Position numbers and translations under genes: made by a program
The notes under the pieces: generated by a model
Seen by the model: only the letters and a program-made list of their open reading frames with translations
Databases searched by the model: none
What the model was told of the DNA's origin: nothing
Part shown: one piece after another, positions 1 through 64,000 of the stretch
Layout of the letters: the number at the start of each line of letters is the position of its first letter
How positions within the stretch are numbered: position 1 is the first letter of the stretch
DNA from: an uncultured Bacteriovorax sp.
GTDB taxonomy: Bacteria > Bdellovibrionota > UBA1018
Length of the DNA stretch: 64,000 bases
Assembly (NCBI GenBank): GCA_964432565.1
Contig: CAYSOA010000004.1
Location: forward strand, 38,839 to 102,838
Reading direction: 5' to 3'

Positions 1-543
1 CCCAAGAAGCGCTCCAAGAAGGCCCCAGCCAGTGCACCAGACGCAGCAGCAGACCCCTCTGAAGCGGCGCCTACCGCTGAGCCGGAAAAGCCTCGTCGCG
101 CCTCGCTGCCCAAGGGAATCCACCCCAGGGACGTCACGCTCGAAATGGCCCTGAAGTGGCTCTCTCTGCCGCGAGTTCTGGGCAATCACCCTCAGACGGG
201 ACTTCCAGTCACGGCCAACAACGGCCGGTTTGGTCCGTATGTGGTGATGGACGGCAACTTTCGCTCGCTCAAAAAGACCGACGACGTCTACTCGGTCACC
301 CTCGATCGTGCCGTCGAACTTCTTGCTGAAGAAAAGCGGGCCCGAGCGGGAAGCACCATCCTGAAGGAACTCGGCCAGCACCCCAAGGACCGCAAGCCCG
401 TCCAGATGCTCGAGGGCAAGTATGGTGTCTACGTCAAGCACGGCAAGGTCAACGCCACCGTCCCTAAAGAGACGGCAAATGATTCGGTGACGCTCGAAAT
501 GGCCCTGCAGCTTCTGGAAGAGCGCGCCGGTCGAAAAAAGTGA
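1..543 (+). CDS. topA: DNA topoisomerase I, C-terminal fragment (5' end lies outside the window)
   Basis: The frame-1 ORF is open from base 1 and stops with TGA at 541-543. Its translation carries GRFGPYV- and GKYGVYV-type repeats typical of the TopA C-terminal domain. Confidence 0.75.
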   Translation, partial: PKKRSKKAPASAPDAAADPSEAAPTAEPEKPRRASLPKGIHPRDVTLEMALKWLSLPRVLGNHPQTGLPVTANNGRFGPYVVMDGNFRSLKKTDDVYSVTLDRAVELLAEEKRARAGSTILKELGQHPKDRKPVQMLEGKYGVYVKHGKVNATVPKETANDSVTLEMALQLLEERAGRKK

Positions 544-1067
544 GTTTCAGGGGCGCCCTTCCTCTGGCGTTTTTGATCTCCAGCCTGACGCTGGGGAGTT
601 CCGCGACGGCAGACCATTCGCCCCGAGCCCCTACATCCGCTGTCAACGCCTTGAGCCTCGAAGTTCTGGGGCGCAGCCTGGTACTGGGGGTTCAGTTTGA
701 TCGGCGACTCAATCCGGAGTGGGCACTGGCGGCGGGGTTCTCGAGAGTGGACGCCCAGGATGGCGACAGAAAGTCGGTGGCCTCTCCGTTTCTCCTACCG
801 ATTCATGTGCTGCATTACTTTTCAGCAGGCCGCTCCGCCTGGTTTGCCTCAGGAGGTCTGACTTTCTTCACGGATGCGCGGGCCGCTGCCGGACGAGCCC
901 CCGTGATCGGAACACTCCGATTTCCCGCGATCCCTCTCCTGCTGAACGCAGGACTGGGCTTTGAAATCCGTCAGGACCACGGCTTTCTGTTTCGAGTACA
1001 GGGACTGCTGACCCGAGGTGCCTCAGCGGCCATTTCGACAGGACTGCAGCTGGGCTACACCTTCTAA
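540..1067 (+). CDS. hypothetical outer-membrane beta-barrel protein (signal peptide, C-terminal aromatic)
   Basis: A GTG start overlaps the topA stop (GTGA). The N-terminus reads as a signal peptide (LAFLISSLTLGSSA), the body has alternating amphipathic beta-strand character, and the protein ends GYTF. Confidence 0.5.
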   Translation: MSFRGALPLAFLISSLTLGSSATADHSPRAPTSAVNALSLEVLGRSLVLGVQFDRRLNPEWALAAGFSRVDAQDGDRKSVASPFLLPIHVLHYFSAGRSAWFASGGLTFFTDARAAAGRAPVIGTLRFPAIPLLLNAGLGFEIRQDHGFLFRVQGLLTRGASAAISTGLQLGYTF

Positions 1068-2341
1068 AATCGCAGCAGAAACTGGCCATTTCCGCCTTCC
1101 CAGGCTCCGCGCTTCCCGAACTCGTCCAGATCGGCGTTAGCCTGAAGCCGAAGAACAGCGTCAGCACCAAAGACAAAGTCGTAAGTCACGCTGAGTCGAA
1201 ATTCGCTTTCTGAGGCTGCCGCGCCGCCCGAGAAGAGCGCGGGATCTCCCGAGCTCTGGTGCACTGTTTCGATCACTCCCACGCTCCAGCGGTCCCGCCT
1301 GCGAGCTGACTCGTATCCCGGAAGATGCAGGGCCACCAGCGGAAGGAGATCGCGCGACCGTGCGTCTCCCTCAGTCGTATTCCACGAGCGGAGCGCAGCC
1401 ATGAGCCCCAGGTCGAGCCCCCAATTCTGTCGAGGACCCAGCTCTGAAATCGTCGCACGCAGGTGGGAGATGAAGCGTCGAGTCCTCCAGCCGGAGGCCG
1501 TGACCGAACTTGTTCCGCCATCAGGGGTACGGGATTCGCTCTTTTCATCGTACTGAGCCCGACCGCTCCAGCGTAGAGTGGACGACTGCGCGGAGCTGAA
1601 AAACACCGAGCCGAGCGTCTTGCGGTAGCCGTAGATGAGTTCGTCCTGAGGAAAGAGCCACCGCGTCCGAGTGTCGAACCGCAGGGCATACTGAAAAAAA
1701 TCTCTCGAATTGCCCGCCGGCGACGACCACAGGCGACCGACCACTCCGCGGGAATACGGCAGATCGGGCTCCACGAAAGTGTCGGGCCGATCACTGCGCC
1801 TGAGCCGAGTGACGTCAACGAACGTATTGAAGAGCCGAATCTCATGCCTCTCCGAGGGATTCAGCACGAGGGCAACCCCCGTGTCATTGCGTCGCTTCGA
1901 GAAATCCGGGTCTCCATAAAGCGAAACACCCAGCCACGGCTTCGGTCTCAGGATGAACTCAAGAATATGATGGACCGACTGCTTTTCGAGATCGCGGTCA
2001 TCAAGAAAATGAAATCGAAACTCACTGTGTTCCCCCAGGGGTGCGCGAATCTTCAGTCGCGTATCCATCAGAAACTGCGTGGCGTTCAGGCTGCCGATAC
2101 TGAGATCCAGCAGTCGATCCCTCGTAATCCAGTCGTACTGCCAGGTCTCGGGCTTCATGTAGCTGAAGAGATCCGACTGATACTCGGAGCCCAATTGCCC
2201 CGGTCCCTCGAAAATTTCCGGCTCGCCTTCCGCGAGACTGATGAACTCCGGTGCATCCTCCCAGGCCCTGACCTGAACGGGATCCACCGCGATCAGTGTC
2301 AGAAGAACCCACGCCAGTGCGCGTATCTTCCAGCCATTCAT
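1064..2341 (-). CDS. hypothetical secreted/outer-membrane protein (425 aa, C-terminal ...LLRF)
   Basis: It is a long ORF with an N-terminal signal peptide (ALAWVLLTLIAVDPVQVRA) and a C-terminal Phe. No catalytic motif was recognised. Confidence 0.5.
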   Translation of the reverse strand: MNGWKIRALAWVLLTLIAVDPVQVRAWEDAPEFISLAEGEPEIFEGPGQLGSEYQSDLFSYMKPETWQYDWITRDRLLDLSIGSLNATQFLMDTRLKIRAPLGEHSEFRFHFLDDRDLEKQSVHHILEFILRPKPWLGVSLYGDPDFSKRRNDTGVALVLNPSERHEIRLFNTFVDVTRLRRSDRPDTFVEPDLPYSRGVVGRLWSSPAGNSRDFFQYALRFDTRTRWLFPQDELIYGYRKTLGSVFFSSAQSSTLRWSGRAQYDEKSESRTPDGGTSSVTASGWRTRRFISHLRATISELGPRQNWGLDLGLMAALRSWNTTEGDARSRDLLPLVALHLPGYESARRRDRWSVGVIETVHQSSGDPALFSGGAAASESEFRLSVTYDFVFGADAVLRLQANADLDEFGKRGAWEGGNGQFLLRF

Positions 2342-2353
2342 TCCCTGGCCTGC

Positions 2354-2761
2354 TCAGGAATCCCGCTCGAACGCGAAACGGCCGGCACCCGCGAAAAGAA
2401 TCGTCAGATAGCCACCGAGATAGAGGAAGGCCATCTCGCCGCTCCCGGGACCGGAAAGCTGCATCTCGTGCTGGATAAAAAAGGCCACCCCCATGGTGAC
2501 GGCCAGAACCAGGGCAGCGAACCGGGTCAAGAACCCCGCCATCAGCAGCACCGAACAGAAGACTTCGGCAAAGACGACCAGGGCCAGCGACGGTGTCGAT
2601 CCGATGCCGATCGGATCGGGAAATCGCCCCGCCTTGGCCGAGAATCCCTCGAGTTTACCCCAGCCATGCAGCACCAGCATCGATAACCCCAACCAGAATC
2701 GAAGCATCATCAGAGCGAAATCGGCGGAGACGGGAATGAACGACAGGCGAAGAATCTTCAT
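2354..2761 (-). CDS. DoxX-family membrane protein
   Basis: It is a small polytopic membrane protein with a DoxX-like pattern (MLRFWLG...VLHGWGK...). The start was taken at MKILRL, which is the internal Met of the ORF. Confidence 0.55.
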   Translation of the reverse strand: MKILRLSFIPVSADFALMMLRFWLGLSMLVLHGWGKLEGFSAKAGRFPDPIGIGSTPSLALVVFAEVFCSVLLMAGFLTRFAALVLAVTMGVAFFIQHEMQLSGPGSGEMAFLYLGGYLTILFAGAGRFAFERDS

Positions 2762-2818
2762 AGTCGCCAGTTCTGGCACCTCAGTCGCGCGAAGTCGAGA
2801 GGCAGACGAGAAGGTCCG

Positions 2819-3961
2819 TCAGCCCACCGGAGCGGAAAACTCCCGCAGCAGTGCCCGACGTCGGCGATGTCTTTCGAGACCGAGATCGATCAGTTCGGAC
2901 AATAGCTCGGAATAGCCCAGACCCGTGGCCTCCCACATCTTGGGATACATGCTGATCGAAGTGAACCCCGGAAGGGTATTGATCTCGTTGAAAAAGACCT
3001 CTTCGGTGACCTTGTCGACAAAGAAATCGACCCGAGCCAAGCCTTCAGCCTCAAGCGCGGCGAAGACGCGTGCGGCCAGCTCCTGAATACGACCCGCCTC
3101 CTCACCGGAAAGGCGGGCGGGAATCAGCAACGCGGCGCCATGGTCGTCCAGGTATTTGGCCTCGTAAGAATAAAACTCGTGAGTTGGGATGATCTCCCCA
3201 CAGACACTCACTCGCGCCGGCGCGCTGAGATCGCGGGACTCCAGCACGGCAACCTCGATTTCGCGGGCCGATACGGCCTTCTCAACCAGAATTTTGTGAT
3301 CGTACCGCAGGGCATCGTCCAGTGCGGCGTCGAGTGCGGATGCTTCACGCACCTTGTGGATTCCCACGCTCGATCCCATGTTGGCGGGCTTTACGAAACA
3401 CGGGTACCCCAGCCGTGTGGCGATTTCCTGCCGAATGAGCTCACGGTTTCGAGCCCAGGCCGTTGCACGGACCGTCACAAACGGAACGATGGGCACTCCC
3501 GCATCCCGGACAAGGCGCTTGCTCACCTCCTTGTCCATGCCAGCCGATGAGGCGAGCACGCCACAGCCGACATAGGCCACCTCAGACAGCTCGAAAAGAC
3601 CTTGAAGGGTTCCGTCCTCGCAAAGGGGCCCGTGAAGCACCGGAAAAACCACATCAGCGGTAGCCACCGGCTTTCCGTCCGTCCCGACGAAGACCGCCCT
3701 GCCCAGCCCGCGGGATGGATCGGCAGACAGGTGGACCGGCACTGCATTGGCCGGAATGGAGAGGGTCTCGCCCTGAGCCTCTTTCTCAACAAAATCAGGA
3801 CTGACGAGAGTCCATCGCCCCTGCTTGTCAATAGCCACCGGGAGGACTTCAAAACGGGTGCGATCGAGGTATCGGACGACCGAAGCCGCCGAACGCAGGG
3901 AGATCTCGTGCTCGCCCGACCTGCCCCCGTAGAGAACCGCCACCTGGGTCTTGTTTTTCAT
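2819..3961 (-). CDS. ddl: D-alanine--D-alanine ligase
   Basis: The N-terminus reads VAVLYGGRSGEHEISL, the ATP-grasp core is present (GYPCFVKPANMGSSVGI), and the C-terminus has NEINTLPGFT. The length (380 aa) also fits Ddl. Confidence 0.9.
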   Translation of the reverse strand: MKNKTQVAVLYGGRSGEHEISLRSAASVVRYLDRTRFEVLPVAIDKQGRWTLVSPDFVEKEAQGETLSIPANAVPVHLSADPSRGLGRAVFVGTDGKPVATADVVFPVLHGPLCEDGTLQGLFELSEVAYVGCGVLASSAGMDKEVSKRLVRDAGVPIVPFVTVRATAWARNRELIRQEIATRLGYPCFVKPANMGSSVGIHKVREASALDAALDDALRYDHKILVEKAVSAREIEVAVLESRDLSAPARVSVCGEIIPTHEFYSYEAKYLDDHGAALLIPARLSGEEAGRIQELAARVFAALEAEGLARVDFFVDKVTEEVFFNEINTLPGFTSISMYPKMWEATGLGYSELLSELIDLGLERHRRRRALLREFSAPVG

Positions 3962-4070
3962 GGAAAAAGGCTAACCGAGCAACATCCTTGATTCACTAAT
4001 AAAAGCGCAATAAGGTCCGCATTACGCGACAAAAAAGTGGGGTCCTTCGAACCCCAAGGAGACTGTCAAC

Positions 4071-5381
4071 ATGTCGATTCATCAGAATCATTCCGTCCCA
4101 GGTGCCGATCTCTGGTCTTCCAGCGATCTCTATCGCAACGCCGTCCAACAGCTGAACGAGGCCGCCTCGCTCATGAACCTTGATCCGAACGTGTCCACGC
4201 GCCTCAGCGTGCCCAAGCGCGCCCTGGTCGTGAGCGTTCCAATCCGTCTCGACAACGGCAACATCAAGGTCTTCGAGGGCTATCGCGTTCAACACAACAT
4301 GACCCTCGGCCCCGGCAAGGGCGGTATCCGTTTCCATCCGGAAGTCACGCTCTCGGAGACGGGAGCGCTCGCGATGCTGATGACCTTCAAGTGCTCGCTC
4401 GTCGGCCTGCCCCTCGGTGGCGCCAAGGGCGGCATTCGAGTCGACTCCACCCAGCTCTCGCGCCAGGAACACCAATCCCTGATGCGTCGCTACACGATGG
4501 AGATCAATACGATCATCGGTCCTGACAAGGACATTCCGGCTCCGGACGTCGGCACCGACGCCCAGCACATGGCCTGGATGATGGACACCTTTTCGCAGAC
4601 GCGGGGATTCGCCACGCCTGGCGTGGTCACCGGAAAGCCGGTCGAGATCGGCGGGTCGCTGGGCCGTGCAGAGTCCACGGGACGCGGCGTGGTCTACACG
4701 ACGGTTCATGCCAAGAAGTACCTCTCCGACAAGGGACGGGGATCGGCCCGAGTGGATTCTTCCACGACCGTGGCCGTCCATGGCTTCGGAAAGGTTGGAG
4801 CGGTGGCCGCTCTCGAGATCCACGCCATGGGCGCCAAAGTGGTGGCCATCGGCGACATCTCGAGTGGGGTGTACAATGCCAACGGACTCAATGTTCCCGA
4901 GGTGTACAACTACTTCCAGAAGCACCGCACGCTGGAAGGATATCCCGAGGCCGAAGCCATCAAGCCGCAGGACGTGCTGACCCTCGACGTTGAGGTACTC
5001 ATGCCGTGCGCGATCGACGGCGTGATCACGGAAAAGAATGCGAGTGACGTCAAGGCAAAGATCATTGCCGAAGGCGCCAACGGCCCGGTCACGACGGCCG
5101 CGATGAAGGTTCTCGAAGAGCGTGGCGCCTTCATCGTTCCCGACGTGCTCTGCAACGCAGGCGGCGTGATTGTCTCGTATTTCGAGTGGGTGCAGGGCAT
5201 CCAGAACTTCTTCTGGAGCGAGAGTCAGGTCAACTCGAAGCTCGCCGAAGTCATGGAAAATGCGTTCAACAAGGTCGTCCAGGTTCGGGACCAGTATGAC
5301 TGCGGCATGAAGACGGCCGCCCTCATTGCCGGCGTCGATCGCCTGAACCGAGCCATGCTGATGCGGGGACTTTTTCCGTAG
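4071..5381 (+). CDS. gdhA: NAD(P)-dependent glutamate dehydrogenase
   Basis: GDH signature motifs are present: KGGIRFHP, LPLGGAKGGI, and GFGKVG in the Rossmann fold. The length is 436 aa. Confidence 0.9.
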   Translation: MSIHQNHSVPGADLWSSSDLYRNAVQQLNEAASLMNLDPNVSTRLSVPKRALVVSVPIRLDNGNIKVFEGYRVQHNMTLGPGKGGIRFHPEVTLSETGALAMLMTFKCSLVGLPLGGAKGGIRVDSTQLSRQEHQSLMRRYTMEINTIIGPDKDIPAPDVGTDAQHMAWMMDTFSQTRGFATPGVVTGKPVEIGGSLGRAESTGRGVVYTTVHAKKYLSDKGRGSARVDSSTTVAVHGFGKVGAVAALEIHAMGAKVVAIGDISSGVYNANGLNVPEVYNYFQKHRTLEGYPEAEAIKPQDVLTLDVEVLMPCAIDGVITEKNASDVKAKIIAEGANGPVTTAAMKVLEERGAFIVPDVLCNAGGVIVSYFEWVQGIQNFFWSESQVNSKLAEVMENAFNKVVQVRDQYDCGMKTAALIAGVDRLNRAMLMRGLFP

Positions 5382-5409
5382 GACCCGGCTCGAGATAAAA
5401 GCTCCCAGG

Positions 5410-5442
5410 CGCCCCGGGCGTTTCCGTCCGGGGCGTTTTTTT
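5410..5442 (+). terminator. rho-independent terminator of gdhA
   Basis: A GC hairpin (CGCCCCGG gcgtttccgt CCGGGGCG) is followed by TTTTTTT. Confidence 0.8.
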
Positions 5443-5511
5443 ACGCCGATAAACCGCTCTTCCCGATCAGCACTTGTCGCTATCCGATGGAAAAGTTACG
5501 GTGGAGCATCC

Positions 5512-6561
5512 ATGTCCTCATTTCGCCAACGCTTCATCGATCTCACGCCCGCCATTCGGGCCCCGGGATCCGGGGTCGGCCAGACCGCCCAGCGATCCTT
5601 TGACGCCATCCGCTCGCTCGCACCCGAAATTCAAGCGGCCAGCAGAACGCGTACCCCCGGCGCCCACTGGATTCATCCGGTCGAACGCCTGATGGGACGC
5701 AAGGGAGTGCTTTATCACTCCTTCGAGCATCGCATGTCTCCCTTCATGAAGGGCACTCGCCTGCTCTCGATTCATGACCTCTGGACCCTCAAGCCCGGAA
5801 ACGCTTGGCAATCGGCCGAGTTCCAGGCCCGGCAGGCTCCTCTTCTGGCGCAAGCCATTCGCAGGGCGGATTGGATCACCACGCCGTCACGCGCCGTTCT
5901 TCGGCAACTGCACGAACGCTTTCCTTCCGTTCGCGGTCGATCCCAGTACATCCCCTGGGGTCCGACCATCGACCTGAACACTCCGATCCGGCACTCCCCC
6001 GGCTCCTCGGCCACGCTCCCTCTTCCACAAAGACCCTTCTTTCTGACCGTCGCCAATCTTGAGGTGCGAAAAAACCTGTCGATGATCATCGAGGCCACTC
6101 GTGGGCTCTCAGGTTTTGACTGGGTCTTCGCGGGACGCCCGGGCCACGGCTCCGAGCAGATCATCCGGATGATTCATGGCGCCGGGAATGAGGGTGGCAT
6201 CGGCATTCACCTGCATCAGAACCTGAGCACCAGTCAGCTGCACGAACTGTATCGGCGCTGCGAAGCGGTCGTGCTGCCTTCGCATGATGAGGGCTTTGGC
6301 CTGCCCGCCCTTGAGGCGGCCGTCTTTGGTCGACCATTGATTCTCTCGAACATCGAGCCCTTTCGAGAGATCGCCGTCGATGCGGCGCTTTACTTCGACC
6401 CGGTACATGGCTGCGACGCACTGAGAGCTCATTTGCTTCAGCTCCTCGAGGATTCTTCACTCTCGCGCCGCCTCTCGGTTCAGGCCACCGTGCGTGCGAG
6501 CCTCTTTTCGTGGGAGAAGACCGCCCGATCCTTCGTCGAAGTCTACGAAAAGCTGGCCTGA
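5512..6561 (+). CDS. glycosyltransferase, family 1 (GT4-like)
   Basis: The C-terminal GT-B motifs are present: EGFGLPALEA and the E-X7-E region. Confidence 0.7.
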   Translation: MSSFRQRFIDLTPAIRAPGSGVGQTAQRSFDAIRSLAPEIQAASRTRTPGAHWIHPVERLMGRKGVLYHSFEHRMSPFMKGTRLLSIHDLWTLKPGNAWQSAEFQARQAPLLAQAIRRADWITTPSRAVLRQLHERFPSVRGRSQYIPWGPTIDLNTPIRHSPGSSATLPLPQRPFFLTVANLEVRKNLSMIIEATRGLSGFDWVFAGRPGHGSEQIIRMIHGAGNEGGIGIHLHQNLSTSQLHELYRRCEAVVLPSHDEGFGLPALEAAVFGRPLILSNIEPFREIAVDAALYFDPVHGCDALRAHLLQLLEDSSLSRRLSVQATVRASLFSWEKTARSFVEVYEKLA

Positions 6562-6571
6562 CTTCCCGGCA

Positions 6572-7996
6572 CTATCCGTCGATGGGATCAGACGGATCCT
6601 CCCGCCGAAGACCCAGCTCCTTCATCTTCAGCTGCAGGCCCTTGCGGGAGAGGCCCAGCGCCTCGGCAGTACGGGTCACATTCCCGCCGTTGCGCTGCAG
6701 TTCATCCTCGATCAATGAACGCTCGAGCTCCTGCGTGCGCAGTCGCACCTTCTCCTTGAAGCTCAAGGACGCGGCCTCCTCCTGCTGAAAGCCGATGGCC
6801 CTGGCAATTTCCTCGGGCAGATCGGCCATTCCGAGGGCAGCCCCCTCGCACATGACGACCATTCGTTCGATGGTATTCTCGAGCTGGCGGATGTTTCCAG
6901 GCCAGGAATAGCACTTCAGCGTTTCGATCAGGTCATCATGGATCGTGGTCACGATGCGATTGACCCTGATGCAGGCCTGCTTGAGAAAGTACCGTGCCAG
7001 CGCCTCGAGATCGTTGAGCCGTTCGCGAAGAGCAGGAAGCTGGATCGGCACCACATTTAGGCGATAGAAGAGATCTTCGCGAAACCGTCCTGCCGCGATC
7101 TCGATTTCAAGTGAACGATGAGTCGCCGCGATCACACGAAAATCCGCGTGCAGGGTGCGCACTCCTCCGAGTCGCTCGAAGGTGCGTTCCTGCAGCACTC
7201 GAAGCAGCTTGGGCTGCATGTCCACCGGAATCTCGGCAATCTCATCCAGAAAAAGGGTTCCCCCATGGGCCAGCTCGAAACGGCCTGGCTTCGAGGTGAC
7301 GGCCCCAGTGAAAGCCCCGCGCTCATGGCCAAAAAGCTCGCTTTCCATCAGGTTTGCGGGAATGGCGGCACAGTTGAGCTTGATGAACGGCCCGTGGCTG
7401 CGCTCCGACTGCAGATGAATCCGTCGCGCCACCAGCTCTTTTCCGGTGCCGCTCTCACCAGTCAGAAGCACCGTCGAATCTCCAGAGGCCACTCGCGACA
7501 CCAAACGCAGGACCTCCTGCATCGCCTCGCTCGTCCCGAAGAGAGCACCCGCCGAATCCGCACTCTCCGCCCGGGGAGCACCGGCCGCGCGCTCCAGCAG
7601 GCGGGGCTCGCGGGCCTGTTCGACCGAAGAGGCCACCGCCTTTCGAATCGCGGCAAGAAGCTCCTCATGATCGAAGGGTTTGGTCACGAAATCCGCCGCG
7701 CCCCTGCGAAGAGCTGCCACTGCGGAGTCGACCGTTCCGTATGCAGTCAACAGGATAACCGGCAGCTCGGGACGAAATTTGCGGCAAAAATCGAGGACGG
7801 CGAGTCCGTCCATTCCGGGCATCGCGAGGTCGGTCAGAACGACATCGAGGGGCTCGGTTTCGAGCGACTCGATCGCGACTTCCGGCTCATTGAATGCAAG
7901 CACCTCGAACCCGGCACGTTCGAGCAGCGCCTTGAGCACCAGCGTGAGATTCCGCTCGTCATCAATGACCAGAATCCGGGCCCGGGTCTCGCTCAT
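6572..7996 (-). CDS. sigma54-dependent response regulator (NtrC family: REC + AAA+ sigma54-activator + HTH)
   Basis: The REC domain reads ILVIDDE, followed by Walker A (GESGTGKE), the GAFTGA motif and a C-terminal Fis-type HTH. The start was taken at MSETRAR and has a 4-nt ATGA overlap with the upstream kinase. Confidence 0.85.
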   Translation of the reverse strand: MSETRARILVIDDERNLTLVLKALLERAGFEVLAFNEPEVAIESLETEPLDVVLTDLAMPGMDGLAVLDFCRKFRPELPVILLTAYGTVDSAVAALRRGAADFVTKPFDHEELLAAIRKAVASSVEQAREPRLLERAAGAPRAESADSAGALFGTSEAMQEVLRLVSRVASGDSTVLLTGESGTGKELVARRIHLQSERSHGPFIKLNCAAIPANLMESELFGHERGAFTGAVTSKPGRFELAHGGTLFLDEIAEIPVDMQPKLLRVLQERTFERLGGVRTLHADFRVIAATHRSLEIEIAAGRFREDLFYRLNVVPIQLPALRERLNDLEALARYFLKQACIRVNRIVTTIHDDLIETLKCYSWPGNIRQLENTIERMVVMCEGAALGMADLPEEIARAIGFQQEEAASLSFKEKVRLRTQELERSLIEDELQRNGGNVTRTAEALGLSRKGLQLKMKELGLRREDPSDPIDG

Positions 7997-9990
7997 ACCC
8001 CTCTCCTTGTCGGAAAGCGCAGTCGGAAACAAGCCCCCGTCGCAAGGCCTTCCAACAGCTCGATTCTTCCGTGATGGGATTCAAGAATCCGCTGGCAGAT
8101 TGAAAGTCCGAGTCCGGTCCCGGAATGACTGGTGGTGAAGAACGGCACGAAAAGTTTTTTCCGGATCTCCTCCGACACGCCTCGACCATTGTCTCGAACA
8201 TCAATCAATGCCCATCTCCCGTCGCGCGAAAGGGTGGCGGAAAAAGAAACCTCTCTGGCGCCCGCATCCGCACTGTTTCTGACGAGGTTTTCCAGAACCT
8301 GGATGATCGCCTCAGGATCCATCTCCACCTTGATCGCAGGCGAATCGTTGCACCGAACGGCCAGGGACCGTTCGGGTTGTGACAGTGCAACCGACGACTC
8401 CAGGCGCGTCGCCGCGCGATGAAGCCATTCGTCCAGACGAACTGCTTCCAGTTCCGGACTGGACCTTCTCGAGTAAACAAGAAAGCGACTGACTACGTGA
8501 TTGAGACGAGCAACTTCCTCGCGGATGACTCGGGTCCACGGAGCCATCGCCGGCTCATCCGGCAGGAGCTCCGCCGCCCCCTGGATGGCTCCGAGAGGGT
8601 TTCGAATCTCGTGGGCGAGACCTGCGGCCATTTCACCGAGGGTCGCCAGACGTTCGCGCTCGGCCTCATCCCGAACCCGCAGCAGCAGCGCCAGGCTTCG
8701 TCCCGCCTCGTCGAGAAGCTCTTCGACCTCGCGAAGCTGCCGCCAAGACTGTAGTCCGGCGGCCCTGGGCCTGGGCACCTCGCTCAAGTCGACCAGTACC
8801 CAACCGAGCAACTGGCGTTCGAAGAGCGGAAGCACGCAGTTGGCTCCCGTTCGTCGAAGATCGTCCAGAACCGCCTGCAGACGCAGACGCACCCTCGCGC
8901 TCGAGGTACGCTCGATCTCGGCCTGAAGCAGGGGCTCGACAAGAACCGAGAGCCGCCCCGAATCCCGGCGATCTCGCATCTCTTCGGAGAGTGCCCCCAT
9001 GGCCTCGGCGGGATCCTGGTGCAGGAGCACCAGTCTCAGCGACGCAGGCAAAAGAGCCTGACTCACGCCCTCCCTCAGGCCCTCCTGCCAGGATTGCAGA
9101 TCGGCAGCCGATCGGAGCGACTGCATCGACTGCTCGAGCCGCCTTCTCCAGTCGGCGTCGCGATGCGCCAGAAGCCGATCCGTCAGGGCGGAGACCGTGC
9201 GCTGAAGCGGATTGAGCAGCATCACGATCAGAAACGATACGGCAAAGGAGTTGAGCAGAAAGAGCACCGGGTTCTGCTTGATCCAGGCGACGAGCAGCAG
9301 ATAGACACCTGTCAGCACGACAGCCAGTACCAAAAGTACGACAAATCGAGTGAACAGCAGCGGAAGATCGAGAAGTTTCTGCTGTCGAATCGCCTGTCCC
9401 AGCAGGATCAGATAAACACAAAGCAGCAAGTTTCCGAGCGAAGGAAGCAGGTGGCCCATCCAAGGGACGTGATCCATCGTGGAGAGGGCGAGGACCATCA
9501 GCGCTCCGCCAAAGATGACGCCGTCGCGAAGCGAGAGCGGCCGGCGCGTGGCAAGAATGACGAACACCTGCAGCACGACGGTAATGGGCGAGAAGAGCAT
9601 CACCGGCAGAATCGAGTCATGGGCCACCCCGCCACGTCCCCATGAAAGGCCCCAGACCACCGTCAAAACTACCGCCGACAGCAGGCTGACGGCCCAGAGG
9701 GCACGGGAGACGAGCGCTATCCAACCTTCGGGAAAACGCCCCACCCAGATGCGCAGGAAATGCAATGCGACAGGACCGAGCCAGACTCCTGCCAGGAGGT
9801 GCACGGCGTAGTACCCTCCTCCCGCAAAGACCTGCTCAAGGAAAAACGAAAGCGACCATACGAAGACCGCTCCGCACATTGCGGAGAAGCTGAAAAGCAG
9901 CCTGTTCTGAAGGCGCCGCGCCAGGACTGACATGGCCATGCCAAGACTGGTCAGGGACACCAGCAGAGCCGTTTGAGCCAGTAGGTTCAT
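7993..9990 (-). CDS. sensor histidine kinase with polytopic (about 9-10 TM) N-terminal membrane sensor domain
   Basis: About 290 aa of successive hydrophobic helices lead into a HisKA box (LAHEIRNPLGAI) and an HATPase_c domain (GTGLGLSICQRI). Confidence 0.8.
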   Translation of the reverse strand: MNLLAQTALLVSLTSLGMAMSVLARRLQNRLLFSFSAMCGAVFVWSLSFFLEQVFAGGGYYAVHLLAGVWLGPVALHFLRIWVGRFPEGWIALVSRALWAVSLLSAVVLTVVWGLSWGRGGVAHDSILPVMLFSPITVVLQVFVILATRRPLSLRDGVIFGGALMVLALSTMDHVPWMGHLLPSLGNLLLCVYLILLGQAIRQQKLLDLPLLFTRFVVLLVLAVVLTGVYLLLVAWIKQNPVLFLLNSFAVSFLIVMLLNPLQRTVSALTDRLLAHRDADWRRRLEQSMQSLRSAADLQSWQEGLREGVSQALLPASLRLVLLHQDPAEAMGALSEEMRDRRDSGRLSVLVEPLLQAEIERTSSARVRLRLQAVLDDLRRTGANCVLPLFERQLLGWVLVDLSEVPRPRAAGLQSWRQLREVEELLDEAGRSLALLLRVRDEAERERLATLGEMAAGLAHEIRNPLGAIQGAAELLPDEPAMAPWTRVIREEVARLNHVVSRFLVYSRRSSPELEAVRLDEWLHRAATRLESSVALSQPERSLAVRCNDSPAIKVEMDPEAIIQVLENLVRNSADAGAREVSFSATLSRDGRWALIDVRDNGRGVSEEIRKKLFVPFFTTSHSGTGLGLSICQRILESHHGRIELLEGLATGACFRLRFPTRRGV

Positions 9991-10055
9991 ATGCCGTGCT
10001 CTTACCAGAGAAATGGCCTCAAGGTCAGCCGCGACCGCGACGATAGGCCCATTGT

Positions 10056-10535
10056 ATGGGAAAGCGTCTGAATCCCGTTGAATTGGTCATTTTCGGTGTT
10101 GTCACCCTGGGCTTTGTCTTTTCGGCCTGGCGACTGACCCAGGAACGTCCGGATTTCGAAGGCGGAATGCTGGCCCCGATGGCCTCCAATCCCCTCTCCG
10201 AGACCGAACGCGACCCGGCGGCAACGGCTCCTCTCTTCGCCCATGTGTCGTTCGAGTGCGAATCGCTGCGCGAGACCACGGTGTCGGCCTCCAAGATTCG
10301 GATTTCGGGTCCGATTTGCGGAGTCCGCAAGGGAGCTGAAGATCCCGAGATCGTGACTGCAGCCGTAGTCAACTCCGCGAACCAGTTCCAGGCCACGGTC
10401 TTCACGGACCTTAGCGCCGGCAAGTTCTCAACCGACTACATCCCCTTGAATTCAGACAAGAATGCCATCCGGGTGGAGTTTCGCTACAAGAGTGGAAAGA
10501 GCACCACCCACGATCTGGTCATTCTCAAAAACTGA
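10056..10535 (+). CDS. hypothetical membrane-anchored protein
   Basis: It has an N-terminal TM helix (LVIFGVVTLGFVFSAW) and coding-like codon usage. No motif was recognised. Confidence 0.45.
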   Translation: MGKRLNPVELVIFGVVTLGFVFSAWRLTQERPDFEGGMLAPMASNPLSETERDPAATAPLFAHVSFECESLRETTVSASKIRISGPICGVRKGAEDPEIVTAAVVNSANQFQATVFTDLSAGKFSTDYIPLNSDKNAIRVEFRYKSGKSTTHDLVILKN

Positions 10536-10575
10536 GAAAATCGAAATCGGCGCGTTTCTTGATCTCTCGGCCTGC

Positions 10576-11268
10576 ATGAGACGCACCTCGATTCAGCCTA
10601 AATCCCCCTGGCGCGAACTCCTCGGTTCGCGATCCGCCCATCGCTTCTTTTCCAGCATTGCTCCGGGATTGAGCTCTGAATCCCAGCAGCATTCGCTCTT
10701 CGCGAATTATGCACTGAACCCGGAGCTGTTCGCGCGTCGGCTAGAGCACCTGGCTCCGGGCGAACGACGCCGCATTACTTCCGCGCTGGCCATCGCCCAT
10801 GACTATGCCGTCTTCCGCGAACGAGCCTTTCAGGAGCGCCCGAAGCAGCCTTTCGATCCTTCGGCCGCAAACGAGCTTCTCAAGACTCTGCCTGAAGAGG
10901 CCCGACTGGAGTCGCGTGAATGGATCGGCTTCTGGGCCCAGTTTCGCCAGGGTCACTGGAGTTCGCTGGAGTGGGTGGAACGCGGCGTACGAACCCACGT
11001 CAACTTCGACGCCGGCGAGTTCTTCGGCCGGCTCCTGTCACTCCACCCGCGAGCCTTTGTTCTGGTCCACAACCATCCCTCCGGCGTGACCACGCCCTCC
11101 TGGGTCGATTATCGGCTGACCGAGCGGATTCGAACGATCGCCCGGCAGTTTGGGATTGAACTTCGGGGACATTGGATTGTAGGCCCTCATTCCGAAGACT
11201 GGATTGCCCCCGGCCTCCATCGCATGGAGGCCGGATTCGACATTGAGGGTGAAGACCGTGAAGCCTGA
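10576..11268 (+). CDS. radC: RadC-like JAB/MPN domain protein
   Basis: A JAB metalloprotease motif is present (HNHPSG...PS..D), followed by the RadC-like C-terminus. The start was chosen at MRRTS to avoid overlapping the upstream ORF, but an earlier start is possible. Confidence 0.7.
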   Translation: MRRTSIQPKSPWRELLGSRSAHRFFSSIAPGLSSESQQHSLFANYALNPELFARRLEHLAPGERRRITSALAIAHDYAVFRERAFQERPKQPFDPSAANELLKTLPEEARLESREWIGFWAQFRQGHWSSLEWVERGVRTHVNFDAGEFFGRLLSLHPRAFVLVHNHPSGVTTPSWVDYRLTERIRTIARQFGIELRGHWIVGPHSEDWIAPGLHRMEAGFDIEGEDREA

Positions 11269-11923
11269 CTCCTGCACGACCTGCCACAAGCCAAGCGACC
11301 TCTGCGTCTGCTCGCTCGTTCAGCGATTTCCGAATCGCACTGCCATTCTCGTCCTGCAGCACCCGCAGGAGCCCGACCACGAGATCGGGTCGGCGTGGCT
11401 GGCCACCCAGTGCCTCGAAAACTCGCGACTCAAGGTGGGTCTGAGCTGGCCGAACCTCGCCAAGGCGTGGGGCGAGCCGGTGGATGCATCGCGATGGGGA
11501 GTGCTCTATCTCGGTAGCGGACCCAAGGGGGCAGCCCCGGCGGGTGACTCCCTGTTCTGCGTCGAAAAAAAGGGGACACCACTCGAAGCAACTTCAAATT
11601 CTGCCAAGCTCGCCAAGCTCGAGGGCGTGATTGTTCTCGATGGAACCTGGAGCCAGGCAAAGACCCTCTGGTGGAGAAATGCCTGGCTGCTGAAGCTTCA
11701 GCGACTGATGCTCTCGCCGAAAAATCCCTCACTGTACCGCGATCTACGCCGCGAGCCCCGTCGCGAATGCCTTTCGACGCTCGAAGCCATTGCCGAGATT
11801 CTCGAATCCCAGCGCCAGACGCCCGAAGGCGTGGCGCACCTGCGTGCCTCGTTCAGAGATCTGCTGTCGCGCTATCGCAGACGCCGACAGCAGGCTCGGG
11901 CGGCGAAAGCTCCCATCGATTAA
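11249..11923 (+). CDS. DTW-domain protein (tRNA-uridine aminocarboxypropyltransferase family)
   Basis: The N-terminus has a C-x2-C-x6-C-x-C cluster (CTTCHKPSDLCVC) and the DGTW motif is present (VLDGTWSQAK). The start is uncertain: it is either GTG near 11249 or the ORF start at 11204. Confidence 0.65.
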   Translation: MKTVKPDSCTTCHKPSDLCVCSLVQRFPNRTAILVLQHPQEPDHEIGSAWLATQCLENSRLKVGLSWPNLAKAWGEPVDASRWGVLYLGSGPKGAAPAGDSLFCVEKKGTPLEATSNSAKLAKLEGVIVLDGTWSQAKTLWWRNAWLLKLQRLMLSPKNPSLYRDLRREPRRECLSTLEAIAEILESQRQTPEGVAHLRASFRDLLSRYRRRRQQARAAKAPID

Positions 11924-11974
11924 TCCTCGACAGGGGCGACCATCGCGCAAGCCTTCGCACCGCTCAGAGGGCAC

Positions 11975-12241
11975 CTAGCGCTTGCGGTTCATGTTCTGAA
12001 GCATCTCCATCGCCTGACGGAGCTGGGCGTCCTTGCCGCCAGCGGCACCGGGACGACCGCCGCGCATGGCACCCATCTGTGCCTGCATGCGTGCCATCGC
12101 CTCCTGCATATTCTTTGCGCCCGGAAAGGCCACCTGCATCATCTGCTCGGCAGCCTGCTTGAGCTTCAAAAAGATGAACACGTTGACCGCGGTCAAGAGG
12201 GCCACACCTACCCAGCTGAGAATCGTCCAGATCGACATGCG
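11975..12241 (-). CDS. small Met-rich membrane protein (hypothetical)
   Basis: A single TM helix (ILSWVGVALLTAVNVFIF) is followed by a Met/Gln/Ala-rich tail (MQEAMARMQAQMGAM). The start was taken at MSIW. Confidence 0.45.
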   Translation of the reverse strand, partial: RMSIWTILSWVGVALLTAVNVFIFLKLKQAAEQMMQVAFPGAKNMQEAMARMQAQMGAMRGGRPGAAGGKDAQLRQAMEMLQNMNRKR

Positions 12242-12377
12242 CCGATGAATGTCACACCTGCCGACGGGATTCAAGGCGCGCAGCCGTGCAGAACGCCCGA
12301 GCACGCCGGTTGCTACGCCGAGCGCCTGAAGGGCTGCTCGCTGCAGCCCAATTTCTCAATCTGCGAAGGAGACTCTG

Positions 12378-13274
12378 ATGAAAGAACCGAAATTGACCCT
12401 GCTTGGAACCGGCACCCTGTTGCCCATCGCCATGGTGGCCCTTCTGGCCGCCTGCGCCGAACAACCGCGAGCGCCAGCCCCGTTCGCCCAACCGGCCCTT
12501 CCCCAGAAGGTACGTTTCGCCGTAAAGGGAGCTGCTGCATCGGAGAATCTCGAAGTCTTCGCGCGGCACGGCGTCGAATTCACACTCGATGGCGCAATCG
12601 AGGTCGGTCCGGCACCCGACGGCCAGACCCATCGCAAGATCCTGCCGGAATCCCAGCGCGTCCGATTGCAGGAGGCATGGTCGGCATTGCAGAACGGAGG
12701 ACTGACGGCCAGTGAAACCTGTGCCACGGCTCCCGACGAGTCGTCCTGGGCATCCAACGCCTGGCGTCTCTCGATTCTTTTCGGCGATCGCGAGACGGCA
12801 TTGTTTCGCATCGATGGCGGTCAGATCTGCGGTCCGGCAAAAGAAGAAAGCCTGGTCGACTTTTCGAAGGTCCTGTTCGAACTCGCTTCGATTCATTACC
12901 CCCGTCGCTTTCCGAGCGCCTGTCTCGCTGGGGCGGATGAGCTGACCGGACGTTTTCAGGAACTGCTCGCATGCGAGAGCGACGCCGACTGCGTGAACGT
13001 GGACCTCGACTTCGCTGGAATTCCTGCTGGTGAAGTGCATCACATTCCGCTGGCGGTCTGTTCGGCACTCCCCCATCTGGGGGCAGCGAATGCTGCGGCA
13101 CTCCAAAAAGAGCGGCGCAGCCTGCTTTCCTTGAAGGCCGAGTCACAGAGAGCCTGTGTAGCCGAGGAGCTCGCTCCCGTGTGCTCAACCGAGCAGGACC
13201 CGGGCTTCCAGAACCACCGTTATCCCGCGCGATGTCAGGCGCAGAAGTGTGTTCCTGGCAGAACTCGGGAATAA
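12378..13274 (+). CDS. hypothetical lipoprotein
   Basis: The lipobox reads LLAAC and several conserved Cys residues follow. The opposite-strand ORF 12252..13106 has poor coding character, so this strand was preferred. Confidence 0.5.
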   Translation: MKEPKLTLLGTGTLLPIAMVALLAACAEQPRAPAPFAQPALPQKVRFAVKGAAASENLEVFARHGVEFTLDGAIEVGPAPDGQTHRKILPESQRVRLQEAWSALQNGGLTASETCATAPDESSWASNAWRLSILFGDRETALFRIDGGQICGPAKEESLVDFSKVLFELASIHYPRRFPSACLAGADELTGRFQELLACESDADCVNVDLDFAGIPAGEVHHIPLAVCSALPHLGAANAAALQKERRSLLSLKAESQRACVAEELAPVCSTEQDPGFQNHRYPARCQAQKCVPGRTRE

Positions 13275-13292
13275 TCCTATTCCCAGCAGTAG

Positions 13293-13308
13293 TGGCATCG
13301 GGGTTGCT
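13293..13308 (+). promoter_or_regulatory. sigma54 (-24/-12) promoter candidate
   Basis: The element TGGCAT-cgggg-TTGCT matches the TGGCAC-N5-TTGCW consensus, with GG and GC exactly 10 nt apart, and lies 45 nt upstream of the 13353 start. Confidence 0.6.
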
Positions 13309-13352
13309 TCACTGGCTGGATCGAAATCGTCGATCCTCAGAGGAGCAACCCC

Positions 13353-14117
13353 GTGCGTCATTCACCATCCCCTCTTTTGATCCGTCTCATGGCCTGGCTT
13401 CCGGTTCTGCTCAGCACACTGACTGCCTGCTCGATGCAGTCGAGGCAGTCCTACTCCCCCTCATCTCCGCAGACCGAATTGGTGCGAGCGCGAGACTGGG
13501 ACTTCATGACCATGGTCATCAAGGGCGCTCGCACGCAGCTCGAAAATAATGGCCACTTCAGAACAGTTCCCAATGCGTGCTACCGGCGCGAAAACGGTGC
13601 CCTTGAGCTCGAGCTCTGGAACCGAGTCGCCACTGCCGTGAATCGACTGCTCGAACAGCAGTGGCTGGACGAACCCGTTTGCGAGGCGCGTCCGGCCGGC
13701 GCTGCCGACATCTACCAGCCGGTGGTCCTACATCTGCTCAACCAGGAACAAATCGAAATTCTCACTCCCAATGGCTCACGCTTTTGTACTCGTTCGGTCG
13801 ATGTCGAAACCGCATCGACGCTTCTGGTGGCTCTTGCCGAAGTCGGTAAGCGAGCTTCACTGGAGGGCTGCCCCCCTCGAAGTACGTCGCTCTGGCAGGG
13901 CGTGCGAAGCCCCTTGGATGCGGATCACGACTGGCCGGGTGATGGACGCGACGACAATGATGACGATGATCATGGGGATGATCACGACCATAGCCGAGAC
14001 GATGAGCGAAACGATGAGCGAAACGATGACGAGGATCGCGACCAGGACTGGCGAGAGGGGCGCCCCTCTACTCCCCACCAGAAGGGCCAGCAAAAAGGAC
14101 ATCAAAGAGACTGGTAG
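13353..14117 (+). CDS. hypothetical lipoprotein with Asp/His/Glu-rich C-terminal tail
   Basis: The lipobox reads LTAC. The C-terminus is DDNDDDDHGDDHDHSRDDERNDERNDDEDRDQD, and the DNA there contains a 12-nt tandem repeat. Confidence 0.55.
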   Translation: MRHSPSPLLIRLMAWLPVLLSTLTACSMQSRQSYSPSSPQTELVRARDWDFMTMVIKGARTQLENNGHFRTVPNACYRRENGALELELWNRVATAVNRLLEQQWLDEPVCEARPAGAADIYQPVVLHLLNQEQIEILTPNGSRFCTRSVDVETASTLLVALAEVGKRASLEGCPPRSTSLWQGVRSPLDADHDWPGDGRDDNDDDDHGDDHDHSRDDERNDERNDDEDRDQDWREGRPSTPHQKGQQKGHQRDW

Positions 14118-14839
14118 GCCTGCAGCATCTTCTCCCGACAAATCGAGGCCAGAGTCGCCACATCGCTTCGTCCCAGCCCCCGGGTGGGCACGGGTTCGAG
14201 TGCCTTGACCGTGATGGTTCCAGAAGTCAATCGGTGCCTGCCGTGGTCGAGTACCGCGCTGATCGGCGAGGCCACCAGCGGAACCAGCGGCAGACCCGTT
14301 TCGATTGCCATATGGAAGGCCCCCTTTTTGAACGGCAGGAGTCCGACACCCGAGCGATTTCGAGTCCCCTCGGGAAAAATCATCACGCTTACGCCACGCT
14401 CTCGAATCTGACGACTCGCCGACCCAATCCCAGCGATGGCCTGATGATGCCGCTTACGATCGAGAAAGATGTTTCCGGCTGCGTAATAAAAGAGATTGAA
14501 GAACGGAATCCACAGTAGCTCGCGCTTGCCGATCACGATCGTGTTCGAGGGAAAGAGCGAGCCGAAAATCAGGATGTCGAGGTTGTCCTGATGGTTGCAG
14601 ATGTAGATGCAGGGCTGAAACGGCTGGAGCGACTCGGCGCCCTCGAGCCGAATTTGAATGCGAGTGATTCTCGAAAGTCCCCAGACCCCGAGCCGCGCCA
14701 CGATTCGATTGAAGTGCGGACTGCCAAAAAGAAACGGAATCAACAGAACACCCACGACCGACATGAAAAGAAGCCAGACCAGCACCAGCAGATAGCGGAC
14801 GAAAAAATCGACGGTTTGCATCTGGCTCCACCACACCAC
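14102..14839 (-). CDS. plsC: 1-acyl-sn-glycerol-3-phosphate acyltransferase
   Basis: The acyltransferase motifs are present: NHQDNLD for HX4D, and FPEGTR. Confidence 0.85.
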   Translation of the reverse strand: MVWWSQMQTVDFFVRYLLVLVWLLFMSVVGVLLIPFLFGSPHFNRIVARLGVWGLSRITRIQIRLEGAESLQPFQPCIYICNHQDNLDILIFGSLFPSNTIVIGKRELLWIPFFNLFYYAAGNIFLDRKRHHQAIAGIGSASRQIRERGVSVMIFPEGTRNRSGVGLLPFKKGAFHMAIETGLPLVPLVASPISAVLDHGRHRLTSGTITVKALEPVPTRGLGRSDVATLASICREKMLQAYQSL

Positions 14840-14862
14840 GGCACGGTGCCTGGCTCAAGCCC

Positions 14863-15816
14863 TCACAGATTTTCCCTCAGCCAGTCGAGGTCGATCTCGG
14901 GGTTCCGACTCCCCAGCTGATCCTCCGCCGCATCGGTTGGAATCGTCACGAAGTCGGGATGGTTCCAGCGACTCGATCCGGTCCAGCGTGAACTCAGGAC
15001 AATGTGCCCGTCATTGCCCGGAGCCGTTTCGAAATCATAGGTGTACTCGAGAATCGTCGCCAGACGCTGGATCGAATCGGCGTCGTCATCGTAGGGAAAA
15101 GTGGCCTCGACCCAGGCACGAACATGAAACAGCGAACGCCTCTGAAGATCGCGCGCCACTTCCATCGTGGCGGCGTGCACCGGCGTATTCCAGACCGGAG
15201 GTCGTGGATCGCGATCCATGATAATGGGCTTTTTCTTCTCTCCAAGCATCACTTCGAGAACCCGATGAAACTCGGCCGGAGCCGGATCATCAAAATCCGA
15301 TCTTCCATCCCCGTCGTTACGGCTGCCAAAGATCACACGAGATCCCTCTGGTAACCTCTCGTGGGCGTGAACCCAGAGAGCCTTCTGTTCCGCGATACTG
15401 AAAACTGCCGTGAGCCCCTCCCTCTCGACCCGGCGTTCGAGCCGGGGCTCGGGATGAAGCACTGAGGCCAGCGCCCAGGCGTCGCAACGTCCCTCCCAGG
15501 GCAGGAAGGGCCTCGACTCGCCCCGGATCCTTTGCTCTTCAAATTCCAAAGCACGCCGCCCCGTCAAAAGATCATGTTTACGAAGCGCCGAACGGGCATC
15601 GAGACGGGACAAGGGGTACCAGTAACCGGACCAGGGAATCGTTGCCGCACGAAGAGAGAAAATCCCCTCTCGAACGATCACGGGTCCGTGCAGTCGCGTG
15701 ACGTCTCCCCACTCGACGACCTCGCCGGGTGGAGCAACCAGGGACGAAGAGGAGGGAGGAGCTCCGCACGCGGCCACTCCGATCAGGAGCATTCCGATCC
15801 ACAGTGACTGGCGCAA
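14863..15816 (-). CDS. hypothetical lipoprotein (317 aa)
   Basis: The lipobox reads VAAC. The ORF sits inside an operon between a hypothetical gene and plsC, and its function is not recognised. Confidence 0.5.
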   Translation of the reverse strand: MRQSLWIGMLLIGVAACGAPPSSSSLVAPPGEVVEWGDVTRLHGPVIVREGIFSLRAATIPWSGYWYPLSRLDARSALRKHDLLTGRRALEFEEQRIRGESRPFLPWEGRCDAWALASVLHPEPRLERRVEREGLTAVFSIAEQKALWVHAHERLPEGSRVIFGSRNDGDGRSDFDDPAPAEFHRVLEVMLGEKKKPIIMDRDPRPPVWNTPVHAATMEVARDLQRRSLFHVRAWVEATFPYDDDADSIQRLATILEYTYDFETAPGNDGHIVLSSRWTGSSRWNHPDFVTIPTDAAEDQLGSRNPEIDLDWLRENL

Positions 15817-15848
15817 GAGCCCCTCCCTTCTGATTGCCTGCGATGCGA

Positions 15849-16457
15849 CTATTCGGCCTGAACCGGAATTCCGGCGCAGGTATCCACCTCTCGACCGGTT
15901 GCGCGAACCTGAACGGCAGACTCGTTCTTGCCACGCGACTCATCGATTCGAGCGCGACAAAGCTCGGAGAATCCGATCTTCATGTCGAGAATCTCGGCGC
16001 AGCTGACCGGCACTTCAATCGAGAAGTCTTCAATCACTTCCTGGTACCGCTGACAGGCCCCCGAGCTTTGCACGGCTTCGACCTCGGATGAGGTTTCGGC
16101 CACCTTGAACTTGTCCGAGACCACGGTGATGCCGACACGGCGCTCGGACTTGAGGGGAATCCGGCCCGGAACGCCCGCGATCCATGTCTGCTCCTGGTTC
16201 CGGCAGACGACCCGAATATCCTGGGGAGCGCGTTGCACCTCGCTCTTTGAAGGATCGGCACACTGCTCGCGAAAGCGTTCGAAACTCACTTCCGTGGCAC
16301 TCTCCGCAGGAGAAACAGGCCCAGCGTCGCCTCCACCTTCGCCATCGCTGGCCATGGCGTAAAGCGACGTCATGGCCACAAGGCTGAAAATGGCGAGCGC
16401 CCAGTATCCGTTTCGTTCACGCAACTTTCCCTGACTGATTCCACTCTTTCTGTTCAT
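15849..16457 (-). CDS. hypothetical membrane-anchored protein
   Basis: The start was taken at MNRKSG, followed by a TM segment (YWALAIFSLVAMTSLYA). Confidence 0.45.
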   Translation of the reverse strand: MNRKSGISQGKLRERNGYWALAIFSLVAMTSLYAMASDGEGGGDAGPVSPAESATEVSFERFREQCADPSKSEVQRAPQDIRVVCRNQEQTWIAGVPGRIPLKSERRVGITVVSDKFKVAETSSEVEAVQSSGACQRYQEVIEDFSIEVPVSCAEILDMKIGFSELCRARIDESRGKNESAVQVRATGREVDTCAGIPVQAE

Positions 16458-16546
16458 GCTACCCCCTCGGTAATCAATTGAACCGGCACCAATTCCGGTC
16501 GGCTGCCGGAATTGCAACGCAGGTGCCACCGAGCGGCCTTGAGGCT

Positions 16547-17992
16547 TCAGTCCAAACCGTAGCGCCGACGCTTTCTCCAAAGCGTGCTGAGATTGATTCC
16601 CAGGATCGTGGCGGCCTCTTCGAGCGTCTGCGTCGTACCCAGAACGCTCAGGATATGGCGTCGTTCGAGTTCCTCGAGGCTCACTTCGGCGGCAGATAGC
16701 TGGTTCGGCGCACCGTCGATCATTGCAGATTGCGACACAAAGGAAGCCTGTTCGCCTGCTGAAGCGTGCAGTACGCCCGATGCTGCCGGCACGGCATCCG
16801 CCTTTGTCGGAGCTGACGAGAAGCCTTCGACGACGCGATCGGGCAGATCATCCAGCGTCACCTGGTCCGTCGAGCAAAGGATGGCGGCACGCTCGAGGGC
16901 GTTCTTGAGCTCGCGAATGTTTCCCGGCCACGGATAGGCCCGGATTGCTGCAGCTGCTTCGGCACTGAAGGGGCGTGCGGGCCGATTTGCGGCGACAAAG
17001 GACTTCTGCAGAAGTCCCTCGGCCAGGGCGGGAATGTCCTCGCTGCGGTTGCGAAGCGAGGGCATGTGCAGATCGATCACATTCAGCCGAAAGTACAAAT
17101 CCTCGCGAAAACGCCCCTGGCGAACCTCATGTTCGAGGTCCTTGTTCGTAGCCGCAATGATGCGAACGTCCACGCGGATGGTCTTGGTATCGCCGACCCG
17201 CTCGAACTCGCGTTCCTGCAGAAATCGAAGCAGCTTGGTCTGCAGCGACGGCGAGATCTCGCCGATCTCATCAAGAAATACGGTACCGCTCTCGGCGAGC
17301 TGCAGCCGTCCCACCTTGTCCTTCACGGCACCTGTAAACGATCCTCGGACGTGTCCGAAGAGCTCGGACTCGAGCAGATTTTCTGAAAGCGTCGCACAGT
17401 TGACCACGGCAAAAGGACCTTTCGAACGCTGGCTGGCATCGTGCGTAATCTTCGCAAGAAGCGTCTTTCCCGTACCGCTTTCACCGGTGATCAGAATGGT
17501 CGAGTCGGTTGCCGCCACCTTCCTCGCCATGTCGAGCACCTTCTGCATTCGAGCATTTTTCGTCGTAATACTCGACGGGTCAGAAAGGACTTCGACGGTG
17601 TCCCGAAGCTTCAGGTTCTCGTCGCTGAGCCGCCTGAACTCCTCGATTCGTGAAACCAGGTGCTCGAGCTGCTCGGGAGTGAAGGGTTTGACCAGATAAT
17701 CATAGGCTCCCCCCTTCATGGCACTGATGGCCGTATCAATGGTGGCATAGGCCGTCATGAGCACCGGCGTTACTCCGGGAAAATATTCCCGGGTCTTTCC
17801 CAGAAGATCGAGGCCGCTCATTCCATCCATCCTGAGATCGGTGATCAGGATATCGGGACTCGAACGACGCATCAGCGAAAGAGCCATCTCTCCACTGTCG
17901 GCCACCTGAACCTCGTGGCCCGCAGCGGTCAGTGCCGCCTCCATGGTGCTGCAGATTCCCTGTTCGTCATCAACCACCAGCAACTTCGACAT
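16547..17992 (-). CDS. sigma54-dependent response regulator (NtrC family)
   Basis: The REC domain reads LLVVDDE, followed by GESGTGKT, GSFTGA and a C-terminal HTH. The start was taken at MSKLL. Confidence 0.85.
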   Translation of the reverse strand: MSKLLVVDDEQGICSTMEAALTAAGHEVQVADSGEMALSLMRRSSPDILITDLRMDGMSGLDLLGKTREYFPGVTPVLMTAYATIDTAISAMKGGAYDYLVKPFTPEQLEHLVSRIEEFRRLSDENLKLRDTVEVLSDPSSITTKNARMQKVLDMARKVAATDSTILITGESGTGKTLLAKITHDASQRSKGPFAVVNCATLSENLLESELFGHVRGSFTGAVKDKVGRLQLAESGTVFLDEIGEISPSLQTKLLRFLQEREFERVGDTKTIRVDVRIIAATNKDLEHEVRQGRFREDLYFRLNVIDLHMPSLRNRSEDIPALAEGLLQKSFVAANRPARPFSAEAAAAIRAYPWPGNIRELKNALERAAILCSTDQVTLDDLPDRVVEGFSSAPTKADAVPAASGVLHASAGEQASFVSQSAMIDGAPNQLSAAEVSLEELERRHILSVLGTTQTLEEAATILGINLSTLWRKRRRYGLD

Positions 17993-19805
17993 AATTCCGG
18001 CCCCCTCCTCTGTTATTGAATTCATGCCCGGACTGCGGAACCACCAACACGAGTTCCGTTCCGGTCGATTGATCCGTCCTCATGGCCAGTGAGCCTCCAT
18101 GCGCAATGGCAACCTCGCGCGCAATCGCAAGACTCATGCCGGTTGCGTTGCTTCGTGCAACGCGAAGACTGTAATGTGCAAATCCACGTTCGAAGAGGCG
18201 CTCTTGAATCTCGCCGGGAAATTGGAGGGCAGCTCCACAGATCCGAATTTCGAAATCGCTGCCGCTCGATCCGCCGGATCGCACCATGCCGACCTGAAGC
18301 CGGGAGCCGCGACTCGAGTGACGAACCGCCTCGGTCAGCATGCTCGACAGCACCCAGGCCAGACGTGCCGGGTCGACTCGGACCGTGGAGTCCCCCAGCG
18401 TCTCGGAGAAGTGGAGCTCGAGTCGAATCTGCCGCTGCTCCGCTTCACTTCGAGCCGCCCTCACCGCCTGCGCCAGAAGCCGCCTCAGATCGGAGGCTCG
18501 CAGATTGAGGCTCTCGGAATTCAGATCGAAGCGGCTGGTCACCAGAAGCTCGTCGATCAGTTCACGCAGGCGATCCACGTCACGAACACTGGTGTCGACC
18601 AAACGCCGCTGCACGTCGGTCAGCGAACCAGCGGGCGAGCGCTGCAGCAGGCGTGTGGCCATCAATAGACTCGTGACCGGGGTTTTCACTTCGTGCGACA
18701 ACAAGGCCAGGAAGTGGGCCTTGGCCTCCTCGCCCTGGCGAATCCACGAGATGTCCTGGGCGACGACAATCGTATCTGCGGCATTCCGGCCATCCCCGGC
18801 CCGCGAAGATTCCGAAGACCGCGTCACCAGGTAGGAGGCGATCTGGACGCCATCCTCCGATCGAACAACGAGTTCAACCGGTGTCCAACGCGAGGCGGCC
18901 GTCAAAATCGCCGAGGCAGCACGCTGTCGGTTGTCCTTGTCGCTGAATCCGGAATCAGCAGCCTTCTCAAGATCGACCGGATGGAGACCGCGATGAAACT
19001 CCTCTTCAAGAATTCGGGCTCCAGTGGCGTTTCGCCACACGACCGTGCTGCCGCGAAGCACGAAGATGCCGTCTCGATTGATCCTCGAAAGGACCTGGTT
19101 TCGAGCCTTCTGCTCGAGAAGATCCCCCTTTGACTTCTTCTGATAGGCTCGAAGCTTTTCGATCAATGCGACGGTTCCCCGCTCGAACTGCAGAATCTCC
19201 TCGGGGGCCGATTCAAAGCCGTGTCGGCGGCGATCTGCCTCCTTCGAAAAAAGCGCCGGCAGGTCCTGCGACAGATCGAGCGTACCGAGGTACCGGGCCA
19301 GATAACTTGCCGGGCGGACCACGCTATTGAAGTGGCGCCGAAACAGAAACAGCACCACGAGAAAAATCACTCCCCAAAAAAGCAGTCCTCGCCCCAGAAT
19401 GCCCCGAAGGCGAATCTCGCGATCGTCCGAAAGACGTACGAGCTCGAGCGACTGGTGGAACTGCCAGCCCTCGGCAATCGCCTTCAGCAGTCTGATATCA
19501 GGGGCCGGCTGACTGAACTGGGCCATCAGGGCACTGACGTAGGTGTTTCCGATTACGTCACCGCGAGAGTCCGGATCAACCGAGCGCACTAGAGCGAGCG
19601 CCCGCCCGAACTCGTGAGCCACGATATGCATTCGAACTCGACTCGAGACATCCAGCAGCTCCTGGCGCAGCAGGTGAGTCTTGCGGCTGGCTTGAATCTC
19701 GTCGGCCACCTCGAGGCCGACCCAGGCCATTGTCGCACCGATCATGACCAGAAGCAGCAGGAGCCCCGACTGATAGATTTCAAAAAGCGAGCGGGACCTG
19801 CTCAC
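17970..19805 (-). CDS. sensor histidine kinase (2 TM, HAMP/PAS, HisKA, HATPase_c)
   Basis: The GTG start overlaps the upstream gene's stop (GTGA). The HisKA box reads LSHEVKTPV, the ATPase domain contains GTGMSLAIAREV, and its 3' end overlaps the response regulator by 23 nt. Confidence 0.8.
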   Translation of the reverse strand: MSRSRSLFEIYQSGLLLLLVMIGATMAWVGLEVADEIQASRKTHLLRQELLDVSSRVRMHIVAHEFGRALALVRSVDPDSRGDVIGNTYVSALMAQFSQPAPDIRLLKAIAEGWQFHQSLELVRLSDDREIRLRGILGRGLLFWGVIFLVVLFLFRRHFNSVVRPASYLARYLGTLDLSQDLPALFSKEADRRRHGFESAPEEILQFERGTVALIEKLRAYQKKSKGDLLEQKARNQVLSRINRDGIFVLRGSTVVWRNATGARILEEEFHRGLHPVDLEKAADSGFSDKDNRQRAASAILTAASRWTPVELVVRSEDGVQIASYLVTRSSESSRAGDGRNAADTIVVAQDISWIRQGEEAKAHFLALLSHEVKTPVTSLLMATRLLQRSPAGSLTDVQRRLVDTSVRDVDRLRELIDELLVTSRFDLNSESLNLRASDLRRLLAQAVRAARSEAEQRQIRLELHFSETLGDSTVRVDPARLAWVLSSMLTEAVRHSSRGSRLQVGMVRSGGSSGSDFEIRICGAALQFPGEIQERLFERGFAHYSLRVARSNATGMSLAIAREVAIAHGGSLAMRTDQSTGTELVLVVPQSGHEFNNRGGGRNYVEVAGG

Positions 19806-20365
19806 GTGTTCGGCTCCCGCCTGAGAACCTGCATCGCTCGCACAGCCCAGACACTTCGGCTTCCCATCTGCGAGATCGAATCGAGCACCGCCGGGCGCCG
19901 AAATACGAGATAAAGTGCCTTGCCCGAGAGGAAGACCAGCTCGGAACGGCGGTTTCGGCAGGGGCCTTCGTTCAGCGCCTGAAGGGCGAAATTCAGTGCC
20001 CGCAAGAGATGCTCGCGGCCCTCGCGAACCCTTCCCCCATGAACCAGCCCCTGCCCGACCGAACTGTGCCAGCGGGCGAGCTGGGTCGCGTCGCGCACCT
20101 CGGGGGCGATCAACCCGATGGTGACCGCTCCGGCCTTCGGAGCCAAACCCTCGGGCAGACCCGTGGGTAGCAGGGCAGCAGCCTCGAGTTCCTTCACCTC
20201 TTGCCGCAGCAGCGCCTCACTGGGCGAAATCGAGCTGCGGCCCCAGCTCAGATCGAGAGACCAGCTCGCCCCCCAGAGCACTCCTCCCGCGATGAGGACA
20301 ATCGCCACGCCCAGCTTGAAGGGTGCGAAAACGGGGCGATTCAGAATGGAGAGCCGTCGAGTCAT
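19802..20365 (-). CDS. hypothetical single-pass membrane protein, first gene of the kinase/regulator operon
   Basis: The start was taken at MTRRLS, just downstream of the sigma54 promoter candidate. A TM helix follows (VAIVLIAGGVLWGASW). Confidence 0.5.
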   Translation of the reverse strand: MTRRLSILNRPVFAPFKLGVAIVLIAGGVLWGASWSLDLSWGRSSISPSEALLRQEVKELEAAALLPTGLPEGLAPKAGAVTIGLIAPEVRDATQLARWHSSVGQGLVHGGRVREGREHLLRALNFALQALNEGPCRNRRSELVFLSGKALYLVFRRPAVLDSISQMGSRSVWAVRAMQVLRREPNT

Positions 20366-20398
20366 GATGCGGGGTGTCCTATAGCAGCGCACTGCATT

Positions 20399-20414
20399 GG
20401 CAAAGCGCGTGCCG
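20399..20414 (-). promoter_or_regulatory. sigma54 (-24/-12) promoter candidate for the membrane protein / HK / sigma54-RR operon
   Basis: On the minus strand the element reads cGGCAC-gcgct-TTGCc, with GG-N10-GC spacing. It lies about 35 nt upstream of the 20365 start codon. Confidence 0.55.
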
Positions 20415-20501
20415 CAGCCCAAGCCCCGGTTTTCAAGCACTTCAAACTGTCATGACATTTGCCTGAAGATTGCGTTTTGCACGAAGCCGACGAAAAGTCG
20501 G

Positions 20502-20876
20502 TTATCCTGCACTGCGAACCCGTGCAGATTCGCGTTCGCGAATGGCCTGGCAGCGCGCACAAAGCCGGGCCTCGGGTACGACCAGGAGCCGCTTTTCGGG
20601 AATCTCCTCATCGCAATCTTCACAGACGCCAAAGCCCACTGATGCGATTTTTGCGAGCGCGCGATCGATCGCCTGAATTTCGCGAAGCTCCTGCTCCTGT
20701 AACGAGGCGGTGCGACCGAGATGCTCGAGGCTCTGGGCAATATCCACCATCTCCGCCTGGGAATCGACGCGATCCATTTCGCTTTCGGTCAGGATGGAAG
20801 GGATCAGCCCTTCTCCCAACCTCGCCCGGCGCGCCTTCAGGATGTCGTGAATCTTGTCTCGAGTGCCTCGGTCCAT
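20502..20876 (-). CDS. DksA/TraR-family C4 zinc-finger transcription factor
   Basis: The C-terminus has C-x2-C-x17-C-x2-C (CEDCDEEIPEKRLLVVPEARLCARCQ) after a coiled-coil region. The start was taken at MDRGTRD, giving 124 aa. Confidence 0.75.
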   Translation of the reverse strand: MDRGTRDKIHDILKARRARLGEGLIPSILTESEMDRVDSQAEMVDIAQSLEHLGRTASLQEQELREIQAIDRALAKIASVGFGVCEDCDEEIPEKRLLVVPEARLCARCQAIRERESARVRSAG

Positions 20877-20919
20877 GAAGGGCTGCGATCTGCAAAAACC
20901 CTGCACGACGCGAGTCGGA

Positions 20920-21861
20920 CTAATTTTGGCAGCGTGCCGAATGGGCTGCCAGATAACGGCTCGAAATCGAGCGACCCATTGCACCGACCAGCCCAAGGCT
21001 CGCCTCACAAAGCCGCCCGAGATCGACTCCGCTGCGAATCTTCATGCCGTCCAGCATGTAAACGAGATCTTCGGTGGCCAGGTTTCCGGTCGCAGCGGGC
21101 GCGAACGGACAACCGCCCAGTCCTCCGGCCGAAGAGTCGATGCTCGTTACCCCGTATTCCATCGCCCGCAGCGTGTTGGCGAGCGCCGTTCCACGGGTGT
21201 CGTGAAAGTGCACGGCCACTTTCGCAACCGGGTTCTTCGAGAGGAGTTTCGGCACGATCGCGTCGACGCCCCGCGGGGTCGCTACCCCGATGGTGTCTCC
21301 CAGGGATACTTGCTGGGCTCCGAGATCCAAAAGCCTCTGAGCCGCATCGATGGAGCGCCTGGCCGCCACTTCGCCTTCAAACGGGCAGCCAAAGACAGTC
21401 GACAGATAAGCGCGAGTCTTCAGCTTCAGGCGCCGAGCCTCTCGAAGCACTTCACGTATCTCGGCAAGTGAGTCGGCGATCGACATGCCGATGTTGCGGC
21501 GATTGAACGTCTCGCTCGCGGCAGTAAAGACTCCGATGGCGCGTGCGCCAGCCGCCAAGGCCCGCTCCAGACCCCGTCGATTCGGAACCAGCGCCCAGTA
21601 GGTCGGTCCCTGCAGCGAACGATCGGCCAGGATGGCCTCGAAGACCTGGGCCGAGTCGGCCATCTGCGGGACGCGATCGGGGCGCACAAAGGCCCCTGCT
21701 TCGATCTGCGAAAGTCCGGCGTCCTTGAGTCCACGAATGTAGCGAAGCTTCCATTCGAGTGGGATCGTTCGGCTCTCGTTTTGAAGTCCGTCTCGAGGGC
21801 CCACGTCGAAGATCGTCACCTGACGCGGAAAGCCCGCCACCTTCTTCGTGCTAGCCGGCAT
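20920..21861 (-). CDS. hydroxymethylglutaryl-CoA lyase
   Basis: It is a TIM-barrel HMGL-like protein (FDVGPRDGLQNE ... HFHDTRG ... GGLGGCPFA). Confidence 0.85.
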   Translation of the reverse strand: MPASTKKVAGFPRQVTIFDVGPRDGLQNESRTIPLEWKLRYIRGLKDAGLSQIEAGAFVRPDRVPQMADSAQVFEAILADRSLQGPTYWALVPNRRGLERALAAGARAIGVFTAASETFNRRNIGMSIADSLAEIREVLREARRLKLKTRAYLSTVFGCPFEGEVAARRSIDAAQRLLDLGAQQVSLGDTIGVATPRGVDAIVPKLLSKNPVAKVAVHFHDTRGTALANTLRAMEYGVTSIDSSAGGLGGCPFAPAATGNLATEDLVYMLDGMKIRSGVDLGRLCEASLGLVGAMGRSISSRYLAAHSARCQN

Positions 21862-22378
21862 TCTGGCCTCCGCTCGGGGCAGCCTCGAAGTCGAGCATCA
21901 GGTCGCCAGGGGAAAGCTGCTGTCCTTCGATGACCCGAATCTTTTTCACCGTGCCGGCACAAGGCGCCTGAATCGCGAACTCCATCTTCATCGCTTCGAC
22001 CAGCACGAGCTTCTGATTCTCTGAAACCTCCGCCCCTTCCGCCACGAGCAGTTTGCGGACCTTGCCCGGAAACTGCGCTGTGAAATCGGCGGCACTGGCT
22101 CCCGATGCAGCCGCCCCGCGCGAGGCATCGAGGCGCGACCAGTCCCCAAAAAGTGGTCCGTGAAAACCCGACGGCTCGAGCCATTGCGCCGAGAACTTTC
22201 CCCTGCCCTGAATGGACACCCCGCGGACCCGTTCAACCGTCCCATCGAGCCGAGTGCGCTCGGCAATCACCCACCCGCCAGGGCGAAGCGATACGGTCCA
22301 CGATTGAGCGTCGCGGGCCTCGGCTGACTGGTCATCGGCGGTGAATTTTTTTCCCGAAACCTTCCACTGGTGTTTCAT
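21851..22378 (-). CDS. biotin carboxyl carrier (BT-BCCP) portion of an acyl-CoA carboxylase alpha subunit
   Basis: It carries a biotinyl-lysine motif (EAMKME) at its C-terminus and has a 4-nt ATGA overlap with the upstream biotin carboxylase ORF. Confidence 0.8.
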   Translation of the reverse strand: MKHQWKVSGKKFTADDQSAEARDAQSWTVSLRPGGWVIAERTRLDGTVERVRGVSIQGRGKFSAQWLEPSGFHGPLFGDWSRLDASRGAAASGASAADFTAQFPGKVRKLLVAEGAEVSENQKLVLVEAMKMEFAIQAPCAGTVKKIRVIEGQQLSPGDLMLDFEAAPSGGQNAG

Positions 22379-23847
22379 GACAGCCTCCAGGGTGACGGTG
22401 CACTCGTCCTCTGGTCCTCGGACGCGCCTGCCAGAGAAAAGGATCGCACCAGTCGTGTCGCCGTCGCCAGGTCGACAGCCGAGATTACGGGCTGAAACTC
22501 CGCGAAGGCCTCCCCGAGGTAGCCGGTGTGCATCCTGCCCTCGCGCACCTGAGCATCGTTGGCGATCGCGAGCAGGTAACGTTGATTCGTGCCCATTCCC
22601 GAAACCACTGTTTCTTCGAGGGCAAAACGCATGCGCTGCACCGCGATTTCACGCGTGGGGGCATGCACGATGATTTTGGCCAGCAACGAGTCGAACTGCG
22701 TGCCGATCGTCTGGCCCTGCTCAATTCCGGCTTCGATGCGAATGCCGGTGCCTGTGGGCCAGCGCAGGAACTCCACTTTTCCGGGTGTCGGCGCAAAGCC
22801 CATGGCCGGGTCTTCGGCGTAGAGGCGCACTTCGATCGCGTGTCCCCGCGGCTCACCCACTTTCGGTAGCTGAAACTCCTCGGGGTTCAGCGCCAACTGC
22901 AACTGCAGGTGGACGAGATCCTGTCCGGTGACCTGCTCCGTCACGGGATGTTCGACTTGAAGGCGCGTATTCATCTCGAGAAAGTAAAAGCCACCCTGAT
23001 CGTCGACCAGAAATTCGAGTGTGCCGGCACTTCGGTATTTCACTTCCGAGACCAGCCTCAGCGAAGCTTCAAAAAGACCCTGGCGTGTCTGCTGCGACAA
23101 GTGCGGCGCGGGAGCTTCCTCCCAAACTTTCTGGTGACGGCGCTGCAGGGAGCACTCACGCTCGTACAGATGGACGCCCCCACCCTTGCCGTCTCCGAAA
23201 ACCTGCACTTCGATGTGTCGCGGATTTTCGATCAGCCGTTCAAGAAACAGCGTGCCATCACCGAACGCGGCAACGGCTTCGGCCGAGGCACTTTCGGCGG
23301 CATCCTTCAATTCGGACGCCTCGTTGACCCGACGCATGCCCTTGCCTCCGCCTCCGGCTGACGCCTTGAGCAGAAGCGGATAACCCACCTTGGCGGCGGC
23401 GGAGGCAAGATCTTCGCCCGCCCTGACCTTCGCCCAAGGCAAGGTCGGTACCTTCGCCTTCTCGGCAAGTTCCTTGGCGGCAATCTTTTCGCCCAGCGCT
23501 CGCATGGTTTCGGCTCGCGGTCCGGCGAACGCGATTCCTGCCGCTTCGCAGGCGTCGGCAAATTCGGGGCGTTCACTCAAAAATCCGTAACCGGGATGAA
23601 TGACCGTCGCGCCGCTTTTTTTCGCGGCGGCGATCACCGACTCGATATCGAGGTAACGGGACACTTCCTGCACCTCGTCGGCATAAGTGAGGTGGCGGGC
23701 CTCTTCATCACCGGGGGCACAAATGGCGACGGTACGAAAGCCCAGCTCGCGGCAGGCCTGAAAAACCCGGCACGCAATCTCCGAGCGATTCGCAACAAGG
23801 ACCTTGAGGGGTTTCGAAGCCATCACGGCACTCATGACGAAATCCAC
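22375..23847 (-). CDS. biotin carboxylase subunit (methylcrotonyl-/acyl-CoA carboxylase alpha, BC domain)
   Basis: It has the ATP-grasp BC motifs GGGGKGMR and ...EMNTRLQVEHPVTE. The exact start is uncertain, with MSAVMA and MASKPLK as candidates. Confidence 0.85.
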   Translation of the reverse strand: MDFVMSAVMASKPLKVLVANRSEIACRVFQACRELGFRTVAICAPGDEEARHLTYADEVQEVSRYLDIESVIAAAKKSGATVIHPGYGFLSERPEFADACEAAGIAFAGPRAETMRALGEKIAAKELAEKAKVPTLPWAKVRAGEDLASAAAKVGYPLLLKASAGGGGKGMRRVNEASELKDAAESASAEAVAAFGDGTLFLERLIENPRHIEVQVFGDGKGGGVHLYERECSLQRRHQKVWEEAPAPHLSQQTRQGLFEASLRLVSEVKYRSAGTLEFLVDDQGGFYFLEMNTRLQVEHPVTEQVTGQDLVHLQLQLALNPEEFQLPKVGEPRGHAIEVRLYAEDPAMGFAPTPGKVEFLRWPTGTGIRIEAGIEQGQTIGTQFDSLLAKIIVHAPTREIAVQRMRFALEETVVSGMGTNQRYLLAIANDAQVREGRMHTGYLGEAFAEFQPVISAVDLATATRLVRSFSLAGASEDQRTSAPSPWRLS

Positions 23848-24635
23848 CCCGGTTTGCGCTTTTCGAGAAACGCCTTGAGGCCTTCCTGCCCTTCCGGAGT
23901 CACGCGCAACTCCGCCAAGGTCTTCGAAACGTACTCGAGGCAGTCTCCCATTTTCTCGCGTCGCTCAGGCCAGGTCAGGTCGAGCACGAGTTGCTTGGCC
24001 ACCGACATCGCCTGCGGCCCGCACTGAAGCATGTTACCCAAAATGCGCTCGCGAGACGCTTGAAGTGCCGCAGTATCCGTGACGACTTCGTGGATGAGAC
24101 CGATCTCGTGGGCGCGCTTCGCGCCAAACCTCTCGGCACTGATGAAGAGCGCCCGAGAATGCGTGGCGCCGATCTTGGCCGTCACGAACGGACCGATGCA
24201 GGCCGGAACAATCCCGAGGCGCACTTCGCTGAGGCTGAACTGCGTATCCTGCGTGGCGACGACCATATCGCAGACACTCGTCAGACCGACTCCGCCGCCG
24301 ATGGCCGCCCCGTGGATAAAACCGATCAGCGGCTTCGGGCACTCATTCATGAGGGCGAACATTCTCGAGAGCGTGCGCGTCTCGACGAGGTTCTGCTCGA
24401 CGTTGAGCTCGACCGAACGCTTCATCCAGTTCAAGTCTCCCCCCGCAGAGAAGACAGGACCTGCACCCTGCAACGTGACGATTTTTACGTCCGCCTTCTG
24501 CACCTCGACCGAGAAAACCTCGGTGAGCTCATCAATCATCGCTTCATTGAAGGCGTTTCGAATCTCGGGACGATTCAGGGTGACATCCAGGACGCCCGGA
24601 TGCCGGATAGAGCGTTCGACCTTGAGGGTTTTCAT
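23832..24635 (-). CDS. enoyl-CoA hydratase/isomerase family (methylglutaconyl-CoA hydratase-like)
   Basis: The crotonase fold motifs are present: FSAGGDL and GAAIGGG. The start was taken at MKTLKV. Confidence 0.8.
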   Translation of the reverse strand: MKTLKVERSIRHPGVLDVTLNRPEIRNAFNEAMIDELTEVFSVEVQKADVKIVTLQGAGPVFSAGGDLNWMKRSVELNVEQNLVETRTLSRMFALMNECPKPLIGFIHGAAIGGGVGLTSVCDMVVATQDTQFSLSEVRLGIVPACIGPFVTAKIGATHSRALFISAERFGAKRAHEIGLIHEVVTDTAALQASRERILGNMLQCGPQAMSVAKQLVLDLTWPERREKMGDCLEYVSKTLAELRVTPEGQEGLKAFLEKRKPGWISS

Positions 24636-24658
24636 GCCCCCGAAACTAACCCAAGCGC

Positions 24659-25444
24659 TTAAAGGCGGCAATCCTGCTTCAATCGATCGGCGAGTCCACG
24701 CGCAGCCGACACTTCGAGACGGGTGATTTCGAGCTGGGTCAGGGCATCGGCAGCAAGGCCCTCAACGTAGCGGCGATCATCGTGTCCAAAGGTGTACCAG
24801 CGACTTTGAATTTCGCCGGTCTCCGAGTCGCGTAGCGTCTCCAAAAAGCGCTCAAAGTCTCTTCCAGCGTGACGACGAACGTCGGTAAACTTCGATGCCA
24901 CCAGAACCGGAAGCTGCGCGGCATCGTCCATCAGATCTTGAAACTCCGCTTCGCTCTTCACTTCCCCGATGAGGTCTTCCAGGCTCAGCTTCAGGTGATT
25001 CACGCCCAGCTCGCGCCGATCCAAAGTTCGATAAAGGTAGCGAACGCCGTGATAGGCCGTCGGCACTGCCACGGCTGAGGTCAATAGTCCGGCCGTCGTC
25101 ACCTTGCCGAGTGGTAGCGTGTAGGCCGCCACTCCCGGAATCAACGACGCCGCCACCACGCCGACGGCCGCACAGGCACTCGAGGTGTAGGCCACGAAGC
25201 GGGCCTTGCCGAGAAGCTTCTTGAAGTCTTGAACCGCGTGCTCCTGGATCTGAGCAGAGGCTTCACGCCGTTCGGCGAGCTTCGTCAGTTTGTGAATCAC
25301 GTCATGTTGCTCGATCTGTGAGCAGTACTCGGCCAGTCTCGGTGAAAGTGCCTGAGGCGACGCCTCGGCAGCAGCGAAGGCCGAAGTCAGAGAAAGGCCG
25401 AACGAGGCCGGAACCACCAAAAAGGACGCGAGCAGCTTCTTCAT
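24659..25444 (-). CDS. hypothetical secreted/membrane protein
   Basis: A signal peptide (MKKLLASFLVVPASFGLSLTSAFAAAEA) and an internal hydrophobic hairpin are present. No motif was recognised. Confidence 0.45.
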   Translation of the reverse strand: MKKLLASFLVVPASFGLSLTSAFAAAEASPQALSPRLAEYCSQIEQHDVIHKLTKLAERREASAQIQEHAVQDFKKLLGKARFVAYTSSACAAVGVVAASLIPGVAAYTLPLGKVTTAGLLTSAVAVPTAYHGVRYLYRTLDRRELGVNHLKLSLEDLIGEVKSEAEFQDLMDDAAQLPVLVASKFTDVRRHAGRDFERFLETLRDSETGEIQSRWYTFGHDDRRYVEGLAADALTQLEITRLEVSAARGLADRLKQDCRL

Positions 25445-25505
25445 GCTGCACTGCACTACCTTAATTCCGAGTGAATTGCTCTTGTTTTTTAAGTCATTGA
25501 AATCA

Positions 25506-27347
25506 CTAAGGAGAACAAACTCCGCCGCAGGTCGTCGGTTGACACCCCGTTCCACTTCCGTAGCGATTCGAACAGGTCGGAAAACACCGGAAGGAGCTCT
25601 CGTCCACGCGCTGCACTCGAGGACCCCACTGCCAGACCCCCGAAATCACGTAGGGGTCGGCAACCAGGGTTTTTCCGGCCTCACACGACACCTGACAAGT
25701 GGCCCCTCCCCGCGTCGTGCATCGGACTTCTTCCACTTCAGGCGACGGAGCCGCACAAACCGCACCGCAAACCGTTGGAGTGCACCCGGTTCCGCCACCC
25801 CAGCGATTTGAACAACCAGGACCACAGGAGATCGTCGTCTCGGTTACCTTTGAAATGGCAGGAGACCACGCCAGAGTGCCGCTGATGTAGTAGGGATTGG
25901 TCACCAACTGCATTCCTGCAGAGCATGACGCCTGACAGGACTGGCTGCCGCCCGGCGTGCGACATGAAATGGCTTCTGTCGGTACACGCACTCCCGCAGA
26001 AGAGCATCCTGACGACTGCAGGACATAGCTGTTGCCGACGAGGTAGATCTTCCGCCCGACGCCACTGTTGTTGTGCTCGGTGCCAGTCAGCACTTCCTCG
26101 ATGTGGCCGTCCGCGAATTTGACCGTAAATGAATAGACGCGGCGGATCGCTCCGTGCGTGGCGCCCAGATAATCCTGGCTTCGCTTGAAGTGAACCCGCT
26201 CGACGTCAGCGGGCAGGGCCTTCGCGTCTCGAACCATGACCCAAACATCGTCGTCCGGAAAGGTGCTCGAATCCGAGCCGCTGTCGGTGGTTTGACTCAG
26301 GTTCAGCTCAGGGATGGGCATCTCATTCGAATCCAGATTCAATTGGCCGGGCTGGGTCAGGTAAGGCGCCATCCGCGACTCGACGTAGTCGAAGTTCGGA
26401 TGCAGCTCGGTGAGCTTCGCGCAGGCGCAGTATTTTCCGATCTCCTGGTATTCACGAACAAACGTGACTGCGGCATCGCTTCCGGTTGCCGTGACAAAAA
26501 ACGGCCCTTGAGCGGAACCAGAGGAGATCGCCCCGATCCATGCTCCCCCACTATTCGAATAGCAGTTGGTGTCGTTCGCACGATTCTTTGAGCACAGAAA
26601 CCGACGGGCAATGGCAGTAGAAGTCGACTGCTCGGCAAGGCCGTCCAGAAAAGACGTCTGGGTTGACGACGACTCGGTCAGGAGCTGCGCCACATTGAAG
26701 ACCAGCGTCTCGTTTTGTGCCTGCCCTCGCGGCAGATCCGGAGTCGAGTGGATTGTGCCGATCGGATCCGCATTGAAGGCCGAAAGTCCGCCCTTGAATA
26801 CTCGTTGGGCATCGAGCGTGTAGAGCTTGCGATCTCCCACCGACCATTCGACCGCCGGCCAGGGCGAGAGGTAGATGTAATGATCCTGCAGACCCCTGTA
26901 CGTGTAAGCCACCCAGTTCGCACCGGCAGCACCGCAGGCGCCCCATTCGGGAGCCGGCAACTGCACCGACACGACCTGATATCCCGGCTGTCCGGGTGTA
27001 CAGACCTTACAGGCCTGAAGGATCTTGTCGTCTCCCGCCTGGAAGCAGCGAGACTGCAGGCCGGAATCCGGCGAGCCCGACGGCTCGGGCGAAAAGGTCG
27101 CAGAAGCCGCCAGTCCCGAGCACGGCGAAGTGGTCATCGCCGCAGTGATCGCGGCCTTCTTCTTTGCGTAATTGACGAGCACCTGCTCGCCTTCACTGGA
27201 AGCGATCTTGCGAAGCGACAAGTTGACCGACTGCGAAAGCAGCGCTCCGGTGACGGCAAGGCCCACGCCGGCCGAAACCACCAACCCCACCGTCACGTTA
27301 CCCTGAACACTTTTCCCGGAAACCCCGATACTGCGTCGAATCCCCAT
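25506..27347 (-). CDS. Cys-rich membrane-anchored protein with tandem 8-Cys C-terminal repeats (613 aa)
   Basis: The start was taken at MGIRRS. There is an N-terminal TM anchor and two tandem ~65-aa repeats (CQxSCxAG...NPY.ISG...W.P...V.E...C.P.CSNR.G.GTGC.PT.CG.VC) plus a partial third. It is divergent from the pilin-like genes. Confidence 0.6.
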   Translation of the reverse strand: MGIRRSIGVSGKSVQGNVTVGLVVSAGVGLAVTGALLSQSVNLSLRKIASSEGEQVLVNYAKKKAAITAAMTTSPCSGLAASATFSPEPSGSPDSGLQSRCFQAGDDKILQACKVCTPGQPGYQVVSVQLPAPEWGACGAAGANWVAYTYRGLQDHYIYLSPWPAVEWSVGDRKLYTLDAQRVFKGGLSAFNADPIGTIHSTPDLPRGQAQNETLVFNVAQLLTESSSTQTSFLDGLAEQSTSTAIARRFLCSKNRANDTNCYSNSGGAWIGAISSGSAQGPFFVTATGSDAAVTFVREYQEIGKYCACAKLTELHPNFDYVESRMAPYLTQPGQLNLDSNEMPIPELNLSQTTDSGSDSSTFPDDDVWVMVRDAKALPADVERVHFKRSQDYLGATHGAIRRVYSFTVKFADGHIEEVLTGTEHNNSGVGRKIYLVGNSYVLQSSGCSSAGVRVPTEAISCRTPGGSQSCQASCSAGMQLVTNPYYISGTLAWSPAISKVTETTISCGPGCSNRWGGGTGCTPTVCGAVCAAPSPEVEEVRCTTRGGATCQVSCEAGKTLVADPYVISGVWQWGPRVQRVDESSFRCFPTCSNRYGSGTGCQPTTCGGVCSP

Positions 27348-27418
27348 CCCAAAAGTGTAGCACAACAAGTTCCGAAAGCGGCGTTGACCCCTGCTGCGAC
27401 GTAGGCAACACTTTACGC

Positions 27419-27937
27419 GTGTCCCTTTCATCGAAGAACCTTCACCAAAACCACACTGGAATCACGCTGTTGGGCGGGATGGTCACCCTCGGCACGATTG
27501 CCTTATCGGTGTCTTTTCTGACCCAGTCCGCGCTGCACTCGCGGCGCACGAGTCAGGCCATCGAAAATCGGATTGATGCCTCGCTCGTGGCGAGCAACAT
27601 CCTGAATGCGATTGCAACCACTTCGACCGAAGGCATTCGAATCATGGCCGCCAGCGCTCCTGCCGACAGCTGGATCGACAAAACGAACCCAACACTAGCC
27701 TGGCTTGGCACGTGGGAATCGGCAGGAGGCGTACGGAATATTCGAGTGCGGTTTTCGGCGTTTCAGGTGCTTTCCAGCCCCACCCCCATGCTGAGCCCTG
27801 TTCCTTATCCCACGGCCATGCCCTCTCCCGCCTCGACACCCGAACCCTCGCACCAGGTCGATCTGGAGCTCGAGTTCTCGCGCGACTCCGGAAAAAGCTG
27901 GCAAACGTTTTCGGCCTCGAAGTGGGTGGCAAGGTGA
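27419..27937 (+). CDS. minor pilin/pseudopilin-like protein lacking Glu5 (GspK/PilX-like N-terminus)
   Basis: A GTG start leads into ...NHTG-ITLLGGMVTLGTIALSVSFL, a hydrophobic prepilin-like helix without E at +5. Its stop overlaps the next start (GTGA). Confidence 0.4.
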   Translation: MSLSSKNLHQNHTGITLLGGMVTLGTIALSVSFLTQSALHSRRTSQAIENRIDASLVASNILNAIATTSTEGIRIMAASAPADSWIDKTNPTLAWLGTWESAGGVRNIRVRFSAFQVLSSPTPMLSPVPYPTAMPSPASTPEPSHQVDLELEFSRDSGKSWQTFSASKWVAR

Positions 27938-28575
27938 ACACGCGGCAGGGTTACAGCACGGTCGAGCTGATTCTGGCGTCAGCGGTCACGCTTCTCGCGA
28001 CGATGATTCTTGGGCTTTCGATCACCTATTTCATCGGACAGGCCTCGCGACAGAAAGTTCAGATCGAACAAACGGCGCAGGCTCAGGCGTTTTTGCAGCT
28101 TTTGCGCAAAGACCTGGCATCGGCTTCCGATATCGCCGTCGATCCTCCGAGCTCGCAAGCTCCCACCGGGTTCAAGCTCACCCAGAAGATCCTGAGTGCG
28201 GGCGCTGTCACGACACGTGACACGACCTACACGATCGGTGGAGCCACCACCTGCACGACCTCCACCAAGAAATCTTTTGCCTGCATCCGCGTGCAGCGAA
28301 AATCCGGAGAGAATGCTCCGGTCGAATTACCGAACGTCGTGGCGTTCCGATGGTGCTCCGAAAAGCTGCGAGCCGGAACACATTCGGTGCCCGCCGATTG
28401 CGCGGCACTCACCGCGCTCAACCAGCCCCTTCCAGCCACCCCCGCCCGCTTCATCGGCGAGATCACCGTTTTGGCCCACCCCGAGCGACCCGCCGGAGAG
28501 CAGACCAAGGTCGTCCCTTTCATCTATGAAGCTGGCAATCTCGGCGCGAAGATCCAGGTCCTGAAGACCGAATGA
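27934..28575 (+). CDS. type IV pilin-like / pseudopilin protein (class III signal peptide)
   Basis: After a GTG start the N-terminus reads MNTRQG-YSTVELILASAVTLLATMI, the canonical G|(F/Y)xxxE prepilin motif. Conserved Cys residues follow in the C-terminal half. Confidence 0.65.
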   Translation: MNTRQGYSTVELILASAVTLLATMILGLSITYFIGQASRQKVQIEQTAQAQAFLQLLRKDLASASDIAVDPPSSQAPTGFKLTQKILSAGAVTTRDTTYTIGGATTCTTSTKKSFACIRVQRKSGENAPVELPNVVAFRWCSEKLRAGTHSVPADCAALTALNQPLPATPARFIGEITVLAHPERPAGEQTKVVPFIYEAGNLGAKIQVLKTE

Positions 28576-28642
28576 CACCCGAGCTTCCGAAGGGCTGACC
28601 GAGGCTTGTAGCACGCGAACTTTGCGCGCCGAATCTATCCAC

Positions 28643-29950
28643 TCAGTAGCGGTTTCTTCGTTCGGTCTCGCTCTTCAACAAGAGCGGATTGGAAATGATG
28701 CGGTCCCGCGCCGTTTCGGCCTCAAGACGCGAGGAATAGGTTCCCCAATAAAGACGAGCCGTTTTCCCGGAACGCTCCCTTTTCGTGAGATAAAGCCGAA
28801 ATTGCGACGTCCAGAAGCCCGGTTTCTGAGACTTCACGATCACATCCTCCACCGTGTAGATCGACCGACTGACCGTTGCTGGCTCAAGCGAATCGTCTCC
28901 GGCGTCGACATGAACCTCCTCGGGAAGACCCTCGAGAAGCATCTCCTTCATCAGCCTCAGCAGTTTTTCGCCGCCGGGTGAGTCGACCTCCCCTAGACCG
29001 AACACTTCATCGTAATAGCGATTATTCTTCAGACCAATCGTCAACTCTGGCGCCCGATAGATCTTCTCATCCTGAATCTCAAACGCGCCCTGCGACAAGC
29101 TGATGCGCTCCCACTGATAGAGCTTGCGCTTTTTGAGCTCAAGATCTCCTGCACGACCACCAGCCTTAGAGACATAGTCCTCGCGCTCAGTCTCGTTGCA
29201 GGCCAGAAGGCGCAGCTCTTCTCGACCCTCTTTCTCCTCTACGCAGTACCCTGAACCTCCCTTTTGAATCCACCCCCAGCAGGATTTAGATTCGAATTCG
29301 CGGCACTTCGGAAACTCGAGACGGCCGGAGTCGTTGGCCTGGGAGTATTCGATCCAGAAGTTGTTCTTTCCGGGCAGATACGGATCCCACAATCCGCTCG
29401 AGATCTCCTGATTGACTCGAACCTCGAGGTTCGGCACCGGCATCTCCTTCAGAAGCTGCTGGGTTCCCTCGCGAAGACGCGTCGGATCGTTGCCTCCCGA
29501 ACAGGCCGTATTGTCGACGCGCAGATCGATCTCGTACTTGCTCGCCGCCGGAAGAATATCCGTTCTCAGCCACTCGACGGTCTGGTTGGCGCTCGCCCAG
29601 TGTCCGACATAGCCGACGACGACCTTCTTCTGCCGAAAGCTCTCGTCCAGAAGGTCGGACAGTTCCGGAAGCTTTCCGGACTCGATGCGAAGCGTTTTTG
29701 CGCAGGACTGATGAGTGAACCAGATGCTGCACCCCAGCTTGAAGAAACCCTGCTGGCTCTTCGGAAACGAGCCGATCTCGCACACACAAAGGTCATTCTC
29801 GCGCACTTCAGCCTTGCGCTTCCAAAAGGCCGGGTCGCGACTGCCGTCATCAACGAATGGCTGTGAGGACACGGTTCCGGAAGGCACCGTCGAACAGCCC
29901 GCAAGGATGATGGTCGCTCCCCAAAGGCTCCACGTTGAAAAGTTGTGCAT
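28643..29950 (-). CDS. hypothetical lipoprotein with possible C-terminal SPOR-like domain
   Basis: The start was taken at MHNFSTW and the lipobox reads ILAGC. The C-terminus (YTVEDVIVKSQ...TARLYWGTYSSRLEAETARDRI) resembles a SPOR peptidoglycan-binding domain. Confidence 0.5.
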   Translation of the reverse strand: MHNFSTWSLWGATIILAGCSTVPSGTVSSQPFVDDGSRDPAFWKRKAEVRENDLCVCEIGSFPKSQQGFFKLGCSIWFTHQSCAKTLRIESGKLPELSDLLDESFRQKKVVVGYVGHWASANQTVEWLRTDILPAASKYEIDLRVDNTACSGGNDPTRLREGTQQLLKEMPVPNLEVRVNQEISSGLWDPYLPGKNNFWIEYSQANDSGRLEFPKCREFESKSCWGWIQKGGSGYCVEEKEGREELRLLACNETEREDYVSKAGGRAGDLELKKRKLYQWERISLSQGAFEIQDEKIYRAPELTIGLKNNRYYDEVFGLGEVDSPGGEKLLRLMKEMLLEGLPEEVHVDAGDDSLEPATVSRSIYTVEDVIVKSQKPGFWTSQFRLYLTKRERSGKTARLYWGTYSSRLEAETARDRIISNPLLLKSETERRNRY

Positions 29951-30066
29951 GGCAGCTCTCCTCCAAGTCAATAGACTCCAGCAAACGGATCGGCACGAGA
30001 CAAAGGTGGCACAAATCTTTTCGTCGAAGTCGACTCGTCTCGACAGACCCACCCCAATGGCCCGCA

Positions 30067-30828
30067 CTAGGGCGCTTTTTCTGGTGCCGGGCGAATCAAG
30101 TCGCGAAAATAGCCGTTAAAAAGATCTCCCTTTTCGTCGCCGTACAGGTCGACCGGATTGTACTTTCCGGGAGCAGGGCCGAACCGCTCGGCCTCAGAAA
30201 CAAAGAAAACGAGAGGATTGGTGGAGCTCGCCTGCTGCGTCGTCAGCCACTCGATCCATTCCTCGGCGCTCACGACCCGGCTGAGCTCTGAGTCGATGAC
30301 CCACCAGCCCCCTTCCTTTGCTGCGACCAGGGCGGCCACATGATGCCCCCAACCGCCAAGCATCGGACCGACTCCCCAGATCTTGAGTATCCGAGACCGG
30401 GCAAGTCCTCGCCGAAGCGCCTCGAGATGAACGGCCGTCGCCCGACCGAAACAAAAGCCGAAGTTTCCCTTGGGGTCATATCATTTGAGATGCCTCATCC
30501 CGGCGACTGGATGGCAGTTCAGGTACTCGAAAAGGTCTTGTGCCTCACGAAGCGACATCCCTCCCTCGCGTCGGGCAGGGGGCGGTAACTGAGCCCGCAG
30601 TGCTCTCGATAGGTCGTTGTTCCACTGCTCGACAGCCAAAAGCCCCTCGTCCCTGCGAAGCAGGCTCGAGCGCACGCTAAAAAAATCCTTCCCACTGGTG
30701 CGACCGACGACAGAGTCCAGCCATTCCGCGTTCATCCTCTGTTCCAGCCTCTCGAACAGGTCACTGCAGTCACTGGCATGAACGGCGGATCCAGCGACGA
30801 TGGAAACGACCATCAGCGCAAGCCTCAT
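30067..30828 (-). pseudogene. secreted transglutaminase-like (TGc) cysteine peptidase interrupted by an in-frame TGA
   Basis: ORFs 30481..30828 and 30067..30363 are in the same frame and separated only by a TGA (the complement of 30481-30483). The joined protein has a signal peptide (MRLALMVVSIVAGSAVHA) and a TGc core: GFCFG..LRRGLARSRI ... GHHVA ... GGWWVIDS (Cys-His-Asp). Confidence 0.55.
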
Positions 30829-31015
30829 CCCCAGTCCGTTCTTCACCGTTCGAAAGTGTTTGATCAGCAATCGTTTCGTCACAGCGTTTTCCGTCAAATC
30901 CTCGTCGGCCTTCAGGGGGGTTGGCATGAGTTTTTCTCGCTACTCCACACCACGCCTTTCAGGTCAGTGAAGACACAACTGATGCGTCCCCGACCGAGGG
31001 CCTATTCTCGAGAGC

Positions 31016-31483
31016 ATGAACCCTGCATCCGACGAATGGCGCATCTTTCTTCGTCACGCCCATCGCGAGCTTTTCGATCGCTCGCAGGACAACGGCCTCT
31101 CCGAGAAGGGACACCGTCAGGGCCGCAAGATCCAGGAATGGCTGAAAGAGCATTCACCCAAGCCCGATCGCGTGTTCTCGAGCCCGAAGCTGCGGTGCCT
31201 CGAGACCGCGGAGTATGTTGCGAAACTCTACGGACTCGAAGTCGAGATCCTACACGAGCTGGACGAGCAGCGCCCCGAGGAGAGCGACCAGGGCTTCAAG
31301 AATCGCGTGGCGAACTTCCTCGGCTCGAAACAGTGCCCGCCGCGCTCGGTCTTTTGCACGCATGGAGACGTCCTGCCGGAGCTGGCTCGACTTCTGGGCC
31401 TGCCGGGAGTCGACATTCACAAGGGCGATCTGTTCATCGAACGCGACGGCAGGATCGTCAGCACCAACCCGGTTCGGGCGTAA
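31016..31483 (+). CDS. histidine phosphatase superfamily protein (SixA-like phosphohistidine phosphatase)
   Basis: The N-terminus reads FLRHAHRE (the RHG/RHA motif), a conserved His lies near the C-terminus (FCTHGDV), and the length is 155 aa. Confidence 0.6.
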   Translation: MNPASDEWRIFLRHAHRELFDRSQDNGLSEKGHRQGRKIQEWLKEHSPKPDRVFSSPKLRCLETAEYVAKLYGLEVEILHELDEQRPEESDQGFKNRVANFLGSKQCPPRSVFCTHGDVLPELARLLGLPGVDIHKGDLFIERDGRIVSTNPVRA

Positions 31484-31767
31484 ATGGTCGGGCCCACCTT
31501 TTGGTTTCGGAACTGCGTCAAAACACGCAGGAGTGACTCAGAAATTCACCGTTCGGGTACGGACAGTCCTCGCTCCGCTTTGCGGAGCTGCGGAACTACC
31601 GAACGGATGAATTTCCGGATCACCCCTGCGCGCCTGCACGCCGGGATCCGGAAGAGTCGCGCCCGCGAGTTCCCTGCGCAGCAGGGTTGTCTGAAGCGGG
31701 CGTGCTCTTTCGGTCCGGGCCTGGAAGGTGGAAGGTGGGTCCGACCCTTTTGTGGTAAGTTCGAGCC

Positions 31768-33387
31768 ATGCCTACCGAAAGCCCCGTCCTCAAGTCGCAA
31801 GTGCAGACCTCTTCTGACGAGTTTCGCGCCAATGCCGAGCACCATCGGCAGCTCGCCGCCGAGCTCGAGGCCCGAACCGAGGAGGCCCGTGGGGGGGGCG
31901 GCAGAGAAGCCCGAGAACGACATCAGAGTCGTGGAAAACTTCTGGTTCGCGATCGTATTGGCGCACTGGTCGATCCGGGCACCTCGTTCCACGAACTCTC
32001 GGCGCGGGCGGCGAATGGGATGTATGACGGAGCCGCTCCCTCCGCCGGCGTTGTCACGGGAAACGGCGTCGTACATGGACGCGAGGTGGCCATCGTGGCC
32101 AACGACGCCACCGTCAAGGGCGGCACCTATTTTCCGATGACCGTGAAGAAGCACCTCCGCCTTCAGGAGATCGCTCGCGAGAACAGGCTTCCCTGCGTCT
32201 ATCTCGTTGACTCGGGCGGGGCCTACCTGCCGCTGCAGTCTGAAGTTTTTCCAGACCGAGACCACTTCGGACGCATCTTCTACAACCAGGCCTCGATGTC
32301 GGCCGAAGGCATCCCGCAGGTCGCCGTCGTCATGGGTTCCTGCACTGCAGGAGGCGCCTATGTCCCGGCAATGTCGGATGAAACCATCATTGTCAAAAAC
32401 CAGGGCACGATTTTTCTGGGCGGCCCTCCGCTCGTCAAGGCTGCAACCGGAGAAGTGGTCACGGCCGAAGAACTTGGCGGTGGAGACGTCCACTCGCGCA
32501 CGTCGGGAGTTACCGACCATCTGGCCGAGAATGATGAGCACGCTCTCGAGATCGCTCGTTCGGTACTGGCCCACCTGAATCGCCCGGCGCCGACCTCCTG
32601 CGACCGCCAGGCGGTCGAAGAGCCGCTCTACGATCCCGCAGAAATCGCAGGAATCCTTCCGCAGGACCTGCGCCAGCCCTTCGACGTCCGTGAAGTCATC
32701 GCTCGACTCGTCGACGGCTCGCGTTTTCATGAGTTCAAGGCGCTCTATGGCACGACGCTCGTCTGCGGCTTTGCCAATCTCTGGGGATACCCCGTGGGCA
32801 TCATCGCCAATAACGGCATCTTGTTCAGCGAGTCGGCCCTCAAGGGCGCGCATTTCGTCGAGCTGTGCTGCAAGCGCAAGATTCCGCTGATCTTTCTGCA
32901 GAACATCACAGGCTTCATGGTCGGCAGAAAGTACGAAACCGGTGGCATCGCCAAGGACGGGGCCAAGCTCGTCACCGCCGTTTCGAACGCCAGGGTGCCC
33001 AAGTTCACCGTCCTGATGGGCGGCAGCTATGGAGCCGGAAACTACGGCATGTGCGGACGCGCCTTTCAGCCGCGCTTTTTGTGGAGCTGGCCTAACTCCC
33101 GAATTTCGGTCATGGGCGGAGAGCAGGCTGCCAACGTCCTGTCGCAGGTCAAGATCGACCAACTTCAGGCGAAGGGAATGAAGCTCTCGCCGGAAGAAAT
33201 TGCGGCCATTCAGGATCCGGTTCGCGAAGCCTACGAACGCGAGGGAAATCCCTACTTCGCCACCGCTCGTCTGTGGGATGATGGAATCGTGATGCCGTGG
33301 AAGACGCGAGAGGCACTCGCGCGGGCTCTGTCGACGGTCTACAATGCCCCCATTCCCGAAACGGACTTCGGGGTCTTTCGAATGTAA
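31768..33387 (+). CDS. methylcrotonyl-CoA carboxylase beta subunit (carboxyltransferase)
   Basis: Carboxyltransferase N- and C-domains are recognisable across the 539 aa (e.g. ...[13 protein letters not shown]...). The long antisense ORF 31546..33450 was rejected. Confidence 0.85.
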
Positions 33388-33397
33388 GGACTTTGCC

Positions 33398-34624
33398 ATG
33401 AAGGATTGCTCGCCACGCCGAAACAGCCTGTTGAAGACGGGACTTGTCACTGCGGCGACGATCCTTCTGGCCGGATGTTCGCACTCTCCAGAAAGACTTC
33501 CGTCGTCTGAACCGTCCTCACGGGACGAGGCACTTTCGCGGTCCGAGGTACGCGCGCTCTATCCCGAGCTCACTCCCGCTCAGTTTCGCTCGAAACTCGA
33601 CGGAGCTGACACGCCCTACCGTTTTCTTCGTTCGTTTGCTCGCGTCTACTACAGAATTTTTGGGCGGTTACGAGAACGCCTCCCCACGAGCTTCTCGGCG
33701 GCTCTCGAAACGACCGGATGGTGCGCGGGAGATGCCCATCCCGAAAACTTCGGCACCCTCGTGGATGATCGTGGCCGCGCCAGCTTCACGCTGATCGATC
33801 TCGACGACACGGGCCCCTGCACGGTAGTTTCCGATCTTCTTCGCTTTCTGATCGCCGCCCGCCTCGCTGACCCCGACATGAACTCGAGCGAAGGAATGGA
33901 CGATCTGCTTGATGCCTACTTCGATGGCACTGAGGGCCGAGTCAAGCTGTCGATACCGGTGCGGGAGCTGCTCGATTCAGCAGCAGGGGATACAGACTTT
34001 AAAAAAAGCCTGGAGGTCGAGGGAGATGACGGAGAACCGCTGACCCGGAAGGTGGACGGCCAAGAGCTGGCCCGCCTCCGGCGGACGGCCAGAAAAGCAT
34101 TCGGAAACGTGACCGTCCGAAAGGCCACTCGCTATGCCAAGACCCGCGGAGGATCGGCGGGAATCCCCCGTTACCGAGTGGAACTCGGCGACCGATCGGT
34201 GCTCGAGTTTCGAACCCTGGTGGCTCCCGCCGTCTTTTTTGAGTCCAAGGACGCAGGCCCTCCCGCTTCCCACCCAGCCAGCCGGGACCCCCTCTTCCGC
34301 ATGAACGAAACCCTGAAAGCCACCGCACCGGCAGGACGATCCCGCTGGTTCAGCGTTCAAAAGCTGGGAGACGATTGGGTTTTGATTTCTCCCCGCTATC
34401 GGGGAATCGACACGATCGAACTGAAACGTGATTCGGAGGGCTCCCACAAGAACAGAAGAAAAATCCTGCGGGACGAGGCAGCCGTACTGGGCGACCTGCA
34501 TGCCCGAACCACCCCTGCCTTTCAGCGCACCGTAGAGGTGCTGCGGTCAATCCGAGCCCGCGACTGGGAACGCGCCGAGCTCCTGCTCCTGCGAGCCCTC
34601 GGGGGCAGCCCAGCCGAAAACTGA
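33398..34624 (+). CDS. DUF2252-like lipoprotein
   Basis: The lipobox reads LLAGC and a GDAHPENFG motif characteristic of the DUF2252 family is present. The start was taken at MKDCSP. Confidence 0.55.
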   Translation: MKDCSPRRNSLLKTGLVTAATILLAGCSHSPERLPSSEPSSRDEALSRSEVRALYPELTPAQFRSKLDGADTPYRFLRSFARVYYRIFGRLRERLPTSFSAALETTGWCAGDAHPENFGTLVDDRGRASFTLIDLDDTGPCTVVSDLLRFLIAARLADPDMNSSEGMDDLLDAYFDGTEGRVKLSIPVRELLDSAAGDTDFKKSLEVEGDDGEPLTRKVDGQELARLRRTARKAFGNVTVRKATRYAKTRGGSAGIPRYRVELGDRSVLEFRTLVAPAVFFESKDAGPPASHPASRDPLFRMNETLKATAPAGRSRWFSVQKLGDDWVLISPRYRGIDTIELKRDSEGSHKNRRKILRDEAAVLGDLHARTTPAFQRTVEVLRSIRARDWERAELLLLRALGGSPAEN

Positions 34625-34630
34625 AGGCAT

Positions 34631-34659
34631 AAAAAAAGCCGCCCCGTCTCCGGGGCGGC
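34631..34659. terminator. bidirectional intrinsic terminator between the DUF2252 gene (+) and hup (-)
   Basis: The sequence is AAAAAAA-GCCGCCCCG-tctc-CGGGGCGGC. Read on the minus strand, the hairpin is followed by a T-run. Confidence 0.7.
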
Positions 34660-34681
34660 CTCGAACGAAATTACGACGTTC

Positions 34682-34954
34682 TTACTTGATGGCGTCCTTA
34701 AACTCACGGCCGGGGCGGAACTTCGGCACCACCATTGCGGGAATCTTGATTTCCTTGCCGGTCTGGGGATTGCGTCCTGCGCGGGCCTGGCGCTTGGTCT
34801 TGGTGAAGGTTCCGAAACCGATCAGGGTCACGTCGTCGCCCTTCTTCACTGCCTTTTTGATCGAATCAATCGTGGCATTCAGCACGTTTTCGGCGTCCAC
34901 CTTCGTGACGTTGGCTGCTTTGGCGACGACTTCGATCAACTGGGCCTTATTCAT
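34682..34954 (-). CDS. hup: HU-family DNA-binding protein
   Basis: The sequence reads MNKAQLIEVVA...GFGTF...RNPQTGKEI...PKFRPG. The start was taken at MNKAQ, giving 90 aa. Confidence 0.9.
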   Translation of the reverse strand: MNKAQLIEVVAKAANVTKVDAENVLNATIDSIKKAVKKGDDVTLIGFGTFTKTKRQARAGRNPQTGKEIKIPAMVVPKFRPGREFKDAIK

Positions 34955-35170
34955 CTGCAATTTCCTCTTCTGCAAAAATTTTGGGTTCAACAACACAGCG
35001 GTGAATTAACGAGGAGCAAGCTTATGTTCAAAAAGCTCACGCGTGTCAATTCTCACGACCTGAAAAACGACCGTCAAGTTTTTAAAGCTGTCCGAATCGA
35101 CACGCGAAGATTCCACTTGCGAACCCGCCATGGCGGCCGCTATACGACTGACTCTTCGAAAATCTGGAGC

Positions 35171-35246
35171 GCCGATGTAGCTCAGTTGGTAGAGCAACGC
35201 TTTCGTAAAGCGTAGGTCACCGGTTCAAGTCCGGTCATCGGCTCCA
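35171..35246 (+). tRNA. tRNA-Thr (anticodon CGU)
   Basis: A cloverleaf was folded by hand: acceptor GCCGATG/CATCGGC, D-arm GCTCAGTTGGTAGAGC, anticodon stem ACGCT/AGCGT with loop TTCGTAA, T-arm ACCGGTTCAAGTCCGGT, discriminator U and an encoded CCA. The total is 76 nt. Confidence 0.85.
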
Positions 35247-35343
35247 CTCCTCAACTTATCCCCATCATCTCCCCACCGTTTTCTTTGGGGTCCTCACAAA
35301 ATGCAGGCTAGAATTCTCCTCAGGACACCCAAGGAGACCTGAC

Positions 35344-36021
35344 ATGAGCCAATTTTCAGCCTGGTTCGCCCTTCCCGCTGCCGCTCTCTTCGTTTCGTGC
35401 GCCAACCCGTACAAAGTGCGTGAGCTCAAAGACTCGAACCTCGAAAAGAAGGGCGAGTACCAGGGCGCCACGATCGGGCTCAATGGCGACCGCGAAGTGG
35501 TCATCGAAAAGCGCACTGAGGCCGACAGCGAGCTGCGGAAACTTGCGGCCAGTGCGTATGACCTTGAAGTAAAGCTTCTTCATGCCCACGAAGAGCTGAC
35601 TCGATGCCGCGAAGAACTCTCGGATCCGCGACTGGGCGGAAGCGGAAAGATCATCGAGATCCCCGAGATTGACGATCTCAAGCCGACGACTGCCATACAG
35701 GAGGAGTTCGGAATCACCTCGGATGGCAACCTGCGGTTCGTGCGAACCGAGAAGTTTCTCGATCGACTGAACTCTCAGCGCAAGTACAACGATATTCTTC
35801 GCGAGCAGCTCAAGCTCACCGAAAAGCATGAACGCAATTGCCTGCGCGACATGCGAGCCGCCCGGGTAAAGGCGGGCCTGCCAGGAGAGCGCTACGCGGG
35901 ACAGGGCAAATATCTGAACGGAAAATATGTTCAGACTCGCCGGGCCGAGAAGAACCTCGACGACGCTTTCGCGATCGCCTCCGAAGAGGCCGCTAAGGCG
36001 TCACAGTCGACCAAGGACTGA
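35344..36021 (+). CDS. hypothetical lipoprotein (coiled-coil rich)
   Basis: The lipobox reads LFVSC, and the body is charged and coiled-coil-like. Confidence 0.5.
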   Translation: MSQFSAWFALPAAALFVSCANPYKVRELKDSNLEKKGEYQGATIGLNGDREVVIEKRTEADSELRKLAASAYDLEVKLLHAHEELTRCREELSDPRLGGSGKIIEIPEIDDLKPTTAIQEEFGITSDGNLRFVRTEKFLDRLNSQRKYNDILREQLKLTEKHERNCLRDMRAARVKAGLPGERYAGQGKYLNGKYVQTRRAEKNLDDAFAIASEEAAKASQSTKD

Positions 36022-36027
36022 ACAGCG

Positions 36028-37128
36028 TCACGATGCCTTCTGGGACTCTCCGGGTCTACGCCCCTGCCGGTGTATCCAGTCGAGGATCTTGGCAGAAATT
36101 CGCTCGAGCGCGACCACCTGATCGGCCGCACCGAGGTCAATGGCTGCCTTGGGCATTCCAAACACCACGGACGACCGTTCGTCCTGCACGAGAGTTGCAG
36201 CTCCTGCCTTCTTCATGTTCAGAAGTCCCTGGGCTCCGTCTCGACCCATTCCGGTCAATACGACTCCCAGTGCATCCCCGCCCATGACCTTTGCTACCGA
36301 CTCAAAGAGGTAATCGGCGGCAGGACGCACTCCGTGCATCATGGGAGCCTGATGTAGCCGAATCCTCAGTCCTCCGCGCCGCTGAACCTCCATGTGAAAG
36401 TCCCCGGGCGCCAAGAGAAGCTGTCCGGGAACAACCAGATCGCCGTCTCGAGCCTCGCGAACCTGAAAGGCGCAGATTTCCTGCAAATGCTGGGAATACT
36501 GGGTCGTGAACAATGCCGGCATGTGCTGCACCACCACGATCGGGGGAACTTCGGCGGGAAGCCCCTTCAGGGCGACCTTGAGCGCTTCGGTGCCCCCGGT
36601 GGAGCTCGCAATGGCAATCATTCTCCGAGCGAGAATGGCCTCGGAAACCGGCTCTGTTGCAGCGTTAGCCAGCGATGCTGAGCGCAGCTGCATGGACTTC
36701 TGAAACCGGGGGCGCGCCCTGGCCTGGCCCGCCTCAAGAACGGCCGCGCGAATATCCGCCGAGGCCTCCTGCAACGACCGACCACCCTGCACCTTCGGTT
36801 TTTCAATCGCCCGAATGGCCCCCGCCTCGAGTGCCCGGTGCTCGACCTCCGAGCCCTTGACGGCCCGGGCGCTCACCACGACCGTCGGCGTAGGAAAGTG
36901 CTTCATGACTTTCTCGAGAAACGCGATGCCGTCGAGCCGGGGCATGTCGATGTCGAGGGTCATCACATCGGGTTGAAGCTCGACCAGTTTTTCTCGCGCC
37001 TGAAAGGCATCTGCCGCCATGCCGATGACCTCCACCTCTGGCACTCCCGCCAGCATGCGGCTGATCAGCGCCTGCATCACGAGCGAATCATCCACCACCA
37101 GCACTCGAAGCTTTCGGGAGATCGTCAT
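36028..37128 (-). CDS. cheB: chemotaxis response regulator protein-glutamate methylesterase
   Basis: An N-terminal REC domain (VLVVDDS) is followed by a CheB methylesterase domain (GASTGG; HMPxxFT). Confidence 0.85.
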   Translation of the reverse strand: MTISRKLRVLVVDDSLVMQALISRMLAGVPEVEVIGMAADAFQAREKLVELQPDVMTLDIDMPRLDGIAFLEKVMKHFPTPTVVVSARAVKGSEVEHRALEAGAIRAIEKPKVQGGRSLQEASADIRAAVLEAGQARARPRFQKSMQLRSASLANAATEPVSEAILARRMIAIASSTGGTEALKVALKGLPAEVPPIVVVQHMPALFTTQYSQHLQEICAFQVREARDGDLVVPGQLLLAPGDFHMEVQRRGGLRIRLHQAPMMHGVRPAADYLFESVAKVMGGDALGVVLTGMGRDGAQGLLNMKKAGAATLVQDERSSVVFGMPKAAIDLGAADQVVALERISAKILDWIHRQGRRPGESQKAS

Positions 37129-38066
37129 TTCGAGACCCCCCTCTTGCGATAGGCGGCGTGCGAAATCGTCTCGAACTCGGGATGACGCATCGATCCTGAC
37201 TCGGAATGTCCGAGAAAAAGATAGCCCCCCGGTCTCAGGACCCGCCCGAGGTTGGCAACAACCTGGTGCGCCGTTTCGCGATCAAAATAGATCAGGACGT
37301 TTCGGCAGAAGACCACGTCGAAAAGCCTCTGCATCGGATACGGCTGCGAGGTTAGGTTGATCTCTGCAAAGGTCATCATCTTCGCCAATGCGGGATGAAC
37401 CACAAACTTTTTTCCGACAGTCGGATCCAACCGCTCGACGAAGTACTTCTTGCGAAGCTCGGGAGGCACCCCCTCCATTTCCTGCTGAATGTAGGCGCCC
37501 GATGCCGCCTTCTTCAAGGAGGGGCGGTCGATGTCGCTGGCCAGCAGCTTCAGTCGAACCGGACGGCTGGGAGAAAGACGGGTCAGCTCTTCGTGCAGGA
37601 CCATGGCGAGCGTGTAAGGCTCCTGCCCGGTGCTCGCAGCAGCGCACCACACTCGAAGCTCGGCGGCATCGACACCGTGCATGCGCGACTTCTGCTCGAG
37701 AATCGTTGGCAAAATTCCCTGAAGCTGCCTGAAATGTGCCGACTCCCGAAAAAACCGGGTCGTGTTGGTCGTCATTTTCGAAACGAACTCGAGCACCTCG
37801 GCCGAATCCGTTCCCCGCGTCCTCAGAAAGTTGAAATACTCTCCAAGCGACGACAGTTGTCGCGCCCGCAGGGTTTGCGCCACGCGACTGACCAGAAGCG
37901 AGCGATTCTTGGGCGTGTCGTCGAGATAAATTCCGGTCAGCTCCTTGAGCAGAACCGAGAGCCGGTGGAAGCCGACACTATCCCGTGCAAAAGCGTCGAG
38001 CTCCCGATGCTGGTCGACGATCGTCGGGCTCTGGTGAGGAGGAGCGAATTTCGGCTGGGCACTCAT
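37125..38066 (-). CDS. cheR: chemotaxis protein methyltransferase
   Basis: It has CheR N-terminal and SAM-methyltransferase domains (VWCAAASTGQEPY...) and a 4-nt overlap with cheB. Confidence 0.85.
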   Translation of the reverse strand: MSAQPKFAPPHQSPTIVDQHRELDAFARDSVGFHRLSVLLKELTGIYLDDTPKNRSLLVSRVAQTLRARQLSSLGEYFNFLRTRGTDSAEVLEFVSKMTTNTTRFFRESAHFRQLQGILPTILEQKSRMHGVDAAELRVWCAAASTGQEPYTLAMVLHEELTRLSPSRPVRLKLLASDIDRPSLKKAASGAYIQQEMEGVPPELRKKYFVERLDPTVGKKFVVHPALAKMMTFAEINLTSQPYPMQRLFDVVFCRNVLIYFDRETAHQVVANLGRVLRPGGYLFLGHSESGSMRHPEFETISHAAYRKRGVSK

Positions 38067-39934
38067 GCGGCCACCCCCTCTCGGCCCACTGTCGTCGTAC
38101 AGACGTTGCCGTCGGCCGCTTCGCCCGTCATGCTGGCCTGAACGATTCCGACCGTATCCAGCACGAGCGCCACCTTTCCATCGCCGAGAATGGCGGCCCC
38201 GGACACTCCCCGGCAGGCCCTGAGACGATCATCCAGACTTTTCAAAACCACCTGGCTCTGGCCCGCCACGCCCGACAGCAGCAGGGCGACCTCCCGCCCT
38301 CCACTGTCGACGATGGCCATCAGCTTCGGACGACCGTTTCTGCCGGAACGAAAGCCGTCCTGCATGTCCACCACCGGATAAAGCTTGTCGCGATGGCGCC
38401 AGGCACTGCGCCCGCTCATGACCTCAACGAGCTGGGACTCATCAAGATCGACCAGCTCACGAATGCTTTCCATGGGAAGAATGAAGGGCTCGTCACCCAG
38501 TCGCACCAGCATTCCGTCGAGAATGGAGGTGGTCATGGGCAGCGAAAGACGCACCACGGTGCCCACTCCGGGCACCGACTCCAGCTCGATGTTGCCCTTG
38601 AGCTTCTCGACCTGCGTCTTCACGACGTCCATGCCCACGCCACGTCCCGAAACGTCGGTGACCTGTTCGGCGGTAGAAAATCCCGGCGCAAAGATCAGTG
38701 AAAAAACCTGGCGGTCGGTCATCTCTCGAGCGGCATCCTCCGATACAATTCCCTTCTCAACCGCTTTGGCCACGATGCGCTCACGCTGCAGCCCCTTGCC
38801 GTCGTCCGAGAGCTCAATCAGAATCCGGCCGCCGCGCTGCCCGGCACGAAGGTAGATCATTCCCTTGGCCGACTTTCCGGCCGCCGCGCGCCCCTGCGCC
38901 GACTCGACCCCATGATCGAGCGAGTTTCGCGCCAGATGCATCAGGGGATCGGCGAGTGCATCCACCATCCCCCGGTCAATCTCGGTTTCTTCTCCCTCCA
39001 TCACGAATTCGATGGGCTTCTCGAGCTTCACGGAAAGATCACGAACCACGCGCTGGGTTTTGAGAAACAGACTTTTCAATGGCGTCACTCGCATGCTGAG
39101 GGTCTTGTCCTGCAGCTCGCGTACGGTCTTGTCGATCAGCGAGACCAACTGGCCCAGTCCCGTCTCGGCGCCGGCGCACCGATTGATCAGCTGGCTTTTC
39201 AAGACGACGAGCTCACCCACCAGGTTCAGCACCGACTCGACACGCTCGGAGTCGATCTTCAGGACTTCGCGTTTGCTCGAGGCGGCGGCACGAGCATCGG
39301 TTGTTGACGGAGCCTGAACAGAACCAGAAGGCCCGACCGGTCCCTGTGACGAGCTGGTCGCCACTGAAGCCTGATGCTCGACGCTGGCCTGTGCCGACGC
39401 GGCGAGAGCCTCCCAGGCCGCGTCATTGAGAACCGATTCGGGATGAATCTCGGGATCGGGTGCCGCCACTGCCAGGGCCTGAGCCTCTGTGACGATCGAA
39501 GGCGCTACCGGCCCCGACTCAGGCGACTGCAGTTTTGCCAGCATCGCTTGAACTTCGGCCTCGAGCGCACCGATGTCCCAGGGCGCTGCATCCTTCCGCT
39601 TCAACTGTTCGATTCGGGTTCGAAAGGCGTCACCGCAGCGCAGAAGAAGCGTGACCACCTCGGTTGTGACAAGCGAGGGATCGTTTCTAAGAACGGTCAG
39701 GCAGTCTTCCACCTGATGAGCGAATTGGGCAAGATCAGTGAAGCCGACGGCGGCCCCGGTTCCCTTCATCGAGTGCGCCATGCGAAAGATCTTTCCGAGC
39801 TCCTCGCCCCTCACCTCGGGATTTTCGAGCTGAAGATACGACTCTTCGCACTGCTCGAGCAGGAAAGTTACCTCGGCAAGAAAATCACCTTGCAGCTCAG
39901 CCATGAAGTCCAGGTCACTTTGAGATTCGCTCAT
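38063..39934 (-). CDS. cheA: chemotaxis histidine kinase CheA
   Basis: The domain order is Hpt (start at MSESQSDLDF), dimerisation, HATPase_c (GRGVGMDVV) and a C-terminal CheW-like domain. Confidence 0.85.
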   Translation of the reverse strand: MSESQSDLDFMAELQGDFLAEVTFLLEQCEESYLQLENPEVRGEELGKIFRMAHSMKGTGAAVGFTDLAQFAHQVEDCLTVLRNDPSLVTTEVVTLLLRCGDAFRTRIEQLKRKDAAPWDIGALEAEVQAMLAKLQSPESGPVAPSIVTEAQALAVAAPDPEIHPESVLNDAAWEALAASAQASVEHQASVATSSSQGPVGPSGSVQAPSTTDARAAASSKREVLKIDSERVESVLNLVGELVVLKSQLINRCAGAETGLGQLVSLIDKTVRELQDKTLSMRVTPLKSLFLKTQRVVRDLSVKLEKPIEFVMEGEETEIDRGMVDALADPLMHLARNSLDHGVESAQGRAAAGKSAKGMIYLRAGQRGGRILIELSDDGKGLQRERIVAKAVEKGIVSEDAAREMTDRQVFSLIFAPGFSTAEQVTDVSGRGVGMDVVKTQVEKLKGNIELESVPGVGTVVRLSLPMTTSILDGMLVRLGDEPFILPMESIRELVDLDESQLVEVMSGRSAWRHRDKLYPVVDMQDGFRSGRNGRPKLMAIVDSGGREVALLLSGVAGQSQVVLKSLDDRLRACRGVSGAAILGDGKVALVLDTVGIVQASMTGEAADGNVCTTTVGREGVAA

Positions 39935-40112
39935 ACCAACTTCAGATCGGTGAATTCTGCGACGGGCTTGATGAAATCCTTTTGACGCTCGGACCTTAAG
40001 AGCGCGCAATCGCAGAAAATTCTCCACAAATTCTTGGCAACTCAGGGCGGCAACGAAACTCAAGTCCAGGGAAGACACTTCCGAAAGGCACTCAGACAGA
40101 AGGAAACTGCAA

Positions 40113-40643
40113 ATGACCCCCTTGAATACCACTGACCAAGCCAACTCGAACTCTGACGCTTCCTCAGCGCTGGCCCGTCCCGGCCAGTACCTGACTTTCC
40201 AGCTGGGAAGCCGCACCTACGGCGTGGCCGTTAGGTCGATACGAGAGATCAATCCGATGACCGACATCACGCCGGTTCCCAAAACGGCTCACTTCGTTGC
40301 GGGCGTCATGAACCTCAGGGGCAAGATCATTCCGGTGATCGACCTCAGGGCAAAGCTCAGCCTGGAAAGGGCCGAGCACACGCGCTCGACCTGTATCGTC
40401 GTGGTGGAGAGCGAAGAGGACTCACAGGGCAACCACTACATGGGAGTGATCGTGGATGCCGTCAACAGTGTCATCGAGCTCGCTGCCGCGCAGATCGAAC
40501 CCCCGCCGGTTTTAGGTGAAACCGCGAAACTGAAGTTTGTGGTGGGGATGGGCAAGATCGAGTCACAGGTCGTGATCCTGCTGGACGTCGCTGCCACGCT
40601 TTCGTCTGCAGAGCTCGAAGCAACCCAGTCCCTGGCTGCCTAG
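40113..40643 (+). CDS. cheW: chemotaxis coupling protein CheW
   Basis: It is a 176-aa CheW-like domain (YLTFQLGSRTYGVAV...IIPVIDLR) and is divergent from cheA. Confidence 0.8.
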   Translation: MTPLNTTDQANSNSDASSALARPGQYLTFQLGSRTYGVAVRSIREINPMTDITPVPKTAHFVAGVMNLRGKIIPVIDLRAKLSLERAEHTRSTCIVVVESEEDSQGNHYMGVIVDAVNSVIELAAAQIEPPPVLGETAKLKFVVGMGKIESQVVILLDVAATLSSAELEATQSLAA

Positions 40644-40718
40644 TCGGGGCAACCCGGGGCCGCCGACCCACCAGCTACCCCCTTGCCATTGGCGGGCTGC
40701 TTTGATTGAAAAGGGGGC

Positions 40719-43058
40719 ATGAAGAACCGATCAGCCCTCACTGTTGCCGTGCTCTTTGTTCTCGTTGCGTCCGCACCTTCGTCGTGGAGCGCATCCCCCC
40801 TTCAAGCCCCGCGCGCGGGCATGCTTCCGGAACGCTGGGCCAGCGGCATCAAGCAGGCGTTCGGCACGGCGTACGAAACCTACGATTCTTCAGGTCAGTT
40901 CTCGGCGGCATCATCGACCGCTCCCATCTCCAAGCTTTGGTTTACGGTCGCCCAGGGAATCCTCACCGAAGTGTACTGGCCCCAGCTCGATCAGCCCCAA
41001 ATTCGGGACCTGCAGTTTCTGGTGACCGACGGCCGCAGCTTTCTCTGGGAAGAGCGCCAGGACGGCATCTCCGACGTGCAGTGGATCGAGGCGGGCGTTC
41101 CGGCCTTTCGCATAACCACCCGCGACCTCGCCGGTCGCTTCTTCTTTGAAAAGGTCGTCTATGCCGATCCCGACCGCAACGCCCTGCGCCTGAAGGTACG
41201 TTTCGTTTCAAAGACGCCAGGACTTCAACTCTACCTGCTGAACAATCCCACCGTGGGCGGAACCCCCATGAGCAATCATGCCGTGACTTCGCGCTCGGCG
41301 ATCGCTCCGGGAAAGGGCCTTTACGCGTGGGATGGCAACCAGGCCCAGGCGCTGCTGGCGTCGGTGCCTTTTTCGGCTGCCAGTGCCGCGTTTTCGGGGA
41401 GCCATGACCCGTTTCAGGATCTCCAGCGCGACTTCCGCATGGACCACCAGTACGGAGAAGCGCATGACGGCAATGTCGTCGTCGGCGCCAGGCTGGAACT
41501 GGGGACTGCAGACGAGTTTGAAGTTGCCCTGGGTTTTGGCGGCAGCCTCCTCGACGCAAATCAGGTTGCCGAGGGAAGCCTGTCAGAATCCTTTGAGGCC
41601 GGACTCGACCGCTACCGAAAGCAGTGGCGGGAGTATCAGGGCGGACTCATCGACCTCTCGGCACAATCTCTCGATGGCGGCGATCGTTTTCGTGCCTCGA
41701 CGGCCATGATCAAGTCGATGGAGGACAAGACCTACGCAGGAGCCGTGATCGCCTCACCCTCGATTCCGTGGGGTCTGCACCAGGTGGACTGGAGTCGAAA
41801 CGGTGATCCTCTCTGGAAGCGAGTGGGCGGGTATCACCTGATCTGGCCGCGGGACCTGTACCAGATGGCCACCACTTGGATTGCCGTGGGGGATCTCGCC
41901 TCCGCCAAGGCCTCGTTTGCCCGGCTGAGAACCGCCCAGCTCAGTGATCAGGATGGATTCTGGGAGTACGGATTTCGTCGACGCTCGCGGGACGGCTCTT
42001 TTCTTCAAAACTTCTGGCTGAACGGCTCCGCCTATTGGCAGGGCCTTCAGATGGACGAGACGGCCTTTCCGGTGATCCTCACCTATCGTCTGTGGAAGCT
42101 GGGGGCCGTGACTCTGGCGGACACCTGGGACATGGTTCGTCGGGCCTCCGACTTCATCGTGGATTTCGGCCCCTGGACCGGACAGGAGCGCTGGGAGGAG
42201 AACTTCGGAGCCTCGCCTTCGACCATCGCCTCAGAGATCGCCGCTCTTTATTGCGCGGCCGAAATCGCGCACTCACACGGAGACGACCAAAGGGCCCAGC
42301 GCTATCTGCGCACGGCCGACTCCTGGAGCGCAAAACCAGGAGACAATCTGGAAACCTGGACCTTCACGCGAACCGGTCGCTACGGCGACGGACGCTATTT
42401 CATCCGCTCGGAAGCCGCACAGCGGTTTGACCAGTTCTGGAACCCCGACGACGAGGGCCTGATTCACATTGCCAACGGCGGCCCGACGCTCCGCGAAAAG
42501 GACGTCCTCGACGGGGGTTTCCTCGAACTCGTGCGCCTCGGGGTGCGTGATGCGCTCGACCCCGCCATTCTCGAAACGCTTCCGGAATACGATGCCCACC
42601 TGAGAGTGCGAATTCCCGGAAAGGGCGATGGGTATTATCGCTACACGGCCGACCGCTACAATTATGACGACACGTCAGGGCGCCAGACCCACGGAATGCT
42701 TTGGCCCCTGCTGACCGGCGAGCGCGGGCACTATGCCCTAGCCGCGTCGGTCGCCCGCGGAGAGTCGCGCCCGAAGCGGGACCAGGCCATCGTTCCGTAC
42801 ATTGCCGCCATGGAGGCCTTTGCTTCGTCATCCCTGATGATGCCCGAGCAGGTCTGGGACGGCGGACCCGCAGCCGGCCTCTCGACCGGCTCGGCCACCC
42901 CGTTGGGCTGGAGCCATGCCGAGTACCTCAAGCTGCTGCGCTCCCGGCGCGAAGGCCAGGTCTTCGACCTATTGCCGGACGTCCTGCAGCGATCCCAGGA
43001 ACTGGCAGTGACGCGACGCATCGACGAACTGGGAAGTCCCCAGGGCATCCGCCACTGA
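40719..43058 (+). CDS. secreted glycoside hydrolase family 15 (glucoamylase/glucodextranase-like)
   Basis: A signal peptide precedes an N-terminal beta-sandwich domain and an (alpha/alpha)6 catalytic domain, with IWPRD and ERWEENFG motifs consistent with the GH15 catalytic Glu. Confidence 0.7.
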   Translation: MKNRSALTVAVLFVLVASAPSSWSASPLQAPRAGMLPERWASGIKQAFGTAYETYDSSGQFSAASSTAPISKLWFTVAQGILTEVYWPQLDQPQIRDLQFLVTDGRSFLWEERQDGISDVQWIEAGVPAFRITTRDLAGRFFFEKVVYADPDRNALRLKVRFVSKTPGLQLYLLNNPTVGGTPMSNHAVTSRSAIAPGKGLYAWDGNQAQALLASVPFSAASAAFSGSHDPFQDLQRDFRMDHQYGEAHDGNVVVGARLELGTADEFEVALGFGGSLLDANQVAEGSLSESFEAGLDRYRKQWREYQGGLIDLSAQSLDGGDRFRASTAMIKSMEDKTYAGAVIASPSIPWGLHQVDWSRNGDPLWKRVGGYHLIWPRDLYQMATTWIAVGDLASAKASFARLRTAQLSDQDGFWEYGFRRRSRDGSFLQNFWLNGSAYWQGLQMDETAFPVILTYRLWKLGAVTLADTWDMVRRASDFIVDFGPWTGQERWEENFGASPSTIASEIAALYCAAEIAHSHGDDQRAQRYLRTADSWSAKPGDNLETWTFTRTGRYGDGRYFIRSEAAQRFDQFWNPDDEGLIHIANGGPTLREKDVLDGGFLELVRLGVRDALDPAILETLPEYDAHLRVRIPGKGDGYYRYTADRYNYDDTSGRQTHGMLWPLLTGERGHYALAASVARGESRPKRDQAIVPYIAAMEAFASSSLMMPEQVWDGGPAAGLSTGSATPLGWSHAEYLKLLRSRREGQVFDLLPDVLQRSQELAVTRRIDELGSPQGIRH

Positions 43059-43066
43059 ATTTCGAG

Positions 43067-43098
43067 GTTTGCCCAGCGGTGATCCCCGCTGGGCAAAC
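43067..43098 (+). terminator. hairpin terminator after the GH15 gene, followed by a sucA promoter region
   Basis: A perfect 13-bp stem (GTTTGCCCAGCGG tgatcc CCGCTGGGCAAAC) is followed by a pyrimidine-rich tract. A TTGACC-17-TAAAAG sigma70-like element lies just downstream. Confidence 0.6.
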
Positions 43099-43194
43099 TC
43101 TTCCCGTTGCGCTTGACCCGCCCGCGGCTCCATCCTAAAAGGGTAGCAATTTCCCTGAATCTCAACGGTTTTTCTCATCCCGGGAGAAGCACCC

Positions 43195-45957
43195 TTGCTG
43201 TCCAACAGCTTCAAATTTTCGTATTTCGCTGCACAGAACGCCGACTACATTGAGGAACAGTTTCAGAGCTACCTCAAGAATCCCGAGTCGGCAGAGCCCT
43301 CCTTTCGCGCCCTCTTCGAAGGAATGGAACTAGGAGAAGAGCTGGCCCGCCGCGAAGCGGAGGCGTCCGTCGATTGGGATGCCGAACTTCGCGTCGTCCA
43401 GCTCATCGACGCCTACCGCGACCACGGGCGCTTCATCTCGGCCATTGACCCGCTGCACCCCCCCCCTGCGACTCATCCCCGACTCGAGCTTTCCGAGTTC
43501 GGAATGTCGACTGCTGAACTGGACCGCACTTTTCGTGCTGCCGGGCTGATCGGCCTTCCCAGTCCCTCCACCCTGGCAGAGATCATCGCAAAGCTTCGCG
43601 AGATCTACTGCGGCACCATTGCCTGGGAAATCTCGCACATCGGCGACCGCCTGGCTCGCGAGTGGCTTCAACAGCGCATTGAATCGGGGGCGGCCGCCCG
43701 CGCCTCGCTCTCGGAGGCGGATTCTCGCCGCGTCTTTCAACGGCTGCTTGAGAGCGAATCGCTGGAGCGATTCATTGGGCTGAAGTTCGTGGCCGCCAAG
43801 CGCTTTTCGATCGAAGGCGCCGAGGCCCTCGTTCCTGCCATGGACGAACTGATCGAATCCGGCGCAAAGGGTGGGATTCGTGAAATCGTGATGGGAATGG
43901 CCCATCGCGGCCGCCTCAATCTTCTCGTCAATCTGTTTGGGAAAAAGCCAGAACACCTTTTCACGGAGTTCGAGGGCAACTACAACGCCCACCCCTCCGA
44001 AGGCGAAGGCGACGTGAAGTACCACAAGGGCTACTCATGCGACTGGACGACGAGAGCAGGTCAGGAAGTCCACCTGTCGCTGGCCAACAACCCCAGCCAT
44101 CTCGAGTTCGTCGGTCCGGTCGTGACGGGCATGGCCCGCGCCAAGCAGGAACTGCGGGGCCCGAAGGGCCGTGAAGAAGTCCTGCCCATCATCATTCATG
44201 GGGATGCCGCCATGGCCGGCCAGGGCGTCGTCTACGAAACGATGAACTTCGTGAACCTCGAGGGCTACGCCACCGGCGGAACGCTTCACATCGCCATCAA
44301 CAATCAGGTGGGCTTTACGACCGACCCCCGTGATTCGCGCTCAACCCCGTACTGCACGGATATCGGCAAGATGCTGGATGCGCCGATCTTTCACGTCAAT
44401 GGCGACGACGTCGAAGCGCTGATTGCGATCATGCGGCTTGCCGTCGAATACCGACAGAAGTTTCAGGCGGACGTCTTCATCGATCTGGTCTGTTATCGAA
44501 AGCACGGCCACAACGAAGGCGACGAGCCCCAGTTCACGCAGCCGATTCTGTACAAGACCATTAAGGGCCACCCTTCTCCCCGTGAAGTCTACGGGGCAAA
44601 ACTGACGGTAGCGGGCAAGCTCTCCGAAAGCGAGCAGTCCGCGATGCAGCAGGCTCGCATGGACGAACTGAACGAAGCGCTGGTGATTGCCCGCCGGGAT
44701 GCCCCACATCCCGAGCCGGACACGCTCCATCGACGCTGGCAGGGGCTGAAGATCGGAACGGAAGAGGACATCCTGACCGCCCGCCCCGACACTTCGGTCG
44801 ATGAGGCCACGCTCCGTTTCATCGCCGAAAGGATCACGACCGTTCCGCAGGGATTCAAGCCCCACTCAAAACTCGTGCGCTTTCTCGAAGAACGGCAAAA
44901 ATCGGTCATCGAAGGCGCGGGCATCAACTGGGGCACCGGAGAATCCCTGGCCTTCGGATCTCTGCTGCTCGAGGGGCACGCCGTTCGACTATCGGGGCAG
45001 GATGCCGAACGCGGCACCTTCACGCACCGCCATGCCGTCCTGAGCGACTTCGAAACCGGACAAAAGCTCTGCCTTCTCAACGACATGAAACCGGGGCAGG
45101 GGAAATTAAGCGTACACAACAGTCACCTCTCGGAAACGGGCGTGCTGGGCTTTGAATACGGCTATTCGACCGTCAACCCCAAGACTCTGACGATCTGGGA
45201 AGCGCAGTTCGGTGACTTCGCCAACGGCGCCCAGGTGATCATCGACCAGTTCATTGCGACAGGCGAGTCGAAGTGGGTTCGCATGAGCGAACTCGTGCTG
45301 CTACTCCCCCATGGTTACGAAGGGCAGGGGCCCGAACACTCCAGTGCACGACTCGAACGCTTTCTTCAGCTTTCGGGCCGAGGAAACTGGACTGTCTGCA
45401 ACCTCACGACTCCGGCACAGATCTTTCACGCTCTCAGACGACAGCTGAAGTGGAACTTCCGCAAACCTCTCGTCGTCATGAGCCCCAAGAGCCTGCTGCG
45501 ACACCCCATGGCCATCTCGGACCTCGACGAGTTCACGAAACGGGGATTTCAGGAAGTCATCGATGATCCATCCACCGCATCGAACCCGGATCGCGTGCGT
45601 CGCGTCGTGTTGTGCTCGGGCAAGATTTATTACGATCTGTTGGCCGAAAAGCTGTCGTCTGAACGCGAGGACATTGCCCTGATTCGGATCGAACAGCTCT
45701 ACCCCTGGCCGCAGGCGCGACTGACTGAAGCGCTCTCGCGCTACAAGAATGCCACTGAGTTCGTTTGGACTCAGGAGGAGCCCAAGAATATGGGCGCCTT
45801 CTGGTACGTCTGCCAGCAGGACACGGAAATCTTCGGGGGTAGGCTTCCCCGGTACGCGGGACGCGCGTGGGCGGCATCGCCTGCAGCCGGGTCCTCCAAG
45901 GTTCATGAGGCCGAACAGAAGGCCCTGGTTGCAGCAACATTCGCGAGGAATTCATGA
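43195..45957 (+). CDS. sucA: 2-oxoglutarate dehydrogenase E1 component
   Basis: It is a 920-aa protein with the ThDP-dependent E1o N-terminus ([19 protein letters not shown]) and conserved core motifs. Confidence 0.9.
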
Positions 45958-47168
45958 AACACAACGTCGTTGCCCCGAGCGTCGGGGAGTCCATCACCGA
46001 AGTCAGCATCCTGAAGTGGCTGAAGTCCGACGGCCAGCAGGTCAACAATGGCGAGGTCCTGCTCGAGATTGAATCGGACAAGGCCACCGTCGAAGTGGCC
46101 GCCGAAGCAACGGGAGCACTCACCATCACCAAGCAGGCTGGAGAGCGCATTCCGGTCGGTGAGGTCATCGGTCTGATCGACGATGCCGTGAAGGGAACCG
46201 CCGGAGCCGAACCCTCGAAGTCCCCTGCTCCCGCCGCTCGAGCCCCGACAGAGACCCAGGCAGCACCCGCGGCCGCCAGCGGCTCGGCACGCCCGGTGGG
46301 CAATACCCCCTCAGGACCGGCCTTGAACCAGATGGCCGCCGGCCCCGGAGCGAGCCCCGTTCGTGGGCATGCCGCAGCGGGAGCAACCGTCGCCGGTATC
46401 GCGACCACTACGACCCAGGCGACTCGCCCGGCTCCTGCCCAGGCCGTAGGCCCCCAGTACAAGGACCAACCCGGAGATCGCCGAGTTCCGATGTCAATGC
46501 TCCGCCAACGCATCGCCGAGCGGCTGAAGTTCGCGCAGAACACAGCCGCGATCCTGACGACCTTCAATGAAGTCGACATGTCTGCGGTCATGGCCCTTCG
46601 CAACAAGTACAAGGACGAATTCAAGGCGAAGCACGGGGTGCCGCTGTCGTTCATGTCGTTTTTCACGCGCGCATCCGTTGAGGCCCTCAAGATGATTCCG
46701 GACGTGAATGCCTCGATCGATGGAAGGGACGTGATCTACCACGACTACGTGGACATCGGCATCGCCGTCGGGACCGATCGTGGCCTGGTGGTACCCGTCA
46801 TTCGGGGCGCCGAGAAGATGGGCTTTCTCGACATCGAGAAGAAGATGGCCGAGCTCGCCGGAAAGGCGCGTGACGGCAAGCTCTCGCTGGCAGATCTCGC
46901 CGGTGGCACGTTCACGATCTCGAACGGCGGCACCTACGGGTCACTGCTCTCGACGCCGATTCTTAATCCTCCGCAGAGCGGCATCCTCGGAATGCATAAG
47001 ATTCAGGAGCGCCCCGTCGCAGTAAATGGAAAGGTCGAGATTCGCCCGATGATGTACTTGGCGCTGTCGTACGACCACCGCATCATCGACGGCAAGGGAG
47101 CCGTCACATTTCTCGTTCAGCTTCGCGATCTGCTCGAAAATCCTGAAAAGCTCTCGTTCAGCATCTGA
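45954..47168 (+). CDS. sucB: dihydrolipoyllysine-residue succinyltransferase (E2o)
   Basis: A lipoyl domain ([11 protein letters not shown]) is joined by an Ala/Pro linker to the catalytic domain (DHRIIDG). Confidence 0.9.
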
Positions 47169-47180
47169 TAGGAATCCGAC

Positions 47181-48596
47181 ATGGAAACTCAATTCGATCT
47201 CGTGGTGATTGGCGGCGGACCTGCCGGATACGTAGCAGCGATTCGCGCGGCACAGCTGGGCCTCAAGACTGCCTGCGTGGAGATGCGAAAAACCCTGGGC
47301 GGCACCTGCCTGAACGTGGGCTGCATTCCCTCAAAGGCTCTTCTCGAATCGAGCGAACACTTCTATCAGGCAAAGAACAAGTTTCAAAAGCACGGCATCG
47401 TGGTTGGAGACCTGAAGCTCGACCTCGAACAGATGATGAAGCGCAAGGACGCCGTCGTTCGCCAGCTCACCACGGGCATCGCCGGACTGTTCAAGAAGAA
47501 CGGGATTACCTTCATCAACGGCAAGGGCCGACTCGACGGCGTCGACGGCGCCCTGAAGACAATCGTCGTGAAGACGGCTGACGGAGAGCAAAAGCTTACC
47601 GCGAAGAAGGTGCTTCTCGCGACGGGGAGCGAGCCGATCGAACTTCCGTTTTTGAAGTTCGACGGACAGAATATCGTGAGTTCCACCGAGGCACTCGAAT
47701 TCCCGGAGGTACCCAAACATCTCGTCGTCGTCGGTGGCGGCGTGATCGGGCTCGAGATGGGTTCCGTCTGGGCACGCCTCGGATCGAAGGTTACGGTCGT
47801 GGAGTTCAACGAATGGATTGCGGGCGGATCCGATCGCCAGATCTCGAATGAGCTCATGAAGTCCCTCATCAAACAGGGCATCGAATTCAAGCTTGGCCAC
47901 AAATGCCTGGGCGCTTCTAAAAAGGGCGACTGGCTCATGGTCGAGGTCGAGGAACGCAAGACCGGGCAGAAGGTCCAGCTCGAAGCCGACAAGGTTCTCG
48001 TCTCGACCGGCCGCAGGCCCTACTCCGAGGGGCTCGGCCTCGAGACTCTGGGCATCGAGCGCGACCCGCAGGGGCGGGTGCCCGTGAACGACCACTATGA
48101 AACTTCCGCCGAGGGCGTGTACGCCGTGGGCGACCTGATCGTGGGCGCCATGCTTGCGCACAAGGCCGAAGAAGAAGGCATTGCCGCAGTAGAATACCTT
48201 GCCGGCAAGCAGGGCCATGTGAACTACCAGGCCATTCCGAACGTCATCTACACGCATCCCGAGCTCGCTTCGGTCGGATGGACTGAAGAGGAAGTGAAGG
48301 AGCGCGGCGTTCCGTACAAGGTGGGCACCTTCCCCTACATGGCCAACGGGCGCGCCAAGGCGATGGAAGAAGCCGAAGGCATGGTGAAGATCGTGTCGCA
48401 CGCCCAGACGGACCGCGTGCTCGGCATTCACATCGTCGGCGCCCGCGCTGGAGATTTGATTGCCGAAGGCGTGGCGATGATGGAATTCGGAGCCACTTCC
48501 GAGGACATCGCGCAGAGCTCGCATGCCCATCCGTCGCTTGCAGAAGTGATGAAGGAAGCCGCGCTTGCCGTAAACAAGCGCCAGATTCACCTTTAA
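47181..48596 (+). CDS. lpdA: dihydrolipoyl dehydrogenase (E3)
   Basis: It has the FAD motif GGGPAGY, the redox-active GGTCLNVGCIPSK sequence, and a C-terminal HAHPSL. Confidence 0.9.
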   Translation: METQFDLVVIGGGPAGYVAAIRAAQLGLKTACVEMRKTLGGTCLNVGCIPSKALLESSEHFYQAKNKFQKHGIVVGDLKLDLEQMMKRKDAVVRQLTTGIAGLFKKNGITFINGKGRLDGVDGALKTIVVKTADGEQKLTAKKVLLATGSEPIELPFLKFDGQNIVSSTEALEFPEVPKHLVVVGGGVIGLEMGSVWARLGSKVTVVEFNEWIAGGSDRQISNELMKSLIKQGIEFKLGHKCLGASKKGDWLMVEVEERKTGQKVQLEADKVLVSTGRRPYSEGLGLETLGIERDPQGRVPVNDHYETSAEGVYAVGDLIVGAMLAHKAEEEGIAAVEYLAGKQGHVNYQAIPNVIYTHPELASVGWTEEEVKERGVPYKVGTFPYMANGRAKAMEEAEGMVKIVSHAQTDRVLGIHIVGARAGDLIAEGVAMMEFGATSEDIAQSSHAHPSLAEVMKEAALAVNKRQIHL

Positions 48597-48669
48597 CTTT
48601 TTTGCTGGTTTTTTTACCTGTTTGCACCATTCCCGGTTTGCGGAATCGCCGTACTCATGGTCACTTGAG

Positions 48670-50046
48670 CGGATGATTCAGCAAATCGAACAGTGGACGG
48701 GTGATTTTGTCGGCCTCGTTTGGGGCATTCCCTTGGTCGTGCTTCTAGTGGGCTCAGGAATTCTCTTCACCCTCTATTTCGGCTTTCCGCAGCTTCGCTT
48801 CTTCAAGCACGCCTGGGAGGTGGCCTTCGGCAAGTTCGACAAGCCCGAAGACCAGGGAGAAATCTCGCACTTCCAGGCTCTGACCGCCGCACTTTCAGCA
48901 ACTGTCGGTCTCGGTAACATTGCGGGCGTCGCAGTTGCCATTTCGCTGGGTGGTCCCGGTGCCATCTTCTGGCTCTGGGTGGCCGGGTTCATCGGCATGT
49001 GCACGAAGTTCACCGAAGTGACGCTCTCGCTGAACTATCGCGACATTTCCGAAAACGGAACCGTTCACGGCGGCCCCATGTTCGTGATCAAAAATGCGTT
49101 GTCGAAGAACTTCTATCCGGTCGCCTGGTTCTACGCCTTTTTCGTAGTGCTTTCGTCGTTTGGTGCAGGAAACATGTTTCAGGCCAACCAGATGGCGGCA
49201 GTCATGCGGACGTCTGCAGGAATTCCGGAATGGGCATCGGGCCTGACTTTTTGTGTCGGGGCCTACCTCATTCTGATCGGAGGCATCAAGCGAATCGGCA
49301 AGGTCACCGAAAAGCTCGTCCCCACCATGGTGGGACTCTATCTCTTCGGCGCTCTGTGGATCATTCTCTCCCATCTCTCCCTGGTTCCTTCCATGTTCGT
49401 CCAGATCTTCTCGAGTGCATTCGCCGGAACGGCAGCAGTGGGAGGCTTTGCCGGAGCGGCCTTCAAGGACGTGATCGTCATGGGCATTCGCCGCGCGACA
49501 TTTTCGAACGAAGCAGGAATGGGCTCCTCGGCGATGGCCCACTCCGCCGCCAAGTCGACCCCTGTGCAAGAGGGAATCGTGGCACTTCTCGAGCCCTTCA
49601 TTGATACCATCGTCGTCTGCACGATCACTGCGGTCGCCCTTCTGCTGACCGGAGCATGGAGCGCGGATGGTGTGCAGGCTGGTTCCGAAATGACAGCTTA
49701 CGCCTTCGAGTCGGTCATGGGACCTGCGGGCCGATGGATCGTTACGGCGACCGTCACGCTTTTTGCGTTCTCGACGCTCATTTCGTGGAGCTATTACGGC
49801 GAACAGGGGGTCACCTTTCTCTTCGGGGAAAAGTGGCTGAAGGCGTATCGCTACGTTTTTATCGCCTTCATTTTCGTGGGTGCGATCGCGAAGCTGACGA
49901 TCGTCCTGAATTTGTCTGACGCCGTTTATGGCCTTCTGGCGCTGCCAAACATGCTGGCCTGCTACCTGCTTCTGCCGAAGGTCAGGCAGCAACTGAGGGA
50001 GTATGCTCAGAAGCTGCAAAGCGGTGAGATCCGCCGAACGGCTTGA
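48670..50046 (+). CDS. alanine/glycine:cation symporter (AGCS family)
   Basis: The AGCS signature is present (ALSATVGLGNIAGVAVAI...GGPGAIFWLW). The start was taken at MIQQIEQW. Confidence 0.8.
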   Translation, partial: RMIQQIEQWTGDFVGLVWGIPLVVLLVGSGILFTLYFGFPQLRFFKHAWEVAFGKFDKPEDQGEISHFQALTAALSATVGLGNIAGVAVAISLGGPGAIFWLWVAGFIGMCTKFTEVTLSLNYRDISENGTVHGGPMFVIKNALSKNFYPVAWFYAFFVVLSSFGAGNMFQANQMAAVMRTSAGIPEWASGLTFCVGAYLILIGGIKRIGKVTEKLVPTMVGLYLFGALWIILSHLSLVPSMFVQIFSSAFAGTAAVGGFAGAAFKDVIVMGIRRATFSNEAGMGSSAMAHSAAKSTPVQEGIVALLEPFIDTIVVCTITAVALLLTGAWSADGVQAGSEMTAYAFESVMGPAGRWIVTATVTLFAFSTLISWSYYGEQGVTFLFGEKWLKAYRYVFIAFIFVGAIAKLTIVLNLSDAVYGLLALPNMLACYLLLPKVRQQLREYAQKLQSGEIRRTA

Positions 50047-50067
50047 TGGACTGACGGTACCCCCCAG

Positions 50068-51396
50068 ATGAAGCCCCTGGAACTGAAACGCGCCCTTGGA
50101 AGCTTAGACGCCTCGGCCCTCGTGGTCGGGACCGTGATTGGTACCGGAGTGTTCCTCAAGACGACTCCCATGGCTCAGCTTCTGGGGTCCCCTCTTCTGG
50201 TACTTCTGGCCTGGACGGCGGCAGGTGCGCTTTCACTCATGGGGGCCCTCGTCTATTCGGAACTGGGAGCCATGCTGCCTGATGCAGGCGGCGAGTTCGT
50301 CTACCTCAAGAAAAGCTACGGAAAGGGCGTCGCATTCCTCTACGGCTGGCAGCGATTCTGGATCGGCGGACCGGGAACGATCGCAGCCTACGCCGTAGGG
50401 GCGGCCACCTTCGCTGTGGGGATCTGGCCGCTTTCGCTCGGCGCGCAGAAGGCACTGGCCGTTGGATTCATTCTTCTATTTTCCGGGCTCAACTGCCTGG
50501 CGGTGACCTTGGGTGGTCGAGTGCAGACGTCCCTGACCCTACTGAAGATGGGTCTCGTGGTGGGACTAGCCCTCGCGGCTCTCGCCTGGTCGGGAGGCGG
50601 CGACTGGAGTCGGTTGACCGCTCCAGTGGGTTCTCTCGGTCGCGATGCGACTTGGAGCAGCTTCGGCATGGCGATGATCGCGGCTCTGTGGGCATTCGAT
50701 GGCTGGAACAACCTACCGATGGCGGCAGGAGAAGTTCGGAGGCCAGAGCGCAGCCTGCCCATCGCACTAATCGGTGGGACGCTGGCCATTCTCGCCATCT
50801 ATGGCATCGCCAACATCGGCTACTTTTATGCTTTGCCGTTTGAAACCATCCTCGATCCCGGCGATCTCTCGGTTGCGGCGCGAGCTGCAGAGACCTTCAT
50901 GGGTCCGGCCGGAGTGATCTTTCTTTCCGTCGCTTTTGTCATCAGTGCAGTCGGTGCCATGAATGGTTCGGTGCTGACGGGTGCCCGCGTTCCCTACGCC
51001 ATGGCACGCGAGGGTCTGGCTCCCGCAGTCATCGGGAAAATCCACTCCGCATCCCAGGTTCCAGTGACTTCGGTGCTGATTCAGGGCGCCTGGGCGTGCC
51101 TGCTTGCCCTCTCGGGCACCTTCGAAATGCTCACCGACTGGGTCGTATTCTCCTCCTGGATCTTCTATGCTCTTTGCGGATTTGCAGTCATTCTGCTTCG
51201 TCGCAGGCTTCCGCAGCTCGCCCGCCCTTACCGCGTGCCCTTCTATCCGGTGCTCCCCGTTCTCTTTTGCATCCTCGCCACCGCGCTGCTCGTGAATTCG
51301 GTGATCGAACTTCCGAAGCAAAGCCTGTTTGGGCTGCTCTTCATCCTGACGGGATTGCCAGCGTACTGGCTTTTGCGAAGACTGCGTCCCAACTGA
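50068..51396 (+). CDS. amino acid permease (APC superfamily)
   Basis: It has 12 TM segments and APC-type motifs (VVGTVIGTGVF). Confidence 0.75.
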   Translation: MKPLELKRALGSLDASALVVGTVIGTGVFLKTTPMAQLLGSPLLVLLAWTAAGALSLMGALVYSELGAMLPDAGGEFVYLKKSYGKGVAFLYGWQRFWIGGPGTIAAYAVGAATFAVGIWPLSLGAQKALAVGFILLFSGLNCLAVTLGGRVQTSLTLLKMGLVVGLALAALAWSGGGDWSRLTAPVGSLGRDATWSSFGMAMIAALWAFDGWNNLPMAAGEVRRPERSLPIALIGGTLAILAIYGIANIGYFYALPFETILDPGDLSVAARAAETFMGPAGVIFLSVAFVISAVGAMNGSVLTGARVPYAMAREGLAPAVIGKIHSASQVPVTSVLIQGAWACLLALSGTFEMLTDWVVFSSWIFYALCGFAVILLRRRLPQLARPYRVPFYPVLPVLFCILATALLVNSVIELPKQSLFGLLFILTGLPAYWLLRRLRPN

Positions 51397-51481
51397 CCCT
51401 GCCTGAAAGTTACAGTCGGCAGCCTCCGGCGTCTCGGCTACCCTGAGAAAAATTACTCTCTCGTTTCGAAAGGAGTACGAA

Positions 51482-51796
51482 ATGATCCGAAATTTCGTCC
51501 TGACCGCTGTGACCCTGAGTGGCTGGCTGGTGGTCGCCCTCCTGCTGGTGCCCCAGGCGGAGGGCAGGAGAAAGGGGGGAAGCTGCGACAAGGAGCTCTC
51601 AGCACAATCCTCGAAGTGCGATGTCGAGATCAAGCGACTGACCGCCGACCTCCGAAGCCTCGATTCGAAAACGAGTGCCAGGATCGTAGAACTCGATCAG
51701 CGGGCCCGGGAGGCCGAAAAGAAAGCCAGCGTCGCCAACCAGCAGCTCAACGCCTGCCTGAACCACCTGCAGAAGGTCAGCAGCAGTCGAAGGTAG
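51482..51796 (+). CDS. small secreted coiled-coil protein (hypothetical)
   Basis: It has a signal peptide and a heptad-like charged region. Its 3' end overlaps the alternative upstream start of the next ORF. Confidence 0.4.
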   Translation: MIRNFVLTAVTLSGWLVVALLLVPQAEGRRKGGSCDKELSAQSSKCDVEIKRLTADLRSLDSKTSARIVELDQRAREAEKKASVANQQLNACLNHLQKVSSSRR

Positions 51797-51858
51797 CGGC
51801 TGCGCTGACTCGATCGGCCTCGATTCCTGTTTCGAGTTCTGCTACGCCGAACGCACGC

Positions 51859-52773
51859 ATGTATTTTCCCTTTGAAAAAGGCGCGTATGAGGTGGCCCCG
51901 GGCCTTCGACCCTTCGGCTCGGACTTGGGTGCCGGCAGGCTCGACCAGTGCGTGTTCCAATTCGATGAACACGCAGAGCTTTACCTTGCGAACAAGAAAG
52001 AGGGCCGATCCGAGCGGCTCTCGAAATACTTTCGTGCCGAGGGGCTGAATCCCGATCTCGAGGCCGCAGTCTGCAGCTGGATCGAGGGACGCCTCAAACA
52101 GGAGTGGCCCGAGCGATTCGCGGCGGACTTTCAGCCGAGACTTGCCGGGGTTGCCTCGCCCCTTGACGCCTGGGCTTCGCACGTCCCTGAAGACATTGCC
52201 GTCGTCCAGAAGACGAGCGGGTCGAATTTTCTGGTCGCCATCAGCCTGTTCAGCGCCAATCACTGGGGAGCTGAAGAGAAGATCGGTCGAGACTTCATTG
52301 CGATCCACAAGCCTGTCGCCGGCATCGAGAAGATCAACGCCAGCTCTCCGCAACTCATCGACGCCATGATCGCAAAAGGTCCCTACGTACGCTTCGCCTG
52401 GGGAATCGCCACCGACAGCCGCTTGAACCACCATCCCGAAACCCCCGAGGGAATCGACCCCGCCATCTGGGCCGGACGAAGTTTCGAGCCGACACTCGAC
52501 TCCCGTCCGAAGATTCGTTTTCCCGAAGTTCTTCCCGAATCGCAGGCACCGCTCTTCATTCGGGTCGAACGTCAGGTCCTTTGGGGCTTTCCTGAGTTCG
52601 ATGCCTTCGTCTTCACGATTCGCACCTATTTTCTCGACGGACTGGCGGTGAAGAACGACCCCGGGCGCAATGCGGCACTTCAGGCCGCCCTCGAGTCGAT
52701 GACACCACAAAGCCTCGCCTACAAGGGCCTGACCCAGACTCGGGGCCCCATTCTGAGCTGGCTTCGCTCGTAG
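51859..52773 (+). CDS. conserved hypothetical protein (304 aa from the MYFPF start)
   Basis: It shows good coding character, but its domain is unrecognised. The ORF extends upstream to a GTG at 51616, so the true start is uncertain. Confidence 0.5.
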   Translation: MYFPFEKGAYEVAPGLRPFGSDLGAGRLDQCVFQFDEHAELYLANKKEGRSERLSKYFRAEGLNPDLEAAVCSWIEGRLKQEWPERFAADFQPRLAGVASPLDAWASHVPEDIAVVQKTSGSNFLVAISLFSANHWGAEEKIGRDFIAIHKPVAGIEKINASSPQLIDAMIAKGPYVRFAWGIATDSRLNHHPETPEGIDPAIWAGRSFEPTLDSRPKIRFPEVLPESQAPLFIRVERQVLWGFPEFDAFVFTIRTYFLDGLAVKNDPGRNAALQAALESMTPQSLAYKGLTQTRGPILSWLRS

Positions 52774-52841
52774 CGAGCTGAGCTGAGCCGCTCCAGCCTC
52801 AAGACGAACTGAAAATAACACCATGAATTCAGCGGGTTCCC

Positions 52842-52863
52842 ATACCCGACTCTTTTTGTTTGC
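52842..52863 (+). promoter_or_regulatory. conserved 22-nt upstream element, copy 1 (ATACCCGACTCTTTTTGTTTGC)
   Basis: It is identical to the 22-mer at 61103..61124. Both copies lie 45-49 nt upstream of ATG starts and are followed by similar AT-rich leaders (TTAACwwTTAAGArGGTG). Confidence 0.55.
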
Positions 52864-52911
52864 TTTACTGCACTTTGTAAAGTTATCTTAACTTTAAGAA
52901 AGGTGCTCGCT

Positions 52912-53691
52912 ATGAAACGCTTCCTCCCCCTCGCTGCTGCTGTCATCGTCGTGGGCATCTTTCTCAAAAGCTCACAAAAGGAGCCTTCGGAACCCTCCAC
53001 CACCCCCACCGAGGCGGTTGATCTACCGGTTGCCGACCTCTCCGGCGAGGATCGGCCCTCTCAGACCCGCGAAGTCGGCGAGTCGGAGACCGTTCGACCT
53101 TCGTCGGTTGCTTCAAAAGAGCGCGGGACCGAACCGACCAAGCCTGCGACAAGCAGCATCCCTCCCCGGTCCTCCTGCTGGGCCGCGTCCTTTGAAATCA
53201 CCCGAAGCCTCAGCGCAGCGCAAAGGGAGTCCTTCGGCGAACGCGATCACCTTCTCGATCTCTCGGCCCTTCGCGAGCGGTTTCCCAAGTGGTCTTCGTC
53301 ACGGCTCTGCGTCCGTGCCGAAGGCCATGCTCTCTCCTTCGAGAAGGATTCGAAAAGAAGGGATCACGTCCGCATCCGCGGAGGCTCGGGCAGAATTCGT
53401 CCCGACAGCACCCTGAAGGCGAGCTACTGCTCCGAGAAGGCCATCGACTGCGCCCCCTGCGTCGTGGTCCAGGAGGATTTCGACTCTGCCCTCTTTGGAG
53501 AGTCGGCCGAGGACCAGGCCGAGAACGAAGAGTCGGACATTACCGCACAACTTTCTCCCGAGGTTCAGCGAGAGCTCGCCCGTCTCGAACGCGAAAGGGC
53601 TCCTGCGGCCATTGACCACTGGAAGACCCGTGAGGTCGGCTCGGATTGCACCCCCTCCCCGCGAGTCGCCCAACGTGGAGACCGTCACTGA
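52912..53691 (+). CDS. hypothetical secreted protein, first gene of the Agl/Glt-like cluster
   Basis: There is a signal or anchor helix (MKRFLPLAAAVIVVGIFL) and several Cys residues. Its stop overlaps the next start (TGATG). Confidence 0.5.
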   Translation: MKRFLPLAAAVIVVGIFLKSSQKEPSEPSTTPTEAVDLPVADLSGEDRPSQTREVGESETVRPSSVASKERGTEPTKPATSSIPPRSSCWAASFEITRSLSAAQRESFGERDHLLDLSALRERFPKWSSSRLCVRAEGHALSFEKDSKRRDHVRIRGGSGRIRPDSTLKASYCSEKAIDCAPCVVVQEDFDSALFGESAEDQAENEESDITAQLSPEVQRELARLERERAPAAIDHWKTREVGSDCTPSPRVAQRGDRH

Positions 53692-55391
53692 TGAAGCGCG
53701 CACGCCCACTACGAGTGCTCTCGGGTCTTACCGGAATTCGAAGCCTTGCGCTCGCCGGCAGCTTCGCGCTCCTCTCCCTCTCCGGCTGTACCGAGCAGCT
53801 TCCGGGAAGCTTTCGTTACAAACAGCAGCTCGAAGTCTTTTCGACCAGCCAGGAGGTCAACACCTCCATTGATCTGCTCTGGGTGGTCGACAACTCGGCC
53901 AGCATGGATGTCAGCCAGAAGAAGCTGCGCGATGGATTTTCTGCCTTCGCCCGCGCCTATCTCAAACCCACCTGGGACATCCGTCTGGCCGTGATCACGA
54001 CCGACACCTACCTCGCCCACGCCGCATTCGACGGCTACCTGAATACCGTGATCCCCGGAACCGTCGGCTGGAGGTCGAATCATATCGCCCAGCGTTCGGT
54101 GGATTTCGTCAATCCTGAGCGGATCCCGAACCTTTGGGACAACGCCACGAAGACCTTTCCCAACGGAGTTCGTTATGGCGATATCTCGCCCGTCTGGGGC
54201 TCGAACTGGGCACGACTCATCCCTGGAATTCATGATGGTCCGATGACCACGCTCTGCTCCGAGCTTCTGCCCTACTTTCTCAAGGGCACGTCTCTCTGCT
54301 CCTCGAGAGACCAAATTCTCCCCGCTACGGCCGAAGCAGATGGACTGCGCCCCTGCGTGAGCCCCGATTCCGGAGCTGGAGAATCGAGCGTCACTTCCTG
54401 CATCAATACGACCCAGGTCGACGTCCTGCACACTCAAAGTCCGATCCTCGAAACCCAGCCGCCAACAGGCGTGCCCGCAGATGAGGCGTGGGTGGATGCA
54501 TTGGTTGAAAGGTTTCTCGTCAATGCCAGCGTCGGCAGTTCGGGCCAGGGTTCTGAACGCGGCATCAGCTCGGTACTGCAGCTTCTGGCCGACAACGAGA
54601 GCACCGAAACCCGCTTCTTTCGTCCGGGATCCCTACGCGGCATCCTGTTCATGAGCGATGAGGACGATCAGTCGATGGATCTCTCGCTTGCCACTCCCGG
54701 AACCACCCCACAGACTCACTATCAGTGCGACCAGGAGCGCCTTGCCGAACTCAATCCCGGTGACTCACGGGTGACGACCAGCTGTCCGACCCTCTCCAGT
54801 CGCTGTCCCGAAAAGGTGATCGACGGGTTCAGCTACCGTGTTTCTTACTGTCCGGCAGAGTCCGCCCCCCTGCTGTCGGTCGCCTCTGCAAAACAGCAGC
54901 TCGACACGTTCTTCACCGAGCTGGACGAAGGCACCCAGCCCCAGCCCAATTACTTCGTTGCCGCCATCATCCCCACCTCGGCCGCGGCGATCCAGCAGCT
55001 TCAGGAGGGCCGAGTCAGCGAGGACTCGGCTGTCGGGGCGCTTAAAAACTGGGCCGTCGACCGGGGTGACCGCTACCTCGAACTGGTCGAACGCGTGAAC
55101 AACGGCTCGCTGGCCCTGAATATCGCCGAATCCGACTACACGCCCATTCTCGAAACCATCGGCCGCACGATCGTCTCCAAAAAGGCAACGTTCAAGCTGC
55201 AACGAGAACCCAGCTCACTCGAAGAATTGATGATCTGGGTTCGCCATAACGACGAAACCCGCACGCTGATTTCAGACGAGCAGTTTTCGATCGAAGGAAC
55301 CACGCTCCGGATCACGGACCTTGATCTGGTGCTTTCGCTCGTCTCCACGGATCGGATCGTCATCGACTACCAGCCCAAGAACCTCAAATAA
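53691..55391 (+). CDS. Cys-rich von Willebrand factor A domain lipoprotein (CglB-like candidate adhesin)
   Basis: The lipobox reads LSLSGC and a VWA MIDAS motif is present (LLWVVDNSASM). There are more than 14 Cys residues across the 567 aa. Confidence 0.6.
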   Translation: MKRARPLRVLSGLTGIRSLALAGSFALLSLSGCTEQLPGSFRYKQQLEVFSTSQEVNTSIDLLWVVDNSASMDVSQKKLRDGFSAFARAYLKPTWDIRLAVITTDTYLAHAAFDGYLNTVIPGTVGWRSNHIAQRSVDFVNPERIPNLWDNATKTFPNGVRYGDISPVWGSNWARLIPGIHDGPMTTLCSELLPYFLKGTSLCSSRDQILPATAEADGLRPCVSPDSGAGESSVTSCINTTQVDVLHTQSPILETQPPTGVPADEAWVDALVERFLVNASVGSSGQGSERGISSVLQLLADNESTETRFFRPGSLRGILFMSDEDDQSMDLSLATPGTTPQTHYQCDQERLAELNPGDSRVTTSCPTLSSRCPEKVIDGFSYRVSYCPAESAPLLSVASAKQQLDTFFTELDEGTQPQPNYFVAAIIPTSAAAIQQLQEGRVSEDSAVGALKNWAVDRGDRYLELVERVNNGSLALNIAESDYTPILETIGRTIVSKKATFKLQREPSSLEELMIWVRHNDETRTLISDEQFSIEGTTLRITDLDLVLSLVSTDRIVIDYQPKNLK

Positions 55392-55409
55392 CCAAAAAGG
55401 AGAATGAAC

Positions 55410-56066
55410 ATGGACTTCCTCACCTTCCTCAAAGACCACTGGATGCACGTCGCCCCCATCCTGCTCGCCGCCGCATTTGCCGTAGCCATCGTGATCGAAA
55501 GGTTCCAAACGCTGTACCGAAGCTATCCGATGAAGGACACACACGGCTTCTTCGATCAAATCGGTCGCCACGTCATTGATGGAAACGTCCAGGGGGCCTT
55601 GTCCCACTGCGAGCAACAGGGGCAGAAGCCCGTTGCCGTCGTCGTCAAACAGGCCCTTTTGAGGGCTCAGCAGCCCGAAGCCCTCATCGAGAGCGCTCTC
55701 GAGATCAGCATCCATGAGGCGCAGCAGTCGATTCAAAGGCGAACTGCCTTTCTCTCGACCATCGCCAATGTCGCAACGCTTCTCGGTCTTTTCGGAACGA
55801 TCGCCGGCTTGATCAGTTCGTTTGAGGCAGTCGGTGCTGCCGACCCACAGCAGAAGTCGGCACTCCTTGCTGCCGGCATCTCCACGGCAATGAATGCCAC
55901 GATGATGGGACTTGCCGTTGCGATTCCCTGCATGGTGGCCTTCAGTTTCCTCATGAGCCAGAGCAATCGGGTCATGGCCGAGGTCGAACAAGGCGCAGTT
56001 CGCATCCTCGATCTTCTCAAGCAGCGCTATTATCGGGTGCAGAGCGAAGTTCGGGAGGCCGCATGA
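55410..56066 (+). CDS. MotA/TolQ/ExbB-family proton channel (AglR-like)
   Basis: It has 3 TM segments and the ExbB/TolQ signature region (LSTIANVATLLGLFGTIAGLISSF...AMNATMMGLAVAIP). Confidence 0.8.
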   Translation: MDFLTFLKDHWMHVAPILLAAAFAVAIVIERFQTLYRSYPMKDTHGFFDQIGRHVIDGNVQGALSHCEQQGQKPVAVVVKQALLRAQQPEALIESALEISIHEAQQSIQRRTAFLSTIANVATLLGLFGTIAGLISSFEAVGAADPQQKSALLAAGISTAMNATMMGLAVAIPCMVAFSFLMSQSNRVMAEVEQGAVRILDLLKQRYYRVQSEVREAA

Positions 56067-56515
56067 TGTCGCCCGGTTCAGGAAGCGATGGTCAGGACTT
56101 CGAACTGAACCTCGCAAGCATCATCGACTGTCTCACGGTCATCATCGCCTTCCTCCTGCTTTCATCCTCCTTCGTGTCCTATGGGGCACTCGACACGGCC
56201 GTCGCCGCACCACAGAGTTCCCAAACAGCGGACGGAAGCGAGGAACGACCCCAGAGCCTCACCTTGTCGGTGAAAATTCTGGAGGACGACCGGGTGGAGC
56301 TCGAGATCTCAGGAAAGCGAACTGAAAAGAGAAGGATCGCCCGGGACTCGCTTCGCACCGAACTACAGGCTCTGAAGGCGAAATATCCGGGTTTAGAGGG
56401 AATGGTTCTCTCAGCCGGCCCTCGCCTGCCTTACCGAGAGGTGATTCGAGGCATGGACGAGGCACGCACGATTTTTCCGGCAGTAGCGCTGGGCCTTTCG
56501 GGAGGTCGACAATGA
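56063..56515 (+). CDS. ExbD/TolR-family protein (AglQ/S-like), copy 1
   Basis: It has a single TM with the conserved Asp (LASIIDCLTVIIAFLL) and a 4-nt overlap with the upstream gene. Confidence 0.75.
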   Translation: MMSPGSGSDGQDFELNLASIIDCLTVIIAFLLLSSSFVSYGALDTAVAAPQSSQTADGSEERPQSLTLSVKILEDDRVELEISGKRTEKRRIARDSLRTELQALKAKYPGLEGMVLSAGPRLPYREVIRGMDEARTIFPAVALGLSGGRQ

Positions 56516-56973
56516 AGCGATTTCTGAAGAAGAAGAATAAGCCGCAGTCGACCGAAATGAGCCTGCAGATCACATCGATGGCCGATATCTTTACGATCCT
56601 GCTGGTCTTCCTCTTGAAATCGTATTCGGTCGGCGCCCTCGAAGTGCAACCGAGTCGTGGGCTCGAGCTGCCTGTCGCCCAGAGATCGGATACAGCCGAA
56701 TCCAGAATCGCGCTGGAAGTCTCCGAAAACTCGGTTCAGCTCGATGGCACTCCCGTTCTTCCCCTGAAACACTTCGAGCTTGAAGGTGCAACGCGCCTCG
56801 AGCCGTTGGGAAGGGCGCTTTCGGAGAAACTTGCCGCCCTCGGAGAGGCATCTCAGGGCAAGTTGATTCTGGTTGCGGATGCCCGAGTCCCCTTCGAGAC
56901 GCTCGAAACTCTGATGGCGACGGCCGCAGGTCAGGGCTTCTCAGACCTCAAGCTGGCGGTGGTGCAGCCATGA
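56512..56973 (+). CDS. ExbD/TolR-family protein (AglQ/S-like), copy 2
   Basis: It has a TM with the conserved Asp (MADIFTILLVFLL) and its start overlaps the upstream stop. Confidence 0.75.
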   Translation: MKRFLKKKNKPQSTEMSLQITSMADIFTILLVFLLKSYSVGALEVQPSRGLELPVAQRSDTAESRIALEVSENSVQLDGTPVLPLKHFELEGATRLEPLGRALSEKLAALGEASQGKLILVADARVPFETLETLMATAAGQGFSDLKLAVVQP

Positions 56974-59861
56974 CGCATCCCACGCTCCTGAGGCTGGTCC
57001 TCAGCCTGAGCCTCTGCCTGATTCTCTCGCCCATCAGTGTGTGCGCAGGCTCCAGCGACGAGATGACGCTTCGAAACGTTTCGAATGCGGAACGCGAAAA
57101 AATCGATCGGCTCGTCGATCGAGCCGCCCTCGAATCTCAGAGGCGAGCCATCGAGCAGATCGAAACACTCTTGACGCGCTACCGGAACACGGACCGTGAA
57201 GAGATGCTTCTCGCAAAACTGGGCGACCTGCGACAACAACGCGCCCAGATCGAGTTTCGCCTCGGCCAGCACAGCCGCGATGAGTCCTCCTATCGAAGGT
57301 CACTCTCCGAAGCGATTCGCACGTTCGACGAGGTGCTACGCCGTTTTCCAGAATCCGAACAGGTACCCCGGGTTCTTTCGTGGCGCGCCAGGGCCCATGC
57401 CGACCTCACGGCGCACGCCCTGGCCGAGAAGGATTTCGTCCGTCTGATCCAAAAATACCCCGAGTCTCCGGAGTCTGAATCCGCCCGAATGGCGCTTGCC
57501 GGCTATGCCGCCGAACGGGGCGATCACGCACGCGCCCTCGCCGTGCTCACGCCCCTGGCCTCACGGCCGGAATCCCCATTTCATCCTTTCGCCCTGCACC
57601 AAATGGCCTGGGCGGCGTTCAATCGCGAAGACATTCCCTCGGCGATCGATTATGCGCGCCGAAACGTCGAAGCCCTTCGCCACAGAAGGCAGGAGAGCCG
57701 ACTGAGCTCGAGTGATGAGGCCCTTCTTGAAAACACCCTGCTCGACGTTGCCACCTTCGAGGCGGATCGTGTCGAAAAGATGGCCAATCCGCCCTCGGCC
57801 CAGGAGATTTTCAAAACATTTCAGTCGCTATCCCCCGGTTCACGGATGCCCGCCATGGCGCTTCGCCTGGCCAAGCTGCTGCGCGCACATGATCAGTCGC
57901 GGCTTCTTGCCCAGTGGGGCGCGCTTGCCTGGCAGCACCTTCCCGAGTCCGGCGCCAGTGCAGAAATCGACCTCCTGCTTCGAGAATATGCCCATGGTCG
58001 CCGCGACTTCGTAACGCTTCTTGCGCCGCTTCCCGAGGTGGCTCGAACCGCGAAGAATTCCGCACTCGAGGGCCATCGCAGGCTATATTCGAAGGTCGCG
58101 ACCGAGCTTCACGAGCTTCTATCGAGGAATTCCGGCGCCTCGGTAGAAAAATCCAAACCATGGATTGAAAGGCTGGGGGCCGCCTATGAGCGTTTTCTCG
58201 AGATCACTCCGGCTTCGGATCCCAGAAACTTTCAGGCACGCCTGAATCTCGCCGAGGCATTCGTGGCCCTGAATGAGCTCGATCGTGCCATTCCGCTGTA
58301 TCGAGCCATCGTTGACTCTCAGGAATGGAGCAATGCCGCCGTGATCCGATCGAGCCTCGGATCGATTCGCTCTCGCCTCGAAAAGCTGAAGCAGGAAGGC
58401 GTCATGCCTGAGAAGATCACCCTGGCGGCCTTCGATCGGGAGCTCGACTCCGACCCGCGCATCCTCGAGCTTCTGGCATGGATCGACATGCATCTCTCAC
58501 ACGACAAGAACGGCGAATTCATCACGATGCTGCGCTTCGAGCGAGCCAAGATCCTCTATCGACTCGGACGACGATCAGAATCCCATCTCGCACTCGAGTC
58601 GGTCATCGACACCGCCCCAGACTCAACGGACGCCGGCGGGGCCCTCGCCCTGCTGCTGGACAGTGAGTTCTTTTCGGGTGACCTGCCGTCCCTGAAAAAA
58701 AGAATCGGGGAGCTCCAGAGAAGGCGCGCCCTCTCGTCAAACGCAAGCGCCACCCAGATAATCACTCAGGCAACCCTTCGCCTCGATGTTCTGCTCATGA
58801 ACCACACAGTCGATCCAGGAAACGCCCGCCTTGCGCGCGATCGCCTGCTGGCACGCGGGGACGCTCCGCAGGAGGTTCGAGACGCCGCACTCATCGATCG
58901 GGCACGAGAGCTGGACCTGAACGGAAATCCTGCCAATGCACTGGAGATGCTTCAAAAGGCCTCAAATCCGGAATCACGGGCGCCCGCCCTGCTTCTTCTT
59001 GCCTATGCCTCTGAGAACTGGACGGCCCTTTCTGAAATCTTGCGAACGCAGTGTGATCCGAAGGTGTCGATCTGCGCCCAGTTTTCGCAGTGGATGCGCT
59101 CACGCAATGCACCGAGGACCTCAAATCTCGTCGCTGAGCTGCGCAGGATTTCGAAATCTACCGGAACCGAACAATTGCTCTCCGTGCTGCCACTGCTGAC
59201 CCACCAGAAGAAGTTGGGCTATCGCGATCGCAACCTGTTGATTCGGCTGTCATCAAAGGGCTGGAACGACCTTCTTCCGATCATCCAGTGGGAAGCGCTT
59301 GCGCCGGCCATTGAGGGACTCGAAGCGGCACTCCAGAGCAGCCGTGAGCAGATCCGCCGTCAGTCGCCGCTGAGTGCCACCCAGAAAAGCGAGGCCCACC
59401 TCGTTCATCGAATGGATGTGATTCGGGAATTCGAAAACACGATCAGAGCAGCCCTGCAGATTCCGATTTTTGAGATTCAGGTTTCAGCGCTCCAGCAGCA
59501 CGCCGCCGCCATGCAGGACTTCAGCGAGGACATCGGCCGAATCGAAAACCTGCCCGCAGCAGTCCGATCGGAGATCGAAGCTCGTGCAAGCGAACTACGC
59601 CAGATTGCTGATCAACGCTCGTCCGCGCTGGCTCAGTCGGTCGCCGCGGGAGAGGCATTCATCGCCGGCAACCCGCAGCTCACCACGACGATGCCGATCA
59701 GCAGGGCCCGCAAACGGTGGTTCTTCGAAAACGCCGCAACGCTTTCTGAAACGCAGCAGGCGCTTTGGCTGGGTTGGATTCTCTGGAATTCGGGCGCGAA
59801 GCATGCCGCCTCCAGCGAGTGGGAGAAAGTGAAGCCGACGGTCACAGCGGCCAATCAGTGA
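56970..59861 (+). CDS. large secreted tetratricopeptide-repeat protein (963 aa; GltD/GltE-like candidate)
   Basis: A signal peptide is followed by degenerate 34-aa helical repeats (A..Y....G....A) throughout. Its start overlaps the ExbD stop (ATGA). Confidence 0.65.
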   Translation: MTHPTLLRLVLSLSLCLILSPISVCAGSSDEMTLRNVSNAEREKIDRLVDRAALESQRRAIEQIETLLTRYRNTDREEMLLAKLGDLRQQRAQIEFRLGQHSRDESSYRRSLSEAIRTFDEVLRRFPESEQVPRVLSWRARAHADLTAHALAEKDFVRLIQKYPESPESESARMALAGYAAERGDHARALAVLTPLASRPESPFHPFALHQMAWAAFNREDIPSAIDYARRNVEALRHRRQESRLSSSDEALLENTLLDVATFEADRVEKMANPPSAQEIFKTFQSLSPGSRMPAMALRLAKLLRAHDQSRLLAQWGALAWQHLPESGASAEIDLLLREYAHGRRDFVTLLAPLPEVARTAKNSALEGHRRLYSKVATELHELLSRNSGASVEKSKPWIERLGAAYERFLEITPASDPRNFQARLNLAEAFVALNELDRAIPLYRAIVDSQEWSNAAVIRSSLGSIRSRLEKLKQEGVMPEKITLAAFDRELDSDPRILELLAWIDMHLSHDKNGEFITMLRFERAKILYRLGRRSESHLALESVIDTAPDSTDAGGALALLLDSEFFSGDLPSLKKRIGELQRRRALSSNASATQIITQATLRLDVLLMNHTVDPGNARLARDRLLARGDAPQEVRDAALIDRARELDLNGNPANALEMLQKASNPESRAPALLLLAYASENWTALSEILRTQCDPKVSICAQFSQWMRSRNAPRTSNLVAELRRISKSTGTEQLLSVLPLLTHQKKLGYRDRNLLIRLSSKGWNDLLPIIQWEALAPAIEGLEAALQSSREQIRRQSPLSATQKSEAHLVHRMDVIREFENTIRAALQIPIFEIQVSALQQHAAAMQDFSEDIGRIENLPAAVRSEIEARASELRQIADQRSSALAQSVAAGEAFIAGNPQLTTTMPISRARKRWFFENAATLSETQQALWLGWILWNSGAKHAASSEWEKVKPTVTAANQ

Positions 59862-59928
59862 CAGAAGCGAAATCGCATCACTGCCGCGGCTCTTGATTTT
59901 CGGATGGGCAGTTGAGACGACAGACAGC

Positions 59929-61053
59929 ATGAAGCCCAGTCAGCTCTGGATCCTATTGGCCGTCGCCATCGTCAGTCCATCCGGCGACGCCGCGAATTCA
60001 GTCAGACCTCATCACGCTCAGGGCACACGCACCGCTCACTGGTCACCCGAGACTCGGGCACTTCACGAAAAGCTGAAATCCATTCAGGGAAAGGCGCTTC
60101 TCTTTGGCCACCAGAACGCCACCTGGGAAGGCAGCTTTGGCTGGCATGACAGTCAGCCCGAGGGCACCTACGCGTCGGATGTTCTGACTGTCAGCGGCGA
60201 CTACCCCGCTGTTTACGGCTGGGATCTACTGGACCTTTCAGATGACCTACGACGGCATATCGTCGCTGCACATGAACGGGGCGGCGTGAATACGATCAGC
60301 TGGCACATGCCCAACCCGGTTACCGGGGGATCCTACTCCGACACCACCCGCGCTCTGGGAACCATTCTGCCGGGTGGGCCACACCATCTCGCCTTCCGGT
60401 CGCTGCTGGATCGGGCGGGCGCCTTTCTGGATTCGCTTCGCGACTCGCGCGGCCGCAGAATTCCGATCATTTTTCGCCCCTTTCACGAGCACAATGGCTA
60501 TTGGTTCTGGTGGTGCCTGAAGCACGGAAGCGCGGACGACTTCGCCGCAGTGTTTCGGTACACCGTCGACTATCTCGTCAAAGAGTGGAACCTCGACTCC
60601 CTGTTGATCGCCTACTCACCCGACGCGACTCCGGTCTGGCAGTTTTTTCGCCCCTTCGAGGGATACCCGGGGGATGACCTGATCGATGTGGTGGGACTCG
60701 ACATGTACGGTGACGTGGGGCGTGACACGCTGGGATTCATCAACCGATCAGCGGTTCGCAGAAAAGTTCGCCAGATCACCTCGTTCGCCAACGCCCGAAA
60801 CAAGCTCGCCGCGATCACCGAGACAGGACTTGAAGGAATCACCGACAAGAACTGGTGGACCCGGCTGGTCCTCGACACGCTCGACACATCCTCGCTCAGC
60901 TACCTCATGGTCTGGCGAAATGCTCACGAGAGATCGTCGCATTTCTATGCGCCGAAGCCCGGTCACCCCTCGACACCCGACTTTCTCAAAATGAAGGCGA
61001 GCGGAAAGGTGTGGTTTAATCGAGACTTGGCCTCTTCGGTGAGCCCCCCTTGA
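59929..61053 (+). CDS. secreted glycoside hydrolase family 26 (beta-mannanase-like)
   Basis: A signal peptide precedes the GH26 motifs WHMPNP, FRPFHEHNGYWFWW (acid/base Glu) and AITETG (nucleophile Glu). Confidence 0.75.
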   Translation: MKPSQLWILLAVAIVSPSGDAANSVRPHHAQGTRTAHWSPETRALHEKLKSIQGKALLFGHQNATWEGSFGWHDSQPEGTYASDVLTVSGDYPAVYGWDLLDLSDDLRRHIVAAHERGGVNTISWHMPNPVTGGSYSDTTRALGTILPGGPHHLAFRSLLDRAGAFLDSLRDSRGRRIPIIFRPFHEHNGYWFWWCLKHGSADDFAAVFRYTVDYLVKEWNLDSLLIAYSPDATPVWQFFRPFEGYPGDDLIDVVGLDMYGDVGRDTLGFINRSAVRRKVRQITSFANARNKLAAITETGLEGITDKNWWTRLVLDTLDTSSLSYLMVWRNAHERSSHFYAPKPGHPSTPDFLKMKASGKVWFNRDLASSVSPP

Positions 61054-61102
61054 ACTGGCCACCCGAGTTCTTCAATCTCATCAGGCAGTTAGCCTAACCC
61101 CA

Positions 61103-61124
61103 ATACCCGACTCTTTTTGTTTGC
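61103..61124 (+). promoter_or_regulatory. conserved 22-nt upstream element, copy 2
   Basis: It is identical to the 22-mer at 52842..52863 and lies 45 nt upstream of the ATG at 61169. Confidence 0.55.
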
Positions 61125-61168
61125 AAAGCCTCTTTTTGTTAGTTTTAATTAACAATTAAGAGGTGACC

Positions 61169-61438
61169 ATGCTTTCTTCTCTCACCCCGACGATTCTAGT
61201 TCTGGCACTGATCCTCTCCCCTCAGGCGGTTGCCGGCTCGCGAGAAAAGGTCATCGATTTCGAGGACGCAGTGGTCGAGGGCGTCAACCGAAAGCCCTAC
61301 GACTCCCTGCAGGCCCTGTCTGAAAAGGAGCGCCGCAGTCGCCGCGCGCACCTCTACCATCGACGACTCAGCTTTCAGTCCGAAATTGAAGAAACCCTTC
61401 GCGAACGTGCACTCGAGCACGAAGGAGGCGGATCATGA
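61169..61438 (+). CDS. small secreted protein (hypothetical)
   Basis: A signal peptide (LTPTILVLALILSPQAVAG) is followed by a charged region. Its stop overlaps the next start (ATGA). Confidence 0.45.
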   Translation: MLSSLTPTILVLALILSPQAVAGSREKVIDFEDAVVEGVNRKPYDSLQALSEKERRSRRAHLYHRRLSFQSEIEETLRERALEHEGGGS

Positions 61439-62502
61439 ACGCTTCGCCCGATCGCCCTCTGATCGTTCGCATCCACGCTGCCGGAGGAACCCTCAGTGAA
61501 CTGTGGGATACGAATACCCCCCTATCCGTCGGTCACCCCCTCCGATGGGTGCTCGAATTCCTCAAAACGCCGGAGCGGCTGCGACTCACGGACACGCGCT
61601 CGTCCCTGCGCGTCGAGCAGGCCGTCACCGGAAGTGCCTCCGCCGGAGACGGCCTGCTCGCCGAATTTCCGCTAGGAACATCAGGACGAATCGCGATCTA
61701 TCGCGAAAACGCGGCGGGCTTTTCGAGCGTCACGACCAATGAAGAGCTGGGCTCGAGCCTCCACGAAACCCAGTTTCGCAGATCGGCGATTCGCAGCGTC
61801 GCACTCCTGGGTGCGGCCCTCCTCATCCTTCCCCTGATTCGCCCGGGCAGTCGCGAGCTCATCACCCGCGCCCCCGTTCAGGTCGTCGACCTCTCGAAGT
61901 TGGCCCAGGCTGCGGCAAAACCCAAGGCAAGGGGCGGCTCCGGTGGCGTGGCATCCAGGCTGCGAGCACTCGTCTCCGGTTCGCGCTCCCGCTGGCTTTC
62001 TCGATCTCCCGCCAGCACCCTGTCAGGACGATTCAGTGAAAAATACGCGGCCAACTTCGGCAATATGGCGTCCGCCCCCTCGCTGGGCCTTTCTGCTCTC
62101 GGAAAGTCCGGCTACTCGGGCTCGCTCGGAAGCGCTGGCTCGAGCGGCGGCACGGCGGGACGCAACTGGGTCGACCTCGACTCTCTTGCCGCCACCGTCG
62201 AGGAGGGCCTGACCCGAGACGAGGTGGGTCAGGTGATCCATAAGCACATGAAGGAGATTCGCTACTGCTACGAAACAGCCATGATTCGCTCGCCGGATCT
62301 CGAAGGAAAGCTCGTCGTCGAGTTCACGATCGGCCGTCAGGGTGCCGTCCGAAGCTCGGGAGTACGCACCTCCAGTGTTCCGGACCAGCGACTCGACGAC
62401 TGCGTTCTTTCACGCCTCGTGGCCTGGAAGTTCCCGCAACCCAAGGGCGGAATTGAAGTCGCCGTCACCTACCCGTTCATCTTCAAATCACTCGGGAAAT
62501 GA
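61435..62502 (+). CDS. bitopic membrane protein with a TonB-C-terminal-like domain (GltG/GltJ- or AgmX-like)
   Basis: A cytoplasmic N-domain and a TM helix (AIRSVALLGAALLILPLI) are followed by a Gly/Ser linker. The C-terminal ~90 aa (YCYETAMIRSPDLEGKLVVEFTIGRQGAV...DDCVLSRLVAWKFPQP...YPFIF) is TonB_C-like. Confidence 0.6.
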   Translation: MNASPDRPLIVRIHAAGGTLSELWDTNTPLSVGHPLRWVLEFLKTPERLRLTDTRSSLRVEQAVTGSASAGDGLLAEFPLGTSGRIAIYRENAAGFSSVTTNEELGSSLHETQFRRSAIRSVALLGAALLILPLIRPGSRELITRAPVQVVDLSKLAQAAAKPKARGGSGGVASRLRALVSGSRSRWLSRSPASTLSGRFSEKYAANFGNMASAPSLGLSALGKSGYSGSLGSAGSSGGTAGRNWVDLDSLAATVEEGLTRDEVGQVIHKHMKEIRYCYETAMIRSPDLEGKLVVEFTIGRQGAVRSSGVRTSSVPDQRLDDCVLSRLVAWKFPQPKGGIEVAVTYPFIFKSLGK

Positions 62503-63275
62503 CCATGATGAATACCGCTCTCAGCATCAAAATGGCCCTACTGCTCACACTAGTGATACCCGCCGTTCCGGCCTTGGGCGACGAGCCCCCCCCCACGGGA
62601 ACGCCAGAAACAAGCCACGAAGACCTCTCACCCGAAGCAGAGGAGCTCGAACGCATCAAGCAGCGCTACTGGGCGCAGGGAAACGAAAAAGAAATGGGCG
62701 TCGTCCAGAATCGCCTCTTCACCAAGGAAGGGCGTTTCGAAACCACGCTTTTCGGTGGCCTCCTCATCTCCGATCCATTCGTCAATACGTTCACGCCGGG
62801 GCTCTCGTTCGGCTACAACTTCGATGAAACCTTCTCGCTGCATGCCTTCGGATGGAAGGCTCTCGCCACACCATCGGCCGCCCTCGTCACGCTTCGGCAG
62901 GGGGAAAAGGAAGCCAATACCAATCCCACGTCCGCACTTTTCGGGACCGAGGGCCGTGCCAGCCTGCTCTATGGCAAGCTCAGTCTGCTCGGCAGGAAGA
63001 TACTGTACTACGACATGCACGCAGGCCTGGGCGCTGCCATCGTTCGCGCCGAGAACGGACTCTACGGTGGCCCCCTGATATCGGTCGGACAAAGTTTCTT
63101 TTTTTCGAACTCCATGACCTTTCGCATCGATTACCGGCTGATCGTCTACCGGGAGAACATCACCCAGAAAGAAGGGACCGAGGAGCAGCTCGGAAGGATC
63201 ATCGACCAGAGAAACAATTTTTCGAATTCCCTGACCTTCGGGATCAGCATCCTTTTTGGAGGATCGAATCGATGA
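62499..63275 (+). CDS. outer-membrane beta-barrel protein (GltA/B/H-like candidate)
   Basis: A signal peptide is followed by alternating beta-strand pattern with aromatic girdle residues (FGYNF, LLYGKLSL, TFGISILFGG). The gene is coupled to its neighbours by ATGA overlaps. Confidence 0.55.
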   Translation: MTMMNTALSIKMALLLTLVIPAVPALGDEPPPTGTPETSHEDLSPEAEELERIKQRYWAQGNEKEMGVVQNRLFTKEGRFETTLFGGLLISDPFVNTFTPGLSFGYNFDETFSLHAFGWKALATPSAALVTLRQGEKEANTNPTSALFGTEGRASLLYGKLSLLGRKILYYDMHAGLGAAIVRAENGLYGGPLISVGQSFFFSNSMTFRIDYRLIVYRENITQKEGTEEQLGRIIDQRNNFSNSLTFGISILFGGSNR

Positions 63276-64000
63276 ACACCAAGAATGCACGAGCATCCCT
63301 GATCGTTCTCTCGCTGCTGCTCGCCCCCCGGTCCTTCGCCGGCATCGACTGCCGTCGAGACGTTCCCACTCGATCCCCGGCCATCGACCTCGCCCTGGGG
63401 CTACAGTCTCGCCTCAGGGCGACATCACCCTCGGACCGAAAGTCGGCTGAACTTCAGATCGCAAATGCCCTGCACCAGTCCGGAATCATACGCCCTGCTC
63501 ACGCAGCCTATCGAGCGATACTCCGCTCAAACGAAGCGGCACCCACCGACCGTCTCTCGGCCATGACCTGCCTGAACCGCATCGAGCGAGTCGAGCCTGC
63601 CCTGGCGATGGAACTCCCTTTGACGTTTCTCACGTCCGTCGCCTCGCTCTCATCGACCGATGGCGAGCATCAGAGTGAGGGCGCGGAGTTCGTTTTTCGC
63701 CGGTTTCTGATCGCCCTGCGCGATGACACCAGAAGGGCTACTGCAATCCAAGCCCTGCTTGCCGAACGATTCGCCGCTCGTGCAGAGACCCAGGCGGGCC
63801 GCGCCTTTCTTCTGGCCAACGAAAAGAAGCCCATCGAAGCGGCGAAACTGCTGGAAGAGCTGCTTTCGAAACCTCGGCTGCCGGAAGGAGCCGAACGCCA
63901 CCGAAACGCCCTGATGCTGCTGGCAGGACGAACCGCCTTCGCAGGCGGACGCCCGCTCGATGCGGCTCGCTGGTACCGTTCGATCGAAAAGTCCTCGAAC
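63272..64000 (+). CDS. secreted TPR-like helical repeat protein, 5' fragment (continues past the window end)
   Basis: I translated from the ATG at 63272 and the frame is open to base 64000. A signal peptide (LIVLSLLLAPRSFAG) is followed by an Ala/Leu-rich helical repeat region. Confidence 0.5.
   Translation, partial: MNTKNARASLIVLSLLLAPRSFAGIDCRRDVPTRSPAIDLALGLQSRLRATSPSDRKSAELQIANALHQSGIIRPAHAAYRAILRSNEAAPTDRLSAMTCLNRIERVEPALAMELPLTFLTSVASLSSTDGEHQSEGAEFVFRRFLIALRDDTRRATAIQALLAERFAARAETQAGRAFLLANEKKPIEAAKLLEELLSKPRLPEGAERHRNALMLLAGRTAFAGGRPLDAARWYRSIEKSSN

What the first reader, a model, noticed from the sequence alone, without database searches (positions are those of the whole stretch)
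52842..52911. Duplicated 22-nt element (ATACCCGACTCTTTTTGTTTGC) heads both sub-operons of the cluster
The same 22-mer occurs at 52842-52863 and at 61103-61124, each 45-49 nt upstream of an ATG that opens a run of coupled genes. The first run is the secreted protein, VWA lipoprotein, ExbBD and TPR genes. The second is the small secreted protein, TonB-C protein, beta-barrel and TPR-like genes.

The downstream leaders are also similar. Both are AT-rich, in a 60% GC genome, and carry TTAACwwTTAAGArGGTG around the RBS. That looks like a shared promoter or operator, or a 5'-UTR regulatory element, that would co-regulate the two halves. The halves are split by an inserted GH26 gene. The element fits neither the sigma54 nor the sigma28 consensus.
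Basis: seen in the sequence. Interest (0 to 1): 0.65.

Follow-up and report, generated by a model that had tools for sequence, protein, structure and literature searches.

The report
Shared promoter module of gliding operons
The duplicated 22-mer is real and is the upstream part of a roughly 75-base conserved promoter/operator region that sits in front of both halves of a gliding-motility gene cluster in an uncultured predatory-bacterium lineage, an ordinary kind of co-regulation signal whose regulator is unknown.

Summary
ATACCCGACTCTTTTTGTTTGC occurs exactly twice in 64 kb, at 52842 and 61103, each just upstream of a run of coupled genes. The genes form an Agl/Glt-type gliding cluster.

In 23 sub-operon heads from related genomes and metagenomes, the 22-mer is one part of a fixed-spacing module:
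- a lineage-specific box, ATACCYGAC
- TTGT plus a -35-like TTGC
- N10
- TTGTTA-N8-TAACAA, a palindrome spanning the -10-like region
- a short leader with the ribosome-binding site.

The palindrome and the -35 block are kept in distant relatives that lack the box. There they flank near-canonical sigma-70 hexamers.

Further findings:
- In about 0.96 Mb of related DNA the module occurs only at these heads.
- The second copy is present where foreign genes split the cluster and absent where the cluster is contiguous.
- No conserved RNA structure, no covariation and no Rfam match were found.
- The sigma-54 and sigma-28 consensus sequences do not fit.
- A terminator-like hairpin exists at some first heads only.

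Best reading: this is a DNA-level promoter plus regulator-binding sites that co-express the two halves. The transcription start, the sigma factor and the regulator are inferred, not shown. It is a new instance of a known kind and of modest interest.

The parts
52842..52863 (+). 22-mer, copy 1 (head a). It has two parts: the box ATACCCGAC(T) at 52842-52851, and a T-rich TTGT plus -35-like TTGC at 52853-52863.
   Evidence: Exact match. Orthologous copies exist in L001, L002, L020, L049, L053, L030 and L027. The L049 copy is identical at 22 of 22 positions.
52860..52865 (+). -35-like hexamer TTGCTT of head a (register P-b). The alternative register P-a uses TTGTTT at 52856-52861.
   Evidence: T24 and T25 of alignment A4 are invariant across 23 heads.
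52875..52892 (+). Degenerate operator of head a: TTGTAA-N8-TAAC(TT). It holds the invariant TGT (52876-52878) and TTAAC (52888-52892). The -10-like candidates here are weak: AAAGTT preceded by TG, or TTATCT.
   Evidence: Alignment A4 and the information profile. Hexamer match is 5 of 12 in either register.
52833..52848 (+). Terminator-like hairpin CGGGTtcccatACCCG, followed by the T-rich part of the 22-mer. It occurs at head a only.
   Evidence: Found by the terminator scan. Fold energy is -8.5 to -9 kcal/mol, z -1.4. Analogous hairpins occur in L053, in L005 head a and in L049. They are absent from L001, L030 and all b heads.
52900..52914 (+). Shine-Dalgarno AAGGTG (52900-52905) and the ATG (52912) of the first gene of sub-operon 1.
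   Evidence: The same arrangement is seen in orthologues.
52912..59861 (+). Sub-operon 1, in gene order:
- signal-peptide protein
- MIDAS/CglD-like lipoprotein
- ExbB/AglR-like protein
- two ExbD/AglQS-like proteins
- 963-aa TPR protein.
   Evidence: ORF coordinates show overlapping stop and start codons. Pfam and NCBIfam matches. Synteny with L001-L006.
59893..61053 (+). GH26 glycoside hydrolase gene. It is a lineage-specific filler between the two halves; the likely ATG is at 59929.
   Evidence: Pfam PF02156, E 3e-36. It is present only in the window and L001. Other relatives carry different genes at this site.
61103..61124 (+). 22-mer, copy 2 (head b).
   Evidence: Exact match. Orthologous copies exist in L002, L003, L004 and L005.
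61121..61126 (+). -35-like hexamer TTGCAA of head b (register P-b).
   Evidence: 4 of 6 matches. It is followed after 17 nt by TTTAAT (61144-61149), which matches 5 of 6 but lacks A at position 2.
61136..61155 (+). Palindromic operator TTGTTA-N8-TAACAA. It spans both -10-like candidates: TG-n-TAGTTT at 61137-61145 and TTTAAT at 61144-61149.
   Evidence: Palindrome scan, alignment A4 and pair counts without covariation.
61158..61171 (+). Shine-Dalgarno AAGAGGTG and the ATG (61169) of the GltF-sized 89-aa gene.
   Evidence: M. xanthus GltF is also 89 aa (PMC3169522).
61169..64000 (+). Sub-operon 2, which runs off the end of the window:
- 89-aa secreted protein
- GltG/AgmX-like protein with a TonB-C domain
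- OMP_myx_plus beta-barrel
- a further conserved gene.

Best explanation
The 22-mer is the upstream third of a DNA-level promoter/operator module of about 75 bp. The module is present once in front of each half of an Agl/Glt-type gliding-motility cluster.

**Architecture (shown by alignment)**
- a lineage-specific box, ATACCYGAC
- 7-8 nt, T-rich
- TTGT directly followed by a -35-like TTGCnn
- 10 nt
- 10-70 nt
- Shine-Dalgarno sequence and ATG.

**Mechanism (inferred)**
- RNA polymerase with a sigma-70-family factor starts transcription in or just after TTAAC. In this window that gives a leader of about 20-30 nt.
- A dimeric regulator binds the TTGTTA/TAACAA half-sites over the -10 and start region. 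A third TTGTT in direct orientation lies 19 bp upstream. This position is typical of a repressor.
- A second factor, or the polymerase alpha subunit together with an activator, uses the ATACCYGAC box at about -45 to -50.
- Because both heads carry the same sites, the motor/adhesin half and the GltF-G-H half are expressed together, even though unrelated genes have been inserted between them.
- The second copy most likely arose by duplication of the promoter, or was retained, when the cluster was split.
For: 1. The exact duplicate is far beyond chance.

2. The module is conserved with gapless spacing in 23 heads from at least 17 genomes or contigs (alignment A4). T24, T25, T41, T43, T54 and A56 are invariant and the flanks are not conserved. 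The identical 22-mer is found in L049, whose MIDAS protein is only about 60% identical.

3. It is specific:
- A profile of the 43-nt core hits only sub-operon heads at E<0.1 in 961 kb.
- The TGTTA-N8-TAA[C/T]A scan found 14 sites in the same DNA, counting both-strand reads of one palindrome once. Twelve are heads; the two others are L044:16428 and a relaxed TAATA match at L079.
- A strict pattern found 13 places in 185,579 reference genomes. Three are heads in two related MAGs. The other ten are singletons in unrelated taxa, about as many as I estimated would arise by chance (about 17).

4. Distant relatives lack the box but keep the -35 block and the palindrome, aligned with good hexamers:
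- TAGACA-17-TATTAT, 10 of 12, the best promoter-like site in L036
- TTGCTT-17-TATAAT and TTGCTT-17-TAATAT.

5. The distance from the module to the ATG varies from about 20 to about 85 nt while the module stays intact.

6. Head b is present wherever the halves are separated (window, L002-L005, L023). It is absent where the TPR gene runs straight into the small gene (L042, L044).

7. In L006 the box is displaced by exactly 10 bp, one helical turn. This is expected for a protein site that must face the polymerase.

8. Six or seven of the 36 orthologous metagenome contigs begin 4-40 nt upstream of the first ATG, downstream of TTAAC. All come from a few JGI sample series. If those series are metatranscriptomes, which I recall but could not verify, their 5' ends place the transcription start downstream of the module.

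9. There is no RNA structure signal.
Against: - No transcription start is mapped.
- By sigma-70 criteria the window's own heads are weak. The consensus scan flags neither.
  - Head a scores 5 of 12 in both possible registers.
  - Head b scores 9 of 12 but has T instead of the near-invariant A at position 2 of its -10.
  - Two overlapping registers, 4 nt apart, cannot be told apart.
- The most conserved blocks (TTGT-TTGC, TTGTTA, TTAAC) are not the canonical hexamers. A different sigma factor, or complete dependence on an activator, stays open.
- No regulator is identified. The only conserved neighbour is a histidine kinase, paired with an OmpR-type regulator in L005, downstream of sub-operon 2 in two relatives. 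OmpR-type proteins usually bind direct repeats, not palindromes.
- The source genome outside the 64-kb window could not be searched, so the regulon may be larger.
- The sample type of the contigs used as 5'-end evidence is unverified.
Confidence: 0.72

Rival explanations
1. It is a promoter for an alternative sigma factor. On this reading the conserved blocks (TTGTTTGC, TTGTTA, TTAAC, and perhaps the ATACCYGAC box) are themselves the recognition elements of a dedicated non-housekeeping sigma factor, rather than sigma-70 hexamers plus regulator sites.
For: - The window heads fit sigma-70 poorly.
- The best-conserved columns are not the canonical hexamer positions.
- The motif is restricted to one functional gene set.
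- In Bdellovibrio a third of attack-phase promoters have no assigned sigma motif (PMC3627812).
Against: - No pair of conserved blocks has the 15-18 nt spacing of a sigma-70-family -35/-10 pair. TTTGC to TTGTTA is 10-11 nt, the box to GTTTGC is 6-7 nt, and TTGTTA to TTAAC is 7 nt.
- The sigma-54 (GG-N10-GC) and FliA (TTAAG-N16-CCGATA) consensus sequences are not met.
- Distant relatives have good sigma-70 hexamers in the same register.
- The palindromic symmetry points to a dimeric regulator, not a sigma factor.
Confidence: 0.15
2. It is a 5'-UTR RNA element. On this reading transcription starts upstream of the 22-mer, and the leader folds into a hairpin that pairs a pyrimidine-rich stretch just after the 22-mer with the Shine-Dalgarno sequence. 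This would control translation, in the manner of an RNA thermometer or a protein-binding leader.
For: The single-sequence folds of both window leaders pair GCACUUU or CCUCUUU with the Shine-Dalgarno sequence and pair the AT-rich inverted repeat. The z-scores are -2.4 to -2.7 for the 111-nt stretches.
Against: - RNAalifold finds no consensus structure in 14 leaders.
- The anti-SD-like stretch sits in different alignment columns in the two heads.
- The palindrome is 81% paired, against 79.4% for the shuffled control (69 of 500 shuffles reach the observed value). That means conserved sequence, not covariation.
- In L027, L030 and L052 the Shine-Dalgarno sequence is 15-60 nt further away while the module is unchanged.
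- There is no Rfam match.
- Conservation stops sharply 5' of the box, with no conserved promoter further upstream.
- The contig 5' ends, if they come from transcripts, lie downstream of the proposed stem.
Confidence: 0.06
3. It is an intrinsic terminator of the upstream gene. On this reading ATACCCG is the 3' arm of a hairpin and CTCTTTTTGTTTG is its U-tract, so the repeat is simply two similar terminators.
For: - The scan flags CGGGTtcccatACCCG plus a T-run at 52833-52848.
- Analogous hairpins use the box in L053 (-12.5 kcal/mol, z -2.6), in L005 head a and in L049. The arm sequences change with the C/T variant of the box.
Against: - There is no hairpin at the second window copy, nor at L002 or L003 head b.
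- At the b heads of L002 and L003 and at the a head of L006, the upstream gene is divergent, so nothing needs terminating.
- The hairpin is lost in the 92%-identical relative L001.
- The stems are short, 5-6 bp.
- A terminator does not explain the conserved downstream blocks or the fixed spacing to them.

At most this is a secondary, local use of the box at some a heads.
Confidence: 0.05
4. It is a dispersed repeat, a MITE remnant, or the direct repeats left by a recombination or insertion event that flank the 8.2-kb first block. On this reading it has no regulatory role.
For: - Two identical direct copies bracket sub-operon 1 plus GH26.
- The point between the halves is a hotspot for foreign genes.
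- Gene order is permuted in L042 and L044.
Against: - There are only two copies in 64 kb and no extra copies in the related MAGs or loci.
- No terminal inverted repeats were noted in the flanks read. No dedicated search for terminal repeats or target-site duplications was run.
- The copies sit at orthologous positions and are under strong purifying selection across lineages with 33-60% protein identity.
- The a and b heads are each orthologous across genomes, so the duplication is old and not a recent insertion scar.
Confidence: 0.03

Closest known systems
Sigma-70-type bacterial promoters with a palindromic operator over the -10 and start region, plus an upstream activator site (the general lac, gal or SOS-box type of architecture)
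   Same: - AT-rich region 20-80 nt upstream of the start codon.
- A TTG-containing -35-like block.
- A TAnnnT-type -10 17 nt downstream in distant relatives.
- An 18-20 bp palindrome over the -10 and start region.
- A GC-rich box about 10-15 bp upstream of the -35, whose displacement in one lineage equals one helical turn.
   Different: - The half-site sequence TTGTTA-N8-TAACAA (TGT-N12-ACA) does not match the CRP/FNR or MrpC spacing (TGT-N10-ACA) or the LexA boxes, as I recall them. By spacing alone it resembles the TyrR box TGTAAA-N6-TTTACA; that is a recalled lead, not a test.
- The window's own hexamers are sub-canonical.
- The regulator and the transcription start are unknown.
FliA (sigma-28) attack-phase promoters of Bdellovibrio bacteriovorus, TTAAG-N16-CCGATA (PMC3627812)
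   Same: - The phylum-level lineage is the same.
- It is a motility- and lifestyle-linked promoter class shared by many operons.
- TTAAG occurs in the window leaders.
   Different: - There is no CCGATA box.
- The TTAAG here lies beside the ribosome-binding site, not 16 nt upstream of a -10.
- The conserved blocks are entirely different.
Agl-Glt gliding machinery clusters of Myxococcus xanthus and Bdellovibrio (PMC3169522)
   Same: The gene content and order match:
- an 89-aa GltF-sized gene
- a GltG/AgmX-type TonB-C protein
- an OMP_myx_plus barrel
- AglRQS-like ExbB plus two ExbD
- a large TPR protein
- a VWA/MIDAS adhesin-like lipoprotein.

The modular, split organisation also matches.
   Different: - That paper does not treat promoters; the word does not occur in it.
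- NCBIfam equivalog cut-offs for GltG and CglD are not reached here, so these are distant homologues.
- The two-head promoter duplication is a feature of this lineage.
Intrinsic terminator followed by a promoter in a compact intergenic region
   Same: At head a, a short GC stem ends in the box and is followed by a T-run that overlaps the -35 region.
   Different: The hairpin is missing at head b and in several orthologues, while the box and T-run stay conserved.

Membership tests
Sigma-70-type promoter | A -35 hexamer close to TTGACA and a -10 hexamer close to TATAAT, 16-18 nt apart, with A at position 2 and T at position 6 of the -10 | tested here: inconclusive
   - The window heads are not flagged by the scan.
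- Head b is TTGCAA-17-TTTAAT, 9 of 12 but without A at position 2.
- Head a scores 5 of 12.
- In the same alignment register, distant orthologues are near-canonical: L036 TAGACA-17-TATTAT at 10 of 12, and L023 head b TTGCTT-17-TATAAT.
Sigma-70-type promoter | Transcription starts 5-9 nt downstream of the -10 | not testable with these tools
   The only evidence is indirect. Six or seven contigs begin 4-40 nt upstream of the ATG, and their sample type is unverified.
Sigma-54 promoter | A GG at -24 and a GC at -12, separated by 10 nt (TGGCAC-N5-TTGC) | tested here: not met
   TTGC is present at the 3' end of the 22-mer. Twelve nt upstream of its G the sequence is CT, not GG. There is no GG anywhere in 52842-52899.
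Sigma-28 / FliA promoter | TAAA or TTAAG at -35, with a GCCGATAA or CCGATA -10 15-16 nt downstream | tested here: not met
   There is no CCGATA in either intergenic region. The consensus is taken from PMC3627812.
Palindromic transcription-factor operator | Two inverted half-sites at fixed spacing, conserved in sequence across orthologous promoters | tested here: met
   TTGTTA-N8-TAACAA is found in 23 heads. 81% of cells are complementary and the columns are conserved (T43-A56 in 23 of 23), with no covariation. In 961 kb the scan found it at 12 heads and at two other sites, L044:16428 and a relaxed TAATA match at L079.
Palindromic transcription-factor operator | A cognate DNA-binding protein binds the site | not testable with these tools
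   The only candidate is a histidine kinase, plus an OmpR-type regulator in L005, downstream of sub-operon 2 in L005 and L002.
Cis-regulatory RNA (riboswitch, thermometer or leader) | A conserved secondary structure supported by covariation, or a match to a curated family | tested here: not met
   No Rfam hit at either head even at E up to 5. RNAalifold predicts 0 pairs. Pair counts equal the shuffled control.
Intrinsic terminator | A GC-rich stem-loop directly followed by a U-tract, downstream of a co-directional gene | tested here: inconclusive
   Met weakly at head a, with a 5-bp stem. Not met at head b or at heads with divergent upstream genes.
MITE or dispersed repeat | Many copies at unrelated sites, terminal inverted repeats and target-site duplications | tested here: not met
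   There are two copies in 64 kb. Only sub-operon heads match in the related loci and in the reference genomes. No terminal inverted repeats were noted in the flanks read; no dedicated search for terminal repeats or target-site duplications was run.
Agl-Glt gliding gene cluster (context of the element) | A TolQ/ExbB-type and two TolR/ExbD-type motor genes, a GltG-type TonB-C protein, TPR proteins, and a small GltF gene followed by a GltH-type barrel | tested here: met
   - Pfam: MotA_ExbB, two ExbD, TonB_C and TPR.
- NCBIfam: AgmX/PglI C-terminal domain at 107 bits (cut-off 40) and OMP_myx_plus at 70.5 bits (cut-off 60).
- The GltG and CglD equivalog models are hit but below their cut-offs.
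- The small gene is 89 aa, as in M. xanthus GltF.

The most novel reading that the evidence does not exclude
The module may be the recognition site of a dedicated, still unknown regulator (or regulator plus co-factor) that switches the whole gliding engine on and off across a deep branch of Bacteriovorax-like predators. It would use three TTGTT half-sites and a phase-dependent ATACCYGAC box.

The second copy may be a duplicated promoter that rescued the downstream half of the cluster after foreign genes split it. That would be a traceable example of operon repair by promoter duplication.
Probability: 0.3. Interest if true: 0.45.

Novelty: new member of a known kind. Interest (0 to 1): 0.33.

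Why it matters
How predatory Bdellovibrio-like bacteria regulate gliding is largely unknown, and these lineages are uncultured.

A sharply defined cis-module shared by both halves of the gliding cluster is useful in three ways:
- It gives a concrete handle for finding the regulator, for example by DNA-affinity capture or reporter assays.
- It allows the gliding regulon to be predicted in MAGs.
- It helps annotate operon boundaries.

It also shows how a split gene cluster can keep coordinated expression. It is not a new kind of element.

Tried and rejected
- **Exact-protein look-up of the window's ExbB.** Not on record. The source genome is also absent from the reference-genome collection, because the strict pattern did not return it. 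The rest of the source genome could therefore not be scanned for a regulon.
- **SD-sequestering hairpin.** Attractive in the two window leaders. Rejected because RNAalifold finds no consensus, the pairing register differs between heads, and the module-to-SD distance varies.
- **Bacteroidetes-type -33/-7 promoter, ECF, sigma-32, sigma-B, sigma-54 and FliA consensus sequences.** Compared by eye or from the literature. None has compatible spacing.
- **MerR-type spacer operator.** Rejected: the palindrome lies over and downstream of the -10, not between the -35 and the -10.
- **Recent gene conversion as the reason for 22/22 identity.** Rejected. The same 22-mer occurs in the distant L049, and the a and b heads are each orthologous across genomes. 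Identity therefore reflects constraint.
- **Short motifs alone (TACCYGAC, ACCYGACT).** Not specific: 35-43 hits in 961 kb. Only the box combined with the core is specific.
- **The P0007 locus.** Returned gene calls but no DNA.
Matches only one copy.

Full report
**1. Observation**

The 22-mer ATACCCGACTCTTTTTGTTTGC is present exactly at 52842-52863 and 61103-61124 on the + strand. No third copy appears even at 3 mismatches, and none appears in 100 shuffles. The ATGs at 52912 and 61169 follow 48 and 44 nt later.

Each ATG opens a run of genes whose stops and starts overlap or abut. The leaders are 33-36% GC in a 60% GC window.

The first has a 1-nt shorter gap.

**2. Context**

Pfam and NCBIfam identify an Agl/Glt-type gliding cluster.

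Sub-operon 1:
- a signal-peptide protein
- a MIDAS/CglD-like lipoprotein
- one ExbB and two ExbD (AglRQS-like)
- a 963-aa TPR protein.

Sub-operon 2:
- an 89-aa secreted protein, the size of M. xanthus GltF (PMC3169522)
- a GltG/AgmX-type protein with a TonB-C domain
- an OMP_myx_plus barrel
- a further conserved gene.

A GH26 gene lies between the two. The closest reference MAGs are labelled Bacteriovorax. The lineage is rare, with only 12 homologues of the TPR protein in 5.8 billion proteins.

**3. Comparative anatomy**

I fetched orthologous loci in two ways: through the TPR protein and through a metagenome scan with an alignment of the MIDAS lipoprotein.

The 22-mer recurs at the same places:
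- L001: ATTCCTGACTCTTTTTGTTTGC
- L002, both heads: ATACCTGACT[T/C]ATTTTGTTTGC
- also L003, L004, both heads of L005, L020, L049 (identical 22-mer), L053, L030 and L027.

Anchoring 23 heads on the T of a conserved TGT gives a gapless 65-column alignment, A4. The shared plan is:
- box ATACCYGAC
- 7-8 nt
- TTGT-TTGC
- N10
- TTGTTA-N8-TAACAA
- a variable leader
- Shine-Dalgarno sequence and ATG.

Six columns are invariant (T24, T25, T41, T43, T54, A56). Conservation stops sharply 5' of the box.

The box is confined to the higher-GC relatives. Distant relatives (L052, L023, L040, L033, L039, L050, L036) have an A/T-rich stretch in its place but keep the -35 block and the palindrome. In L006 the box (ATCCCCGAC, 8 of 9 matches) sits exactly 10 bp further upstream.

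**4. Specificity**

- In the window the composite core TTTGC-N10-WTTGT occurs only at the two heads. One-mismatch hits are at chance level.
- In 961 kb of fetched DNA, an nhmmer profile of the 43-nt core hits only sub-operon heads at E<0.1.
- The TGTTA-N8-TAA[C/T]A scan found 14 sites in the same DNA once both-strand reads of one palindrome are merged. Twelve are heads. The other two are L044:16428 and a relaxed TAATA match at L079.
- A strict pattern scanned over 185,579 reference genomes gave 13 places. Three are heads in the two related MAGs, and ten are singletons in unrelated phyla, about as many as I estimated would arise by chance (about 17).

The element is therefore neither a dispersed repeat nor a general promoter consensus of these genomes.

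**5. Promoter reading**

Two overlapping sigma-70-type registers fit.
- P-b: a -35 at A4 columns 25-30 (TTGCnn, or TAGACA in distant relatives), a 17-nt spacer, and a -10 at columns 48-53. The -10 reads TTTAAT in the close clade and TAATAT, TATAAT, TATTAT or TAAGAT in distant ones.
- P-a: a -35 TTGTTT, a 17-nt spacer ending in TGn, and a -10 such as TAGTTT or TATATT.

The consensus scanner picks TAGACA-17-TATTAT (10 of 12) in L036 in the P-b register. It flags nothing at the window heads. Head b scores 9 of 12 but lacks A at position 2 of its -10. Head a scores 5 of 12.

Either register puts the start in or just after TTAAC. In this window that gives a leader of about 20-30 nt.

Other points support a promoter:
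- The module-to-ATG distance varies from about 20 to 85 nt among orthologues while the module stays intact. This argues for a promoter unit and not an SD-linked structure.
- Head b is present wherever unrelated genes separate the halves: GH26 here, and MFS transporters, histidine kinases, a metallo-beta-lactamase-fold gene or an AAA_14 gene elsewhere.
- Head b is absent in L042 and L044, where the TPR gene runs directly into the small gene.

**6. A hint about the transcription start**

Six or seven of the 36 orthologous metagenome contigs begin only 4-40 nt upstream of the first ATG, which is downstream of TTAAC. For example, L045 begins 21 nt upstream, 6-7 nt after the TTAAC position of its relative L030.

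My rough estimate is that fewer than one such contig would be expected by chance. All of them come from a few JGI sample series that I recall as metatranscriptomes. I could not verify this, so I treat it as suggestive only.

**7. Operator reading**

The half-sites TTGTTA and TAACAA are conserved in sequence. In the named-structure test, 81% of cells are complementary against 79.4 +/- 1.3% in shuffles (69 of 500 reach the observed value), and only 3 cells show a double change.

This is the signature of two conserved protein-contact half-sites, not of an RNA helix. A third TTGTT lies in direct orientation 19 bp upstream, inside the 22-mer.

The site spans the -10 and start region, the usual place for a repressor. 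The box at about -45 to -50, with its one-turn displacement in L006, fits an activator or alpha-subunit contact.

No regulator can be named. A histidine kinase, with an OmpR-type regulator in L005, follows sub-operon 2 in L005 and L002 and is only a candidate.

**8. Rivals**

- **5'-UTR RNA.** Single-sequence folds pair a pyrimidine stretch with the Shine-Dalgarno sequence (z about -2.5). RNAalifold gives no consensus, the pairing register differs between heads, Rfam is silent, and the Shine-Dalgarno sequence moves relative to the module.
- **Terminator.** A 5-bp hairpin uses the box at head a, and similar hairpins occur at a few a heads (L053, L005, L049). They do not occur at L001, L030 or any b head. 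Heads with divergent upstream genes keep the box. At most this is a local secondary use.
- **Alternative sigma factor.** Not excluded. However, no pair of conserved blocks has sigma-70-family spacing, and sigma-54 and FliA fail (for the FliA consensus).
- **Mobile or dispersed repeat.** Rejected on copy number and orthology.

**9. Why 22 of 22**

The a heads and the b heads are each orthologous across genomes: their variable spacers group by head type. The identical 22-mer is also found in distant L049. The identity within the window therefore reflects purifying selection on an old duplication, not recent conversion.

**10. Verdict**

This is a real, strongly conserved, cluster-specific cis-regulatory module. 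It is most likely a promoter with an overlapping palindromic operator and a lineage-specific upstream box, present at both heads so that the two halves of the gliding machinery are co-expressed.

It is a new instance of a well-known kind of element. The transcription start, the sigma factor and the regulator remain to be shown.

Noticed in passing
L021, L029, L032, L045, L048, L051 (and perhaps L041), first 5-40 nt: These contigs begin just upstream of the first gene's ATG, downstream of the TTAAC block. All come from a few JGI sample series, which may be metatranscriptomes. If so, they give approximate 5' ends of the operon transcript.
   Followed up: partly
L042:1480-1730 and L044:4230-4480: In these distant relatives the TPR gene runs directly into the small GltF-like gene, with no second head. 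The gene-1/MIDAS pair lies downstream of the GltG block. The cluster is therefore permuted and contiguous there.
   Followed up: partly
L005:18689-20370 and L002:22295-22895: A histidine kinase lies directly downstream of sub-operon 2 in both relatives (53% identity between the two). In L005 an OmpR-type response regulator follows it. This pair is a candidate regulator of the cluster.
   Followed up: partly
window 61111-61124 and 61130-61143: Head b contains an internal direct repeat, CTCTTTTTGTT(T/A)G, with a 19-nt period. It links the 22-mer to the left arm of the palindrome, making three TTGTT half-sites in all.
   Followed up: partly
window 52823-52831 and L005:14299-14307; window 61087-61093 and L002 about 17960: Short blocks are shared upstream of the box. 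ATGAATTCA lies 11-12 nt upstream in window head a and in L005 head b. TTAGCCT lies 7 nt upstream in the b heads of the window and of L002. Their meaning is unknown.
   Followed up: no
L006:3616-3643 (the same sequence is in L022): The ATCCCCGAC box is displaced exactly 10 bp upstream compared with all other heads that carry a box.
   Followed up: partly
L044:16424-16445: A perfect palindrome, TTTGTTAG-N6-CTAACAAA, lies away from any gliding head, at the 5' end of a minus-strand gene. It is either chance or another site for the same regulator.
   Followed up: no
window 59493-59642 (-): A sub-threshold Rfam hit to IRES_Bip (26 bits against a gathering score of 40) falls inside the TPR coding region. 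It is almost certainly spurious.
   Followed up: no
window 6572-9990, 16547-19805, 36028-40216 and 40719-43058: The window also holds two NtrC-type sigma-54 activator plus histidine-kinase pairs, a CheA/CheB chemotaxis block and a GH15 glucodextranase-like gene. None carries the motif.
   Followed up: no

What the first reader, a model, noticed from the sequence alone, without database searches (positions are those of the whole stretch)
53691..55391. Cys-rich VWA lipoprotein as a candidate surface adhesin (CglB-like)
The lipobox is followed by an intact MIDAS motif (DNSAS) and then about 480 aa with many paired Cys residues (for example CSELL..., SCINTT, YQCDQ, TSCPTLSSRCPEK, SYCPAE). The gene sits immediately upstream of the MotA/ExbD motor genes and is coupled to the preceding secreted protein. 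In Myxococcus, the VWA lipoprotein CglB is the substratum-binding adhesin of the gliding complex. A homolog here would be the cargo that this motor exposes.
Basis: inference. Interest (0 to 1): 0.6.

Follow-up and report, generated by a model that had tools for sequence, protein, structure and literature searches.

The report
Integrin-like lipoprotein in a gliding-motor operon
This gene encodes a lipid-anchored, integrin-β-like metal-site (VWA/MIDAS) protein that, with a small partner gene, heads a Myxococcus-type gliding-motor operon in predatory Bdellovibrio-group bacteria, which makes it a good candidate for their still-unidentified gliding adhesin.

Summary
Window 53691-55391 (+) is a real 566-aa gene with a lipobox (Cys33), an invariant DNSAS motif and 8 conserved mature cysteines. 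It overlaps the preceding ORF by one base and ends 12 nt before MotA/ExbB-ExbD-ExbD genes.

- **Family:** about 560 aa, unannotated, found almost only in Bdellovibrionota. It is homologous over its full length to short (about 370 aa) MIDAS lipoproteins of the Bd0875/Bd1483 kind (hhalign E 2e-51). It differs by two inserts of about 140 and 57 aa, which carry all 8 cysteines.
- **Relation to CglB:** it is not a CglB orthologue. None of 40 members hit the CglB model. It weakly matches the Bd0875 and CglD VWA models.
- **Context:** the neighbours form an Agl-Glt-type gliding cluster (GltG-like, myxo-type OM barrel, TPR proteins). In 46 of 57 related loci the motor gene follows directly. A novel partner protein precedes it in 51 of 59 loci.
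- **Reading:** most likely the outer-membrane adhesin or terminal element of this gliding machine. Surface exposure is untested.

It is a new variant of a known kind, of moderate interest.

The parts
52912..53691 (+). Partner gene (259 aa from ATG 52912; a GTG at 52903 is also possible). It has an N-terminal membrane anchor, a Pro/Thr/Ser-rich linker, and a C-terminal domain of about 170 aa with conserved Cys and an acidic (P)KDEF-type motif (QEDF in this window). It is the first gene of the operon.
   Evidence: - Its stop overlaps the start of the VWA gene.
- An iterated HMM finds the same family directly upstream of the VWA gene in 51 of 59 loci, including the 4 loci where the pair sits at the other end of the cluster.
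- Alignment A2 shows the anchor, linker and domain layout. Some members carry a lipobox instead of a TM anchor.
- No Pfam or NCBIfam hit.
- A terminator-like hairpin at 52833-52848 and an AT-rich gap precede it.
53691..55391 (+). VWA/MIDAS lipoprotein, 566 aa (the finding).
53691..53789 (+). Lipoprotein signal peptide ending in the lipobox LSLSG-C33. Residue +2 is Thr, not Asp, so by the E. coli sorting rule it is not retained in the inner membrane.
   Evidence: Sequence. C33 and T34 are invariant in 40 of 40 homologues.
53787..53840 (+). Unusually conserved N-terminal tether of the mature protein (residues 33-50, consensus CTGQLPGSFRxxQQxQxF).
   Evidence: - Mean top-residue frequency is 0.74, higher than most of the folded protein.
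- pLDDT is low at residues 43-49.
- Inferred docking segment, by analogy with the CglB N-terminal strands that pair with GltK/GltA/GltB (PMC11761067).
53889..53903 (+). MIDAS loop 1: D67-N-S69-A-S71, directly after strand β1 (residues 59-66).
   Evidence: D67, N68, S69 and S71 are invariant. Position in the model.
53991..54011 (+). VITTDTY (residues 101-107) at the end of strand β2, with T104 and D105 invariant. It aligns with the CglD region that includes T693, one of the residues proposed for the CglD MIDAS.
   Evidence: The CglD model match covers residues 46-107 against CglD 634-691. CglD MIDAS residues are from bioRxiv 10.1101/2023.10.19.562135.
54024..54440 (+). Family-specific insert 1 (about residues 112-250), containing C189, C203, C222 and C237. 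It follows β2, the position of the specificity-determining loop in integrin βI domains.
   Evidence: - Unaligned in hhalign against the short-form relatives.
- pLDDT about 90 or more.
- 16 invariant residues.
- The placement on the MIDAS face is inferred from VWA topology.
54549..54563 (+). G-S288-E289-R-G, immediately before helix 291-302. This is the position of the MIDAS Thr in canonical VWA domains (Glu in integrin β).
   Evidence: G285, G287, S288, E289, R290 and G291 are invariant. Secondary structure. The role is inferred.
54654..54674 (+). S-D323-E324-D-D326-Q-S after strand β4 (residues 315-321). This is the MIDAS Asp loop.
   Evidence: D323, E324, D326 and Q327 are invariant. The same motif (SDEEDQS) occurs across the wider superfamily.
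54699..54869 (+). Family-specific insert 2 (about residues 337-393), containing C346, C365, C372 and C387. It follows the MIDAS Asp loop.
   Evidence: hhalign gap against the short forms. Cys conservation.
55185..55388 (+). C-terminal β domain (residues 499-566). Together with the N-terminal strand 51-55 it forms a small β-rich domain into which the VWA domain is inserted, arranged like the hybrid domain of integrin β.
   Evidence: Model secondary structure. Aligned with the C-terminal domain of the short forms. Foldseek alignments to integrin β headpieces span about 520-540 columns.
55404..56066 (+). MotA/TolQ/ExbB-type proton channel (AglR-like).
   Evidence: PF01618, 1.2e-27. TolQ model, 1.7e-21, below cutoff.
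56063..56515 (+). ExbD/TolR-type subunit 1 (AglQ/S-like), with a TM Asp at position 22.
   Evidence: PF02472, 3.5e-13. Sequence.
56512..56973 (+). ExbD/TolR-type subunit 2 (AglQ/S-like), with a TM Asp at position 25.
   Evidence: PF02472, 5.3e-13. Sequence.
56970..59861 (+). 963-aa periplasmic TPR protein at the GltD position.
   Evidence: TPR, YbgF and BamD-like hits. Conserved position in related loci.
61163..61438 (+). 91-aa secreted protein at the GltF/CglF position.
   Evidence: Weak CglF hit at E 0.021. Conserved position.
61435..62502 (+). GltG-like TonB-type transducer.
   Evidence: - NF033760 gliding_GltG, 1.8e-36, partial.
- AgmX/PglI C-terminal domain, 107 bits against a cutoff of 40.
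- TonB_C.
- All.
62499..63275 (+). Outer-membrane β-barrel of the myxobacterial type (GltA/B/H-like).
   Evidence: TIGR04565 OMP_myx_plus, 70.5 bits against a cutoff of 60.
63272..64000 (+). Start of a secreted TPR-like protein at the GltC position. It runs off the end of the window.
   Evidence: Translation. The L001 protein at the same position matches gliding_GltC at 3.7e-13.

Best explanation
The gene encodes an outer-membrane-targeted lipoprotein whose body is an integrin-β-like headpiece. [quoted passage not shown]

Two family-specific inserts (about 140 and 57 aa) emerge from loops on the MIDAS face. Each is probably stapled by two disulfides.

The gene is co-transcribed and translationally coupled with a small membrane-tethered partner protein. 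The pair heads an operon encoding an Agl-Glt-type gliding machine:
- an AglR-like proton channel and two TolR/ExbD-like subunits;
- a GltD-like TPR protein and a GltF-like peptide;
- a GltG-like TonB-type transducer;
- a myxo-type OM barrel and a GltC-like TPR protein.

The most likely function is the outer-membrane end of this machine. In this reading it is a MIDAS adhesin held by the OM barrel/TPR platform through its conserved N-terminal tether and β domain. It would bind the substratum, or a prey surface, through a metal-bridged acidic ligand. The proton-driven motor would then pull against it via GltG and the periplasmic TPR proteins, in the way CglB (and CglD) work in Myxococcus.

**Shown here:** the gene, the lipobox, the VWA fold, MIDAS conservation, homology to the Bd0875-type lipoproteins and the CglD VWA, and the conserved operon context.

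**Inferred:** OM localisation, surface exposure, disulfides, ligand binding and coupling to the motor.
For: **The protein**
- Lipobox with invariant Cys and Thr at +2.
- AF2 model with pLDDT 88.3 and pTM 0.86.
- The Foldseek top 50 are all integrin β headpieces, E 1.7e-7 to 5e-5, probability 1.00, about 530 aligned columns.
- All 40 family members hit the Bdellovibrio 'MIDAS family adhesin' model, and 38 of 40 hit the CglD VWA region.
- hhalign to short-form MIDAS lipoproteins gives probability 100% and E 2.4e-51 over the full length.
- MIDAS residues and all 8 Cys are invariant or nearly so.

**The neighbours**
- GltG-like protein, 1.8e-36, with the AgmX/PglI domain above cutoff.
- OMP_myx_plus barrel above cutoff.
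- MotA_ExbB and two ExbD genes, both with the TM Asp.
- GltC-like and GYF proteins in L001.
- All.

**Synteny**
- ExbB lies directly downstream in 46 of 57 loci. In 4 more the gene is in the same cluster.
- Gene overlaps indicate a single operon.

**Literature**
- In B. bacteriovorus the MIDAS lipoprotein Bd1483 lies in the gliding cluster next to aglR (Bd1481). A transposon insertion in it reduced biofilm predation (PMC2277423, PMC11003981).
- Bd0875 was detected at the predator-prey contact site by immunofluorescence, and its function needed D66 of the MIDAS (PMC11003981).
- CglB and CglD are VWA lipoprotein adhesins of the Myxococcus machine (PMC9946355; bioRxiv 10.1101/2023.10.19.562135).
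Against: - No experiment or computation here shows surface exposure. By default OM lipoproteins face the periplasm.
- The whole protein, including both inserts and the tether, is under even, strong purifying selection. This fits a machine part that binds conserved partners at least as well as an environment-facing adhesin.
- Seven of 57 loci carry a family member with no motor gene in the available flank, for example L009/L082 next to a sigma-54 two-component system.
- Deleting Bd1483 gave no predation phenotype in liquid culture (PMC11003981). No gliding phenotype is reported for it in the papers read here.
- The model coordinates could not be inspected. MIDAS geometry, disulfide pairing and placement of the inserts therefore rest on topology and conservation only.
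Confidence: 0.55

Rival explanations
1. The protein is a periplasm-facing coupling element and not an adhesin. It stays on the inner leaflet of the outer membrane. Its MIDAS binds an acidic motif of another machine protein, for example the conserved (P)KDEF or acidic tail of the co-encoded partner, or a Glt protein. In this role it would link the envelope-spanning transducer to the OM platform, rather like Pal in Tol-Pal.
For: - Default lipoprotein topology.
- Uniform strong conservation of the inserts and tether.
- An obligate, co-moving partner gene with a membrane anchor, a long Pro/Thr-rich linker and a conserved acidic motif.
Against: - The closest characterised relatives (Bd0875, CglB, CglD) are reported as surface-exposed adhesins (PMC11003981, PMC9946355, bioRxiv 10.1101/2023.10.19.562135).
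- Related cluster-associated short forms (L074, L076, L079) carry long PT/G-rich stalks between the lipid anchor and the VWA domain, an architecture typical of proteins that project from a surface.
Confidence: 0.28
2. It is a prey-contact or invasion adhesin, as Bd0875 is. It would be used during predation and not for gliding, and merely co-located with a motor cluster.
For: - Sequence relationship to the Bd0875-type model in 40 of 40 members.
- Bd0875 has a cap next to its MIDAS that is thought to give partner specificity (PMC11003981). The two inserts here occupy comparable MIDAS-face loops.
- Some paralogues are unlinked to motors.
Against: - Tight operon structure and conserved adjacency to the motor in 46 of 57 loci, plus 4 more in the same cluster, argue for a shared function with the motor.
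- The match to NF052240 is 32.7 bits against a cutoff of 700, so it is not a Bd0875 equivalent.
Confidence: 0.1
3. It is a BatA/BatB- or CoxE-type housekeeping VWA protein that is unrelated to motility.
Against: - Only 1 of 40 members touches a BatB model, at E 0.12.
- There is no MoxR ATPase or Bat operon nearby.
- Foldseek ranks integrin β headpieces first.
- The conserved context is a gliding cluster.
Confidence: 0.02

Closest known systems
Bd0875 / Bd1483 MIDAS-family lipoprotein adhesins of Bdellovibrio bacteriovorus (NCBIfam NF052240; PMC11003981)
   Same: [quoted passage not shown]
- Same sequence superfamily: 40 of 40 members hit NF052240, and there is full-length profile homology to short forms that also hit it.
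- Bd1483 also lies in a gliding cluster next to aglR (PMC2277423).
- Bd0875 has a MIDAS-flanking cap. Here two larger inserts occupy comparable MIDAS-face loops.
   Different: - About 190 aa longer, because of two disulfide-bearing inserts (about 112-250 and 337-393).
- Scores 32.7 bits against a cutoff of 700, so it is not an equivalog.
- Directly precedes the motor genes.
- Preceded by a dedicated partner gene in 51 of 59 loci.
- The short forms examined (P0273, P0257) are not next to motors.
CglB, the VWA outer-membrane lipoprotein adhesin of the Myxococcus xanthus Agl-Glt gliding machine (NF033757; PMC9946355, PMC11761067)
   Same: - Lipoprotein with a VWA domain, MIDAS, an accessory β domain and structural disulfides.
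- Genetically tied to an Agl-Glt machine.
- CglB docks to an OM lipoprotein partner (GltK) and to barrels through its N-terminal strands. Here the N-terminal tether is highly conserved and a partner gene is co-encoded.
   Different: - No detectable sequence match to the CglB model in 0 of 40 members.
- The fold is closest to integrin β headpieces, whereas CglB is described as αI-like.
- 1.5% Cys against 4.1% in CglB.
- The papers read place cglB outside the M1, G1 and G2 gene sets. Here the gene is the second gene of the motor operon.
CglD, the β-integrin-like gliding adhesin of M. xanthus (NF033765; bioRxiv 10.1101/2023.10.19.562135)
   Same: - Integrin-βI-like VWA with the same motifs (WVVDxSxSM, TTD, SDEEDQS).
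- 38 of 40 members match the CglD VWA region.
- Lipoprotein with disulfides.
   Different: - CglD is 1130 aa, with COMP-like Ca2+-binding and EGF-like modules that are absent here.
- The match is 25.8 bits against a cutoff of 400.
- cglD is never encoded in gliding clusters (same preprint).
Integrin β-subunit headpiece (βI domain inserted in the hybrid domain)
   Same: - Best structural match.
- A VWA domain inserted in a β-sandwich made of flanking segments.
- A DxSxSM MIDAS loop.
- A large loop after β2, at the position of the specificity-determining loop.
- An acidic residue next to the position of the MIDAS Thr.
   Different: - About 9-12% sequence identity, and low TM-scores (0.24-0.30).
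- No α subunit, PSI or EGF domains.
- Bacterial lipid anchor.
- The similarity is one of architecture, not demonstrated common descent.

Membership tests
CglB (NCBIfam NF033757, equivalog) | Sequence match to the CglB model at or above its cutoff (200 bits) | tested here: not met
   No hit for the window protein at E<=10. None of 40 family members hit at E<=1. The model is in the library, since it gave marginal hits to other proteins.
CglB | Lipoprotein signal with a conserved lipobox Cys | tested here: met
   LSLSGC, with C33 invariant.
CglB | VWA domain with a conserved MIDAS (DxSxS...T...D) | tested here: met
CglB | Integrin αI-like VWA with an N-terminal β-jellyroll/propeller domain | tested here: not met
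   The best structural matches are integrin β headpieces. The accessory β domain is built from both N- and C-terminal segments.
CglB | High Cys content (about 4%) forming loop-stapling disulfides | tested here: inconclusive
   The mature chain has 8 Cys (1.5%). All are conserved and all lie in the two inserts. Pairing was not verified.
CglB | Co-occurrence with a complete Agl-Glt machinery | tested here: met
   Encoded in the same operon as Agl/Glt-like genes. This is conserved in 46 of 57 loci, plus 4 in the same cluster.
CglB | Surface exposure at focal adhesions and requirement for gliding | not testable with these tools
   Needs genetics, protease shaving and microscopy.
MIDAS family adhesin, Bd0875 type (NCBIfam NF052240, equivalog) | Score at or above the cutoff (700 bits) | tested here: not met
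   32.7 bits, covering residues 58-119 only. The best member reaches E 1e-13.
MIDAS-lipoprotein superfamily (Bd0875/Bd1483-like) | [quoted passage not shown] | tested here: met
   Model. hhalign to 30 short forms: probability 100%, E 2.4e-51, residues 12-567 against 10-357. All 30 short forms hit NF052240 at up to 4e-27.
CglD (NCBIfam NF033765) | Score at or above the cutoff (400 bits), with COMP-like Ca2+-binding and EGF-like modules | tested here: not met
   25.8 bits, restricted to the VWA N-terminal region. The protein is 566 aa with no such modules.
VWA domain (Pfam PF00092 / PF13519) | Pfam sequence match above the gathering score | tested here: not met
   No Pfam hit at E<=0.01. Relatives give only sub-threshold VWA hits. 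The fold-level match is clear.
Agl-Glt gliding cluster (context) | TolQ/ExbB-like channel plus two TolR/ExbD-like subunits with a TM Asp | tested here: met
Agl-Glt gliding cluster (context) | GltG-type TonB-like transducer | tested here: met
   AgmX/PglI C-terminal domain at 107 bits against a cutoff of 40. The match to gliding_GltG is partial: 125.9 bits, below the equivalog cutoff of 650.
Agl-Glt gliding cluster (context) | Myxo-type OM β-barrel(s) | tested here: met
   TIGR04565, 70.5 bits against a cutoff of 60.
Agl-Glt gliding cluster (context) | GltD, GltF and GltC equivalents | tested here: inconclusive
   - TPR proteins and a small secreted protein sit at the right positions.
- CglF hit at E 0.021.
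- GltC hit at 49 bits in L001, against a cutoff of 450.
BatA/BatB aerotolerance VWA proteins | Match to Bat models and a Bat/MoxR operon context | tested here: not met
   Only 1 of 40 members hits a Bat model, at E 0.12. No such neighbours are present.

The most novel reading that the evidence does not exclude
The partner and the VWA lipoprotein could form a self-contained latch. The partner is tethered by a membrane anchor and a long Pro/Thr-rich linker. Its conserved acidic (P)KDEF motif or acidic tail would insert into the MIDAS as an internal pseudo-ligand, keeping the integrin-β-like headpiece masked or closed.

Force from the Agl motor would pull the partner off, or swing the β domain as in integrin hybrid-domain swing-out, so that the adhesin is exposed and activated only at engaged sites. 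That would be an integrin-style, force-gated activation mechanism encoded as a two-gene module at the head of a bacterial gliding operon.
Probability: 0.12. Interest if true: 0.8.

Novelty: new variant of a known kind. Interest (0 to 1): 0.5.

Why it matters

This family gives a concrete and widely conserved candidate for the adhesin end of that machine.
- It is encoded in the motor operon itself, unlike cglD, which is never found in gliding clusters, and cglB, which the papers read place outside the M1, G1 and G2 gene sets.
- It comes with a previously undescribed partner protein in 51 of 59 loci.
- It extends the integrin-like VWA adhesin theme from Myxococcus to the sister predatory phylum.
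- It shows a long-form architecture, with two disulfide-bearing inserts on the MIDAS face, that no curated model describes.
- It points to simple tests in culturable relatives: deletion, a D67A change, protease shaving and a DTT shift.

It is not a surprise in kind, because Bd1483 was already noted in a gliding cluster and later recognised as a MIDAS lipoprotein.

Tried and rejected
- **Pfam scan of the target:** no hit at E<=0.01.
- **Sequence search of the PDB:** no hit at E<=1.
- **AFDB50 fold library:** not available, so no comparison with AlphaFold models of CglB, Bd1483 or Bd0875 was possible.
- **Direct alignment to CglB, Bd1483 or Bd0875:** I could not obtain these sequences. I used the NCBIfam models NF033757, NF052240 and NF033765 as proxies.
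- **Naming short-form relatives:** cluster look-up gave only 'hypothetical protein'.
- **Identifying the source contig:** the 100%-identical partner protein gave only a 2.5-kb Logan contig. The organism is inferred as Bdellovibrionota from the best relatives.
- **Promoter scan:** no sigma-70 consensus upstream of the operon, only an AT-rich gap and a terminator-like hairpin.
- **Model coordinates:** Cys-Cys distances, MIDAS geometry and insert placement could not be measured.
- **Rejected readings:** Bat-type VWA, a CglB orthologue, and 'Cys-rich' as a compositional claim.
Full report
**1. The observation**

The ORF at 53691-55391 (+) encodes 566 aa.
- Its ATG overlaps the TGA of the preceding ORF by one base (TGATG at 53689-53693).
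- The N-terminus, MKRARPLRVLSGLTGIRSLALAGSFALLSLSG-C33, is a lipoprotein signal. C33 and T34 are invariant in 40 aligned homologues.
- DNSAS lies at residues 67-71, with D67, N68, S69 and S71 invariant.
There are only 8 Cys in the mature chain (1.5%), so 'Cys-rich' overstates the case. All 8 are invariant or nearly so, and most homologues have 10. This fits 4-5 structural disulfides in an exported protein.
- MotA_ExbB starts 12 nt after the stop codon. ExbD, ExbD and a 963-aa TPR gene follow, each joined by a 4-nt overlap.
- A terminator-like hairpin (52833-52848) and an AT-rich gap precede the upstream partner gene. The partner and this gene therefore open the operon.

**2. What the protein is**

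Sequence libraries say little.
- There is no Pfam hit and no PDB sequence hit.
- The only NCBIfam hits are weak and N-terminal: the Bdellovibrio 'MIDAS family adhesin' model NF052240 (32.7 bits, cutoff 700) and the VWA region of CglD (25.8 bits).

The family itself is well defined.
- 210 proteins were found at E<=1e-3 among the scored candidates. The best 120 are mostly about 510-590 aa, and the sources give them no name or only 'hypothetical protein'.
- In a scan of species-representative genomes, 72 of the 77 distinct loci returned carry a family member. Nearly all of these come from Bdellovibrionota MAGs (Bdellovibrionia, Bacteriovoracaceae, Oligoflexia).
- An exhaustive profile search gives 96 cluster representatives at E<=1e-30 and 5213 at E<=1e-3. 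This family is therefore the long-form branch of a large superfamily.

An AlphaFold2 model built on 40 sequences is confident (pLDDT 88.3, pTM 0.86).
- In Foldseek the top 50 hits are all integrin β-subunit headpieces (E 1.7e-7 to 5e-5, probability 1.00, about 530 alignment columns).
- This matches the architecture seen in the model: a VWA domain inserted into a small β domain built from strand 51-55 and residues 499-566. The integrin βI domain is inserted into the hybrid domain in the same way.

A profile-profile comparison with 30 short (about 370 aa) relatives gives probability 100% and E 2.4e-51 across the full length.
- It defines two inserts specific to this family, at about 112-250 and 337-393.
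- All 8 mature Cys lie in these inserts.
- Insert 1 follows strand β2 (VITTD), which is the position of the specificity-determining loop in integrin β.
- Insert 2 follows the SDEDDQS loop after β4.
- By VWA topology both emerge on the MIDAS face. This is an inference, because the coordinates could not be inspected.

The invariant residues fit a complete MIDAS, possibly with integrin-β-like neighbouring metal sites.
- These residues are D67, S69, S71, T104/D105, S288/E289 and D323/E324/D326.
- The CglD preprint proposes D656, S658, S660, T693/T761 and D799 as its MIDAS residues. The alignment maps the first four onto the N-terminal motifs here. D799 plausibly corresponds to D323, by the shared SDEEDQS-type motif, which is an inference.

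**3. Membership**
- NCBIfam holds a CglB model (NF033757). It gave marginal hits to other proteins. Neither the window protein (E<=10) nor any of 40 family members (E<=1) matches it.
- In contrast, 40 of 40 members match NF052240 and 38 of 40 match the CglD VWA region. All 30 short forms match NF052240 at up to 4e-27.
- The protein therefore belongs to the MIDAS-lipoprotein superfamily that includes Bd0875/Bd1483 and the CglD βI-like module. It is not a CglB orthologue.
- It is not an equivalog of any curated model.

**4. Context**

The neighbours identify an Agl-Glt-type gliding cluster.

| Window position | Protein | Evidence |
|---|---|---|
| 55404-56973 | MotA/ExbB plus two ExbD proteins, both with the TM Asp | |
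| 56970-59861 | Long TPR protein at the GltD position | |
| 61163-61438 | 91-aa protein with a weak CglF/GltF hit (E 0.021) | |
| 61435-62502 | GltG-like protein (1.8e-36; AgmX/PglI C-terminal domain 107 bits, cutoff 40) | |
| 62499-63275 | OMP_myx_plus barrel (70.5 bits, cutoff 60) | |
| 63272-64000 | TPR ORF at the GltC position, running off the window | |

In the related locus L001 the next genes are a GltC-like protein (3.7e-13) and a GYF-domain protein.

I checked synteny by tblastn over 80 related loci.
- Among 57 non-redundant loci with sequence downstream, 46 have ExbB within 200 nt.
- In 4 loci the gene is in the same cluster but about 3.3 kb beyond the barrel gene.
- Seven show no motor gene in the flank, which was only 0.8-2.4 kb for three of them. 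One of these, L009/L082, sits next to a sigma-54 two-component system.
- More divergent forms of about 460-490 aa (30-34% identity) that lack insert 1 also sit directly upstream of ExbB (L067-L069, L072).
- A different short form, with a long PT/G-rich stalk, heads another cluster type two genes before ExbB (L074).
- Two short forms from the wider superfamily are not next to motors.

**5. The partner**

The upstream ORF (259 aa from 52912) has an N-terminal membrane anchor, a low-complexity Pro/Thr/Ser-rich linker, and a conserved Cys-containing C-terminal domain.
- That domain carries an acidic (P)KDEF-type motif followed by an acidic, helical tail ending in a conserved Trp.
- Some orthologues have a lipobox in place of the TM anchor.
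- An iterated HMM finds this family immediately upstream of the VWA gene in 51 of 59 loci. This includes the 4 loci where the pair has moved to the other end of the cluster, so the two genes travel together.
- It has no Pfam or NCBIfam family.
- It may play the role that the lipoprotein GltK plays for CglB, which is docking and exposure (PMC11761067). Alternatively it may supply an acidic ligand for the MIDAS. Both ideas are inferences.

**6. Literature**
[quoted passage not shown] A transposon insertion in Bd1483 reduced biofilm predation (PMC2277423).
- Bd1483 was later described as a lipobox-bearing MIDAS protein whose VWA domain is inserted into a small N/C-terminal β domain. It is the protein most similar to the invasion adhesin Bd0875. 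Its deletion gave no predation defect in liquid culture (PMC11003981).
- Luciano et al. found four expanded Agl/Glt core sets in Bdellovibrio and described CglB as restricted to Myxococcales (PMC3169522).
- cglD is never encoded in gliding clusters (bioRxiv 10.1101/2023.10.19.562135).
- A 2026 review calls the Bdellovibrio gliding motor, adhesins and force transmission an open challenge (PMC13104615).

**7. Mechanism**

The best-supported reading, at about 0.55, runs as follows.
- The protein is an OM lipoprotein (Thr at +2). Its conserved tether (residues 33-50) and its β domain dock onto the barrel/TPR platform.
- Its MIDAS face, framed by the two disulfide-stapled inserts, binds an acidic ligand on the substratum or prey surface.
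- The AglR-plus-two-ExbD motor pulls on it through GltG and the periplasmic TPR proteins.

The main rival, at about 0.28, is a periplasm-facing coupling element whose MIDAS binds the partner or another Glt protein. The even, strong conservation of the inserts and tether fits that reading at least as well. Two further rivals are less likely: a Bd0875-like prey-entry adhesin (about 0.1) and a Bat-type VWA protein (about 0.02).

**8. Verdict**
The functional analogy to CglB and the motor linkage hold. The homology to CglB and the 'Cys-rich' label do not.
- It is a new variant of a known kind: VWA/MIDAS lipoprotein adhesins of gliding and predatory bacteria.
- What is new is its long-form, integrin-β-like architecture, a conserved novel partner, and its placement at the head of the motor operon.
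- Interest is 0.5.

Noticed in passing
window 59893-61053 (+); L004 8358-9578 (-): A GH26 (β-mannanase-type) gene sits inside the gliding operon, between the GltD-like TPR gene and the GltF-like gene (Pfam 3e-36). It has no counterpart in any related locus. The closest relative, L004, has an unrelated gene on the opposite strand at the same spot; by eye it looks like a multi-pass membrane transporter, but it was not scanned. This junction appears to be a variable insertion point in this sub-clade.
   Followed up: partly
window 52912-53691: The partner protein family has no Pfam or NCBIfam model and no structural neighbour. It alternates between a TM anchor and a lipobox among orthologues, and carries a conserved acidic (P)KDEF motif.
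   Followed up: yes
window 53787-53840: The N-terminal tether of the mature lipoprotein (CTGQLPGSFR...) is more conserved than most of the folded domain. This is unusual for a flexible lipoprotein linker and suggests a docking strand.
   Followed up: partly
window 43195-48596 and 51616-52773; L002 2754-8257; L004, L006, L008: - A 2-oxoglutarate dehydrogenase operon (E1, E2, E3) lies upstream of the gliding cluster here and also in L002.
- A HODM_asu-like gene directly precedes the cluster here and in L004, L006 and L008.
- In the window, two amino-acid transporters (48622-51396) are wedged between the two.
   Followed up: no
window 36028-40216 (-): A chemosensory gene set (CheB, CheR and a CheA-CheW fusion) lies on the opposite strand about 13 kb upstream of the gliding operon. 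Its relation to gliding control was not examined.
   Followed up: no
L020 + L031 (MEPR01, GWB1_55_8); L036 + L047 (MEPO01, GWA1_52_35): Single MAGs carry two complete copies of the partner-VWA-motor cluster, with VWA proteins 44-48% identical to the query. This echoes the multiple Agl/Glt sets reported for B. bacteriovorus.
   Followed up: no
L074 9440-18771; also L076, L079: A second cluster type was found. A short-form VWA lipoprotein with a long PT- or G-rich stalk between the lipid anchor and the VWA domain is followed by two unknown genes and then ExbB-ExbD-ExbD-TPR.
   Followed up: partly
L022 (JAGTJX010000003.1, labelled Lysobacteraceae MAG, 982-kb contig): A full copy of the cluster (VWA 46% identical) occurs on a contig labelled Lysobacteraceae. 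This is either a mis-assigned bin or a transfer outside Bdellovibrionota.
   Followed up: no
L073 10010-11122; L077 9215-10837; L078 3486-7019; L080 3638-4972: Proteins on contigs labelled Myxococcota (L073, L077) or 'Rickettsiales' (L078, L080) share the WVVDxSxSM / TTD / SDEEDQS motifs. Some are fused to choice-of-anchor-D/HYDIN-type Ig repeats. This VWA subtype is widespread and largely without curated models.
   Followed up: partly
window 40719-43058 (+): A glucodextranase-N plus GH15 glucoamylase-type gene. Together with the GH26 gene it hints at polysaccharide use by this organism.
   Followed up: no

What the first reader, a model, noticed from the sequence alone, without database searches (positions are those of the whole stretch)
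61435..62502. TonB-C-like domain on a protein with a ~120-aa cytoplasmic N-domain and a Gly/Ser linker (not Pro-rich)
The architecture is a cytoplasmic domain, one TM helix, a Gly/Ser-rich spacer (GGSGGVASR...GSLGSAGSSGGTAG), and a TonB_C-like fold. It differs from a classical TonB, which has a short N-terminus and a Pro-rich rod. It matches the GltG/GltJ/AgmX-type energy-transducer-like proteins that couple the inner-membrane motor to the outer-membrane gliding complex.
Basis: inference. Interest (0 to 1): 0.5.

Follow-up and report, generated by a model that had tools for sequence, protein, structure and literature searches.

The report
Compact GltG-type gliding-motor transducer protein
This gene encodes a small Bdellovibrionota version of GltG, the membrane protein thought to pass force from a proton-driven inner-membrane motor to the periplasmic and outer-membrane parts of the myxobacterial-type gliding machine, so it is a recognisable member of a known family, not a new kind of system.

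The parts
61435..62502 (+). The whole gene: a 355-aa GltG-type protein (FHA-like domain, TM helix, disordered linker, AgmX/PglI TonB-like C-domain).
   Evidence: ORF and translation; family hits; homologues; models.
61459..61704 (+). Residues 9-90: cytoplasmic FHA-like beta-sandwich carrying the family motif W24, P29, G33-x-P35-x-RWVLE41, R50.
61756..61839 (+). Residues 108-135: the single transmembrane helix (hydrophobic core 117-135).
   Evidence: Hydropathy; helix 108-134 with pLDDT 89-98. F114 is nearly invariant just before it.
61855..62208 (+). Residues 141-258: periplasmic Gly/Ser/Ala-rich, Pro-poor, net-positive linker. It is predicted to be disordered but contains family-conserved motifs (invariant P147, nearly invariant L188).
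   Evidence: Composition; pLDDT below 50 for residues 166-254; conserved columns.
62209..62499 (+). Residues 259-355: AgmX/PglI-type TonB-like C-terminal domain (alpha-alpha-beta-beta-alpha-beta) with two invariant cysteines, C278 and C323.
   Evidence: NF033768 at 107.1 bits (cut-off 40), TIGR01352 at 32.9 (cut-off 27.1) and PF03544 at 29.2 (cut-off 24.6). pLDDT is 93-98. Foldseek hits on TonB C-terminal domains have probability 1.00.
61163..61438 (+). A 91-aa secreted protein that is a distant GltF/CglF homologue. Its stop overlaps the start of the GltG-type gene (ATGA).
   Evidence: It has a signal-peptide-like N-terminus and a strongly conserved core, KVIDFED-VEG-N--P-DS...HLY-KR--F. 28 of 30 family members hit NF033764 CglF, with best E 9.5e-6. 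A homologue lies upstream of the GltG homologue in 62 of 63 eligible loci. CglF and GltF are the same protein according to PMC4488436.
62499..63275 (+). A 258-aa outer-membrane beta-barrel protein (OMP_myx_plus), in the position of gltH and resembling the GltA/B/H class.
   Evidence: TIGR04565 at 70.5 bits (cut-off 60). A homologue lies directly downstream in 60 of 77 eligible loci.
63272..64000 (+). The 5' part of the next gene, which runs off the window. Its orthologues in relatives are 534-610-aa GltC-like TPR proteins.
   Evidence: Translation. The window fragment itself gave no gliding-family hit. tblastn links it to L002 at 51% identity. The relatives' proteins hit NF033756 GltC at E 4e-6 to 9e-16, all below the model's cut-off.
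55404..56066 (+). ExbB/TolQ/MotA-family proton-channel subunit (AglR-like position).
   Evidence: PF01618 at 96.6 bits; TolQ and ExbB models match below their cut-offs.
56063..56973 (+). Two tandem ExbD/TolR-family genes (56063-56515 and 56512-56973), matching the AglQ/AglS-like pair.
   Evidence: PF02472 at 50.2 and 49.6 bits.
56970..59861 (+). A 963-aa secreted TPR protein in the position of gltD/gltE.
   Evidence: TPR Pfam hits and a YbgF-like segment. No GltD or GltE model hit was listed at E<=0.1. It is conserved between the ExbD genes and the GltF-like gene in relatives.
53646..55391 (+). A 581-aa putative lipoprotein with a DxSxS MIDAS motif, possibly the adhesin of the cluster.
   Evidence: Weak hits to the Bdellovibrio MIDAS adhesin and CglD models. 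The sequence shows LSGC and VVDNSASMD. It is conserved just upstream of ExbB in many loci.

Best explanation
The gene encodes the GltG-type transducer of an Agl-Glt-like envelope-spanning machine in a Bdellovibrionota bacterium.

Shown by the analysis:
- The protein has an N-terminal FHA-like beta-sandwich, one TM helix, a ~115-residue disordered Gly/Ser/Ala-rich linker, and a C-terminal AgmX/PglI-class TonB-like domain with two invariant cysteines.
- It is chained by overlapping start and stop codons to a GltF/CglF-like small secreted protein upstream and an outer-membrane barrel downstream.
- It is linked to ExbB, two ExbD genes and a large TPR protein.

Inferred by analogy with M. xanthus GltG (AglR-GltG two-hybrid in PMC3169522; AlphaFold complex model in PMC11761067):
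- The TM helix and the adjacent FHA-like domain dock on the ExbB-like pentamer.
- Proton flow through ExbB5-ExbD2 moves or tensions the helix.
- The flexible linker crosses the peptidoglycan layer, and its conserved motifs bind the TPR protein.
- The TonB-like domain binds the TPR protein and pairs a beta-strand with the GltF-like protein. This couples the motor to the GltC-like protein, the outer-membrane barrel and the adhesin module.

The FHA-like domain lacks any conserved Ser, His or Asn and lacks the Arg of the canonical G-R pair. It is therefore probably a phospho-independent docking module.
For: - **C-domain:** NF033768 scores 107.1 bits against a cut-off of 40. The GltG model scores 125.9 bits against 32.6 for GltJ. 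TonB_C and tonB_Cterm both pass their cut-offs. Foldseek matches to solved TonB C-terminal domains have probability 1.00 and TM-scores of 0.5-0.72 (target-normalised).
- **Fixed pairing of the two domains:** an N-domain profile searched against 1.84 billion representatives finds 396 proteins. Most of the 150 best listed are 350-610 aa long with the match at the extreme N-terminus, and all 10 of these that were tested carry the AgmX/PglI tail.
- **Synteny across 81 Bdellovibrionota loci:** the GltF-like gene lies upstream in 62 of 63 eligible loci. The barrel lies downstream in 60 of 77. ExbB-ExbD-ExbD-TPR lies upstream in 35 of 41.
- **Neighbours:** the p91 family hits the CglF model in 28 of 30 members. 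The downstream TPR is GltC-like in relatives.
- **Literature:** GltG is FHA + TM helix + disordered linker + TonB C-terminal domain and binds AglR. GltF pairs with the GltG C-terminal sheet.
Against: - The protein reaches only 125.9 bits on the GltG equivalog model (cut-off 650). Only profile positions 501-649 align.
- M. xanthus GltG has two FHA domains and was described as having a proline-rich motif. This protein has one such domain and 3% Pro in its linker.
- The large TPR protein gave no GltD or GltE model hit.
- No experiment exists for this clade, and the Bdellovibrio gliding motor is still regarded as unidentified (PMC13104615).
Confidence: 0.8

Rival explanations
1. It is a plain TonB paralogue that energises TonB-dependent outer-membrane receptors for nutrient uptake.
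For: Pfam TonB_C and TIGR01352 pass their cut-offs. ExbB and ExbD genes lie nearby. The C-domain fold matches TonB C-terminal domains.
Against: The more specific AgmX/PglI model scores far higher (107 against 29-33 bits). The protein has no Pro-rich rod (3% Pro) and a roughly 107-residue, largely folded N-terminal part instead of a short tail. None of the four distinct Pfam-labelled syntenic contexts contains a TonB-dependent receptor or plug gene. The gene is consistently flanked by GltF-like and OMP_myx_plus genes.
Confidence: 0.03
2. It is a GltJ/AgmX-type protein, the MglA-responsive switch component with a cytoplasmic zinc ribbon and GYF domain.
For: It shares the C-terminal AgmX/PglI domain and hits the GltJ model weakly (32.6 bits). 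It also has a single TM helix.
Against: The cytoplasmic part has no cysteine at all and no GYF motif. It models as an FHA-like fold, which is the GltG feature. The GltG model scores about four times higher than the GltJ model. The gene sits in the gltF-gltG-gltH position.
Confidence: 0.04
3. The protein has the same molecular role (motor-to-envelope transducer), but the machine does something other than gliding. It could be a Glt/Nfs-like paralogue that moves surface polymers or acts in prey attachment or exit.
For: Luciano et al. report a 'core complex' of gltD/E/G/C plus aglRQS in non-gliding bacteria, and several paralogous sets in Bdellovibrio and M. xanthus that do not substitute for motility. 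A GH26 glycanase gene is inserted in this cluster.
Against: The cluster also carries group-A-type genes (GltF-like, OMP_myx_plus barrel) and a MIDAS-type lipoprotein, a set close to the gene list that Luciano et al. proposed marks potential gliders. The GH26 insertion is not conserved in relatives.
Confidence: 0.15
4. It is a TolA analogue of a Tol-Pal-like cell-envelope integrity system.
For: The motor subunit scores best on TolQ models, and the TPR protein has a YbgF/CpoB-like segment. PMC11761067 itself compares GltG with TolA. TolA C-terminal domains appear among the weaker fold hits.
Against: No TolB or Pal genes lie in the cluster. All Tol models score far below their cut-offs. There is no long helical TolA domain II; the linker is predicted to be disordered.
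Confidence: 0.02

Closest known systems
Myxococcus xanthus GltG (PglI, MXAN_4867)
   Same: Both have a cytoplasmic FHA-type fold next to a single TM helix. Both have a long disordered periplasmic linker and a C-terminal AgmX/PglI TonB-like domain with the Cys pair. In both, the gene lies directly after gltF/cglF and before an outer-membrane barrel gene, and is linked to a TolQ/TolR-like motor and TPR proteins.
   Different: This protein is 355 aa against 640 aa. It has one FHA-like domain instead of two. The domain is not recognisable as FHA by sequence and lacks any conserved Ser, His or Asn and the Arg of the G-R pair. The linker is Gly/Ser/Ala-rich with 3% Pro. It scores 125.9 bits against the 650-bit equivalog cut-off.
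The roughly 500-600-aa GltG-like proteins of other Bdellovibrionota (e.g. P0039, P0103), annotated 'AgmX/PglI C-terminal domain-containing protein'
   Same: They share the same N-terminal W..P..G-P-RWVLE motif, the same C-domain (60-69% identical) and the same gltF-like/OMP neighbours.
   Different: They carry a second cytoplasmic segment of about 130 residues before the TM helix, and a longer linker. The window's clade is the shortest form.
M. xanthus GltJ (AgmX)
   Same: It has a single TM helix, a disordered periplasmic part and the same class of C-terminal domain.
   Different: GltJ has a zinc ribbon and a GYF domain in the cytoplasm. Here there is no Cys and no GYF, and the fold is FHA-like.
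TonB / TolA energy transducers
   Same: The topology is the same (N-in, single TM helix, periplasmic spacer, C-terminal alpha/beta domain), and each is partnered with an ExbB/TolQ-ExbD/TolR-type motor. The C-domain fold superposes on TonB C-terminal domains.
   Different: This protein has a folded cytoplasmic domain, no Pro-rich rod or long helix, two extra N-terminal helices and a Cys pair in the C-domain, and no receptor or TolB/Pal partners nearby.
FHA-like cytoplasmic domains of other envelope machines (EssC/YukB of type VII secretion; PrgH/MxiG of type III secretion)
   Same: These are the best structural matches of the N-domain. They are also placed in the cytoplasm next to a TM helix of a large envelope machine.
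   Different: There is no sequence similarity, the machines are unrelated, and the resemblance is at fold level only.

Membership tests
GltG (adventurous gliding motility protein, NF033760) | C-terminal AgmX/PglI (myxo_SS_tail) TonB-like domain | tested here: met
   NF033768 scores 107.1 bits against a cut-off of 40. The fold matches TonB C-terminal domains. Two cysteines are invariant.
GltG (adventurous gliding motility protein, NF033760) | Full-length equivalog score at or above the NCBIfam cut-off (650 bits) | tested here: not met
   The score is 125.9 bits, and only profile positions 501-649 align.
GltG (adventurous gliding motility protein, NF033760) | Cytoplasmic FHA domain preceding a single TM helix | tested here: inconclusive
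GltG (adventurous gliding motility protein, NF033760) | Genomic association with gltF, an outer-membrane barrel, TPR Glt proteins and the aglRQS-type motor | tested here: met
   Gene order in the window. Conservation in 81 loci. p91 is CglF/GltF-like. The downstream TPR is GltC-like in relatives.
GltG (adventurous gliding motility protein, NF033760) | Physical interaction of the TM region with AglR, and a requirement for gliding | not testable with these tools
   This is known for M. xanthus only (PMC3169522).
GltJ / AgmX (NF033761) | Cytoplasmic zinc ribbon and GYF domain | tested here: not met
   Residues 1-277 contain no Cys, and there is no G[YF][FY] motif. The GltJ model scores 32.6 bits against a cut-off of 450.
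Classical TonB | Short cytoplasmic tail and a Pro-rich periplasmic rod | tested here: not met
   The N-terminal part is about 107 residues before the helix and contains a confidently folded domain. The linker is 3% Pro.
Classical TonB | Functional or genomic link to TonB-dependent receptors | tested here: not met
   No Plug or TonB_dep_Rec gene appears in the four distinct Pfam-labelled contexts of relatives, nor among the cluster genes of the window scanned with Pfam (53646-63275). More distant partners were not examined.
Classical TonB | TonB_C domain (PF03544 / TIGR01352) | tested here: met
   PF03544 scores 29.2 bits (cut-off 24.6) and TIGR01352 scores 32.9 bits (cut-off 27.1).
Canonical phosphothreonine-binding FHA domain (PF00498) | Conserved G-R, S-x-x-H and N-G signature residues | tested here: not met
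   The invariant or near-invariant N-domain columns are W24, P29, G33, P35, E41 and R50 only. The residue after G33 is variable, and there is no conserved Ser, His or Asn. There is no Pfam hit.

The most novel reading that the evidence does not exclude
The W..P..G-P-RWVLE N-domain is a previously unnamed, phospho-independent FHA-like family. It is found only at the N-terminus of Bdellovibrionota GltG-like proteins and serves as the docking module for the ExbB-like pentamer. The 355-aa form would then be the minimal natural force transducer of an Agl-Glt-type machine. Together with its GltF-like partner, it would point to the still-unidentified gliding motor of Bdellovibrionota.
Probability: 0.4. 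Interest if true: 0.4.

Novelty: new member of a known kind. Interest (0 to 1): 0.25.

Why it matters
The motor and force-transmission path of Bdellovibrionota gliding are still described as unidentified (J Bacteriol 2026, PMC13104615). This cluster is a tidy candidate. It is nearly contiguous, broken only by a GH26 gene between the TPR gene and the gltF-like gene. Its GltG is about half the size of the myxobacterial one, which would make it easier to study structurally. The practical gain is better annotation: the gene is GltG-type rather than 'TonB family protein', the 91-aa neighbour is GltF/CglF-like, and the N-domain has an FHA-like fold. No new principle is involved.

Tried and rejected
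- **Pfam scan of 38 family N-domains at E<=10.** No FHA, Yop-YscD or any other shared family appeared, only scattered single-member chance hits.
- **PDB sequence search with the full-length family profile.** It gave only marginal TonB C-terminal domain hits (E 0.05-0.5) and nothing for the N-domain.
- **N-domain profile search of 1.84 billion representatives.** Besides the family itself, it returned 1000-1700-aa proteins with 5-13 short matched stretches. Three of them were checked and are WD40-repeat/nSTAND proteins, so I treated all of these as a cross-match on the S..WD motif and discarded them.
- **AFDB50 fold search.** This library was not available.
- **GltD and GltE model hits for the 963-aa TPR protein and its 1119-1148-aa orthologues.** None was found, only YbgF/BamD-like TPR segments. 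Its identity as GltD/E-like therefore rests on position and size alone.
- **Paralogue search in the window.** No second copy of either domain was found.
- **The Pathak & Wall 2012 paper.** It could not be read. The equivalence of CglF and GltF was taken from PMC4488436 instead.

Full report
**Observation.** The ORF at 61435-62502 (+) is real. It starts with ATG, has a GGAGG box 8-12 nt upstream, and encodes 355 aa. It has one strongly hydrophobic segment: the best 19-residue Kyte-Doolittle window is residues 117-135, with a score of 2.08. Residues 141-258 are 14% Gly, 18% Ser, 15% Ala and 3% Pro, with a net positive charge. An identical protein is on record, and full-length homologues run from 68% down to about 30% identity, with E-values as low as 6e-148. 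This is a conserved gene, not a chance ORF.

**C-terminal domain.** Pfam TonB_C scores 29.2 bits against a cut-off of 24.6. Against NCBIfam:

| Model | Score (bits) | Cut-off | Region aligned |
|---|---|---|---|
| AgmX/PglI C-terminal domain (NF033768) | 107.1 | 40 | whole model |
| tonB_Cterm (TIGR01352) | 32.9 | 27.1 | model positions 11-74 of 76 |
| GltG equivalog (NF033760) | 125.9 | 650 | positions 501-649 of 650 |
| GltJ equivalog (NF033761) | 32.6 | 450 | C-terminal domain only (576-671 of 671) |

- In the full-length AlphaFold model, residues 259-355 have pLDDT 93-98 and an alpha-alpha-beta-beta-alpha-beta topology.
- Foldseek places this domain on solved TonB C-terminal domains with probability 1.00 (H. 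pylori, P. aeruginosa, E. coli TonB-FhuA, FusB). TolA domain III appears further down the list.
- The protein has only two cysteines, C278 and C323. Both are invariant in 42 homologues.
- A periplasmic disulfide between the two helices that carry them is an inference and was not tested.

**N-terminal domain.** This domain needed the most work.
- No Pfam family matches it, in the window protein or in any of 38 family members, even at E<=10.
- It contains no cysteine and no GYF-like motif, so the zinc-ribbon/GYF architecture of GltJ is excluded.
- A 42-sequence alignment shows a family signature: W24, P29, G33-x-P35-x-R-W-V-L-E41 and R50.
- AlphaFold, run with an alignment of the N-terminal 140 residues, gives mean pLDDT 85. 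Most of residues 9-90 score above 90. The model is an eight-stranded beta-sandwich followed by a helix at 108-134.
- The canonical phosphothreonine-binding signature is not conserved. The residue after G33 is variable, and no Ser, His or Asn column is conserved.

**Linker.** Residues 166-254 are predicted with pLDDT below 50. Across the family the linker has a median length of 141 residues, 3.5% Pro and 39% Gly+Ser+Ala. It is not featureless: P147 is invariant and L188 nearly so. The family consensus also shows blocks such as EELIP-Q-AK after the helix, LLKGG---LLA in the middle, and GQG--FV-LD before the C-domain. The window's clade has the shortest linker, at about 113 residues.

**Family extent.** A profile of the N-domain alone was searched against 1.84 billion representative proteins and found 396 proteins at E<=1e-3. 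Most of the 150 best listed are 350-610 aa long with the match at the extreme N-terminus. All ten of these that I tested carry the AgmX/PglI tail, and all score higher on the GltG model than on the GltJ model. The rest of the list is shorter, apparently fragmentary proteins, plus 1000-1700-aa proteins with many short matched stretches. Three of the long ones were checked and are WD40/nSTAND proteins, so I set all of them aside as a cross-match on an S..WD motif. The two domains therefore form a fixed architecture. The roughly 500-aa relatives carry the same N-terminal motif plus a second cytoplasmic segment of about 130 residues before the helix. This echoes the two FHA domains of M. xanthus GltG.

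**Context in the window.** All the genes below are on the + strand.

| Coordinates | Product |
|---|---|
| 53646-55391 | 581-aa putative lipoprotein with a DxSxS MIDAS motif; weak CglD and Bdellovibrio MIDAS-adhesin hits |
| 55404-56066 | ExbB/TolQ family |
| 56063-56515 and 56512-56973 | two ExbD genes |
| 56970-59861 | 963-aa TPR protein |
| 59893-61053 | GH26 glycoside hydrolase |
| 61163-61438 | 91-aa secreted protein (p91) |
| 61435-62502 | the target gene |
| 62499-63275 | OMP_myx_plus beta-barrel (70.5 bits, cut-off 60) |
| 63272 onward | gene that runs off the window |

The last four junctions are ATGA-type overlaps.

The 91-aa protein has a strongly conserved core, KVIDFED-VEG-N--P-DS...HLY-KR--F. 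28 of 30 family members hit the NCBIfam CglF model, with best E 9.5e-6. CglF is GltF (PMC4488436). The window fragment of the gene after the barrel gave no gliding-family hit of its own. Its orthologues in relatives are 534-610-aa TPR proteins that hit the GltC model at E 4e-6 to 9e-16, all below the model's cut-off.

**Synteny elsewhere.** A scan of one genome per species returned 80 loci.
- All but one of the 80 loci are labelled Bdellovibrionota, Oligoflexia, Bacteriovoracaceae or with uninformative names such as 'Deltaproteobacteria bacterium' and 'bacterium'. The exception is labelled Lysobacteraceae.
- The closest relative is 68% identical, so the window's own species is not among the representatives.
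- Synteny was scored in 81 loci, these 80 plus L002, by tblastn with the window's proteins:

| Neighbour | Loci with it | Eligible loci |
|---|---|---|
| GltF-like gene upstream | 62 | 63 |
| Barrel gene within 400 bp downstream | 60 | 77 |
| ExbB-ExbD-ExbD-TPR within 10 kb upstream | 35 | 41 |

- In the four distinct Pfam-labelled contexts there is no TonB-dependent receptor or plug gene.
- The GH26 gene is a clade-specific insertion. The 68% relative has histidine-kinase and MFS genes at the same point. In one relative the gltF-gltG-OMP-gltC-like block is separated from the motor genes altogether.

**Comparison with what is known.** M. xanthus GltG (PglI, MXAN_4867, 640 aa) was annotated with FHA and TonB_C domains and a TM segment.
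- It lies in the order gltD-gltE-gltF-gltG-gltH, interacts with AglR in a two-hybrid assay, and belongs to the 'core complex' with gltD/E/C and aglRQS. Bdellovibrio carries four expanded sets (PMC3169522).
- The 2025 AlphaFold study describes an N-terminal FHA domain, an FHA domain next to the TM helix (330-348) that packs on the AglR pentamer, and a disordered stretch (371-494) long enough to cross the periplasm. It also describes a segment that wraps GltD, and a TonB-like C-terminal domain that binds GltD and pairs a strand with GltF (PMC11761067).
- The window protein reproduces this plan in about half the length, with the same neighbours.
- GltJ, by contrast, has zinc-ribbon and GYF domains (abstract of PMC11135422). 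This protein has neither.
- NCBI already names family members 'AgmX/PglI C-terminal domain-containing protein'.

**Mechanism, with shown and inferred steps kept apart.**
- Shown: the domain architecture, family membership of the C-domain, the fold-level FHA resemblance, and the conserved operon partners.
- Inferred from the M. xanthus work: N-in topology; docking of the helix and FHA-like domain on an ExbB5-ExbD2 motor; proton-driven movement transmitted through the flexible linker; binding of linker motifs and the C-domain to the TPR protein; and strand pairing between the C-terminal strand (residues 342-350, with V342, V344, Y346, P347 and F348 invariant) and the invariant KVIDFED strand of the GltF-like protein. 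Together these steps would link the motor to the GltC-like protein, the barrel and the adhesin module.
- Open: whether this machine drives gliding in this organism. A recent review still calls the Bdellovibrio gliding motor unidentified (PMC13104615), and paralogous Glt-like sets with other roles are known.

**Verdict.** It can be sharpened to 'GltG-type, not GltJ/AgmX-type, with an FHA-like cytoplasmic domain'. The protein fails the strict NCBIfam GltG equivalog threshold. I therefore file it as a compact, divergent member of the GltG family rather than an orthologue in the narrow sense. It is a new member of a known kind. The only mildly new element is a sequence-orphan FHA-like domain restricted to this family. 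Interest is 0.25.

Noticed in passing
window 59893-61053 (+): A GH26 (mannanase-type) glycoside hydrolase gene sits between the TPR gene and the gltF-like gene on the window's contig. The 68%-identical relative has two histidine kinases and an MFS transporter at the same point. This junction therefore looks like a variable insertion site that splits the glt-like cluster.
   Followed up: partly
window 53646-55391 (+): A 581-aa protein has a lipobox-like LSGC and a DxSxS MIDAS motif (VVDNSASMD). It hits the Bdellovibrio MIDAS adhesin and CglD models weakly, and it is conserved immediately upstream of ExbB in many related loci. It may be the surface adhesin of the machine.
   Followed up: partly
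window 61435, 62499, 63272: ATGA-type start/stop overlaps chain the GltF-like, GltG-like, barrel and following (GltC-like in relatives) genes. This suggests translational coupling of the four.
   Followed up: no
window 61163-61438 (+) and loci L002-L083: The small GltF-like protein is far more conserved than expected for a 60-residue mature peptide. I29, F31, E37, G38, N40, D45, H61, L62, Y63, R66 and F69 are invariant in 30 sequences. Its basic HLYRKR segment and KVIDFED strand have no described function.
   Followed up: partly
P0039, P0047, P0020, P0062, P0103 (relatives): The roughly 500-570-aa family members carry an extra cytoplasmic segment of about 130 residues between the FHA-like domain and the TM helix. 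It may be a second FHA-like domain, as in M. xanthus GltG. It was not modelled.
   Followed up: no
window 40719-51396 (+): Ordinary housekeeping genes lie upstream: a GH15 glucoamylase, the sucA-sucB-lpdA 2-oxoglutarate dehydrogenase operon, a sodium:alanine symporter and an amino-acid permease.
   Followed up: no
L058/L084 (JAGTJX010000003.1) and P0030: Two family members sit in MAGs labelled Lysobacteraceae/Xanthomonadaceae and Methylotenera. P0030 is also labelled Oligoflexia, and the loci have the full Bdellovibrionota-type cluster. These labels may reflect mis-binning or mis-assigned taxonomy rather than horizontal transfer.
   Followed up: no
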